Shown here piece after piece: positions 1 to 64,000 of a stretch of DNA of 64,000 bases; position 1 is the stretch's first letter; every line of letters begins with the position of its first letter. Below the pieces are notes generated by a model that did not search any database, was not told the origin of the DNA, and saw only the letters and a program-made list of their open reading frames with translations. The stretch lies in assembly GCA_051362555.1 (NCBI GenBank), contig CM120641.1, forward strand, positions 28,836,401 to 28,900,400, given 5' to 3'. The position numbers were made by a program, and so were the translations under genes. Origin of the DNA: Lingula anatina (lineage: Eukaryota; Animalia; Brachiopoda).

Positions 1-2511
1 TGTAGTTAAGATTTTTAAATATGTATCAGTAATATGGGAGTGTATTGAGCTTAATATGGGCCCAACAATGACTTATATAGAAAGGAAAAAATGTCATAGC
101 CAGACCCAACAGCCTAAAAGGCTCATATTCTGTAAATTCTGTTTCAGTGCGTGAGTACTTGGCATCTGACTACAAGATATGGAATTCGCACGGAGATGCT
201 CAAATGACATTTGCTCCTACTTTACCAAGCTGACAGACACCCACAGACTGAAGTAAATGATTTAAATGTGTTGAATGCTTGACAATCACTGTCACTTTGA
301 TGGTGGCTGTTTCAGGAAAAGATAATGAATTATTTTTCAGGAATATGAATTATCAAAAGGAAAGAGTTTACTAAAAGGCAAAAGGGGTGATTTATCATTT
401 GAAAGTTAACTGTGTTTTGTGAATGATTGGCATTGTATGCCATGTTAAAATATTAAAAAACATTGTTAAAATGTTGAAATTCAAAATGGCCCAAAGAGAT
501 GTATTAGTGAGGTATGAAGATGATTTTCTTCCATGCGGAATATCTTTCTTAATAACTTGATTAATCCAGTAAGACATCAGCAACTAGTGGTAAAATAACA
601 GATAAGATAAAATAGTTATGTTGAAAATGTCAAACAATATTAGATAATCAGGAGACAGTTAAAAGTTCTTCAACTAAGGTGTTAAAAGATAGTACTATAA
701 TAGTGCATGTATGTATCATTCCACAAAAAAGTGATCATATTTTAGTCAAGTTAATGAAGAAGACTGAGTGTGCAACATGTGCATGGCTGTTTTGTATCAC
801 TCAATAATTACTGTTGATTTTTTTTTTTTTGTAGAGAATACTGCATTGTTGAAGTCAAAATACTCACAAATATTGCTTTCTTCTTAAATCATGGTTTTAG
901 ACTGATAAAACATGTATCGTGAAGCTTTCCATGAAATAGAGGACATAACTGTCTTGACATCATCTTATAAATCATCTCCTTTGTGTCATGTCAAGCTCTG
1001 CAACTTACGTATTGCCTTCCTTTGTAATGTAAAAAGGATGTTACCAAATGGTATAAGTAATAACATTGCATGTTGCTTTGTTTACAAATATTTTGTTAGG
1101 TTTGTAAAAGAATAAATTTATACATAACCGTGAGATCCTATTAATTACGTATGATGAAGAAGATTAATAAATCAATTTGAAGTATTTGCAGAATTTCTAG
1201 AAAGTTTTGCATCATATGTTTATATCTCCATCCTTATAAGTGTGGGATCCAGTAAAGACACCAAACACAATAAATAGCTTTGTTGATATTTAGTCAGTGA
1301 ACAACACTTTTCATATTTTTTTTACTCAAATAAGATATTACAATTTTACTTTAAGTAATTTACCAGGTAATCAGAATTTTCAGGATTGATAAGAATTATT
1401 AAACTATGACATGACCAAGGTTAATGGTAGCCAGCTAAACAAACAAGTTTTGAGGGGCTGCATCAATATACATACCTATACAAGTGGTACCAGAATGTGC
1501 TAGTGGTACCTTTACATTTTGCATTGATACAATTTTGTTATAGTCCTGTGGGGTTCAGGCAGGACATAATTTAGGTCATAGAAGAAAAGAAAAAAACCTG
1601 GGAATATGGCAATGTGATATCACCTATACTTCATATACATTGTATAGCAGCTTATGCATGCTAACAGTGACACCAGTAGCTTCATGTGTCTCTGTGAACA
1701 GCGCTGAAGAGAGAAAAGTTGATATGTTGTTATGGTTCTGAATACCAGAGTGTAAAGATCCTACCAACATGTTGTATGTGGTATTAAATGTTGATAAGAT
1801 ATGATGTCTTTTATCTGTACACATGAGGAAAATGAATTTGTGATCAAAGGTGTTAGTAGCAGTGACTGAACTTAGGCAGTCCTGAATAAATTGGAATCTG
1901 TGACATCATTATCACTAACGTGAAAAAAATTTAATTAAAAAGAAAGAAAAACAATCAAAGGAACGAGCAAAAAAAAACAAAAAAAAAAAAAAAAACGGTG
2001 GATTCCATGAAGCTGTATTAAAAGAATTGAATTGAAATGATAAATGAATTAATTTTAATGCACCACTATTTTTATAACATAATTATGTGGTGTATTATTA
2101 AAATAAGGTCTTTTTTACATTGATAATCCCACCGCTTTTGCAGGGGGGGTGGGTGGGGGGGGGGGGCTGGGACAATGCATTAGCAGACCTACTAGAACAC
2201 CACTACATAGTGAAAAATTCTGGTATTAACGTAACTAAGGAATACAAAAGAACTGACACCACAAATAATCCTTGCGGAACTGGTGAGTTGGAGGCTGTCA
2301 TATTGACAGCTGAGACGAGGGATCGGGTTTCCCAATTTGTTTTCATTTAGCAAAAATAGAATAATGAAATTGCATGGGGTTTTATATCCTACCAATATTA
2401 ACATGTTGTTTGTACTGCCTTAGGCCTGTTTCTACGTGTTTCTACAACGAAATCGTGATTCTGGTTTAAGATCTAAAATCATTGTAGTGGGAAATGTTGT
2501 TGAAAAATACA

Positions 2512-2553
<42 letters not shown>

Positions 2554-2996
2554 GACAAAGTACGGGTACTCAGTATGTTTCGTCTCTTCATGCCTTCGAT
2601 CTCCTTGCCTGTGCGTACCGATAAAAACGTTTTAACCGCAGTTTGGCGTCATATCGATCTTTAATTGGTGTCACGCATGGATACATAACAGCTTTTACAT
2701 CGTGAAGGCCAATTTAGAGCTTTGCAGTCATATTGTAATTAATTAATCGATTCAACGATACGTGTACTACATGTTCACGATAATTTGCTCTGCGTAGCAC
2801 AGTAGCTCTGATTTATCCCGACGGCCAGCGGGTTTGAATAGCAGGCCTAAGTTATGACTACATATTTTGTACCCCTTTATTATCCGTAAATGTTATTCTA
2901 TAGAATTTGATCAATGGTAGTTCTCCTGAATAGAGTATGTAGTAAGCAAACAAAAACCAAGTCGGTGAAAAGAATGAGTGTGCGGGGCGACCTTGG

Positions 2997-3024
2997 GTTG
3001 CCATGCTGCGTTGCCAACGACAAC
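2997..3024 (+). promoter_or_regulatory. Tandem RFX X-box-like motifs upstream of the EFCAB6-like gene
   Basis: GTTGCCATG (2997) and GTTGCC-AAC-GACAAC (3010-3024) resemble the X-box consensus GTNRCC(N0-3)RGYAAC and lie ~115-140 bp upstream of the ATG at 3138. Confidence 0.5.
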
Positions 3025-3137
3025 AAAACTGCTGTTTGAGCACACTGAACACAGTAGGACAACGTAGACGCTATAGAAGAGAGTAAGAGAGAAGAGTCGT
3101 ACGGTGAGAGAAAAAAAAGCTGTAATTTACGTTAAAA

Positions 3138-3631
3138 ATGTCGCAGCTCGGGGTTTCAAGACCCGCGACGGGTTTTGGGAAGCTACCCGAGATTCAGCAC
3201 CCCTTATCCAGAATGTCAAACCCAGAGAAGTTGGATGTCCGAGGGTTTTCACGTGCCGGGGATCGGCCTGCCTCACAGATGAATGGAAGGCCTTTAGCGG
3301 CAGAAAACAACTATATGTCTCCACGTAGACTTAATACAAGCGCTGGACGCCAATCCAAGAACCAGCTCCGTCATTCCATGCCCGAGCTGACGCATGAGAG
3401 TATCCCAGAAGGAATTGAAATTACCCATGGCGATCCCAGTAAAACGCGACTACCTGTCTTTGGTAAGTAACAGTGTTGGTAGGAAAGATTAGGGTAAACT
3501 ATAAACACTTTATTTTTACACCAAAAATAAAGTCAATGAAATGATATTAAAATATGCCATCGTGTATAAAATGATTTTTGTTTCCCTCGTGAAAATTCTT
3601 AATAGTTTTTATTTGATAAAAGACGCTTGGT

Positions 3632-3667
<36 letters not shown>

Positions 3668-6600
3668 AATGGTTATATCTTTGATAAAACTTTATAATGA
3701 TGATAAAACAGGAGTATTTTTTTTTTTCATTTATCTGTCACAGCAATTGGGAAATTGTATTACTTGTTATCTTGAACATTTCTCAGCCCTTGTTATCGCA
3801 CTAGTAATACATGTGAACCACACGCAGTGAATTCCGTCTGACCTAAAATATTTCAGGGTTATAGAGATTTATGGTATTTAATGCAAACCTGTTATTTACT
3901 TCATTCTTTATTTCGGTTATTGTAACTCCAGAGAAGATTTAACTGACACCTTTTTTTATTTTAAACACAACAGTAAACACACGACACTTAAAGAGCAGCA
4001 ACAACCAAATAAAAGATCGTCGTGTTTATTTGACCTACACCTTTGTGTGTGTCACGAACTCTGTTATCGCATATTGCTGTTCAAATTTTGCTATCTCTCA
4101 ACAAGCAAGTGATGGGCATTTCGGAGTGGTCAAGTATTTGGAAAGGTTTGGTTGGTAGGGATTATTGTAGACAGTGTCTATAACAATCACCAAACATCGA
4201 CTAAATGATACATCGCATCTTGGTCAGCACTGATTCAGAACTCTAAATTGAAGCGGCACATATTTTACAAAAAGCACTAAAGTGAAGTTAATAACATTTC
4301 TGGCAAGTAAATTTGCCACATTGTACATTTCTCGACATTGATGAAATTAAATGAGCCACATCCTGCAAGTGCACTGTATGGGAATACTAATGACGGAAAC
4401 ACGCTCCAAACGTCAGTAATTCCGGCAGCAGCATGACCAAACACAAATGGTAATACTTCGATTAAGACCTGCAACTCGATCTCCACCTCCCACTGCGTCA
4501 GACAAAGTTTGTTTTTGATTAAACACAAGCTGGAAACCTTCGTGAAGTGTCTGCAATATATGAGGGATTAGTGTGTTTGAAATCACGACCAAAAATATGA
4601 CTAGGAAAAAAAAAAAAAAACGCTAGCGCTTTCTCCTTAGCATTAGGATTGGAATGCATGTTTTCATTGCCAGACGTATATCATGTACATTAGCGCTACA
4701 TAGCATAAATCATGAGCCAGTGTATGTATAATCACTCTTAAATATGAAAAATCTGAAGCATACGATAGCAAGAAAATTATAATTAGATCAAGGCAATAGT
4801 TATAATTACATTTGATAAATTAGGTGTATGCACGATACAGTTAGAAAAGGGTTGAAATGACATTTAATAAACTTTTGCCTTACTTCAGGGATATCAAATC
4901 AGGTGTAGGAATCGTATGAATTGAATATAGCCAAGCAATATATGATATATACGCTAACAATTAAGAGTTTTCAAACTTACTAACTGTGTGCATTTTTGCT
5001 GCCTTTTCCTAAATCAAACTTAAGCAAAAATTTGTTTTTCTTTATCTTATCTGATTGGTTCTTGTTGTTAACAGGCAGCCGTGCCGAGGTGGCAAGCAGG
5101 GCTGAGATGGGCAGTCGGCTGGCTTCCAGGATGTCTAGGCCAGGCACTCAGGCCAGGCTGGAAATAGATGAGGTAGGTGAATTTTTTTAAAGACCATTTG
5201 GGAGAGGGATTAAGTTGGTATTTTTCACAGACTATACAAATTTTGCCTACTACAAAACCCCAAACTTGTGTTAAGAAACCCCATGGGGGGGGGGGGGGGG
5301 GGTATACAGGTGGTGAGAAGAATAAGAAAATAATGATTTGCTAATTATATCACTCATTCTTATATGTATCTCAACAGTGTAAATCCTGTTTTAAAAAATA
5401 ATACAAAATAATAAATAAATACACAATCTCAGAAAATTTACATTAATCACCATTTAATTTAGCATATAAGAGAGACAAGTTAAATATAACACAACTAATT
5501 TAAAACATTTTTGCTTGTTTTCATCATTAGACCTAAAATGTTAGAATTGTAATGAACACTACAAAGGTAATTTTTTGTTTTATCTCAATTTCAGCTCGAA
5601 ATGCTTCTGAGAGAGAAGTCAAAGGGTGGATTTTATGAACTGAGAAAGAGATTCAAGGACAATGATCCAGAAGGCAAAGGCAATGTGACAAGGTGTGTAT
5701 ATAATCTGGGCATAAATTTATGTATTAAAATGTATTCCTTTTCATAAGTAAGAATGACATCATCAGTAAAACAGAAGTCAGCAAGATTTATTTTCAATTG
5801 TATGAGAATATGAAAACTGGCATATTTAAAAATGAAATAAACCTTTCATATTAAATGTAACCAGAAAGAAAAATTTAGGAAATCCACAGAGTACCTGATC
5901 AGTCTGTTTTTATTTGATTAACCCTGGAGTAGGTCATGTTAGCATGAGTATTCTGTTAGTTCATTATCTCACACACTGATGTTTGTTAACTTGTGCAAGT
6001 TAGTGCCCAAAATGCACCTGTCCTCCGCAACAAATAACTTAAATACTGACTGCACAAAAACTGAATGCCCCATGCCCAGAGGAATATTTACAGCCACTAA
6101 ACTACAAATCTGCAACAGTAGCCATTAGGTCAACAAACCCACGATCTCAAATATTAGTACTAGTACAAGGTGACATAAGAAAGCTTCAACAATAACCAAC
6201 TGAAAGTAAACAAATTTGTTTAAAACGAGTGATCCAGAACAGCAAATCGGTTATGGCAAAAGGGTACACAAGCAGCTGAAGTGTTCTTATTATTTAAAAG
6301 CTTAGCAGTGGTATTTAGTTCGATTTTGTTTTTTTGTTTTTGGAAAAGAACTGCTTTCTATTGTAAATTGTATTTCACTTGGCTCTGGATCAAGGCAGAC
6401 TAAGCTGGTGCAGGGTCTGAGGCATAATGCAGTTACTGCTGCAAGATTAGTCCCAGGACTGATAAATTTTATATATGAAACTAATTTATTGAATATGGTA
6501 ATAACTCGATCTTTTCAAATTGAGGAAAATTTTACAGATAATGAATTTTTAAGTAATGCTTTCTTAAAATAAAGTATTCCTATTGAATGGTAGCAACAAG

Positions 6601-9600
6601 ATTTAAAAAGCAGGGTACGCTATAGTTAATTTCTTTGCAGTAAAAGCACTCTTAATGTTATATAAAAATATAATTTTGTGATTATAAAATTATGTATCTG
6701 AAAGTTTTATAATTTTTGCCCATTGAAAAGATCAAGTATAAATACCTTAAGTTATAAATTTGAATTTGGCATGATATCCACCCTGAAAAAATGATGATTT
6801 ATTTTTTCTAAAGATATGTATTTTAAAGAAAGAGAAACATAAATGTTTTAATTTATGGATTATTTTTTCAGAGAGGCACTAGCTCGCATTATTGTCACCT
6901 TCCTGGGACGTCCCCTCAGCAACACACAATTCTCCAGACTCCTCGAGAGATTTGCTTTGGCAGACAAAACTGTGGTGTCCTTTACAGAATTCTTTGCCAT
7001 CTTCCGTGATGCGGCTTCCTCAGAATATCCTCGCTGGATGGATCCAGTCCATAGACATCACCAGGAAAAAGTGACCATGAATGCAGCCCAGGTTCATGCA
7101 CAGTTGAAAGAGAAAGCAAAACAAAGGTTAGTTTTATTAATCACTCTCTTTATGGCAATATTAAGTCCAATCCAACTTGGAAATTTATTTACTAAATCTG
7201 CTGTCTTTTAAATTTTAAAAAACATAATTTATGAATAATACTTTGAGTAAATGGTGTGTAGTTTTAATGTAACAGTTTTCTTACTCATTCATATTAATTA
7301 AATCAGTTATAATTCAACTTTTTGTGTTTTCTCTTTACATATTGTTTCATATTCTTTTCATTTAGATTCCTGGATATGGCAGATTTGATTCCCCAGAGCA
7401 ATCCTGGAGGCACAGGAAGGCTTCTGAAGCCAGAGTTCAGAAATGCTCTCAACAAGATGATGTTCTTCATGGACGATGACGAGTTTGAAAAACTTTGGGA
7501 AAGGTAAAAACTTGTATGGCCATCCCCCCGATTTATTTATTTATTTATTTATGCATGACATATTTTACATCATGCTTAAACACAAAGTATTTTCAGAAAC
7601 TTTTTTTGGTTTGTTCTATTTAATGACATATACTTCTCATCTCTTAAATTATTAAATTAAAAAGTAAGCAAGTATGCTACTTCACCTATTGCTTGGATAC
7701 TGGGTATGGTTTATAAATAGAAGAAATGAAGCTAAATTTTCAATAATTGAATATTTCAGGTATGACACAGAAGGATATGGTACTATTGATGGAAAAAAGC
7801 TGATGAAGAAATTGGGGATCGATTTAGCAAATGGCACAGCTGGCAAGACAAGCCCACGATTAAGCCCTATTCCAGAAGGTTTGTATTAATTGCATATAGT
7901 TAAAGGTGTTTTCTGCTCACATTTTAAACTTAATCTTAATTTTTTACAGCTTTTGTTAATGTAATAATGCATATCCATTTTTTTTAAATATCCAAGACTA
8001 TTTTATGGTTTTGTCAATTTAAATTGTTGTAGCTCAAGAAAAAAACATATTAATAGAGAAAAAATAATATTAAAAACACAGTCAAATTTCAAAATATCCC
8101 TTCCTCTACCTCTCTGTTAATTTTTCGTACCAGGTGGCAGAAGATCAGGCATGGCTAGATCACCAAGGAAGAAGGAGGCGGATCGTCAGAGGTCCCTGGG
8201 AATTGAAAACTGGTTGAAAAACAAATTTAGAGAGGGATGCCAGAACATGAGAGTGGCTTTTGAAACATATGATGAGAAAAACACAGGAATGGTAAGATAT
8301 CATTATTTCTATTGTTACACTCTTTATTGACTTTAATTCTTGGAAATCATCCTATTTACATGTCGTACTCATTAAAAAAAACCCTACAAAGTCCCTACAA
8401 AGTCAGATTCTTACTTTTAGAGTAGTTAATTATTCTGCATAATTACATTTCCGAAAGCAGATATGAGTACAAAGTTTATTTCTTATAAAAATAATTTGTG
8501 ATATGTGTCACCATACTTAAAATTTGATGAAATACCAAAGTCTAAAATTTATGGACGTAAATATTATCATAATTGTACACCAATTTGGAATAAAACTATG
8601 ATTATTTGTCATAGCTTATATATTATATATTTATCACAATGTAATATCAGTCATAAACATTAATTCTCAATGTATTTACAATACAGGTCAGTGCAGAAAA
8701 CTTCCTGACAGTGCTGAATGAGTTTGGTTTGAAGCTTGAGAAGCCTCACTTGGAGGAGTTTCTGGCCAGAGCTAACATCGAGCTGCAGAGGCAAGGTGTA
8801 AAATATAGAGAATTCCTTCACAGATTCCAAGACCGCAGTGAGGCTGGCATGCCACATAAGATACTTTCCAACCCAAAACACAGGTATGTTTACAGAAAAT
8901 TGCACCAGGTTTGGTAGCTTGTTTAAAATACAACCCTTAAGTTTATTAGATATAAGTGTTAAGATATATGATATACAGGGGTATAAAGGAAAATTTGCCT
9001 CTGTGTAGCAAAGTTGAGGCATGTATCTCCATGAAAAATTAATATTGTCTTAGTCATTATCTATTAAAAAATATGCTCATTCTGTTATGAATCTCGGGCA
9101 TGTCTTTTCCATTATAGTGAGCTCATAGTGTCTTTCAAGGGGTTACGCAAGAATGCAAGTGTTTTAAGATTTTTTTTTCCGTATTTCAGGTACAACAAAT
9201 CTCGTGCAGGAAGTGCAGGTGGCAAATCAACAGTGAGTGCACTGGAGGCCCAAATCATGAACATGTTCCAGACAGATTTCCTGGCTCTTTTGGGGACATT
9301 CCAGTAAGCATCATTTGATTTATTTGAATATCTCTGTTCATTTCATAAAAAATAAATAAAAGTACTTGCTTTCCATACAGAGTTTTTAGTTTGTGTTTGA
9401 TAGCTACTTTTAGTCATTTTGAATGCAAACTATAAGGTATGACAAAATAAACCAAGATCATTTCACCTATTTTTAGTTTGGGCATTATAGTAACATAGCT
9501 AGATATTCATTTTGTTTCCAGTCCTTCCACATATTTCAACCATTTAACTTTAACAATTCTGATGGCTTTGTTTTGTTTCTTACAGTAAAATTGACAGAAT

Positions 9601-12148
9601 GGGCACAGACCAAATCTCACAGGAAGAGTTCAGAGCTGCCATTGAGAGTCGCTTCAGCCTGAACATGACAGATTTGCAGTTCAATAATCTTATAGATAAA
9701 GTGCCTCTCTCTGAAGATGGATCTGTGAAATATGCTGAATTTATGTCACAGTTTGACACAAGGTAGATTATTTCAATAAATTATACAAGAGAAAGGTATC
9801 TCAAAATTTTCAAAATATCCAGATGATATAATACAGGAAATTTAAATTGAACTCAGACATGGTAGGTTTTTTTTCAAACGAAAGTGAATGATTCCCATTT
9901 TCTTTTTCTTTAAGCTGAGCAGTCATTGTACCATCCAAGTCATTTTCTTCTCTGTATGTGTACTTCTATTGCATGTGACTTAATTTACACTTTCAACTGT
10001 GATTTCAGGGGTAAAGCTCCTAGCTTATTTGAGAAAACTGCTGGAGAACCACAAATGCCAAAACCCAATACCAAGGTGGATAGACTTGTGGTCCAGGAGC
10101 CCATGGATATTGACTCAGAGGTAGAATACAAGCACAGAACAATACCACAGCTCCAGAAAATGATCAAAGATCTGTTACATAATAGATATGCTGAAGTGGA
10201 AAATGCCTTCTATGAACTGGATGAGTCCAACAATCAGAGACTCTCCCAAGAGCTATTCTATCAGCTCATGAAAAAGTAAGTATTGGCACATGATATTTAA
10301 CTTAGAATTTAAATGTTTGAGATCTTGAATTGCATTTTTTGCCATTCAGTTTTATCCTTTTTGTTTAATTTATTAAGCATCTACAATGAGATTTAGTAAT
10401 CTTGATAATAAAAATGTATCAAAATTATGTATGAAAATGATTCTAATGAAATAAATATGAAAATATATGAATGTACTTTTTGAAATGAAAAAGTAATAAA
10501 TAGATTGAAAATTTAAATCACATCTTGATTCCTAAGATTCATAGAGCCAGAGATCACAAGGGGAGAGATCAGAGAGTTATGGAAGACATTCATTCTCAAC
10601 ACACGTAAAACCCTGGATTACCTGGAGTTTGTCCGCCATTTTGGTTACAACGCTAAAGATGCCTCCTTCCCCAATGCCAAACTGTCTCCCCCCAAGAAGG
10701 GTGACTCTGATTTCATGATGAGGTCACGGAAACTGAACTGTGCTGCTGATATGCTTCAAGATAGCCTTCGTGCCAAGGTAAATACCTATCTAATTGAGCA
10801 GTCAAAAATAATTTATAACAGAAAAGTGCTTAATAGAAAGTTCCCAAAAATGCTTAAAATTCAAGTACATTTTTTAAAAAAAGATTATTTTGTTACTCTT
10901 AAATACTATGTATGAATCACTTCTTGAAATATGGTTTTTAACATTTATTTTGAACATTTGATATATTTTAATTATATGATATTTTAGATTGATTACATGT
11001 GGGAGGACTTGAGAAGAGAACTAGTGGATATGGATCCTTATGCTACCCAGTTTGTTACCATTGATGAATTCAGGGAAATCCTGACCGAACTCTGTGTGCA
11101 CCTTAGTGATTATGAATTGGATATGCTGTGCAAAAAGTTTGAGACCAAGAAAGATGGAAGGTTAGCAGGAAAAAATTGTTTTTTTAGTACAACTTAAGTA
11201 AACCACATTCTGTATGCTGAAGTTCACAAAACACATGGGAAAGCTATGGAAATTTCGTTACAAATGATGACAATTTTGTTGATTTCAATGTATTTCAGAT
11301 CTGGCACACGAATTATGGATGACCAGATATGTACGCCTAGTGTAAGCTTAACATTCCACCATCATAATTTAAATTTAATATAACTAAAGGCAATAATATA
11401 ATATTTTTATTTTCCAGAATCAACTATGTAGAGTTCTTGAAGCCATTTGCACTGAAAAAACAAGTATGGCGCCACGGCAACAACATGCTTTCCTTGCTCC
11501 AGCACCCTGCAGCAGAGCTTCCCATTGCTGATATTGTAGAAAATCCAGAGAAGGGACTCACAGGTCTCACAGCCAAACTCAGACAAAAGGTAAAAAAATA
11601 TTTCAAAACAACTTTTCTGTATACATAAAATAATTTTAAATAACTGATTATGGCTCCCTGACTTTCACAGACAACTGAGAACTCGCCTGTATTACGATTT
11701 GGTGGAAAGGACTATTCTTTAGTACTTTGAAACCCTGGGTGGTGGGCCAAACATAGCCAAATCTTTTATGAATTGGTTGGTTAGAAGTGCTTTCAGCCAG
11801 TCATTTCAAATCATAATCTACTGTTTGTGTTTGATTATATTTTAAAGAACTAGTTTACCTTAAATATTGTTATATGTAACATGTTTTATTTACACCATAT
11901 TTCTCATATTCCAGTTGTCTGGTGATTGGAAAAATCTGCGTCGTACCTTTAAGAAACTAGATGTCAACAACGAGGGCTACCTATCAGTTCCCGAGTTCCG
12001 ATCTGTCTTAAAGCTGGCCAATGTGGTCTTAGATGAGGAAGAGGTGTATCAAGTGATGCAGAAGTTTGATGAGAACATGAGTGGGAAGATTCCATATAAC
12101 AAATTCCTCAGTGAGACATTTAAGCAATCTCCACAAAAGGCTGTCTAA
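3138..12148 (+). CDS. EFCAB6: EF-hand calcium-binding domain-containing protein 6-like (multi EF-hand), 15 coding exons, ~921 aa
   Basis: GT-AG exons with consistent phases: 3138-3462, 5075-5172, 5595-5692, 6872-7126, 7366-7503, 7760-7878, 8134-8291, 8687-8883, 9190-9303, 9586-9762, 10009-10275, 10537-10777, 10988-11160, 11418-11589, 11915-12148 (sum 2766 nt). Repeated EF-hand loops include FKDNDPEGKGNVTRE, YDTEGYGTIDGKKL, FYELDESNNQRLSQELF and FKKLDVNNEGYLSVPEF. The family call rests on this repeated EF-hand-pair architecture; strict orthology is not verified. Confidence 0.85.
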
Positions 12149-14399
12149 AATGTTCCAATTAATTGCCTTTTCTGTTAGCCTAGGTATCTGTAAGCATTGC
12201 CATAAAGGAAAGATTTGGTTCTGGCATTTTTGTCCAAGTTATGGATTAATATTTTTTGCTATGATATATCAAATAAAACCACAAAGCATATAGAAGTGAA
12301 GAGGGTAAAAAGAAATGGCACTTGTAAAAGTTGGACATAAAACAAATGGTTTTTCAGATAAGTTCATTTTACTGCCAGTGGTATAATTGGTCCCGGCTGT
12401 ATTTTTTCATAGTATGACCAGGTTTTTTCACACAAACTGGCCTCAGATTTTACTTTTTGTGGATTGAAAAGAATACTAATTGGAGAATACTAATGGTTAC
12501 CTTCAGTGAGGTGTGTTTATGTAAAGTTTTAAATAATTAATGTCTTCTATTTTCTACATGGAAAAAATGATTGCATTAAAAAAATTTAAGGACAATTTAA
12601 CAGTTGGTAATCAACAAATTATTTTAATGTATATTGTTATATTGACAATAATTTCAAAGTTGATTTCTAATCATGACAAGCATAATGAAAGCACAATGAT
12701 TTTGAAATATTTGAATGCAGCATAATATTACTTTTGATAAAATTTATTTTTATTTTATTTTCAAATGGATAAAGATATATTCTCATGTAGTTTACATTGT
12801 AAATAAGGGATAAATCGTTATTTGTATCATAAAATATGATGGTTATGTTGTTTGTCAAAGGGTAAAACTGGCATTTTCCTTTCAAAGCTGAAGTTTAGTT
12901 TTCCACCCCTACAACAATTTGCTCAAAGAGTTAAAATAACAGTATTGTATGTTGATACTCCCACAGTACTAGTAGGTACATGTATACCTCTGAACTTGGC
13001 TTATTTCTGTTGTTAAGTACTGGTGATATTTTGTATTTGTTTAAATATGGATCACAATTTGTAATAAAATCTAAAATCGAAATTTTCTAGTATTTGTTTA
13101 TATTGTGCTTCTCTGCTATCATATACTATCTTTAGCATAATACAAATTTACCTCCTTCAACATGAGTTATCTTATATTCACTGATCATCTTTGAACTAGG
13201 TTGACAAACTGGCTCTGGCACACACCTAATGCAAGTAAAATTGAGTCCATTTGTTCAGTTATTGGCCACTATTTCTGTTTTGAGTCAGCAGATTCTTGGA
13301 CCAAGGCGTTCCAAACTAGAGACAGTAGGCTGATTTTTTTTTTTTTTTTTGGTTGAGACTGTCAACTTATGTAAATTCAATCTGTGAAACACGTCAGGAG
13401 AATTATCTTATGAAAACAAAAGCTATCTCTTGCTGTAACCAATACAGACTCTGGTCAATATGGACAAGTTTAACGCTTCAGAACTGATTGCGTTAGTTGT
13501 GAAAGTTGTGCCAGAGAACACAATAAGTTACCTCTGTGAAATTTATTCACACAGATTTTATATTGTGAACCTTTCACTGTATATAAGGTTGTCAACTCTG
13601 TATGTATCAAAGTTTTTACATAATTCTGAGGACCAATGTCTTTGGGTATTATCATTTCGTGAACACTTTCAAAACTGAGATCTACACATTTTTGAACAAT
13701 CATATTGGAAAACACTTTAAGTCTACCAAATGAAATCCCCTTGATTATACACTCTATTTTAAAGAACTTCAAGATGGAAGGAGTTGATTGTACTAGCTCT
13801 GACTGTGGCTGTAGTATAAAGGCTTGTACTGCTGCTAAGGCTGCACATGCTGTGAATTAACAGCCGAGTTCCAGGTTTAACAAGGTTTTAGCCATGACAT
13901 ATTTCTATATGACGGCATGAGATAAAAGCACAATAAACTGTCACCTATAACATTTGCTGTTTTGCAAATTAAAAAATCTGTGGTGACTAGGTGTTTTTAG
14001 ATAAAGGAATCTTTTTTAAAATGCAATAAAAGGCAAGACTACATTTCACCTTTGCATTATGCATCTATTCTGTTAAAAGAACCTCCCAAAAATATACTGT
14101 AAAAATAGTTACTTAGTATCTGCATAATTGACATAATATTGCCGTTAAATATAAACACCACAGGCCACATAACTTGCACAAACTTAAGCAGTAACTGCAA
14201 TTATAATATTAATTAGAGCCATATTAATGAGCTTCAGTTCCAAATAAATAAAAAAACATTCTATGAAATACACAACATAGAAATGTTTACCAATTTGTTA
14301 ACTTATATTCTGTCCCCAAACTAATGAACGAAACACACATTTCATTCTCTTAATAATAAATTAAAATATGCAATAATGTGAAGTATCATTCATCAAGAG

Positions 14400-14608
14400 T
14401 TTGGTCACAGTCTAGCCCTCTGCCACTTTAACACTCCTGTCACTAGAAACCTCTGCTGAACATTAAACACAATTTCTGCTAAAGTCAGCAGGTCCACAAC
14501 CTTGATACACCATCTGCAACCAGTCACCTTCATGATAACCATCAATCGTCCCCGTTTCTAAACCTTTATCTCTCCACGCATCAGACATCCAGGGAAGATG
14601 CCCCTGAC
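14400..14608 (-). other. UBXN8: Probable non-coding terminal (3'UTR) exon of UBXN8; lower boundary uncertain
   Basis: Donor AAG|GTATAG at 15093/15092 lies 28 nt after the stop. Acceptor TTTACAG|G at 14609/14608 is followed by GC-richer exon-like sequence. Confidence 0.5.
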
Positions 14609-15120
14609 CTGTAAACATATAAATATAGAATCAGCTTACCTAGTTTCTTAATTTGGAAATAAAAGGGTCAAATTAGTCATCAAGATGGCAAAGAAGCTAG
14701 CTGATAGATGATGGAAATATTGATCAGCATTATCAGTCAATGACATCATCTAAGATGCCTCCTTTACCTAGCCAAATAATGGCCAGTTATAACTAGATTT
14801 AACCTTGAAGAGATTATTCATTAACACCTATGAATGTATCATTTGTAATTTCATCATCATTTAACAAAATGACTGAAGATGTTCTTTGGCACGGAAAACT
14901 GCCAAATTGTAATCAAGAAAAAGAAACAGATGCACAACACTAAGCATTTTTTTTTTTTTTTTTTTTTTTTTTTTGCATTTGGCTAAAACATCTGGCATAA
15001 ACCACTTGATCAATAATAAAGTTAATACATGTAGTCGCATATTTTTTTTTAAATTGTTAAATCTGCAAAGAGAGTCTTAAATGTGGCTATACCTTTCCAT
15101 TATAACCTCATAACACATTC

Positions 15121-18059
15121 TCAATCTTGTAGAATATCTGGATCCTTTAACTCCAAGTTCAGCATCATGTCCACTGTGAGACCTTGGTCCTTCAGAGTAT
15201 AGTCAGCTTGGTCACTAAGAGTCACTCTTGGGTAAGTAGTAGATATTGTATATATAGTCTGGTGGTAGCCAAGCTTGGTGATGTAGTCTAATAATACCTT
15301 TAATAGCAAGATAAATTTTTCTTATTAGAGGAAGGTGCAAAATTTACAACTAGATGGTGTCAATGGGTAGCCATCAAATTTCCCCCTTCCTTCCACACAT
15401 TGTTAAGTAAGAGTAGCTCACCCCTTCATATTTATGCAATGCCTGGGTCCTATATGTACAATTGTTGCAAATAATAATCTTCATAATAACAACATAAAAA
15501 GTATGTTTTAATGTAAAAGAGAATCATCCAACCCCTTAACCCACAGGGACAGCCCAACCCCCAGGAATACACAAATTACGACTAGCCCATTCACATCCCT
15601 GATGTTAGGTCTATCAATCCCAAAAAGTTCAAACTTCCTCACTCTAATGGTCTAGAATATGGTCTAGATAAATGAAGTTATAATATAGAAAATTAAAATC
15701 AACCACCCAGGGACAGCCCAACCCCAAGGGCTCATGTGCATCTGTGATGATAGGTCTGCCAATACCCAAATAATGAACTCCCTCATTATAATGGTCTAGG
15801 AGTAATGAGCAGAAATTACAATGAGAAAAAAATTAAGAATCAATCGCCCACCCCACCCCCAGGGATAGCCTAACCCACAGTTTCACTAAAATTCAGAAGT
15901 GCCCATGCACATCTCTGATGATATGTCTATCAATTCCTAAAGTTTGAACTATCTCCCTCTAATGGTTTAGGAGAAGTTAGCAAAAATCACGATGTAAAAA
16001 AGAATTAAGAATCAACCACCCCCAGGGACAGCCCAACCCGCTGCCTCCCGAAAATTCCGAAGTGCCCATGCACATCTTTAATGATAAGTCTATCAATGCC
16101 CAAAGTTTCAACTTCATACATGTAATGGTCTAGAAGACGCAAGAAAGCACATAAAGATACATGGATGGGCAGTATAATGTGATCCTTGACTTTTGTCCCA
16201 AGTGTGGGCATAATAAATTGTTATAACACACACACACACACCATTTAATCTAATAAGGACCTGGAAATTAAAGGTACATACGAACCGAACATCGGTGGAG
16301 TGTAGATTCCCAGTAACACATGTAAACCACTTCTACTAGTTTCTTATACGACTCAAGTAAATTGGACATGCCAAGGGGTAAACTGAATAGATCACTTAAT
16401 CAGCCAAAGAAGAGCTTTAGACTGCTCCTTTCTTTAAATTTTTGGTCCGAAATTTAACCTACTTTTGTGACCTACTTTTTTTCCCATTGACATACAGCTA
16501 GCATAGAATGCTACCAGAAAAATCTGTTCAAACATCATTTTTGGGTTAAATTAAACAATGCTTTTTGTAATTCTTTAGTTATACTACTTGAAACTATATG
16601 CTGGCATTTGTTCGGTTTTTGTGGCAAAAAAATTGACTTTATATGCATCTTTATTGTTCATGTACATGTAAAGTAAAGTAAAGCTTGTGTAAAATTGCTG
16701 TTTGTCAGTGTGAGCTACCTGCAGCTGCTTGTAGTTCATGCTCACATGCATCAGGTACATGTATAGGAGACATGTACATTAATCCTCCCACTGGGACCAT
16801 CTCTCAATTTAATGTGACACTGACACATTATCATCTAGTGTCAACCAAACCCAGGAGATGCTGTGACAATGCCACATAATAATTACATAAAATTTTAAAC
16901 ACGAGTAATGAAATGTTGCAGGCAAATGCCTTAAACTGCAACAATCACTGTTGCACCTCCTCCTCCCCCCTCTAAGTGTTGTTCTACACACTATTAGTAT
17001 TATCACCACAGACTGTTTGAGGTCAATAGGCAGAAAATTTATTGCTACTCCCGCTACCACATAAAACATTGTTCAATAACCAACACAAGGCACCTGAGTC
17101 AAATTATAATCACCAATAGCTGTCACAGTGATTTTTTTCACTGGTCTTTTGGTTGGTTTGATGTTGTGTCGAAGAGTAGGGCGCAAATATGAATATAATA
17201 TCAGATAATGAAATTATAAAACAAGGCAGCAAAGCTGACAAATGTACAGACAAAAAACAGAAAATAAAGATGCAAAAAAGGTCATTTTGTCAATTTTGAT
17301 GCAATAATAAATAATGTTTATAATAGCACTGTCAGTCAACACTGAATTTTAATCTTGCACAACAGGTAACATGGTCAATAACAGGAGCGGACCCAGAGAT
17401 ACTTTCTGACAGTATTACAAAGTATCTATGTTGATCCATCCTCCATTTCGATGGTCTTCCAACAGAAAAAAATATATACCAGTCAATATAAACTTAATAA
17501 CCTGACTGTCTTCCCGAAGACCCAGAAGATGGTCTCAATCCACCCCTTCAATAAGATTACAGTTTCAGGACCATGAGAGTTCAAATTCACATTATGAAAG
17601 TCTCAATATTTGAAAAATGATGACAGTGCATAAAATAATATTACATAATGTTTAAAGACATAAAAAACAATACAACTGCTTATGAAGAAATACAGAAAAT
17701 GTGCAGAGCCCCAGGCAGATGAGAGTTAAAAGTTATAAATGGAAGTGTTTGAGAAAAAATTATAAAGGAAAACAACAAACTAGAAAAGCACTTTGAGAGT
17801 GCAGACCTCTGCCAAGGCAGCAATTGTTGATTATTATTGATAATTGATTGATTATTAATCTGGACCACCACCAAAAATTAATCATTGCCCTCTTTGGCCC
17901 ACTTCCAACAGTTCCTGAAAATTTCTGCAAAATCGGTCCATAACTTTTTGTGTTATGTGGATGACAGACAAACAGGGATGAAAATATAACCTCCTTGGCA
18001 GAGCTTGAGGTAAATATAATTCCAATGAAGATGCTATTCAAACTTTTAATCTTCCAGTT

Positions 18060-18135
<76 letters not shown>

Positions 18136-21100
18136 CTTATTTGCAATATTAAACAAAATTTACCTGCATAATTATCACTGCTTCCTTATTATTAATCTAG
18201 CAGAGAGCTTTACCTTTGGGAGTTTACAGGGAAATATCAACAAGTGTGCTTTACGTAATCTTATTTAATGGCCTATTAAGGCAAATGACTTTATAACTCT
18301 GAAATTAATCTAGTGATACCCAAGGGTAATTTACAGAATGACCCACTCAAAGGTCTTCAGGCCCATAAGTCACACCTTAAGAAAAGCACAAAACCATAAT
18401 GCCCAAAATAGGAGACTACCAATCCTGATGCAATAATACATTATGTTTAACTGCACAGTCAACATCAACTTATGCACAACAGGTAACACAGACGAAAGTA
18501 AAAGCATAAGGCTTCAGGCCCATCAGAGTTCAAGTTTATACTTAGAAAGTGCCAGAATGAGAAAAATGAAAATTTCACAAAAAATGCATAAATACAGTAA
18601 AAATGATAATCCAATAGAGCTGGTTTTCTCATATGAGCTGAAGGCCAATCCTAAAAATCGTACTTGTAAGTTTAAAATTATAATAAGTAGCACAGTTTTC
18701 TTTTCATAATGTTTGCAGTAGCAGTGCAAAAAGATTGTTGTCAATTTTGATGTAACATTACATAATAAATTAGAGAATAATTATCACCAATTTTTGTTTA
18801 TTGACTATAAATAGGATGGACATGTAGAAAATATGATTACCATTTGGCTTCATGTCCATGGGAGCTCCGAGTCCCACAATGAATATGCCAAAAAGATAAT
18901 GAATATTACACTAAAATGTATAACTTCCAGAAAAAGAAGCCAATTAGACTGCTTTTCTAACTCAGGCTGCATTTTAGTCCTGTGTTTCTTTTTTGAAAGT
19001 TTGACAGTCATAAGTAACACGGTTTTCCCATAATGGTCATCAAGGCAGCAGCACCAAAAATTGTGTTTTCTTCTATTTTGATGCAACATAACATAATGCT
19101 TAACAGCATAATGACCATCGACTTTTAATAATAAAATATCAGTGTCATGGATTTTCAGAAAATGTGACTAGCATGGGTCTTCAAGCCCGTGGAGGTTCTA
19201 AGTCACACCTTGGAAATGCCAATATGTAAAAAATTAAATTTTCACAAAAAACTGCTTAATTGCCAGAAAAATTTACCAAACAGACTGCATTGCCTACTGA
19301 AGCTGTATTTTAGACCCATGTTTCTTTCCTGTAAGTTTGAGAACAGTAATTGACATGATTTTCCTTAAATGGTCAGCATGGGAGCAGTGCCCAAAATAGG
19401 GGTTTCTTCAAATTTTGATGCAACATTACATAATGTTTAACAGCATAATGACCATCAATTTTTAATTATAAAATATTAGTATCACGGACATTCAGGAAAT
19501 GTGACAAGCAAAGGTCTTCAGGATCATGGAACTTCAAAGTCACACCTTGAAAATGCCAATATGTGAAAAATTAAATTTTCACAAAAAACTGTTTAACTAC
19601 CAGAACAATTTACCAAACAGACTTCATTGCCTACTGAAGCTGTATTTTAGTCCCATGTTTCTTTCCTGTAAGTTTGAGAACAGTAAGTGACATGATTTTC
19701 CTTAAATGGTCAGCATGGGAGCAGTGCCCAAAATAGGGGTTTCTTCAAATTTTGATGCAATATTACATAATGTTTTACAGCATAATGACCATCATTCTTA
19801 ATTATAAAATATTATTATCATGGTTATTCAGAAAATGTGACTAGCAAAAGTCTTCAGGCCCATGGAACTTCAAAGTCACATATTGAAAATGCCAAAATGT
19901 AAACAAGACAGCACGGTTCTGAAATGGGTTTATTTCCATTTTTAACACTTTTTTAACATAAAACAAAATAAACAGTTTACTGCCATTTTTATATGACCAA
20001 TGAAGAAAATTGATGAGATGGGAAAAGTATTAATAGAACAGTGTTAAATGTCCAACTTCCTCCATTCTGAGATTCTGAACATAGTGGATGAATGGATCTG
20101 ACAAACTGCAATGATATGAGTTTATTTCCATTTTTGACACTTGATTACACAATACATGATAACAAGTTTACCATCATTTTTACAAAATCAACTAACAATG
20201 TTGTAAAGATGCAGGAAATGCCAAACAAACACATTTACGTATCTTATTAGTTCAATAATGAGACTGTTAACATGCCTAAGAATTGAATGTGAGGAAATGT
20301 GAAAAAACAGCATAACTTCTAAAATAAAGGCACGATTATGCTGATTTTCAAACTCAACCTGCGTTTTAGTAAGATTGGCTGTGAGTATAATGACAATTGG
20401 CCAATCTGTTTTTCTTATATTGTGTTATCAGTGTTGCATATATACTGAAAAAAGTGAAAAAACAGCATAAATTCCCTATAAGTGACCCGATCGTGCTGAT
20501 TTTCGAACTTGGCCTGGGTATAATGAATATTTATCAGTTCTGTAAGTTTCAAGCCAAAGGGTAAAACAGCTCTTCATTTATTGTGTTATCAGTGTTGCAA
20601 AAATGCTGAAAAAAAGTGAAAAAATAGCCTAAATTCACTAAAAATGACCCAATCATGCTGATTTTCGAACTTGACCTGCGTATTATGAATATTTATCAGT
20701 TTTGTAAGTTTCAAGCCAAAAAGTAAAATGGTTTTCCACTTATCGTGTTATCGGTGCTGCATATATGCTGAAAAAAGTGAAAAAACAGCATAACTTCCCT
20801 AAAAATGGCCCGATCATGCTGATTTTCGAACTTGACCTGCGGATTATGAATATTCATCAGTTTTGTAAGTTTCAAGCCAAAAAGTAAAATGGTTTTCCAC
20901 TTATCGTGTTATCGGTGCTGCATATATGCTGAAAAAAGTGAAAAAACAGCATAACTTCCCTAAAAATGGACCGATCATGCTGATTTTCGAACTTGACCTG
21001 CATATTATGAATATTCATCAGTTCTGTAAGTTTCAAGCCAAAAGCAAAAACGGTTTTCCACTTATCATGTTATCGGTAAAAGTGCACGACGGCGACGACG

Positions 21101-24100
21101 GCGACGACGGCACCGACGGCGACGACGGCGACGACGACAGACGCAGATGATGGCTATATGTACAGACACATCTGTGTCTGTACATAAAAACAAACAAGTG
21201 ATATATTTTCCACTCTGCCTCCCCCCCCACATACACACATACAATTAATGTCAACGAGTATGATATAAATATGTGCATATGTGTATTGCATCATACACAC
21301 CTCATAAAACATCTGTACTCATTAGCACCAACAAACATACTTATAAATTCAACAAAAACCTTTTATGATGTAAATGTTGGTTATAGTATTTCATATGTCA
21401 AGTTTCATCACATTTGAGGGAAGATTTCGAGTCTCATCATTCATGGCATACAAGCTCATGTTTACTTAATAAAATGTATGTATATAGCCCTGACATTGCA
21501 GTACTGGGTTAATATATATCAATGATGTATATCAAGCTGATGTATTATGCATGAAGATGTGCCAGTAGATTTATTCTGAAGTATGTCTTTAGAATTAAAA
21601 TTGTCTGTTATCTAGAAGCTAATTAACTTAAATAGAAAAGAAAAATAACAATTAATCTAAGTACTTGAGCAAAGAACATATCTGCATGTGTTACAAAAAC
21701 TGAGGTGGCAATACATGTAGCCATTAACATTAACTGGTCTGAATGAATTTTTTTCTTTTGATATTTTTCACTCATTATAAACCAATCTTAAAATGGGAAG
21801 AGTGAAAACTTTCAAAATGAAATAAAAGATAAAATACAAACTTAATACCAACACTTACTGAAGCAAAGATGACACTTTCACGTTAAAATCTGAACCATAA
21901 TGAAATGTCAGGGAGATAGTATGAGAAGAACATTCAGTCAATAAAAACATTACCTGTATTTTATCTGACTGCATAAAGCGTCTCCTGTGTATTTTCCCCA
22001 GGGGTGTCCTGAAGGAGAGGAAGACAGTGTCAGGAGTCCCTGGGGAGGGTTCCTCTGGGAGAGTGATTATCTGGAGAAAAATTTTAAAGATTAACCACTT
22101 TGTCTACGTAAGTAATATATGTATGTGTCTGGAAATACCTATAAATTAACACAGCTCTTAATAGACTCTAATTAGGCTTTTGGGTTATAATCACTAAGGT
22201 CCATGTCAAAAGAAATATATATATAGATTTTATTCTGATGAAAATGCATAGAGGCAGTATGCGTGCCAAGTTTGTAACTGCAGGGGTGCCAGAGATGCAT
22301 TATGGTAAAGTTTTACCTTCCTTTGCTTTGGCTTTTCTTGCATAACTGATTGATTGTGGTGTTCAGGCAATTTCCTGGCTTTTGCTGCATCTTTCCCAGT
22401 TTTGCCATTGGCCTTGTGTTTGCTTGCACCATTACCTTCTTCTCCATTCTATTTATACATTTAAATAAAATTAAATAGTTGAACATTTCTAAAATTAAAT
22501 AGTTGAGAATTTTCATTTTTCATGAAAAATTCTTATCTTCAACAGTCTCAAGACAAAGTATAAACAATGCACGTGTGTGGAAAGAGTTGGTGTAAGAATA
22601 TGTGTACAAGGATTTTCATTAAAATAGATTTTTTGTGACTATTTATTATCCATAAAATAATCATGTAATCTCATACATAATTTCATAATTTCTAAACTGA
22701 CCCAATTCTATATAAAATATCAAACTATTTGTTCTCTTCTGCTAGGGCCCCTAGTTACACGTTATTTCTATCCACCCATCCACAGGAACATTGAACACTG
22801 CCATGCTCAAAGACATCACTGTTAAAACAGGTGGTGACGGAAAATTACAGCCACTCTGGACCAGAATAAAATTCGAGGGCATTTTCTCTATTATCTAATA
22901 AGATAAGACACCTGCACTGGAAAGTCTATACATATCTTGTAAGTGTGTCAAATGTGATGTCAATATTGGGTCAATAAGAGCATAGAAGTCAGCTGACAAT
23001 TTCTAGCTGTCTAAGAAATTTCTGCAAATTTAAACCGTTTGAATATGAGCTTTGTCAATATATTTAGTCATGTGGTTAGGGATTTTAATATGACCAAGCA
23101 AAGAGAGGCAGAACACTCTTCCCTTAAAGTAAGCAAAATCTATCTGAGAAAATTAAAGATAAATGTTTAGAAGGCCAATTCTTCATCTGTCTCAATCTAA
23201 ATATGGTTATGCATGAATTAGATCAGATTACTTCAATAATATCCTGAGTAAATGACACATCATATTGTGCAGACTTAAACATGTTTAAACAAGTAACTAT
23301 AAGATACCATCATAAGCAATTATTTTATTTATTTTGGGGGACACCTTAATTAGCACCAAGTTGAGGATGAAAAAAAAAAAAGAATAATGGTACAGTTAAT
23401 GTTGATCACTTGAGTATTTAATTGAGAGAATTTGAGATGTACTACTTCTATTGAGGCATTAATTATTAATAATCCTGCCACTGCTCTAACAGAAGCCGGG
23501 TTCCATCTTTTGACAAAAGTGTAAGCCAAATTTTCATGAAAAAAACTTCATGCATTTTTGAACTTACTCCAAGTGGTGTTCCCTTTCCCTTCCAAGCTGG
23601 ACCTGCAAATCTATAGTATTGTTCCTCTAGCTTTTGACGTTTAGCTTCTTCTTTGGGTTGTAATACATTTTTTCTATACTCAGATGCCTGAAACACAACA
23701 AAACTTATAACATCATTTCTTTCAAAACCATTAAGTTTTCTTTATTACATTATAAGTTAATAAAATGGTTGCATAATCCCTTTTGGACTAAAAAACCTTA
23801 AAAGAGGTTCACCTCCAAAGGCAAAACTTTTTTGGCTCGAAAAGAGATAATACTACCATTATTTTGGGCTTTGCATTTATTTCTTTTATCATATTCTATT
23901 TCTATTACTTAATAATAATAATAATAATAATGATATCTGCTACCAGTACATGATCCTTCTTTTCATAATTAACAACAGAAACAATATGGTACATGGTACA
24001 AACCCACAGGGGAATAATAAACTTCCTTAAACACATTTTCCCTACATTCAAGTAAATTCTGTCACTGTATATACAGTAGACCATCAGGACATAGGTTACC

Positions 24101-27100
24101 TGCATGAACTATATCAAAGCTACATGGGCCTTTATATTGCTATACAAAGAGGTGAAAAAATACATACATCAACTACATGACAAACAGCGTATGTCATTAA
24201 AAAACAGTTCCATACTCCAGCAGTTTTCTGTAATACAGTGTATAATATTTTAGCTTACAACCCAATATATATCAAAGTTGTTCATACAAGTTGTTCAAGT
24301 AAAGGATCCTTGGCATTTCTAAATTTCTACAACACATTTTCCCAATAATTAATAGTTGGAAAATTGTAAGTAAACTACAAAACAATCTGACACTACTAAA
24401 GCCTAAAATTAGGATGATCATATCTCACTTTATCAAAAGCACATCAAGACACAAAGACATTCCGAGCTCCTCTGGATCATATTTCTAACCCCTGTGCACC
24501 TCCCAACTCCCCTTGAACTGTCAATATTTCCACGCAGTCTTGTTGGTCAAGTATCTCAAGTGCAGTGTCTTCTTGAGACCATAACTCGTGATACACGCCA
24601 AGGATAGGACAGTGACATGCATTTTACGTGAAATATGTTTCTTAATATTAAAATTAATTAATAAATCAAATCACTTTTAGAGAACATATTCTCTTCTTTG
24701 GTGCTTTATTCACTACCTAACTTGTTTCTGCACATAGGGTGACCAAGTGTAAATCATCAATTTCTTATATTAACTGTCGTAAGTTGAATGCTTTAATTTT
24801 CTAAATGTCCTAGTTACATATATCAATCACGAAGAAGAAACTAAACTTCCAGTTCATAAATAACAGCTGCAGCTTCTGTGAGATAAGATAAAAGTTCACT
24901 TGTATCTGGCTTCATGCAGCTGGGGTGTTTAAATGAAGTCTAAACCGGTGTATGGTGACCCAAAACATTGCAGTATAACTGACATACGGTAAAGTGCCAT
25001 GAATTTCGAACAGCTCTTAAATTTCGAACGATCTTAAAATTGGCCGTCTGGAGTTTTTTCTGGACCATGAATTTCGGCCAGTCAGCAATTTTGCGCGATC
25101 TTGATTTCGTGAATTTCGTACACCTTAAAATCGGCCACCGGGCTATTCTCGCGCTTGTAAAGATCTAACAGTCGGCAATGTTGCCCTAGCGTACCTTTAC
25201 CTGAGTACTACGTGTGCGGCCCAAGGTGCAATATAACGATCAGTACAGTTAGTTTAGGACGCTAAATAACATCGTCATATCCATTCATTCAGATAACAGG
25301 AGAATCTATTAAGAGTTGTACTGTCGGGCTGTTGTTTCTTTACCGCAGTATTCGGTGTGAGATAGCGATCGGTAGTTTTGCTGAGGCGCACAATAGCATT
25401 GTTAACAGTAGAGACTTCAGTAACAGAACAAAAGAGAAATATTAAGAGCTGCAATAAAGATTACCATTATTGCTTTCTTGTCTCGCTCAGATCGTTCACG
25501 ATCTCCCGCTGACGATCTTCCGCTAATGAGGTCCCTTGAAATGTACAAATGAAATGAAAAATATTTTTAAAAATTATAATTCCAATGGGGAGGGATAGAG
25601 GGTTAAAAACAATCGAGAACGATCTCCGGCTGACGATCTGCCGCAAACGAAAGGCACTGAACGAGTATGAGCTTTCTCGTTTCACTCGGATTGCGACGCT
25701 GATGATACGAAAATTGCGTTCTCGTCTCGCCCTTTGGCTTACGAAGTCTCTTTAACAAATATGAAAATTGCCTCCTGGTCTCTCTCGGATTGCGAACGAT
25801 CTCTCGCTGAAAATTTGAAATTTTCCTTTTTGTCAATCAGCTTTGTCAGTTGCCGTGCGTATTAAGGTCCGGAAGGTGTCCCCTTTCACAAATTGGCCTG
25901 TACAGTAGTTATATAGCTTAGTGTTTTGTACCGCATGAAGGTCACTCTTGTCACTGCTGCATACGGCGTGGAATGTGTATCTTAAGGTTCATAGAAACAT
26001 TTTATTGTGTTTTGTAAGCTTTAGGAAGTAGTTTCGTCGTGACTGAATATCAGCGTACACTACAAAGTAGTACCATTCATCTGTGACGCATCATAAAAGC
26101 TAGGTACGTCAAATTACTCTAAGAAAATTTCTTACAACGTCCACGGCTGTCCCGACAAGCCAAGACGTCATTAAAAAAAAGTCGCAAGCCGTCTAGCCGT
26201 CTTTGAAAATATAGGCCGTCCGGTGATGTCAGCGGCCGTCCAAAAGACGGCTGGACGGTTCGCTGGGAAAAGCCTTGCTCATAAGGGTATATTTATTTAA
26301 CTAGGGGCTTACTGACATCACCCAGCTTACATGCGGGTGCATGCCTCCCAAAATTATATTAAAGGATAAAATTGTAATATATCTAAGTATAATTGTTTGT
26401 AAATTTTGTAAAAATTGCCCATGCCACCCCGTTAGTTTGGAGGGTTAAGCTGGATCAAGTCCGTGTCAAAATTCTTTGAAACTTTGCAGGAAAAATCAAT
26501 CTTCCTTTGTTTCTCTGGCTCCTTGTTTATCCCGATGATCAAATTTATCTAGTGCCCCCAGGTCTGCTGGAGCAGCTCTTTGAGATAAATATCGCGTTCG
26601 ATACACTCAAGACAAAAGCTACCTGTGAGCTGAAGGGCACTTTACCCTTTAATTAAGAGGTAAAGCAAGTTCCAGCTAGATAGACGATTAAGATCGGACT
26701 TCAGATGGTAACTAGTATTGTTTACCTCAGTTCTGTGAAAGCTAACGAGAAGGGTGTCAGAACAATGGTGCATATATATAAATTATACAGAGAATTTGTA
26801 CATTCAGGTGACATTAACTTATAATCGAAGGGGATTTTCGATAATATTCCTTGAAAAGTACACTAGATTTATAGAGAAAAATATCATGGTTGGCCAAAAA
26901 ATTATATACGCACAGTGTATCCGTGCGTATGCCTGGTTACGCCCCTGTCGCAAACCAGCAAACCATATCCTGCTGACTACATGAAAATTGCCTTCTAGCA
27001 TGGACAAAAAGTCCAAGCTTCTATGCTTGCTCGGATCGCTGACGATCTCTTGCTGACGAATATAGTAACAAAGTCCCTTGAACTAGTGTGGAAATTGGCT

Positions 27101-30100
27101 TATTATCGCGCTCAGATCGCTCACTATCTCCCATTGATGATCTTCCAGTCCCTTGAACGAATATAAAAACTGCCTTTTCGGTTTACTCTAGCTTACCTAT
27201 CTCTCGCGTTTGTTTGAAGATGACAAAACATACACGCTTTTCAAATGCGTACATTGACGCAACTATGTGCCAGGAAATCAGTTGCTGCTGCTGGTTAAGA
27301 TTGGGTTGCCTGAGCGAAAAAAAAAACGGCCCTGCACCCCCCCCCCTCCCCCCCCCAAACCTAGTATATTTGATCGCAGACAACAATCAGCGGTCATCTT
27401 GGTCGCAGCGCACGACGGAGAGAGACCGTAATACACAGTTCGGCTGCCGTGGCGAAGGCTACCTGTGCGCCGCACATACCGATCTGCGGTCGTAGTGGCC
27501 TCCCCGCACGGAGGAGAGGCCGTAGTGCCGAGGCCGGCTTCTGCAGGGAAGGCCACGTATGCGTCGGAGACAGCGACCCGCGAACGGCGAGATGAGGACG
27601 CATTCGCGCGTAAAGCTCCGCCCGACTTTAACGGTAAAGGCAACGAACCTGGTCGCGGAAGACACTTATCGCAGATGAAGGCTACCTGCACGTGCGCCAT
27701 AGACACTGATCGGCTGCCGTCTCCGTTTCAGTGCACGGAAAGGAGCAACGGTAACACTAAGCTTCCATAGTAAAGGTTATCTGGCCATGGCAGACGCTAA
27801 TCGTCGGCCGTCTCTCCCTCCGTCCACTCCCGTTCTGAGCGCCAGGATCGTTTTTGAAAAACGACACTAGTTTCTGGCTGCCAGAATCGCTTTTGAAAAA
27901 CGACACTACTGATAACAATGCTGTTTTGCGGCCCTAGACAAGAGTACCGCTCTATCTATGGGCCATACACAGTGATCGGGTGAAAGTACGTGTATACCTT
28001 TGGTCGCAATTACCGACACTCACACATCATACATTATGGTAACTCTAAATAGATCGTCGGGAGAAAATAACAGAAGGCCTAGCGACGAACAGACAACTTC
28101 CGGTCAAAATTGACAGAATTCCATGAAATTCGAACTTTCAGGAGTTCTGAGCACCTCCTTTTCATGAATTTCGGCCAGAACGATCTTTTCCCAAATTTAA
28201 TTATTTTTTACTGTTCGAAATTCATGGCACATTACCGTATATGCAAATTTTGTACTTCATATATTTAATATCAAATCCCTTCCAAATCTGTTAATTCCTC
28301 TCATCTGTCTGCAATAGAGGCTGTCCGGGTTCTCAACGAGAAGACCACATTTCCCCGTGATTTTACGAGATCTGCCTTGAGGTGGGGTTAAAATATATAG
28401 AGAGACCACAAGGAAGTAGAGCAGCGATTTCTTTACTTGAAAAATAGCTGAACTTACAAAAATTTTGAGCTACAGGCTTATTCTTTTTTCACTTTATAAA
28501 GAAAAAGTATTGATATAATATGTACGTACAACTGACATGTTGAATTTGCCAAGCTAAGAGCCGATGACGCTTGCAAAGCAAAATTCGCCCGGAGGACGTA
28601 CTACGCAGCAAAGGTCGCGTTTAAACAGGCTACATCACCAGAGGTTTGCTTGTGGTACAGGAAAATGGCATTAGTTACCATTGTTTTTCATTGACTGGTC
28701 ATTTCATGAGATCCGTTTGAACAACAAAAGCTTTTTATAACTGCAACTTATTTTTCTTTATATTTTTTTTTACTATTAAACTTTACTTATAAAGAAGTAA
28801 AAAAAATCATTTGACATTTCATTTACTGATGGATGGCATATCAGAACATTAGACCTGCCAGCATCTTTGTTTTAATTTCACTAAATTTAAAGGCTGGAAC
28901 TTGATCATAAAGTTAATTTTCTTCATTTATTTACTGATGAAAATGATGCTATAGAAGCTAATGGATAGCATTCACAAAATGTAAGTTTCATTGTGATCAG
29001 ATTTGACTTAAATGACAGGAAAGATGACAAAAGAAAGTATTAAAATGGACAACATATAGGTTAAACTTTGCATAAATCATTGCATTTTATTGACAGTTAT
29101 ACACAAATACAGCAAATAAACACAACATCACAGGCGAACTTGTATTTGTGATCTCAGTAAATAATATGAAAAACAGGTGTCATATAGTTATTTTGAAAAG
29201 TCACTACAGTAACATAAGAATGATACAAGCAAGAAAAATTATTTTCTTCATTAAATTACTAGTGCAGTACAATACATAGGCCTGTATATATATTCATAAA
29301 ACCAAATATTTCATTTTAAAGTAATAAAGAAAATGCCTGATACTGTAAGTGACACCCAGACAAAAATGCCATCTGTTGATTACTGATATAATAAGTCAAC
29401 AACATAATAACTAAGGACATAAGAGATTAATATACACTGAGCAATCTTCAACATCTGTTTATCCTGACCACGTCTCTCACAGTTCTTGCCTGGTTCAATA
29501 ACATGCGCTGTGTCTGTCATGCTCTAAAATAAAAAAATAATAATTCACTTAGTTTTCTGAAATATATATCATCATCATGTGATAAACGTTGTTTTAAAAT
29601 ACCAACTCTAATTTCTACCTTACTTGCAATTATTATAACCGACCACCCGGCATGGAATGTCACAAATGCAACTGAACATTGTGTATACTTAATAAGTGTG
29701 GAAGGTTCACCAGTATTTCATAATCAGGTACACGTTATATCGAGACAGGAATGGTATAAGCAAATTTGTCTCATATAGTTACTGTAAAAGACTATTAATC
29801 ACAAGTACTAGGGCTGTATTACATTAATAAACCATGGTATCCTGTAAACTACACACAAAACTTACTCAGTACTTATTAACATGCCCCTCGACTGTTGATG
29901 ATACGGTCTATACGGTGATGCCATGAAGCCAGTGACGTGTCGGGTGCGAGTTGTCTGCAGTTGGTCCCTTTCTTCCTACAAAATACTACGACCTGACCTG
30001 TACTTTAAATATGTCGACAGTTAGTCCTTTTAATCTAATCAACTTCTCTTTCTTTACTTCACTTCTCTCGCCAGACGTGTCCGTCATCCATGGTCATTTT

Positions 30101-33100
30101 CCTGGTTTTCTTGCTAAGCTTTAACTGCAATGCACCCTATGACACAACATTAGTAATTCGCCATTGCGTTGCTCTATCTCAAATTACATGACAACGCCAA
30201 ATTTTACTTAATGCAATCCTATAACATAGACTTGTGAGAAGACGCGAGAGAAGTTTCAATGGCAGATTTTAACCCCACCTCTCGTGAAATCTCGCTCCAA
30301 TCCAGGTCTCGTTTGACGTCATCTGCTGCGCAGATGTTCAAAATAGGCTATCCCGGACAACTCCTATTACACTATGATTTTTAAAAGGGAACATTCTTTC
30401 CACAAAAAGCAGATTCAACACTGAAGTAAACCTTCATCATATATGTGTGTGATCCAAATGCATTTTAAAGGTATACTATATTGATTTTCTTTGAAAAAGT
30501 CTCAAGTCCCAAAATGCACTGTAATGCTGTAAATCTTTCCCAATTTAGAACTTAAAAGTATGTGATGCTGATATATCTTTTTTCGATGGACAGGAAGGCA
30601 TGGCAATTTAAACACCTGCTTTTTTCTTGCAGAATATTTGATTTGGCATAAAAATCCTGGCACAAAATACATACAAGATTAAGTAATGAAAAGGCCAGAC
30701 AAAACTGATAAATTGGTAAACAAAATCATCTGACTCTAATTATGTAGAGATTGTAGATGAAATTTGTAATTACTCCCAAAAAATATCTCATTACTGTTGA
30801 AATTTACTTCCCCTAAAATAAGACTGATAGAAAAAAAAAAGAAAAGGAAAAGCCAAACCCTGAAATTTAGCTTCTATGCTTATTATTAATAAACAACATT
30901 GTTTAAAAACAGTTGCTACTCGTTGACCAACCTTCAATTTTGTCTGCCCTAAAGTAGTCGAATTCTACTGTAAATGTGTCTAATCCTTCAATGAAAAATA
31001 TCACATTACTTTTTCTGCATAATCTTCCTGAATTTTCTGTCTTGTTTCCTTTTCTTTCTCTTTGTATTTCTGTTCTTCAGTGGGCAGTATGTCTGCAACT
31101 GTTACAGAAAATAAACATAATAATACAAATTATAATAATAATAATATACTAAAAACATTGAAACTGCGAGTAGTTCTCAAGCTTGTCAATGACTTTCTCC
31201 ATTTTCACAGTGTAGTTAATAACTCACAATCACTACAATCCTTTCTAACTCATTCAAATTGACTACATGTATTAGGGGCTTTTGCTATTCTGAAAAATCC
31301 AGATAATTGCACTAAAAGCAGTTGTGAACCTTTAAAATCAAGGGTTTGCTATGGCGAAGATCTGCTATGCCAAAAGGACAGGGTTTGGTATTTGGAATGT
31401 TTCGCTAGGACTAGGGTTGGCTATTCCTACAAATAAAACTGCCATAGCTGCACTTCACCAACTGCAGGATTTACGACCAGTGTGCAAGCACCATCCTTTA
31501 CGCTCTATCGATCTGTATGTGTGTTTCGGAATAGTGAACCTTCTTCATAGCAGACATTCAGCATAGCGATCCTTAGGCAAAGTGAAACTGCGCCATAGCA
31601 GACCTTTGGCATAGTGAATCTTTGGCATAGTGAACCTTTGTCACACAGAAGTTCACCTGACAATTGCAGGGTTATTAATTGACTGTCTGTCATGGCAAAA
31701 AAATGATGAATTTTTATAAAAACCCATCGCAACTTGTTAAACATCTGAACACGATTTTAAAAGTAATTGCTGTTTTAAATGTTCACCAATTAAACCAAAA
31801 TGATTGTTAACAATAACTATTTTTCGTTTTGATATAAAAAATAAAGAATTGTTCTTCTGCCTTGAAGGAAAGGGGCTAAAACCTGGTCAAACCTTTTGTT
31901 TTAGATTCTAAAAATCCCTTGAGATACTTCCAACAAATGTACAGGACACCACTCAAAGCCACTGATATGATCAGGAAACGAAGGCCATTCAGTACCAGTA
32001 AACTCAAGAGCTGATAAGGATCTGAAATAAATAATAAAATTATATCATGCAATTTCCAATCACTTCTGTTTTTAATCAACTCTATAAGAACTATGTTCCA
32101 ATATAATGAGTGAGTCATATTTACACAGTAATTTTTGGCATCAAATTGTAATAAATGTTTTTTTAATCCTACAAATATTATATCTGCAAAGGGCATCTTC
32201 ATATATACACTTTCAAGAAGTTTCAGTACACACTCAACACTTACTGGGATATAGCTAAGTTCAAAAAGAAGATTCATTGTCTTCAGCAATATTCAAGATT
32301 ACAAAAGAGACCTCCACAGGCATGTGCAGGACAAAGGTGTTGATAGCTACAGCAACGGACCATAAACATACAGTAACAATTATTACATAATTATACAACG
32401 TTTATCAGTCATCTATAGTTACCTGGTGGACATTCATTACGTAACTTAAGTCATCACTATTATTAACAATTTATATAATGTAGCATATTTCGGAAGCCTG
32501 GTATGTACCACACATATTTCGTTATCTCAAAGATTTACCCTTTACCGGGGCTGCACATTAATTATGTGCACTTTCTTCAACACTGTGGAGAAATGTGCCA
32601 TTCTTTAGCCAGAGACATACAGTATCAGTGAATATCTAGTGAAAAGTCAATCTGTGGACCTGGTTCTATGGTAGAGGGCAATTTTAATTAAAAGATGTGC
32701 ATGTATCGGCCCGCATGTATGTATCATTACAATATGTTCACCAATATATATATTTCAGGATGCCACTAACTCCCTCTTTCTCTAAATAAATTTTAAGCAG
32801 GTAAACATTAAGTACATATAGGCCTGTCTGGGTGTGGACAGTCTAAACTGGATTCCCCAGAATAAAATTTCAGTCATACTCAAGTACTGATAGTTTCCCT
32901 ACTTGTGCCCATCCCATACCCATGGCTTGGAACTGTATTCAACAGTGTAGTCATTGATAAAAATTTAAAAATGACCTGGTAAGGAGTTTACGGATTTTCA
33001 GGATACCAGGTCACTGCGTAATATAAAGGGACTTGCAACAACCTGCACTTGGCCTTACTTGGCCTAAATAAAAGTAACGTTACATGGATTGCAATACAGT

Positions 33101-33289
33101 ACATAAGGAGGAGAAGGGCAGAAGCTGTAATGTTTGAAAATCTCAACAAAGGGTCACGTATATAAAACGGTGTAAAATATATATTGAACGCTACCGAATC
33201 ACACCCTCCACATTACCATAATCAAGGGTATAAACAATGGCCGACAGTCCCAAAACAGCTGCTAGAAGAAACCAGTCCTTTCCAGCCAT
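15121..33289 (-). CDS. UBXN8: UBX domain-containing protein 8 (ER-membrane p97/VCP adaptor), 7 coding exons, ~278 aa
   Basis: Minus-strand exons: 33289-33217 (MAGKDWFLLAAVLGLSAIVYTLDY), 32021-31893 (hydrophobic LLSLLVLNGLRFLIISVALSGVLYICW), 31098-31010, 23687-23568 (ASEYRKNVLQPKEEAKRQKLEEQYYRFAGPAWKG), 22448-22317, 22070-21954 (LPEEPSPG..FRTPLGKIHRRRF), 15297-15121 (VLLDYITKLGY..STTYPR..LKDQGL). Phases join and sum to 837 nt. The layout (N-terminal hydrophobic segments, coiled coil, C-terminal UBX) and the motifs match UBXN8. Confidence 0.88.
15500..16215 (+). mobile_element. HINE/Helentron-like non-autonomous element with ~160-bp internal tandem repeats
   Basis: Motif GGGACAGCCCAACCC recurs at 15546, 15710, 15862 and 16025. 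The element ends in an imperfect palindrome TGTCCCA-AGTG-TGGGCA followed by TAATAAA. Confidence 0.5.
17778..18012 (+). mobile_element. Short HINE/MITE-like element
   Basis: Starts AACTAGAAAAGCAC. Subterminal inverted repeat CTCTGCCAAGG (17807-17817) / CCTTGGCAGAG (17993-18003), a GACAGACAAACAG microsatellite remnant, and a 3' ACCTC...GAGGT palindrome. Confidence 0.6.
18062..18131. repeat. (TA)n microsatellite
   Basis: About 35 perfect TA units. Confidence 0.95.
18350..21190 (+). mobile_element. Large HINE/Helentron-like composite element: ~336-bp tandem repeats, ~160-bp tandem repeats, GAC/GGC microsatellite and 3' palindrome; 5' boundary uncertain
   Basis: ~336-bp period (units at ~18511, 18847, 19177, 19513, 19849). 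~160-bp period (~20445, 20606, 20768, 20928). (GACGGCGAC)n at ~21088-21138. 14-bp perfect stem TATGTACAGACACA-TC-TGTGTCTGTACATA at 21157-21186, followed by AAAAC. Confidence 0.65.
24987..28237. mobile_element. Non-autonomous Tc1/mariner/pogo-type DNA transposon (3.25 kb) in UBXN8 intron 3
   Basis: 27-bp TIRs CGGTAAAGTGCCATGAATTTCGAACAG (24987-25013) and CTGTTCGAAATTCATGGCACATTACCG (28211-28237) with 1 mismatch, flanked by TA on both sides. Subterminal CATGAATTTCGGCCAG copies at ~25067 and ~28163. No transposase ORF seen. Confidence 0.8.
28315..30366. mobile_element. Second TIR DNA transposon relic (TAG...CTA termini), ~2.05 kb
   Basis: Imperfect TIR TAGAGGCTGTCCGGG / CCCGGACAACTCCTA, plus a perfect 16-bp subterminal inverted repeat GAGGTGGGGTTAAAAT (~28378) / ATTTTAACCCCACCTC (~30266). 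Confidence 0.6.
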
Positions 33290-33651
33290 CGCAATGTATT
33301 ACCGAAGTAACTAGTAAACATGTCCGCGAAGTTCTTAGCTTAGGCAATTTAGGTTGGAATTTCCCCAAATTGAATGTGACATTAAATGCATTTTCTGCCA
33401 AAACATGGTTATTTTTCTTATACTTGTCTTTTACTTATATTCAAGTGGTCATAGAATAAGAGTCTTTTGTTTTTGAAAAGAGTAAAGATGCATTTGTTTA
33501 CATTCTTTTTTTCTTGAAGTCACCCCTTAAGGCCGAGTCCATAAATGACCCAATCAACGCATCCATAACTTCCACGTGACTTTACTTATCTATATAAGCA
33601 CGATGGCAAGCACAATCGACCTCTTTTCCAACACATCTCTAAGCTAGTAGA
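33290..33651. promoter_or_regulatory. Bidirectional promoter region between UBXN8 (-) and MAT (+)
   Basis: The two start codons are only 362 bp apart. CCAAT (~33550), E-box CCACGTGAC (~33572) and TATATAA (33591) precede the MAT ATG. Confidence 0.65.
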
Positions 33652-36600
33652 ATGTCACAGGTAATAAATGGTACGATGAATGGACCAAGTAATGGAAAAG
33701 AGAATCCGCATTACCTTGAGCTGAACCACCATTACGCTGAAGAATGCAGCCAAGACGATATCGGATCATTCCTGTTCACGTCAGAATCTGTTGGAGAGGG
33801 ACACCCAGGTAATACCCGACTGCTACGCGCTTTTAATTGATGAGCACGTGAACGGCTTTGTATACAATATAGTATGTATGATGGCTTGCCGTGCTTATTG
33901 TAAATGCAGGCTACTTCTAAAGTGCTAGTCGCTTTCATGTTGCATTATGTCGTTTCTTGATTATGTCCCTTTCATGAAATGAGACTCAGTTTGAATTATA
34001 TAATAAGAAAGATCGTTTTTACTTCTAAAACAACTTCAAATGATTCAGGGAGTTTTACTATTTAAGGGTAATATACTTCAACAGCGAACGAGTTTGACAT
34101 TGGCTACAAAAAAAAAAAAAAAAAAAAAAAACTTTTTCATAAACTTGAAATAGCCATATTGCTGGTGTTGCATAATTGTATTTGAAAGATTCTTAGTCAT
34201 ATGTCCTGTTTAGAGCATACTTAAATTTGAAATTGTCTTAGTCATATGTTCTGTTTACAATATATTATTACAGAAAAAAAAACACTCCTTGCTTACATTT
34301 TCAGGAATAAGTGTAAAATGTAATATTCTAAAGGCACCACAAGAAAAAATGTCAGCATCTCCCAGAAAATGATTCTACTTTCATCGTTCCCAAGATTTCT
34401 AAGATATTCTCTCTCACAATGTGTGTATGTGTTTCTGCATGTCTGCTTAAACCATGCGGCATCAACAGCATTGTTGCAAATTCTGATTTTATTTAGGCAA
34501 CTTGCTTATAAAGCTATCGCTGTTGGCCTTTTATAATGAATGAATTGTGATGTCAAACTATTTTTCACAACATTTTGTGTTTTATAAATTCATTGATGAA
34601 GAATGGACTCCTGGGACTTTCCTATTTACATCCGAATCCGTTGGCGAAGGCCATCCAGGTCAGTCAGCAAAAATGACAATATGAATAGACTTTTTGAAAA
34701 TCATTTTTGGAAATAATAAGAAATCAGTTTCTAAGCCTCTTAAAGAGGCTATATCATTCAGATCTGTCTCAAACATTATTTAAGATCTTTGAAAAAAATA
34801 AAAATGAAAGACCAGAAAATTTTGTCTTGTAAGTTTGAGACATACTTTGGAGGGAATTTTTTTATGTCATGACATGTTTGTGTAAGAAAGGGAATGGGGG
34901 ATTTCTGAAGCAATATGTATTTATTGTGCCAATGGTAGTGTTTTATGGTTGATTTGATGTTGTCTTGTAAAAGTTTGTTTATATACGGGTGGGAATTGGC
35001 TGATATGTGGACTGCGAGGTTTTTAATGTATTAGCTTTGAGTTTATTTATGGTTTTATTTCCTGGAAAGACTTTTTTCTCACCTGTCATATTATTCATTT
35101 CACCACAAAGTGCCAAAAAACATATTAATATTCACCTAATTCAGTTAGGGCATATGCAATACTTATTAAGAAAATGTCGCAATACAGTTTTAGTAGTCCC
35201 AAACTTTGCTTGAGACCTGCTCTACTCCTCAATTTCCCTTATGCAAACAATGCTAAATGGATACTCAAGACTTCTGTACAGATTTTAAATCTGGCTTGAT
35301 TATAAGTTCAGAATTTCAGTCAGAAACTGGATTCTCTCATGTTTGAGTAAGGGACATCTGTTTAAATACAATAGATAGCGTTTGCCACTAGCAATCAAAA
35401 GGTTATCTTAAGTCGTGCTAGTAAGTGCCCCTGCCCGAGGTATGTCCCGTACCAGCACTTGGACCAGGATTTTTCCCAATATCACAAGATTCAACTGGTC
35501 ACAGCCAGTTACGTCTGGGTATTTGGACCAGTTGGAGACACCTGACCAAGGTGTCACCATCCAGGTACACAATGATTACACTCCTATGTACACACAAACC
35601 TGTTCCTCAGCCCCTGGCCTATATTATTGCCCTACCTGTATTATGTAACATTTTAAACTTCAGACTTAAGAAGGAGATAGAGGTGCTGTGGTTTTTATTA
35701 TTTGCACAATGTTGCAAGTCGGTGGCTGGGTTGTTATTGTTATGTTTACAAATGATTAAGCGCACCCGGGGAAAACATTTAAGTTCAACTGGTGAAAATG
35801 ACCAATGCACAGACAGATTGACTAGAGTGATTATTTTGATAATGAGCTACAACATGGGACTAAGGAGATTTATTGTTTTACCAGGTCCTTTTGGAATTGT
35901 TGGAGATGAGGGGAGGGGGTAGTTGACAATCATAAGAACTAAGTGTTTTGTCCATTGAATGTCCAGGGATATTTTAAAATCCTCTTCTTACCATAAGCAA
36001 TAGCAAATATTGTCCTGTTGATAATCCATTAAGGGAGACAAAGCTAAACATATTGCCTTGTTTACATCATTTGAGAATGACATAGCAGTTTAGAAAAAGT
36101 GGTATTGTGTTGACTTTGTTTTGTTACCTTTTGTGTATGTTTGTTTTGTGACTGCTATAATTATAAATAGGCTGGGGTAGCACTAACACTCCCCAATTTT
36201 GTCAAATGCTAAAACAGACTAAGTTGGCTGATCCAAATAGGGTTCGTTTGACTTGTTAGTCAGATTTAAATCATTTGGAGAAAATTGATTTAAAAAAGTA
36301 GTGATTTGGTTAAGTGAAAAAAGATGCTAGTGCTATCCTGGAAGGATATTAAGCTCAATATATTTGACTGGTTTCTTACTCTAATTCTTTGGTATGCTAT
36401 GTAAATACATGTTGAAGAGAAAAATAAATAGTTTTGCTTAAGGGAAGTACTTCAGGAAGTTAGTTTATCATTGAGGGTTTCAAAAAAATGCTGAGTAATG
36501 GTTCTAAGGAGAGATGATGTAATGTTGTTTATATGCCTTTGCTGTGACCAGGTTGTCAAGAAATAAGAAACAATATAGTGTTAAACTTTAATTTTAGAAT

Positions 36601-39600
36601 ACTAAATGTTACTATTCTTATTCCACAAATCAAATCATTGAGAATGTAACAATAGTCTCAGATATGATTATTGAGAACTTCTGTGATTGCTTTTCACTTC
36701 ATTTATTTATTTTTCATCTTATTCAGATAAAATTTGTGATCAGGTCAGTGATGCTATCCTTGATGCGCACCTGAGGCAAGACCCCGATGCCAAGGTGGCA
36801 TGTGGTAAGTATGGGCTTTGTAATATCCAATCTTGACCTCTTAGTATCTGGCCTTAAATATTTCATCATTTCTGATGCAATATTTCATCTGCCATGTTTA
36901 TACATAAATCATTTATTAATGACGTATGCTAAATGGTTAATTGCTTTTTTAATTTAGATGTGGGTAAGCAAATAAGTGTGTGGGAATGATAACAAGTGAA
37001 AAATTTGTATAGTTTGTTTATCAGATATAAAATTTTATATCATAAAATGTGTCAGAGAAAGTGCATGATTGTCTTTACACTGTAGGGGACATAATACATG
37101 AGATCAGTGTGCACTAAAATTCAAACAAGTGGTATGACCTGACATAAAATGTTATCTTAATTTTTCATAGCTGATTTACTTGCTAAATTGTCTGCTCAGA
37201 AGCAAACATAAAGAAATAAAAGACATTGCATGACAGACAGATTAGAGTTTACCTCATTCTTGTTGAAAATTTTTATCCCAGAAACTGTCACCAAGACTGG
37301 CATGGTATTAGTCTGCGGAGAGATCACCTCCAAGGCTCACGTCGACTATCAGAAAGTAATCAGAGACACAGTGAAAGAGATAGGATATGACTCTTCTGAT
37401 AAAGGTAACCTTGCAGTATTCTTATATGGTGTTTTAAGTAGATACTCATTCAATTCAGTTGATGAAAAAACCCAGACATGCACTGGATAAGATAATTTAC
37501 TTGAAAAATAAATGAAAAATTATCTTGTAGAGAGTTAACAATCTGATTTGGAAGAAGATTAAACTTAATTAAGATAAAGTTTATTAAAAATTAGATTTAG
37601 CACATTATCTGGGTGCTTGCTAGTCCTAGAGTTGGAATCCCAAATATGAAGACAATATAAGACGTTCCCAAAATTGTAAAATTTTAAAAAATGAGATCAT
37701 TTTCTTTTCACATTTTCCTCTTATGCACTTCTAAGGGGGTCCTTGAAACACTTAAAAATACTATTAAATGGCACTGAATAGTATAATGATTCTCTATATC
37801 AAACTTTGCCTTTTTTTAAAACATACTTCTAACCACTGTTTTTATCATAGCTTTTAAACAGTTTTATCTCGCATGTGGTTTTGAGCCTTAATGCTAATTC
37901 ATAATTTTAAGCTCTTTGTAATTGTCTTCCATGTTGTCAGGTTTTGACTATGAAACCTGTAATGTCCTGATGGCACTGGAGGAGCAGAGCCCAGAGATAG
38001 CACAAGGTGTCCATGTAGACCGCCATGAGGAAGAGGTCGGAGCTGGCGATCAGGTGAGTTTATAATAATAATAATAATTATTATTATTATTATTAGACAA
38101 GAAAAACTGCACTGATTCTGATATGGGAACCAGGGATGACTGTCGACTGCTAGGTGTAGATGACAATATGTTTGCATTTTGATGAGAAATTTTAAATAGA
38201 TTTTTTTTGGACACGTTTGTTATGAAGTTTGGCTCTTTTGTGACATTTCCAGTTAAAAGGGGTTATGTTGACCATGGCACGGTGCCATTACCAAATTAAT
38301 TTTTTAACAATTTGTAGTGACATAGAAGTAAATTGGGATTTCTGGTTGAAGATTCAATGCTATGACAAGATGGAAAGTAAGGGTGCCCAACTCTCTTCTT
38401 TCATGTTCAGTGACATTAACAACTTGTGCCTCATTTCAGGGTCTTATGTTTGGTTATGCAACAAATGAGACAGAAGAATGTATGCCACTGACTGTAGTTC
38501 TTGCACATAAAATGAACGCTAAGATTGCCGAACTTAGAAAGAATGGTGGACTGCCTTGGGCACGCCCAGATACCAAGACACAAGTGAGTTGATTCCCTAG
38601 ACAACAGATAAATATTTTTGTGGGTAAAACGGTTTATGACTACAAGTTATCTTACATTTGTTCAACATTTTACATTTTAAACTAAATGCTGTAATGAAGT
38701 GCAATGTTTGAATCAGAAATAATGATTTAAATAGAAAATTATTTTGTAATGTAAATATTATCTGGAAATGTGATTCATGCATCAAACTTTCAGTTTTGTA
38801 TTTTGTTATTTTAATTAATTGGCCCCAATTTAATCAGGGATGAGATTTTTCCAACTATCGGCAGATTTCCAACTTTTTGGGAGCCAAAAATATCATTGGC
38901 CTAGGCGGGCCCCTGAACCCCATGCTATATTTTCAGACTTTTTCACTAAATAGCAATCTCAGCCCTGTTTAATGTATTCCATAGAGATGTCTGATGGCTA
39001 GGGGGAAGAGAATTTTCCTCTTGCTTTCTATTCTCCATCCCAACACACAAACAAAGGGGGGGCATGTTGGATTTAGGCTCCGTTTTTACCCGAAGAAAAC
39101 AAAAACTCGTTTGGATTCAGACCCTTTTCTCACCAAAAAGAAAAGAAGCAGACCAGTTTGAGGTGCACAGAAGTACTGTGAAAAATATGAAATTGTATAT
39201 TTTTTGCTAAAATCTTTCTTCGCTGCAACATAAAAGGGGCTGCAAAAAGTTTGCTTCTCACACCACCCTACCTTCAAATCCTACATGTAATTGTGGTTAA
39301 TAAAGTAGGTGCTTGCATTTTTGGTAAACCGACAAGGGACATCATCACTTGACTAATTGTTCCATTTACTTGTAGGTGACCTGTGAGTACAAATTTGAGC
39401 GTGGAGCCACAGTGCCTATCCGAGTCCACACAATAGTCATATCAGTTCAACACAATCCTGAGGTTACAATGGACCAGCTTCGCAAAGAACTTATGGAGAA
39501 GGTTGTCAAAGTAGTAGTGCCAGAAAAGTACCTAGATGCTAAAACTGTCTACCATATTCAGCCATCTGGGAGCTTTATCATTGGTGGACCTAAGGTACAG

Positions 39601-40819
39601 ATTCTTGGGGGAAAGTTCAAAAGCTGCATTATCCTTCACAAATTAATTTGAATTTGGTTTTATTTTTATTGAATGATAAATGACTAGCAGTAAATTTCTT
39701 TCTACTGAAATAGAAAATATCAAATGCAGTTCTTGATTAAAGAAACAGGCTGTTTAGAGCATCAGATAATGATAAAGCGTATGTTTTATATTACATAGCA
39801 GTTCATAACAATCTTTTTTTTACCGGGCTATGGTTGAACAGTTCCCCTATTAAGGTATCTAATATTAAAGATATGAGAATGATTTTGTCAATAATATCAT
39901 TTTAGGGGGATGCAGGTTTGACTGGCAGGAAAATCATTGTGGATACATACGGGGGCTGGGGAGCCCACGGAGGTGGTGCTTTCTCTGGCAAAGATTATAC
40001 CAAAGTTGACCGCTCTGCTGCCTATGCGGCTCGCTGGGTTGCCAAATCACTCGTGAAGGCAGGGTTGTGCAAGCGTGTGCTAGTGCAGGTAGGTCAGAAG
40101 GCAACAAAATATTGTAAGAAACAAGATTCAAGTTGCACCTTGCCTTTAGGGGGGAAAGAAATGTAAAGTTTATTTTCAAAATGCACAATTAGAAATTAAT
40201 GCTGGTTTAAGTGGAATTCCCTTTATTTTTCCCTATTGATGCTCTTTGTATTGTTACTTTTTTGTGATGTTTTAAACCGCTGGCAGTTGTGATACCTAAT
40301 GAAGAATCTTCAAAATATGACATATGTTTCATTTCAGGTTGCTTATGCCATTGGCATAGCAGAGCCACTATCCATCACAATCTTTAGTTATGGAACATCC
40401 AGAATGTCAGAGAAGCAGTTGCTGCAGGTTGTGAAGAACAACTTTGACCTCAGACCAGGAAAGATTGTGCAGTAAGTTGAACTTATTTCTCTTATTAGAA
40501 CTCTGTGGAGTAAGTTGATTTTTTTACCACAAAAAAACACCGTATAATCTGGCTATTCCAACTGTATTGATGAACGAAGATGGTTACCATATTGGTTTAT
40601 AGGGAATAACATGGTTTGCCTTATATCTCCTTGAGTTTTCAAGTTTTCCAATCTGTAAATTCTGAAGAATTAGAAATAAACAATATTAATCTATTTTTTT
40701 TTTTTTTTTGTTCCAGAGCTCTTGATTTGAAAAAGCCCATTTACCAAAAAACTGCCTGCTATGGTCACTTTGGACGCGCCGAGTTCCCATGGGAGAAACC
40801 TAAGCCTCTCCAATATTAG
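33652..40819 (+). CDS. MAT: S-adenosylmethionine synthetase (methionine adenosyltransferase), 9 exons, ~417 aa
   Basis: Exons 33652-33808, 36727-36804, 37282-37404, 37941-38053, 38440-38583, 39376-39594, 39906-40088, 40338-40471, 40717-40819 (sum 1254 nt). Hallmark motifs [68 protein letters not shown] and TACYGHFGR. Confidence 0.97.
34550..34658 (+). CDS. MAT: Alternative (duplicated) first coding exon of MAT
   Basis: [40 protein letters not shown]|GTCAGT. It has the same [13 protein letters not shown] motif and the same phase-1 donor as exon 1, and differs mostly at synonymous sites. TATAAA at ~34507. Confidence 0.8.
38835..38967. mobile_element. MITE in MAT intron 5
   Basis: TIR CAGGGATGAGATT / AATCTCAGCCCTG, flanked by direct repeat TTTAAT (38829-38834, 38968-38973). 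Confidence 0.6.
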
Positions 40820-41666
40820 AGACACTGCAAAAGATAAATCATGACACCCACTTGATACAGTTCACATACACTTGCTCAGTGCAATAGAGTAAGCACAAGG
40901 ACCACAAACTCTATTGCCAGGTAGCACCTTTATGATGGCTATATCAAGAGACGCTTTAGACGAGATGGGTATCTAATAAGTTTTAACAAATCATGCATTT
41001 TGTTCTTCTTTCTTGTGGTAAATCAGGTTGACCACAGTAGTAAGAGCGTAGAACTAACCCGACACTAACAGTAGTCAGTGATTCATGGGGGAGTTGGGCT
41101 GCACCGGGGTCTCATGGTTTCAGCACCCTCTGGTGATTGTTACTGTTGTTAATACAGCTTGGTTTGTCGCTCTTCACTACTGCAAATGTGCAGTTTTTTT
41201 TCTGAGTAGGGTTTTTATATGCACATTTGTCTTGTGTTTATGAAAATTCATTGGAAAAGAGCACTATTTATAAACACTCGGGTCTACCGTATATTCAGAT
41301 TGTGAAACAGTTTTCAGTTATATGTATATACAAGTTAAATGTACATGTAAATATTTCAGATAATTTCATTATTTTATTGGTAATTCGACTGTGTCATAAT
41401 TCCTCTGTGCCTGTTTGAATACAACAATGAAGAACGACGTAGATAAAGACCATTCAGTTATATGAAGTTGCTCAACTGTTGTGAGGTTTAGTAAGATTTT
41501 ATTTTGACACTGTATAGTGTTATTGTTTTATTAATATTATACAATTTTATTCCAAGGGGTTTCATTAAGAATACTTAAAGCAGCTATCAATATAACTGAT
41601 TAAAGAAAATTTATCTTAATACGTGAAGTGGTTTGGCAGACCCAATTTTCATGAAAGTTGCCATTG

Positions 41667-41794
41667 CACCCCGAGTTTAAGTGTCTTCTGGAATCTCACC
41701 TTTTTATCTGCATGCCTGTGACGTTTCCATGCACGGTGACCGAAAAACATGCTTAGTATAGGAAGTTACCGTGTGTACTCTCAAACTCGGGGTG
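41667..41794. mobile_element. Small MITE-like inverted-repeat element
   Basis: Perfect 12-bp inverted repeat CACCCCGAGTTT / AAACTCGGGGTG. Confidence 0.4.
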
Positions 41795-43789
41795 AAGATC
41801 TGGACTGCAAAGTAATTAGAGTTTGGAAGTTCATTCAGTTGAGACTAGATATTACAAGTGCATCTGATGTATTGTAATCATCTGCTACCGAGTAGCAAAC
41901 AGTGGTGTTCATATCTGAGGTGAAAAGCACATATGAGGTCGCAAATAATTGTTTTTGAAAATGTTGAAATGCTGCTTATGTTGGTGAAAAGGCTTGATCT
42001 TTTGCATTTGTAAATTTCAGGTATTGTATTGGTGTTCATCAATAAACATGTTATAAGAAAATTTGGAGAAAATCCTTTGTCTTTCCTGTGCAGTTGTTTA
42101 TTAGAGATATTGGATACAATTTCAGACAATATTGATGAGCAGGCTATGGGGCTCAGATTACAGTTTTCATACAGCATTCTTTAATGTTTGCTGGAATACA
42201 GTTTTACCAAAAGGGTGCAACACATAACCAAGGAAAATGATAACAACCTAAAACGACAATATAAGCGGAAAACCCAGTCTTATGGTATTGCTCTCTATGC
42301 ACAACACTTGACCCAAAGCTGCATGAAACAAATTGTGGCTTCCGTCTTTTTATGAAAAACTCAAACCTTTTGTTCAAAATAAAGTTCAAGGATAAGCATT
42401 ATCAACGGATTCCTGTAGGGCTTAGCTGTTCTGTTTGGTATGTTGTGGACAGTCATCTTATTATTAACCTTTTAAAGGGACATGCAAAAGAAAAAAACAT
42501 GTTCATCATTCGAGCCCAATAAGTATTATGTTTAAACGCAATTTTTGTGAGGGAATGCAATCATTTTCACCCTCGAACACAATTATCTTTCACTCCATGG
42601 CGATGACAGTCTGGTCTTCATGTTACAATTATCTCGAACGAAAAAGCTTATCACCACAAGTATTTTTATTTTTCAAGAACCCAGGCTCAAATCTGCCTGC
42701 GGTTTCACCATACCCAACTAATTTTCAGAGTATTTTGACATCATCCAGTATTCTCAATTCTCAATCGTCAATAAAATTTATGAATATATTACCATCTCTC
42801 CGTCTTGCTCAGCACCCCATCCCTCTTTTTGTCAGCAGTATAACAAATATTTTAATTTTTTTCAAATATTGCATTTTTGTTTTAACCAAGGGTTTTATTT
42901 ATCTTTCTTTGCATGCATTATCCATCTCACACCTGCCTACTGATGGTGGTGTGTTGCTCCTTCCTTTTTGGATTTTAATATGTAAAATATATGCATGTCA
43001 GGAGTGTTACCTGCCCAATTTTTACAATGAAGCTTGCAAAAATTTGAACATCCTCAAGATACTCTAATGTTACAGGTTGTAAGATGGCCACTGAAAAAAA
43101 ATTCATCACATTTTTTCCTATGGATATGTAAATTTATATTAAAAAATATGCACTTCCATGTTAAATCATTTTGGTGCACACAATAAAAAACATTATTACA
43201 TGTAATGTGTTTCATTATTCCATTACAGATATTAAATAAAAAATTGCAAGGTGCATCTAGTCTTACTTACATAACAGCAATTTGAAGAAAGCAAGTATAA
43301 CAGCCAGGTGTTTCTTTTTTCGTGCCAGTATATATATGTAAAATGGCGAGGTAAACACCGACTACGCAAAAGACGAAAATGGTAAGTATGAGTTGAAGAG
43401 AAAATAATAAGATTTTTAAAATTAAGAATATTAGCAAACTTAATAAAATCACTGTAATTCATAGAAAAAAGGTACATCCCTCGAACAAACAATATTACAC
43501 CTGAAAATGCCCCTAGCAGTGACACATTTGGTGGTGAGCCAGAGGGGCCTCTCAGGAAAAGAACTAAATTTTGAGGCAAAAAGAAATACACTACCACAAG
43601 GGGGCATTAAGGATTATTTGAAGGGGGAGGGAGGGGGGTCCGCGGATGCTTAGCCGACCCTTTGTAGATATTTGCTTCTATCAGCAGCATTTGTAGCAGA
43701 TGTGGTACTGGCACGCTAATGATTTTGCTAAAAGGGGAGGGGGGGGGATAAAAAAAAAGCATCATTCTGTCTTGTTTCAATCATTCTTT

Positions 43790-43820
<31 letters not shown>

Positions 43821-44622
43821 GGGAGGGGGGAGGGGGTACAACAATGAATACAAAGTAGACAACATGACACCAGAAAGCTTTAAACTTTATTTCTAATTAA
43901 ACATTACAAAATTAACAGAAACCCGATTTATTATTTATTTTCAAATGCTTAAATTGCAGATTGGTGCAGATTGTCTAATTAATATGCTTCATTCTATTCA
44001 ACTTCATTTTGGATTAATTTATTCAACATCCCAGGAACAAATAATTCTATAATGAAAAAGGAAAACTTCTTTAAGGAAAACTGCCCACCTTTGTAACAAA
44101 TGTTATAACAAAAATATACAGTTTAACATCAATACGTACTTTCATTTTATTTCTGTTTACTTTTAAGTAATGTTAAAACATTGAAATGTGGATCAACAAG
44201 TAAGGAATTAAGCAAGCTTGCTTTGAAATCGTTTGGATCATTGGTATAATGTCAAGTAATTGGCCACTTCCGATTTTAAGTACATTTTTGATTTAGAGAA
44301 TGAAAGGTACTCGTGTAAAGTGGTTATTGCTCAACCACACTTGAGAAAATCAGAAAAGCAGTGACATGCGATCCTCCCTCGAGGAATGACTGTGTGCACC
44401 CAGCATCATCAGGAGGAAAGGGATTAGAATTAGTAGGGTAATTAACAGAAAGGACTTAGATTATGATTTTCTCAATGCCATGCTAAACAATTCCCCTGTC
44501 ATCAGAGGCAAATATTTTATAAATACTAATTCCAAACGATTGGCTGAAATGTGGATAATAATTACTGTAGGCAATACCAATGTTTCTGAAATTGACCTGA
44601 CACATTTCTCATATAGACCTAT

Positions 44623-44974
44623 TGTAAAAACCTATTGTAAAAACTGCAAACAAGATTATCGGGCAGGATCTACCAAAGCTGGATGATATTTTTAAAGACA
44701 GAATGGAGAAAAGAACCGTCAACACCATGGAAGACTCTTCTCATCCTGCATCATCACTTTTTACGTTTTTACCAATACAGTAGTAGACTTTTAACTTTTT
44801 AAGGCAGTAAGCGCTTTTTAAACAGGTTTTACCTAAGTACAGTGATGCATTTTAATTTGATCTCAAAACCAAATTCTTAATTTATCTATTATATTACTTT
44901 TACTCTGTATTTTATCAAACTTGATCCAAATGGAAAATAATTTCTGATTTTTAAATAAAGTCTTATCTTATCTA
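44623..44974 (+). mobile_element. 5'-truncated LINE (Rex1/Babar-L2-like ORF2 C-terminus) with tandem tail and TSD
   Basis: Translates IVKTANKIIGQDLPKLDDIFKDRMEKRTVNTMEDSSHPASSLF.., resembling the conserved post-RT C-terminal segment of Rex/Babar-type LINEs. AATAAA plus (TCTTA)n tail; AGACCTAT direct repeat at 44615-44622 and 44975-44982. Confidence 0.7.
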
Positions 44975-45740
44975 AGACCTATAGCTACATGTAGTGCAGA
45001 TTAACCAATTAAAAATATAAAAATATATACTAAATTAATTATATACATATGAAATGAGAACTATCCCACTTAAGTTAGATAAGATATCAAAGTACGTTCA
45101 AACGCACAAGTGAAAAAATGTCTAATTAATCTCCATAAAACCACATCTAACAAACTTTTTAAATAAACCATAAACAAAATAAAATAGCCTGCATTTGCAA
45201 TTATTTGTGAAAACTATTTACATACTTGTATGTGCACATGTATTAACAATATCTTTTCCAACAAAGAGTTAGATCTATTTCAAACAGAGTTAGATCAATT
45301 TGGTGCATTGGGTTTGTTATAACATGCATTGTGATTCTTTGTAATCATTAGCCATGGTCCAAAATGTTTCAGTTATTCTCTGTATGGATACAAACTGGGT
45401 GCATTACTTGATGCATTTCTTATAATTGGTGTTTTGCATGTTATGAGAAATGCATCTAAAACGTAGACAGTAAAGATGACACCAATCTCACATATTCAGT
45501 TCTGAATAGATATCGAAGTCAAGATTTTTGTGAAGTTCTATATCTTATTACATATGCTGCAATTATTACAGTCATTATTTGACATTATGGAATGATTTAG
45601 TGGGTAAACATGAAAACATACCATTAGGTGTATGGAAATTCTTGAATTATCAATGGAAGATGAAGACTTAAAGTTGCTGCCTTATTCATTACCTTGTTGC
45701 AAAGACTTTAGTAGCCTACAAGTTCAAATTAAATCTTTGT

Positions 45741-48700
45741 CTTAAAAAGAAATAAGGAACGAGATTAGATTTTTCAATTAACCTATCTCCCTCCCCCAAC
45801 AAAAATATAAAATTTACTTACCTTAAATTGTTGATCTGACAAGTATAGTCAATGTCAGAAGGGAGGTGTTCACCATCTTCTATGTTCTGCAAAAATAAAT
45901 AAAAACAAGATTAGATTATTTTCAATTTGCCTATCCCCCCTGAAAAAACTACTAACCTGAAGTTCTTGATCCAAAGAGTAGTACATTAATGTCTGCATGG
46001 ATGGGTTCATCATCTTCTATGTCCTGCAAAAAGAAATAAGGTACGAGATTAGATTTTTTCTATTAACCTATCTCCCTTCCCCCAATAAATGTATAAAATT
46101 TACTAACCTTAAAATATTGATCCAAAGAATACAACGTCAATGTCTGTATGGAGGGATTCATCATCTTCTATGTCCTTTAAAAAGAAATAAGGAATGAGAT
46201 TAGATTTTTTCAATTAACCTATCTTCCTCCCCCAACTAAATTATAAAATTTACTAACCTTAAATTGTTGATCCAAAGAGTAGTACATCAATGTCTGCATG
46301 GGGGAGTTCATCATCTTCTTTGTCCTGTAAAAGGAAATAAGGCACGAGATTAGATCTTTTCAATTTACCCATCCAACCACCACCCCAAAAGAATGAAATT
46401 TACTAACCTTAGCTTGGATCCAAGAGTGAAGTCCACATCCGTGTTGGGTCGCTCATAATCTTCTTTGGCGTGTAAAAAGAAATGAAAAACGAGATTAGAT
46501 TTTTTCAATTTACCCATTCCACCCCCCACCCCCCACCCCCCAAATAAAAAAAATACTAACCTTAGCTTGGATCCAAGAGTGTAGTCCATGTCTGAGTGGG
46601 GTCGCTCATTATCTTCTTTGGATTGTAAAAAGAAATAAAAAACAAGATTAGATTTTTTCAATTTACCCATCCCACCACCCCCCCCAAAAAAATAAATAAA
46701 ATTTACTAACCTTAGCTTGGATCCAAGAGAGAAGTCCATGTCCGGGTGGGTTCGCTCATCATCTTCTTTGCCCTCTAAAAAGAAATGAAAAACATTAAAA
46801 GATTTTTTTCAATTTACTTGTCCCAACACTTCAAAAAAGTTAAATTTACTAACCTTACCTTGGATCCACGAGAGTAGTCCATGTCCGGGTGGGGTCACTC
46901 ATTATCTTCTTTGTCCTGTAAAAAGAAATGAAAAACAAAATTAGATTTTTTCAATTTACTCATCCCACTTCTTCAATAAAAGAAAATTTACTAACCTTAG
47001 CTTGAATCCAAGAGTGAAGTCCATGTCCGGGTGGGGTCGCCCACAATCTTCTTAGTCCTGTAAAAAGAAATGAAAAACAAGATTAGATTTTTTCAATTTA
47101 GCCATCCCACCACTTCAAAAAAATAAAATTTACTAACCTTAGCGTGGATCCAAGAGTGAAGTCCATGTCTGGGTGGGGTCGCTCATCATCTTCTTTGTCC
47201 TGTAAAAAGAAATGAAAAACAAGATTAGATATTTTCAATTTATCCATCCCACTTCTTCAAAAAAATAAAATTTACTAACCTCAGCTTGGATCCAAGAGTG
47301 AAGTCCATGTCCGGGTGGGGTCGCTCATCATCTTCTTTGTCCTGTAAAAAGAAATGAAAAACAAGATTAGATTTTTTCAATTTAGCCATCCCAGCACATC
47401 AAAAAAATTTTAATTTACTAACCTTAGCATGGATCCAAGAGTGAAGTCCATGTCTGGGTGGGGTTGCTCATCATCTTCTTTGTCCTGTAAAAAGAAATGA
47501 AAAACAAGATTAGATTTTTTCAATTTAGCCATCCCACCAAATCAAAAAAATTAAATTTACTAACCTTAGCGTGGATCCAAGAGTGAAGTCCATGTCCGGG
47601 TGGGGCCGCACATCATCTTCTTTTTCCTGTAAAAAGAAATTAAAAAACAAGATTAGATTTTTTCAATTTACCCATTCCACCCCCCACCCCCCACCCCCCA
47701 AATAAAAAAAATACTAACCTTAGCTTGGATCCAAGAGTGAAGTCCACATCCGTGTGGGGTCGCTCATAATCTTCTTTGGCGTGTAAAAAGAAATGAAAAA
47801 CGAGATTAGATTTTTTCAATTTACCCATTCCACCCCCCACCCCCCACCCCCCAAATAAAAAAATACTAACCTTAGCTTGGATCCAAGAGTGTAGTCCATG
47901 TCTGAGTGGGGTCGCTCATAATCTTCTTTGGATTGTAAAAAGAAATAAAAAACAAGATTAGATTTTTTCAATTTACCCATCCCACCACCCCCCCAAAAAA
48001 AATAAATAAAATTTACTAACCTTAGCTTGGATCCAAGAGAGAAGTCCATGTCCGGGTGGGTTCGCTCATCATCTTCTTTGCCCTCTAAAAAGAAATGAAA
48101 AACATTAAAAGATTTTTTTCAATTTACTTGTCCCAACACTTCAAAAAAGTTAAATTTACTAACCTTACCTTGGATCCACGAGAGTAGTCCATGTCCGGGT
48201 GGGGTCACTCATTATCTTCTTTGTCCTGTAAAAAGAAATGAAAAACAAAATTAGATTTTTTCAATTTACTCATCCCACTTCTTCAATAAAAGAAAATTTA
48301 CTAACCTTAGCTTGAATCCAAGAGTGAAGTCCATGTCCGGGTGGGGTCGCCCACAATCTTCTTAGTCCTGTAAAAAGAAATGAAAAACAAGATTAGATTT
48401 TTTCAATTTAGCCATCCCACCACTTCAAAAAAATAAAATTTACTAACCTTAGCGTGGATCCAAGAGTGAAGTCCATGTCTGGGTGGGGTCGCTCATCATC
48501 TTCTTTGTCCTGTAAAAAGAAATGAAAAACAAGATTAGATATTTTCAATTTATCCATCCCACTTCTTCAAAAAAAATAAAATTTACTAACCTCAGCTTGG
48601 ATCCAAGAGTGAAGTCCATGTCCGGGTGGGGTCGCTCATCATCTTCTTTGTCCTGTAAAAAGAAATGAAAAACAAGATTAGATTTTTTCAATTTAGCCAT

Positions 48701-51700
48701 CCCAGCACATCAAAAAAATTTTAATTTACTAACCTTAGCATGGATCCAAGAGTGAAGTCCATGTCTGGGTGGGGTTGCTCATCATCTTCTTTGTCCTGTA
48801 AAAAGAAATGAAAAACAAGATTAGATTTTTTCAATTTAGCCATCCCACCAAATCAAAAAAATTAAATTTACTAACCTTAGCGTGGATCCAAGAGTGAAGT
48901 CCATGTCCGGGTGGGGCCGCACATCATCTTCTTTTTCCTGTAAAAAGAAATTAAAAAACAAGATTAGATTTCTTTCAATTTAACCATCCCACTTCTTCAA
49001 TAAAATAAAATTTACTAACCTTAGCTTGAATCCAAGAGTGAAGTCCATGTCTGGGTGGGGTCGCTCATCATCTTCTTCGTCCTTTAAAAAGAAATGAAAA
49101 ACAAGATTAGATTTTTTTCAATTTAGCCATCCCACCACTTCAAAAAAAATAAAATTTACTAACCTTAGCATGGATCCAAGAGTGAAGTCCATGTCCGGGT
49201 GGGGTCGCTCAATAGCTTCTTTGTCCTGTAAAAAGAAATGGAAAACAAGATTAGATTTTTTCAATTTAGCCATTCCACCACTTCAAAAAAATAAAATTTA
49301 CTAACCTTAACTTGGATCGAAGAGTGAAGTCGATGTTCGGGTGGGGTCGCTCATCATCTTCTTTGACCTGTAAAAAGAAATGAAAAACAAGATCAGATAT
49401 TTTCAATTTACCCATTCCACTTCTTCAAAAAAAATAAAATTTACTAACCTTAGCGTGGATCCAAGAGTGAAGTCCATGTCCGGGTGGGGCCGCTCATCAT
49501 CTTCTTTGTCCTGTAAAAAGGAAATAAAAAAACAAGATTAGATTTCTTTCAATTTACCCATCCCACTTCTTCAATAAAATAAAATTTACTAACCTTAGCT
49601 TGAATCCAAGAGTGAAGTCCATGTCCAGGTGGGGTCGCCCATAATCTTCTTTGTCCTGTAAAAAGAAATGAAAAACAAGATAAGATTTTTTCAATTTAGC
49701 CATTCCACCACTTCAAAATAATAAAATTTACTAACCTTAGCGTGGATCCAAGAGTGAAGTCCATGTCTGGGTGGGGTCGCTCATCATCTTCTTCGTCCTT
49801 TAAAAAGAAATGAAAAACAAGATTAGATTTTTTTCAATTTAGCCATCCCACCACTTCAAAAAAAATAAAATTTACTAACCTTAGCATGGATCCAAGAGTG
49901 AAGTCCATGTCCGGGTGGGGTCGCTCAATAGCTTCTTTGTCCTGTAAAAAGAAATGGAAAACAAGATTAGATTTTTTCAATTTAGCCATCGCACCACTTC
50001 AAAAAAATAAAATTTACCAACCTTAGCGTGGATCCAAGAGTGAAGTCCATGTCCGGGTGGGGCCGCTCATCATCTTCTTTGTCCTATAAAAAGAAATGAA
50101 AAACAAAATTAGATATTTTCAATTTACATATCCCACTTCTTCAAAAAAATTAAATTTACTAACCTTAGTTTGGATCCAAGAGTGAAGTCCATGTCTGGGT
50201 GGAGTCGCTCATCTTCTTACTCCTGTAAAAAGAAATGAAAAACAAAATTAGATATTTTCAATTTACCTATCCCACTTCTCCAAAAAAATTAAATTTACTA
50301 ACCTTAGTTTGGATCCAAGAGTGAAGTCCATGTCTGGGTGGAGTCGCTCATCTTCTTTGTCCTGTAAAAAGAAATGAAAAACAATATTAGATGTTTTCAA
50401 TTTACCCATCCCACTTATTCAATAAAATAAAATTTACTAACCTTAGCTTGGATCCAAGAGTGAAGTCCATGTCCGTGTGGGGTTGCTCATCTTCTTCTTT
50501 GTCATGTAAAAATGAATGAAAAACAAGATTAGATATTTTCAATTTATCCATCCCACTTCTTCAATAAAATATAATTTACTAACCTTAGCTTGAATCCAAG
50601 AGTGAAGTCCATGTCCGTGTGGGGTCACCCATAATCTTCTTTGTCCTGTAAAAAATAATGAAAAACAAGATTAGATTTTTTCAATTTAGCCATTCCACCA
50701 CTTCAAAAAAATAAAATTAACTAACCTTAGCGTGGATCCAAGAGTGAAGTCCATGTCTGGGTGGGGTCGCTCATCATCTTCTTTGTCCCGTAAAAAGAAA
50801 TGTAAAACAAGATGAGATTTTTTTAATTTACCAATCCCACTTCTTCAAAAAAAGTAAAATTTTTTCAATTTAGCCATCCCACCACTTCAAAAAAATAAAA
50901 TTTACTAACCTGAGAGTGGATCCAAGAGTGATGTCCATGTCTGGGTGGGGTTGCTCATCATCTTCTTTGTCCTGTAAAAATGAATAAAAAAAAAGATGAG
51001 ACATTTTCAATTTATCCATCATACTTCTTCAAAAAAAATAAAATTTACTAACCTTAGCTTGGATCCAAGAGTGAAGTCCATGTCCGTGTGGGATCCCTCA
51101 TCATCTTCTTTGTCCTGTAAAAAGAAATGAAAAACAAGATTAGATTTTTTTCAATTTAGCCATCCCACCACTTCAAAAAAATCAAAATTTACTAACCTTA
51201 GCTTGGATCCAATAGTGAAGTCCATGTCTGGGAGGAGTCGCTCATCTTCTTTGTCCTGTAAAAATAAATGAAAAACAATATTAGATTCTTTCAATTTACT
51301 CGTCCCACCAATTGAAAAAAATAAAATTTACTAACCTTAGCGTGGATCCAAGAGTGAAGTCCATGTCCGGATGGGGTCGCTCATCATCTTCTTTGTCCTG
51401 TAAAAAGAAATGAAAAACAAGATTACATTTTTTCAATTTAGCCATCAAACCACTTCAAATAAATAAAATTTACTAACCTTAGCGTGGATCCAAGAGTGAA
51501 GTCCATGTCCAGGTGGGGTCACTCATCATCTTCTTTGTCCTGTAAAAAGAAATGAAAAACAAGATTAGATATTTTCAATTTACCTATCCCACTTCTGCAA
51601 AAAAAATTAAATTTACTAACCTTAGCATGGATCCAAGAGTGAAGTCCATGTCTGGGGGGGGGGGTCACTCATCATCTTCTTTGTCCTGAAAAAATAAATG

Positions 51701-54700
51701 AAAAACAAGATTAGATTCTTTCAATTTACTCGTCTCACCACTTCAAAAAAATAAAATTTACTAACCTTAGTTTGAATCCAAGAGTGAAGTCAATGTCCGG
51801 GTGGAGTCGCTCATCATCTTCTTTGTCCTGTAAAAAGAAATGAAAAACAATATTAGATTTTTTCAATTTACCCATCCCACTTCTCGAATAAAATAAAATT
51901 TACTAACCTTAGCTTGGATCCAAGAGTGAAGTCCATGTCCGTGTGGGGTTGCTCATCATCTTCTATGTCCTGTAAAAAGAAATGAAAAAAAAGATTACAT
52001 TTTTTCAATTTAGCCATCAAACCACTTCAAAAAAATAAAATTTACTAACCTTAGTATGGATCCAAGAGTGAAGTCCATGTCTGGGGGGGGGGGGGGGGGT
52101 CGCTCATCATCATCTTTGTCCTGAAAAAAGAAATGAAAAACAATATTAGATTCTTTCAATTTACTCGTCCCACCAATTGAAAAAAATAAAATTTACTAAC
52201 CTTAGCGGGGATCCTAGAGTGAAGTCCATGTCCGAATGGGGTCGCTCATCATCTTCTTTGTCCTGTAAAAAGAAATGAAAAACAAGATTAGATTTTTTCA
52301 ATTTAGCCATCCTACCACTTCAAAAAAATAAAATTTACTAACCTTAGTATGGATCCAAGAGTGAAGTCCATGTTTGGGGGGGGGGGGGTCGCTCATCATC
52401 ATCTTTGTCCTGAAAAAAGAAATGAAAAACAAGATTAGATTTTTTCAATTTAGCCATCAAACCACTTCAAATAAATAAAATTTACTAACCTTAGCGTGGA
52501 TCCAAGAGTGAAGTCCATGTCCAGGTGGGGTCGATCATCATCTTCTTTGTCCTGTAAAAAGAAATGAAAAACAAGATTAGATTTTTTCAATTTAGCCATC
52601 CTACCACTTCAAAAAAATAAAATTTACTAACCTTAGTATGGATCCAAGAGTGAAGTCCATGTCTGGGGGGGGGTCGCTCATCATCTTCTTTGTCCTGAAA
52701 AAATAAATGAAAAACAAGATTAGATTCTTTCAATTTACTCGTCTCACCACTTCAAAAAAATAAAATTTACTAACCTTAGTTTGAATCCAAGAGTGAAGTC
52801 AATGTCCGGGTGGAGTCACTCATCATCTTTTTTGTCCTGTAAAAAGAAATGAAAAACAAGATTAGATTTTTTCAATTAACCCATCCCACTTCTCCAATAA
52901 AATAAAATTTACTAACCTTAGCTTGGATCCAAGAGTGAAGTCCATGTCCGTGTGGGGTTGCTCATCATCTTCTATGTCCTGTAAAAAGAAATGAAAAAAA
53001 AGATTACATTTTTTCAATTTAGCCATCAAACCACTTCAAATAAATGAATTTTACTAACCTTAGCGTGGATCCAAGAGTGAAGTCCATGTCCAGGTGGGGT
53101 CACTCATCATCTTCTTTGTCCTGTAAAAAGAAATGAAAAACAATATTAGATTTTTTCAATTTACCCATCCCACTTCTCCAATAAAATAAAATTTACTAAC
53201 CTTAGCTTGGATCCAAGAGTGAAGTCCATGTCCGTGTGGGGTTGCTCATCATCTTCTTTGTCCTGTAAAAATGAATGAAAAACAAGATTAGATATTTTCA
53301 ATTTATCCATCCCACTTCTTCAAAAAAATAAAATTTACTAACCTTAGCATGGATCCAAGAGTGAAGTCCATGTCTGGGGGGGGGGGGGGGGGGTCGATCA
53401 TCATCTTCTTTGTCCTGAAAAAAGAAATTAAAAACAAGATTAGATTCTTTCAATTTACTTGTCCCATTACTGCAAATAAATAAAATTTACTAACCTTAGC
53501 GTGGATCCAAGAGTGAAGTCCATGTCCAGGTGAGGTCGCTCATCATCTTCTTTGTCCTGTAAAAAGAAATGAAAAACAAGATTAAATATTTTCAATTTAC
53601 CTATCCCACTTCTGTAAAAAAATAAAATTTACTAACCTTAGCGTGGATCCAAGAGTGAAGTCCATGTCTGGGGGGGGGGGGGGGTCGATCATCATCTTTT
53701 TTGTCCTGAAAAAAGAAATTAAAAACAAGATTAGATTTTTTCAATTTTCTTGTCCCACCACTACAAAAAAATAAAATTTACTAACCTTAGTTTGAATCCA
53801 AGAGTGAAGTCCATGTCCGGGTGGAGTCGCTCATCATCTTCTTTGTCCTGTAAAAAGAAATGAAAAACAATATTAGATTTTTTCAATTTACCCATCCCAC
53901 TTCGCCAATAAAATAAAATTTACTAACCTTAGCTTGGATCCAAGAGTGAAGTCCATGTCCGTGTGGGGTTGCTCATCATCTTCTTTGTCCTATAAAAATG
54001 AATGAAAAACAAGATTAGATATTTTCAATTTATCCATCCCACTTCTTCAAAAAAATAAAATTTACTAACCTTAGCATGGATCCAAGAGTGAAGTCCATGT
54101 CTGGGGGGGGGGGGGGGGGGGGGGGGGGTTGATCATCATCTTCTTTGTCCTGAAAAAAGAAATGAAAAACAAGATTACATTTTTTCAATTTAGCCATCAA
54201 ACCACTTCAAATAAATAAAATTTACTAACCTTAGCGTGGATCCAAGATTGAAGTCCATGTCCAGGTGGGGTCGCTCATCATCTTCTTTGTCCTGTAAAAA
54301 GAAATGAAAAACAAGATTAGATATTTTCAATTTACCTATCCCACTTCTGCAAAAAAAATTAAATTTACTAACCTTAGCGTGGATCCAAGAGTGAAGTCCA
54401 TGTCTGGGGGGGGGGTCACTCATCATCTTCTTTGTCCTGAAAAAATAAATGAAAAACAAGATTAGATTCTTTCAATTTACTCGTCTCACCACTTCAAAAA
54501 AATAAAATTTACTAACCTTAGTTTGAATCCAAGAGTGAAGTCAATGTCCGGGTGGAGTCGCTCATCATCTTCTTTGTCCTGTAAAAGGAAATGAAAAACA
54601 ATATTAGATTTTTTCAATTTACCCATCCCACTTCTCGAATAAAATAAAATTTACTAACCTTAGCTTGGATCCAAGAGTGAAGTCCATGTCCGTGTGGGGT

Positions 54701-57700
54701 TGCTCATCATCTTCTATGTCCTGTAAAAAGAAATGAAAAAAAAGATTACATTTTTTCAATTTAGCCATCAAACCACTTCAAATAAATGAAATTTACTAAC
54801 CTTAGCGTGGATCCAAGAGTGAAGTCCATGTCCAGGTGGGGTCGCTCATCATCTTCTTTGTCCTGTAAAAAGAAATAAAAAACAAGATTAGATATTTTCA
54901 ATTTACCTATCGCACTTCTGTAAAAAAATAAAATTTACTAACCTTAGCGTGGATCCAAGAGTGAAGTCCATGTCCGTGTGGGGTTGCTCATCATCTTCTT
55001 TGTCCTGTAAAAATGAATGAAAAATAAGATTAGATATTTTCAATTTATCCACCCCACTTCTTCAATAAAATAAAATTTACTAACCTTAGCGTGGATCCAA
55101 GAGTGAAGTCCATGTCCAGGTGGGGTCGCTCATCATCTTCTTTGTCCTGTAAAAAAAATGAAAAACAAGATTAGATTTTTTCAATTTAGCCATCCCACCA
55201 CTTCAAAAAAATCAAAGTATACTAACCTTAGCTTGGATCCAATAGTGAAGTCCATGTCTGGGTGGAGTCGCTCATCTTCTTTGTCCTGTAAAAATAATTG
55301 AAAAACAATATTAGATTCTTTCAATTTACTCGTCCCACCAATTCAAAAAAATAAAATTTACTAACCTTAGCTTGGATCCAAGAGTGAAGTCCATGTCCGG
55401 ATGGGGTCGCTCATCATCTTCTTTGTCCTGGAAAAACAAATGAAAAACAAGATTAGATGTTTTCAATTTATCCATCCCACTTCTTCAATAAAATAAAATT
55501 TACTAACCTTAGTTTGGATCCAAGAGTGATGTCCATGTCTGGGTGGAGTCGCTCATCTTCTTTGTCCTGTAAAAAGAAATGAAAAACAAGATTAGATTTT
55601 TTCAATTTAGCCATCCCACCACTTCAAAAAAGTAAAATTTACTAACCTGAGAGTGGATCCAAGAGTGAAGTCCATGTCCGGGTGGGGTTGCTCATCATCT
55701 TCTTTGTCCTGTAAAAATGAATAAAAAAAAAGATGAGACATTTTCAATTTATCCATCATACATCTTCAAAAAAAATAAAATTTACTAACCTTAGCTTGGA
55801 TCCAAGAGTGAAGTCCAAGTCCGTGTGGGGTCAATCATCATCTTCTTTGTCCTGTAAAAAGAAATGAAAAACAAGATTAGATTTTTTTCAATTTAGCCAT
55901 CCCACCACTTCAAAAAAATCAAAATTTACTAACCTTAGCTTGGATCCAATAGTGAAGTCCATGTCTGGGTGGAGTCGCTCATCTTCTTTGTCCTGTAAAA
56001 ATAAATGAAAAACAATATTAGATTCTTTCAATTTACTCGTCCCACCAATTGAAAAAAATAAAATTTACTAACCTTAGCGTGGATCCAAGAGTGAAGTCCA
56101 TGTCCGGATGGGGTCACTCATCATCTTCTTTGTCCTGTAAAAAGAAATGAAAAACAAGATTAGATATTTTCAATTTACCTATCCCACTTCTGCAAAAAAA
56201 ATTAAATTTACTAACCTTAGCGTGGATCCAAGAGTGATGTCGATGTCTGGGTGGAGTCGCTCATCTTCTTTGTCCTGTAAAAAGAAATGAAAAACAAGAT
56301 TAGATTTTTTCAATTTAGCCATCCCACCACTTCAAAAAAATAAAATTTACTAACCTGAGAGTGGATCCAAGAGTGATGTCCATGTCCGGGTGGGGTTGCT
56401 CATCATCTTCTTTGTCCTGTAAAAATGAATAAAAAAAAAGATGAGACATTTTCAATTTATCCATCCCACTTCTTCAAAAAAAATAAAATTTACTAACCTT
56501 AGCTTGGATCCAAGAGTGAAGTCCATGTCCGTGTGGGGTCGATCATCATCTTCTTTGTCCTGTAAAAAGAAATGAAAAACAAGATTAGATTTTTTTCAAT
56601 TTAGCCATCTCACCACTTCAAAAATAAAATTTACTAACCTTAGCATGGATCCAAGAGTGAAGTCCATGTCTGGGGGGGGGTCGCTCATCATCTTCTTTGT
56701 ACTGTAAAAAAAAATGAAAAACAAGATTAGATTTTTTTCAATTTAGCCATCCCACCACTTCAAAAAAATCAAAATTTACTAACCTTAGCTTGGATCCAAT
56801 AGTGAAGTCCATGTCTGGGTGGAGTCGCTCATCTTCTTTGTCCTGTAAAAATAAATGAAAAACAAGATTAGATTCTTTCAATTTACTCGTCTCACCACTT
56901 CGAAAAAATAAAATTTACTAACCTTAGCTTGGATCCAAGAGTGAAGTCCATGTCCAGGTGGGGTTGCTCATCATCTTCTTTGTCCTGTAAAAAGAAATGA
57001 AAAACAAGATTAGATATTTTCAATTTACTTATCCCACTTCTGCAAAAAAAATTAAATTTACTAACCTTAGCGTGGATCCAAGAGTGAAGTCCATGTCTGA
57101 GGGGGGGGGGTCGCTCATCATCTTCTTTGTCCTGAAAAAATAAATGAAAAACAAGATTAGATTCTTTCAATTTACTCGTCTCACCACTTCATGTCCGGGT
57201 GGAGTCGCTCATCATCTTCTTTGTCCTGTAAAAAGAAATGAAAAACAATATTAGATTTTTTCAATTTACCCATCCCACTTCGCCAATAAAATAAAATTTA
57301 CTAACCTTAGCTTGGATCCAAGAGTGAAGTCCATGTCCGTGTGGGGTTGCTCATCATCTTCTTTGTCCTGTAAAAATGAATGAAAAACAAGATTAGATAT
57401 TTTCAATTTATCCATCCCACTTCTTCAAAAAAATAAAATTTACTAACCTTAGCATGGATCCAAGAGTGAAGTCCATGTCTGGGGGGGGGGGGGTCGATCA
57501 TCATCTTCTTCGTCCTGAAAAAAGAAATTAAAAACAAGATTAGATTTTTTCAATTTACTTGTCCCACCACTGCAAAAAAATAAAATTTACTAACCTTAGT
57601 TTGAATCCAAGAGTGAAGTCCATGTCCGTGTGGGGTTTTTCATCATCTTCTTTGTCCTGTAAAAAGAAATGAAAAACAAGATTACATTTTTTCAATTTAG

Positions 57701-60700
57701 CCATCAAACCACTTCAAATAAATAAAATTTACTAACCTTAGCGTGGATCCAAGAGTGAAGTCCATGTCCAGGTGGGGTCGCTCATCATCTTCTTTGTCCT
57801 GTAAAAAGAAATGAAAAACAAGATTAGATATTTTCAATTTACCTATCCCACTTCTGCAAAAAAAATTAAATTTACTAACCTTAGCGTGGATCCAAGAGTG
57901 AAGTCCATGTCTGGGGGGGGGGGGGGGGGTCGCTCATCTTCTTCTTTGTCCTGAAAAAATAAATGAAAAACAAGATTAGATTCTTTCAATTTACTTGTCC
58001 CACCACTGCAAAAAAAAATAAAATTTACTAACCTTAGTTTGAATCCAAGAGTGAAGTCCATGTCCGGGTGGAGTCACTCATCATCTTCTTTGTCCTGTAA
58101 AAAGAAATGAAAAACAATATTAGATTTTTTCAATTTACACATCCCACTTCTCCAATAAAATAAAATTTACTAACCTTAGCTTGGATCCAAGAGTGAAGTC
58201 CATGTCCGTGTGGGGTTGCTCATCATCTTCTTTGTCCTGTAAAAAGAAATGAAAAACAAGATTACATTTTTTTAATTTAGCCATCAAACCACTTCAAATA
58301 AATGAAATTTACTAACCTTAGCATGGATCCAAGAGTGAAGTCCATGTCCAGGTGGGGTCGCTCATCATCTTCTTTGTCCTGTAAAAAGAAATGAAAAACA
58401 AGATTAGATTCTTTCAATTTACTCGTCCCACCACTTCAAAAAAATAAAATTTACTAACCTTAAAGTGGATCCAAGAGTGAAGTCCATGTCCGGGTGGGGT
58501 CGATCATCATCTTCTATGTCCTGTAAAAAGAAATGAAAAACAAGATTAGATTTTTTTCAATTAACCCATCCCACTTCTTCAATAAAATTAAATTCACTAA
58601 CCTTAGCGTGGATCCAAGAGTGAAGTCTATGTCCGTGTGGGGTCGCTCATCATCTTCTTTGTCCTGTAAAAAGAAATGAAAAACAAAATTAGATTTTTTC
58701 AATTTACTCGTCCCACCACTTCAAAAAAATAAAATTTACTAACCTAAGCATGAATCCAAGAATGAAGTCATTGTCCGGTTGGGGTCGCTCAATATCTTCT
58801 TTGTCCTGTAAAAAGAAATGAAAAACAAAATTAGATATTTTCAATTTACCTATCCCACTTCTTCAAAATAATTAAATTTACTAACCTTAGTTTGGATCCA
58901 AGAGTGAAGTCCATGTCTGGGTGGAGTCGCTCATCTTCTTTGTCCTGTAAAAATAAATGAAAAACAATATTAGATTCTTTCAATTTACTCGTCCCACCAA
59001 TTCAAAAAAATAAAATTTACTAACCTTAGCTTGGATCCAAGAGTGAAGTCCATGTCCGTGTGGGGTTGCTCATCATCTTCTTTGTCCTGTAAAAAGAAAT
59101 GAAAAACAAGATTACATTTTTTTAATTTACTCGTCCCAACAATTGAAAAAAATAAAATTTACTAACCTTAGCTTGGATCCAAGAGTGAAGTCCATGTCCG
59201 GATGGGGTCGCTCATCATCTTCTTTGTCCTGTAAAAAGAAATGAAAAACAAGATTAGATTTTTTCAATTTAGCCATCCCACCAATTCAAAAAAATCAAAA
59301 TTTACTAACCTTAGCTTGGATCCAATAGTGAAGTCCATGTCTGGGTGGAGTAGCTCATCTTCTTTGTCCTGTAAAAATAAATGAAAAACAATATTAGATT
59401 CTTTCAATTTACTCGTCCCACCAATTGAAAAAAATAAAATTTACTAACCTTAGCTTGGATCCAAGAGTGAAGTCCATGTCCGGATGGGGTCGCTCATCAT
59501 CTTCTTTGTCCTGTAAAAAGAAATGAAAAACAAGATTAGATTTTTTCAATTTAGCCATCCTACCACTTCAAAAAAATAAAATTTACTAACCTTAGTATGG
59601 ATCCAAGAGTGAAGTCCATGTCTGGGGGGGGGGGGGGGGGGTCGCTCATCATGTTCTTTGTCCTGAAAAAAGAAATGAAAAACAAGATTAGATTTTTTCA
59701 ATTTAGCCATCAAACCACTTCAAATAAATAAAATTTACTAACCTTAGCGTGGATCCAAGAGTGAAGTCCATGTCCAGGTGGGGTCGCTCATCATCTTCTT
59801 TGTCCTGTAAAAAGAAATGAAAAACAAGATTAGATATTTTCAATTTACTTATCCCACTTCTGCAAAAAAAATTAAATTTACTAACCTTAGCGTGGATCCA
59901 AGAGTGAAGTCCATGTCTGGGGGGGGGGGTCGCTCATCATCTTCTTTGTCCTGAAAAAATAAATGAAAAACAAGATTAGATTCTTTCAATTTACTCGTCT
60001 CACCACTTCAAAAAAATAAAATTTACTAACCTTAGTTTGAATCCAAGAGTGAAGTCAATGTCCGGGTGGAGTCGCTCATCATCTTCTTTGTCCTGTAAAA
60101 AGAAATGAAAAACAAGATTAGATATTTTCAATTTACCCATCCCACTTCTCCAATAAAATAAAATTTACTAACCTTAGCTTGGATCCAAGAGTGAAGTCCA
60201 TGTCCGTGTGGGGTTGCTCATCATCTTCTATGTCCTGTAAAAAGAAATGAAAAAAAAGATTACATTTTTTCAATTTAGCCATCAAACCACTTCAAATAAA
60301 TGAAATTTACTAACCTTAGCGTGGATCAAAGAGTGAAGTCCATGTCCAGGTGGGGTCGCTCATCATCTTCTTTGTCCTGTAAAAAGAAATGAAAAACAAG
60401 ATTAGATATTTTCAATTTACCTATCCCACTTCTGTAAAAAAATAAAATTTACTAACCTTAGCGTGGATCCAAGAGTGAAGTCCATGTCTGGGGGGGGGGG
60501 TCGATCATCATCTTCTTTGTCCTGAAAAAAGAAATTAAAAACAAGATTAGATTTTTTCAATTTTCTTGTCCCACCACTGCAAAAAAATAAAATTTACTAA
60601 CCTTAGTTTGAATCCAAGAGTGAAGTCCATGTCCGGGTGGAGTCGCTCATCATCTTCTTTGTCCTGTAAAAAGAAATGAAAAACAATATTAGATTTTTTC

Positions 60701-63187
60701 AATTTACCCAACCCTCTTCTCCAATAAAATAAAATTTACTAACCTTAGCTTGGATCCAAGAGTGAAGTCCATGTCCGTGTGGGGTTGCTCATCATCTTCT
60801 TTGTCCTGTAAAAATGAATGAAAAACAAGATTAGATTCTTTCAATTTATCCATCCCACTTCTTCAAAAAAATAAAATTTACTAACCTTAGCATGGATCCA
60901 AGAGTGAAGTCCATGTCTGGGGGGGGGGGGGGGGTCGATCATCATCTTCTTTGTCCTGAAAAAAGAAATTAAAAACAAGATTAGATTTTTTCAATTTACT
61001 TGTCCCACCACTGCAAAAAAATAAAATTTACTAACCTTAGTTTGAATCCAAGAGTGAAGTCCATGTCCGTGTGGGGTTTCTCATCATCTTCTTTGTCCTG
61101 TAAAAAGAAATGAAAAACAAGATTACATTTTTTCAATTTAGCCATCAAACCACTTCAAATAAATAAAATTTACTAACCTTAGCGTGGATCCAAGAGTGAA
61201 GTCCATGTCCAGGTGGGGTCGCTCATCATCTTCTTTGTCCTGTAAAAAGAAATGAAAAACAAGATTAGATATTTTCAATTTACCTATCCCACTTCTGCAA
61301 AAAAAATTAAATTTACTAACCTTAGCGTGGATCCAAGAGTGAAGTCCATGTCTGGGGGGGGGGGGGGTCGCTCATCATCTTCTTTGTCCTGAAAAAATAA
61401 ATGAAAAACAAGATTAGATTCTTTCAATTTACTTGTCCCACCACTGCAAAAAAATAAAATTTACTAACCTTAGTTTGAATCCAAGAGTGAAGTCCATGTC
61501 CGGGTGGAGTCACTCATCATCTTCTTTGTCCTGTAAAAAGAAATGAAAAACAATATTAGATTTTTTCAATTTACACATCCCACTTCTCCAATAAAATAAA
61601 ATTTACTAACCTTAGCTTGGATCCAAGAGTGAAGTCCATGTCCGTGTGGGGTTGCTCATCATCTTCTTTGTCCTGTAAAAAGAAATGAAAAACAAGATTA
61701 CATTTTTTTAATTTAGCCATCAAACCACTTCAAATAAATGAAATTTACTAACCTTAGCGTGGATCCAAGAGTGAAGTCCATGTCCAGGTGGGGTCGCTCA
61801 TCATCTTCTTTGTCCTGTAAAAAAAATGAAAAACAAGATTAGATTCTTTCAATTTACTCGTCCCACCACTTCAAAAAAATAAAATTTACTAACCTTAAAG
61901 TGGATCCAAGAGTGAAGTCCATGTCCGGGTGGGGTCGATCATCATCTTCTTTGTCCTGTAAAAAGAAATGAAAAACAAGATTAGATTTTTTTCAATTAAC
62001 CCATCCCACTTCTTCAATGAAATTAAATTCACTAACCTTAGCGTGGATCCAAGAGTGAAGTCCATGTCCGTGTGGGGTCGCTCATCATCTTCTTTGTCCT
62101 GTAAAAAGAAATGAAAAACAAGATTTGATTTTTTCAATTTAGCCATCCTACCACTTCAAAAAAATAAAATTTACTAACCTTAGCGTGGATCCAAGAGTGA
62201 AGTCCATGTCGGGGGGGGGGGGGGGTTGCTCATCATCTTCTTTGTCCTGAAAAAAGAAATGAAAAACAAGATTAGATTCTTTCAATTTACTCGTCCCACC
62301 ACTTCAAAAAAATAAAATTTACTAACCTTAGCTTGGATCCAAGAGTGAAGTCCATGTCCGGGTGGGGTCGCTCATCATATTCTTTGTCCTGTTAAAAGAA
62401 ATGAAAAACAAGATTAGATTTTTTTCAATTTAGCCATCCCACCACTTCAAAAAAATAAAATTTGCTAACCTTAGCGTGGATCCAAGAGTGAAGTCCATGT
62501 CTGGGTGGGGTTGCTCATCATCTTCTTTGTCCTGAAAAAAGAAATGAAAAACAAGATTAGATTTTTTCAATTTTCTCGTCCCACCACTTCAAACAAATAA
62601 AATTTACTAACCTTAGCTTAGATCCAAGAGTGAAGTCCATGTCCGGGTGGGGTCGCTCATCATCTTCTTTGTCCTGTAAAAAGAAATGAAAAACAAGATT
62701 AGATTTTTTCAATTTAGCCATCCCACCACTTCAAAAAAATAAAATTTACTAACCTTAGCGTGGATCCAAGAGTGAAGTCCATGTCTGGGTGGGGTCGCCC
62801 ATCATTTTCTTTGTCCTGAGAAAAGAAATGAAAAACAAGATTAGATTTTTTCAATTTACCTATCCCACTTCTTCAAAAAAATAAAATTTACTAACCTTAA
62901 CTTGGATCGAAGAGTGAAGTCCATGTCCGGGTGGGGTCGCTGATCTTCTTTGTCCTGTTAAAAGAAATGAAAAACAAGATTAGATATTTTCAATTTATCC
63001 ATTCCACTTCTTCAAAAAAATAAAATTTACTAACCTTAGAGTGGATCCAAGAGTGAAGTCCATGTCCGGGTGGGGTCGCTCATCATCTTCTTCGTCCTGT
63101 AAAAAGAAATGAAAAACAAGATTAGATATTTTCAATTTACCCATCCCACTTCTTCAAAAAATAAAATTTACTAACCTTAGCTTGGAT
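45741..63187 (-). repeat. ~142-bp tandem array (about 120 units), each unit an exon+intron-like cassette on the minus strand
   Basis: Minus-strand consensus: ...TCTAATCTTGTTTTTCATTTCTTTTTACAG | GACAAAGAAGATGATGAGCGACCCCACCCGGACATGGACTTCACTCTTGGATCCA(A/C)GCTAAG | GTTAGTAAATTTT... The period is 142 bp (e.g. 47158 to 47300) and most units carry a BamHI site. Copy number is estimated from span/period. Confidence 0.95.
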
Positions 63188-63866
63188 TCTAGAGATAAGA
63201 CAGGTTTTTCAACTGAAGCTATGTTTAAGTCCTATACTTCTTTTCTTTGTTTGATTTTTTAAATTTGGAGAAGTGAAAGTGACATGGTTTTCCTTTAATG
63301 GTCACGGTGGAGGCAGTGCCCAAAATATGGATGGCTTCAGTTTTGATGCAATATTAGATAATGCTTAACAGCATAATGACCATCAAGTTTTAATAATCAA
63401 ATAAAAGTATAATGTTTATTCAACAAATTTGACATGGATATGTCTTCAAGGTCATAAAAGTTCAGAGTCACACCTTCAAAATACCAAAATGTAAACAAGA
63501 GATAACTGTATTGAAATGATTTTTTTCCCATTTTTAACACCTTTTTTTACATAAAACAAAATGAGCAATTTACTGGCATTTTTAAATGATCAACTAAGAA
63601 AATTGTTGACATAGGAAATATATCAATAGAACAATTTCAAATGTCCTATTTGCTCCATTCTGAGATTCTGAACATAGTGAATGATTGAATCTGACAAACT
63701 GTAAAGATGTGTTTATTTCCATTTTTGAAACCTTATTTTATCATCATTTTTATTTAATCAACTAACAATATTGTTAAGATTCAGAAAATGTCAAAAGAAC
63801 ACCTTTATATATCTAATTAATTAAAAAATGAGACTGTTACAGACACATGTGTCTGTACATAAAAAC
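63188..63866 (+). mobile_element. Internally deleted copy of the HINE-like element found at 18.3-21.2 kb
   Basis: Shares collinear blocks with ~19620-20270 (GCAGTGCCCAAAATA, GCATAATGACCATC, GTCACACCTT, CTCCATTCTGAGATTCTGAACATAGTG, GAGACTGTTA) and the terminal palindrome TACAGACACATGTGTCTGTACATAAAAAC. Confidence 0.75.
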
Positions 63867-64000
63867 AATACACAAAAGGGAAAAACACTCACTCACACTT
63901 GAGAGAAAATGCACATCAGCCTTAGAAGAGAAACACGACAACCAAACAAGCGTGACCTAAATATGGCATATGAAGGTTTTGGTTCTAGCCTCAAAGGGCA

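Follow-up and report, generated by a model that had tools for sequence, protein, structure and literature searches.

Is a satellite whose repeat unit looks like an exon with its intron a spliced gene, or does it simply carry the remains of splice sites? Satellites are usually masked and regarded as inert and, to our knowledge, the known repeats bearing splice sites are decoys or hosts of small RNAs. The question is raised by a 17-kb array in a 64,000-nt stretch of DNA from the brachiopod Lingula anatina (the window), in which the flanking gene, EFCAB6, gives an 87.5–100% match to L. anatina. The first-pass annotation described about 120 tandem exon-intron cassettes and suggested a many-exon non-coding RNA, a Dscam-like cluster of mutually exclusive exons, or a satellite born by amplification of one exon-intron unit.

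Splitting of the array (45741..63190, minus strand) on the minus strand yielded 121 donors and 120 complete intron-plus-exon units, in line with the ~120 that had been claimed, with a mean unit length of about 143 bp; TRF gave a 142-bp period over 45950-63194. Read on this strand, the array starts at 63190, the 5' edge of a truncated exon end (63176..63190, the last ~15 nt), which is followed by a first intron of 79 nt (63097..63175), with a GTTAGT donor, a CTAAT branch motif, a T-rich tract and a CAG acceptor, and by a first full exon of 62 nt (63035..63096), the target for RNA reads, which show its donor end joined to the start of an exon. A young subfamily (46408..63190, minus strand) accounts for 116 units with exons of the 62-nt type and a mean pairwise identity of 0.89, and contains blocks duplicated 9, 19, 24, 38 and 57 units apart. 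Four older units with exons of 65-67 nt form the 3' end of the array (45822-46407) and, with a last intron that has a GTAAGT donor, constitute an old subfamily (45741..46407, minus strand), the exons of which are 58-75% identical to those of young units. One array unit has been fused through a deletion (240 bp).

The anatomy proposed for the monomer, from the CTAAT motif, pyrimidine tract and CAG to the 62-nt exon, AG|GTTAGT donor and ~80-nt intron, was borne out by unit counts. The GTTAGT hexamer is found in 118 of the 120 units, and AG|GT in all 116 young units when the exon core, rather than the donor, serves as the anchor. An acceptor AG is present in 114/120 units (CAG in 107) and has been lost in six (about four events), such that the two kinds of site are almost equal in number (121 donors to 114 acceptors, plus a terminal acceptor). 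The CTAAT motif occurs in 99/120 units. Of 100 units scored for the position of the branch A, 94 have it 25 nt ahead of the intron end and 65 have it at the predicted 55 nt from the donor. Introns measure 79-84 nt in 114/120 units. Exons are 62 nt long in 87/120 and of the expected 3n+2 length in 107/120, with a span of 59 to 80 nt via poly-C expansion; a C-box-like ATGATGA sits in the exon, not the intron. A strict test for an ordered donor, branch, tract and acceptor, designed with the array unit already in view, was passed by 4/20,000 dinucleotide shuffles of the unit on either strand, and a loose version by 229/20,000. Donors of the AG|GTTAG type and GTAAGT are also present at real EFCAB6 exon ends. 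AATAAA occurs 114 times on the plus strand and not once on the minus strand across the 17-kb array. A plus-strand TACTAAC was considered as a splice signal and rejected: it represents the donor region in reverse complement, and its spacing does not suit a plus-strand intron.

If these sites were fossils, they should change at the rate of the rest of the unit, a check proposed at the outset; in fact, donor positions have changed far more rarely. No stretch of the unit has changed less than the donor (0.14 changes per site vs 3.1), and among windows of the unit the donor 7-mer ranks lowest, with a single change compared with a per-site mean of 3.11 (P=0.008 for the best window at any position, base-matched shuffles). 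Between old and young units, 15/15 signal positions are invariant, vs 57/127 others (Fisher P=1.7e-5, from two hand-picked young and four old units, with columns that are not independent). Within the young subfamily, conservation at acceptor and branch positions is not significant (P 0.2-0.3), and the intron middle varies as much as the exon. The CpG sites of the unit have undergone 7-12 changes each, which would be consistent with gene-body methylation. The splice signals are likely to have been kept by selection, and the tighter hold on the donor than on the acceptor among young units suggests that selection acts on U1 occupancy or on splicing as such, rather than on exon sequence.

Reads from four RNA runs (X1, X3, X4 and X7) were compared with one collapsed unit at 85% likeness. 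Exon-exon joints at the predicted sites were seen in 24 reads, which came from two of the four runs (16 in X1 and 8 in X3), with periods of 62, 62, 62, 63 and 59 nt in joint reads. None of the 37 predicted junction 20-mers is present in window DNA, and joints of the kind for which a search had been recommended, absent from the window, do exist in RNA. No exon-exon joint is listed for X4 or X7, X4 having two unit-length (141) reads. The best joint read of each run is long-sided (51 and 62 nt of 151), and only these two are too long to hide an intron. Exon starts or ends absent from the window were found in 15/24 joint reads, indicating that other arrays or alleles exist; the other 9/24 were flagged 'between: not known' as to intervening sequence. 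Splicing of exactly the 45741-63190 array is nevertheless likely. Exon depth by mate strand was 45 vs 0 in X1 and 27 vs 8 in X3, the strand call being based on the read-strand convention and splice-site logic. Depth in X1 was 27.5 at the intron 3' end vs 45 at the exon, implying that many reads there are unspliced; splicing of the array family looks partial, with spliced and unspliced reads coexisting. Expression was weak, with some 0.4x per unit among 12 million reads. Coverage was low at 63160-63193, but this was not counted as splicing: most copies have one T more than the reference intron, and reads could have been clipped there. In X1 and X3, the upstream flank (63874..64000, minus strand) has low coverage (2-5x), which falls on the mate strand of the exon reads, and the transcript probably starts beyond the window, upstream of 64000.

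These data also bear on the idea of an ordinary satellite with fossil splice sites, silent or merely read through, with spliced reads coming from other loci. Such a satellite would fit the variants absent from the window in most explicit joints, the low depth and common unspliced reads, the six units without an acceptor, block duplications typical of satellite turnover, and the dispersed repeat that adjoins the array at its 5' end (63212..63868, strand not assigned). This repeat ends in a 20-bp palindrome and has a second copy at ~18400-21193, which contains tandem arrays, a microsatellite and a terminal palindrome; the palindrome lies on one side of the array, and a matching 9-mer is absent from the other side within 950 bp. 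However, signal positions in the array itself are conserved far above the rest of the unit, 16/18 X1 reads at the exon end have the commonest window-type letters, and upstream-flank reads occur in both joint-bearing runs, making fossil sites a rather improbable explanation.

Could the spliced product encode a protein? Frame 0 is open in 98 of the 120 exons, vs 14 for frame 1 and 5 for frame 2, largely in line with the claim that only frame 0 is open. Changes in frame 0 were 57 nonsynonymous to 15 synonymous, vs 137:37 possible, and the exons are without coding constraint. A frame-0 profile retrieved no protein from 5.8 billion clustered proteins (a weak search, of long candidates only) and nothing real from 1.84 billion representatives, the single match, a lungfish B-box protein (P0118), being rejected on the grounds that it aligns to intron read-through. 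A frame-1 profile had no protein match, and metagenome contigs contained no match to a 22-nt exon motif. The array may still be a frameshifted, amplified and still-splicing derivative of a coding repeat gene, a relative of which, elsewhere, would have in-frame 63-nt exons and an acidic 21-residue repeat. Four X1 reads (two starts) do have a 63-nt phase-0 exon-exon joint, with an end resembling the old subfamily, frame 0 is mostly open, and the purine-rich exon reads as a D/E-rich peptide. This origin nevertheless seems unlikely, given the empty profile searches, the absence of a synonymous excess and the 65-67-nt old units, which are likewise out of frame; ancestry alone also leaves the donor invariance among young copies unexplained. 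The Dscam-like cluster, for which the short donor-to-branch distance (55 nt) and the one mostly open frame might speak, can be set aside as extremely improbable: repeat exons are joined to one another in RNA, exon lengths fall in all three phases and break the frame, coding constraint is absent, and the next downstream candidate exon, a non-repeat exon of 48 nt past the last acceptor (45693..45740, minus strand; followed by GTAATG), has stops in every frame.

Another possibility is that the array is a host gene for a small RNA, mirtron or snoRNA, encoded in its introns, as for C19MC or SNORD116. Its repeated non-coding exon architecture matches that described for C19MC (PMC2691840, in the sections available), and the intron is roughly the size of a pre-miRNA. 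Against this, a young intron showed no folding advantage over its shuffles (z=0.60) and an old one a weak advantage (z=-1.56). Variation in the middle of the intron matches that in the exon, C/D boxes cannot be seen in the intron, and no Rfam family reaches the gathering score over the window. Folding and Rfam therefore revealed no microRNA or snoRNA cargo in the intron, and a host role is very unlikely. A match to a CRISPR-repeat Rfam family (58000-64000) was dismissed as chance (E=0.36, outside the array).

The reading that we favour, and consider probable, is that a complete cassette was amplified about 120-fold, that units of this family are transcribed and spliced, and that the array likely belongs to a non-coding RNA gene of many exons on the minus strand, with signals likely under selection. 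Of the three initial suggestions, amplification of one exon-intron unit is supported and is compatible with a many-exon non-coding RNA, which itself gains from the RNA joints and the absence of coding constraint, with the qualification that splicing seems incomplete and that variants not in the window account for many of the spliced reads. RNA polymerase II would enter upstream of 64000 and traverse 17 kb lacking AATAAA on the minus strand; U1 would bind one donor per ~142 nt, and every ~80-nt intron would be defined and removed individually, yielding a repeat RNA rich in stops, at most ~7.6 kb long, which may be nuclear or short-lived. Exon number could rise or fall by unequal crossing-over or block duplication. 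As the unit is a whole cassette, such gains and losses would leave splicing intact, setting the array apart from decoy splice-site minisatellites. More tentatively, the array might belong to a multi-locus family of 'splicing-only' non-coding genes, built of minimal cassettes on a satellite scale with neither protein nor cargo, and selected, through a splice site every 142 nt, as a dense U1/spliceosome scaffold or nuclear body. A satellite of working cassettes, with conserved signals and drifting exons, would provide a natural test of whether splicing itself or RNA sequence is the selected trait in non-coding genes, a single locus offering 120 introns that are close to replicates, acceptors knocked out naturally and units of two age classes. 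It would also mean that repeat masking can hide genes of more than 100 exons in invertebrate genomes.

No description of the Lingula repeat was found in the literature, most subscription journals lying outside the scope of the search, and the comparisons below follow the sections of each source that were available. Human intragenic arrays have larger units, with nothing equivalent to the Lingula cassette in the sections concerned (PMC2588610). C19MC-HG, also human, is a Pol II non-coding transcript with spliced tandem exons (123 nt, 37 copies) and no ORF, giving an exon-length RT-PCR ladder and cDNA variants that are hard to assign on the assembly (PMC2691840). The Lingula repeat family shares its tandem non-coding exons spliced together, as the array itself probably does. 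However, C19MC units are 400-700 nt long, with pre-miRNAs and Alus in their introns (PMC2691840), whereas Lingula has ~120 units of 142 bp and introns of ~80 nt of almost pure splice signal, in which no cargo was found. The IPW exon/SNORD116 array of the Prader-Willi locus is likewise described as a non-coding exon array in one host transcript, but its introns host C/D snoRNAs, none of which were detected in Lingula introns (PMC4742849). The Cg_HINE Helentron-associated elements of oyster carry satellite arrays (PMC7492417), recalling the arrays, microsatellite and palindrome in the other copy of the Lingula flanking repeat, although no matching subterminal inverted repeat was found within 950 bp on the other side of the Lingula array.

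The 'mirage' minisatellites of amphioxus, tandem repeats of 150-160 bp with splice signals, resemble the Lingula array in their edge units, diverged under concerted evolution (PMC3087553). A mirage unit corresponds to one exon-intron boundary of a coding gene, the normal splicing of which is reportedly undisturbed (PMC3087553), whereas the Lingula unit has a donor, a branch motif, an acceptor and a whole exon, with no host protein found, and its units are spliced together. The chicken LL2R repeat (446 bp x 360, ~86% identity) is satellite-like and transcribed from one strand, into an RNA that is rich in donors, poor in polyadenylation signals and recruits spliceosomal factors (bioRxiv 10.64898/2026.03.19.712899). 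The Lingula array has traits of this type, in its one-strand transcription (X1 45:0, X3 27:8) and lack of AATAAA on the minus strand. LL2R, though, has a more than threefold excess of donors and a proposed failure of splicing, as against near 1:1 sites, observed joints and partial splicing in Lingula. According to the text of the same source, an LL2R-like array in turkey has balanced sites (bioRxiv 10.64898/2026.03.19.712899), and this array may be a closer precedent for that of Lingula.

The cassette array on the minus strand (45741–63190) is a real feature that lies beyond chance. The repeated exon–intron cassettes described in the first-pass annotation are borne out by TRF, which detects a 142-bp period over 45950–63194, by the anatomy of the units, and by a strict test of ordered splice signals passed by only 4 of 20,000 shuffles (229 for a loose version). 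Cut at its donors, of which there are 121, the strand falls into 120 full units spanning 63175 to 45822, beyond which the final intron ends at 45741. The donor GTTAGT is found in 118/120 units, the acceptor AG is retained in 114, CTAAT occurs in 99 and the exon is 62 nt long in 87. Among 100 scored units, the branch A sits 25 nt short of the intron end in 94, and its distance from the donor is 55 nt in 65. At its 5' edge the array opens with the final ~15 nt of an exon and adjoins a dispersed repeat (63212–63868), and four old units with 65–67-nt exons lie at its 3' edge. In one unit lineage (52340–62330, about one unit in seven) the exon contains a poly-C stretch of at most ~25 nt, altering exon length in all phases and leaving the splice signals unharmed.

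The 116 young units have a mean identity of 0.89, with block duplications at offsets of 9, 19, 24, 38 and 57 units. All 116 have an AG|GT donor when aligned by exon core, so donor invariance is not produced by cutting at donors. In a tree of 118 units (irregular 240- and 184-bp units excluded), the seven donor positions account for one change in total, versus a mean of 3.11 per site, making the donor the 7-mer with the fewest changes in the unit (P=0.008 for the best window at any position). An ordinary satellite with fossil splice sites had been expected to change at its splice signals as fast as elsewhere in the monomer; the donor positions change far less. For the acceptor and branch positions, conservation is non-significant within the same set (P 0.2–0.3), and six acceptors have been lost. 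Among two hand-picked young and four old units, signal positions were invariant in 15/15 columns versus 57/127 elsewhere (P=1.7e-5; columns not independent). The two consensus CpGs show 7–12 changes per base, which probably reflects methylation.

Members of this repeat family are spliced. Of nine RNA runs that had raw reads under the same species label, four (X1, X3, X4 and X7) were mapped to 62990–64000 at 85% likeness, at which all repeat copies pile up on a single exon. At the exon centre the depths for the two mate strands were 45:0 in X1, 27:8 in X3, 12:2 in X7 and 1:0 in X4, corresponding, by the mapping tool's stated convention, to minus-strand RNA. Reads linking an exon end to an exon start decode to exon–exon junctions whose donor and acceptor are those predicted, and number at least 24, in two of the four runs (X1 and X3). 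A period of 62 was seen in seven X1 reads (three starts) and two X3 reads, the letters between the sides being undefined; the best of these, 151 nt long, have sides of 51 and 62 nt, so an 80-nt intron cannot fit. The same period occurs with a variant start in six X3 reads from four starts and with a variant end in three X1 reads, and two X1 reads have a period of 59. None of 37 predicted junction 20-mers is present in the window DNA; exon–exon joins absent from this DNA, which the first-pass annotation proposed to look for, do occur in RNA. An intronless tandem copy elsewhere in the genome may be the source of such joints, and would itself imply past splicing. The spliced reads likely derive from this exact array (45741–63190), and, since all 15 joint reads with explicit letters carry variants missing from the window, there are other arrays or alleles that also contribute reads. 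Introns are also partly retained: X1 depth over the intron 3' end is 27.5, which means either partial splicing or the presence of nascent RNA, and two unit-length reads with another intron variant are among those listed for X4. Low depth at the intron 5' end was left unused as evidence because clipping may cause it.

The main rival to a non-coding gene is a coding ancestor or relative of the repeat. A period of 63 (joint 63098 to 63057) was found in four X1 reads from two starts; this joint keeps the reading frame, and at its end it is similar to the old subfamily. The variant exon in these four reads, 63 nt long and in frame, is absent from the window, and a coding relative may exist elsewhere. 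Within the array, frame-0 exons have 57 nonsynonymous and 15 synonymous changes, close to the 137:37 possible, so coding constraint is absent. Complete splicing would yield a 7,629-nt RNA whose longest ATG frame has 75 residues. Profile searches with frames 0 and 1 returned no real protein, a weak blank because the queries were short and contained intron read-through. No Rfam family matched the window or 58000–64000, and folding of the intron, the exon and the unit was no stronger than that of shuffles (z 0.3–0.6; one old intron, z −1.56).

For a many-exon non-coding RNA gene, Pol II would enter from beyond 64000, consistent with 2–5x reads upstream of the array in X1 and X3, and would meet no AATAAA along its strand (0 on the minus strand of the array, 114 on the plus). 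U1 would bind once per ~142 nt, and each short intron would be excised on its own, giving a stop-rich repeat RNA. As the unit is the whole cassette, copy-number change would be neutral to splicing and the gene could reach satellite size. Donors are held more tightly than acceptors, which suggests that selection may act on U1 occupancy or on splicing itself.

A plus-strand SAM-synthetase gene is convergent with the array on its 3' side, and the 114 plus-strand AATAAA motifs of 45741–63190 face any read-through from it. An EF-hand gene (5601–12145) has an exon matching Lingula anatina EFCAB6 at 96%; this protein aligns back to the window in 13 stretches (87.5–100% identity), which assigns the window to Lingula or to a species very near it. 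Among the donors of genuine EFCAB6 exons are AG|GTTAG-type and GTAAGT ones. At 41850–43070 both strands carry broken open frames with no Pfam match, possibly pseudogene or transposon remains. Minus-strand exons at ~21950–23690 belong to a small gene presumably resembling UBXN8 (two of these exons were scanned and matched no Pfam family). The composite dispersed repeat has a second copy just downstream (about 18400–21193), likely in an intron, and contains 337-bp units with two inverted-repeat pairs, 161-bp units, an ACG-type microsatellite and a terminal palindrome; the copy adjoining the array lacks the 161-bp part. Relatives are abundant and strongly one-stranded in polyA RNA (e.g. 330:7 in X1), with read ends matching the copy at 18400–21193. 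That copy resembles oyster HINE elements in its tandem arrays, microsatellite and terminal palindrome (PMC7492417). No paired subterminal repeats were found flanking the cassette array, the palindrome lacking a matching 9-mer within 950 bp on the other side.

No report of this Lingula repeat was found in a literature search. C19MC-HG (PMC2691840) and the IPW exon array (PMC4742849) work like this array, yet are defined by intronic small RNAs, of which none was found here. Amphioxus mirages are described as repeating a single boundary, with splice sites unused (PMC3087553). A turkey array is reported to have balanced sites (bioRxiv 2026.03.19.712899), and chicken LL2R shares with the Lingula array strand-specific, donor-rich, polyA-poor transcription, whereas the latter has matched acceptors and visible joints (bioRxiv 2026.03.19.712899).
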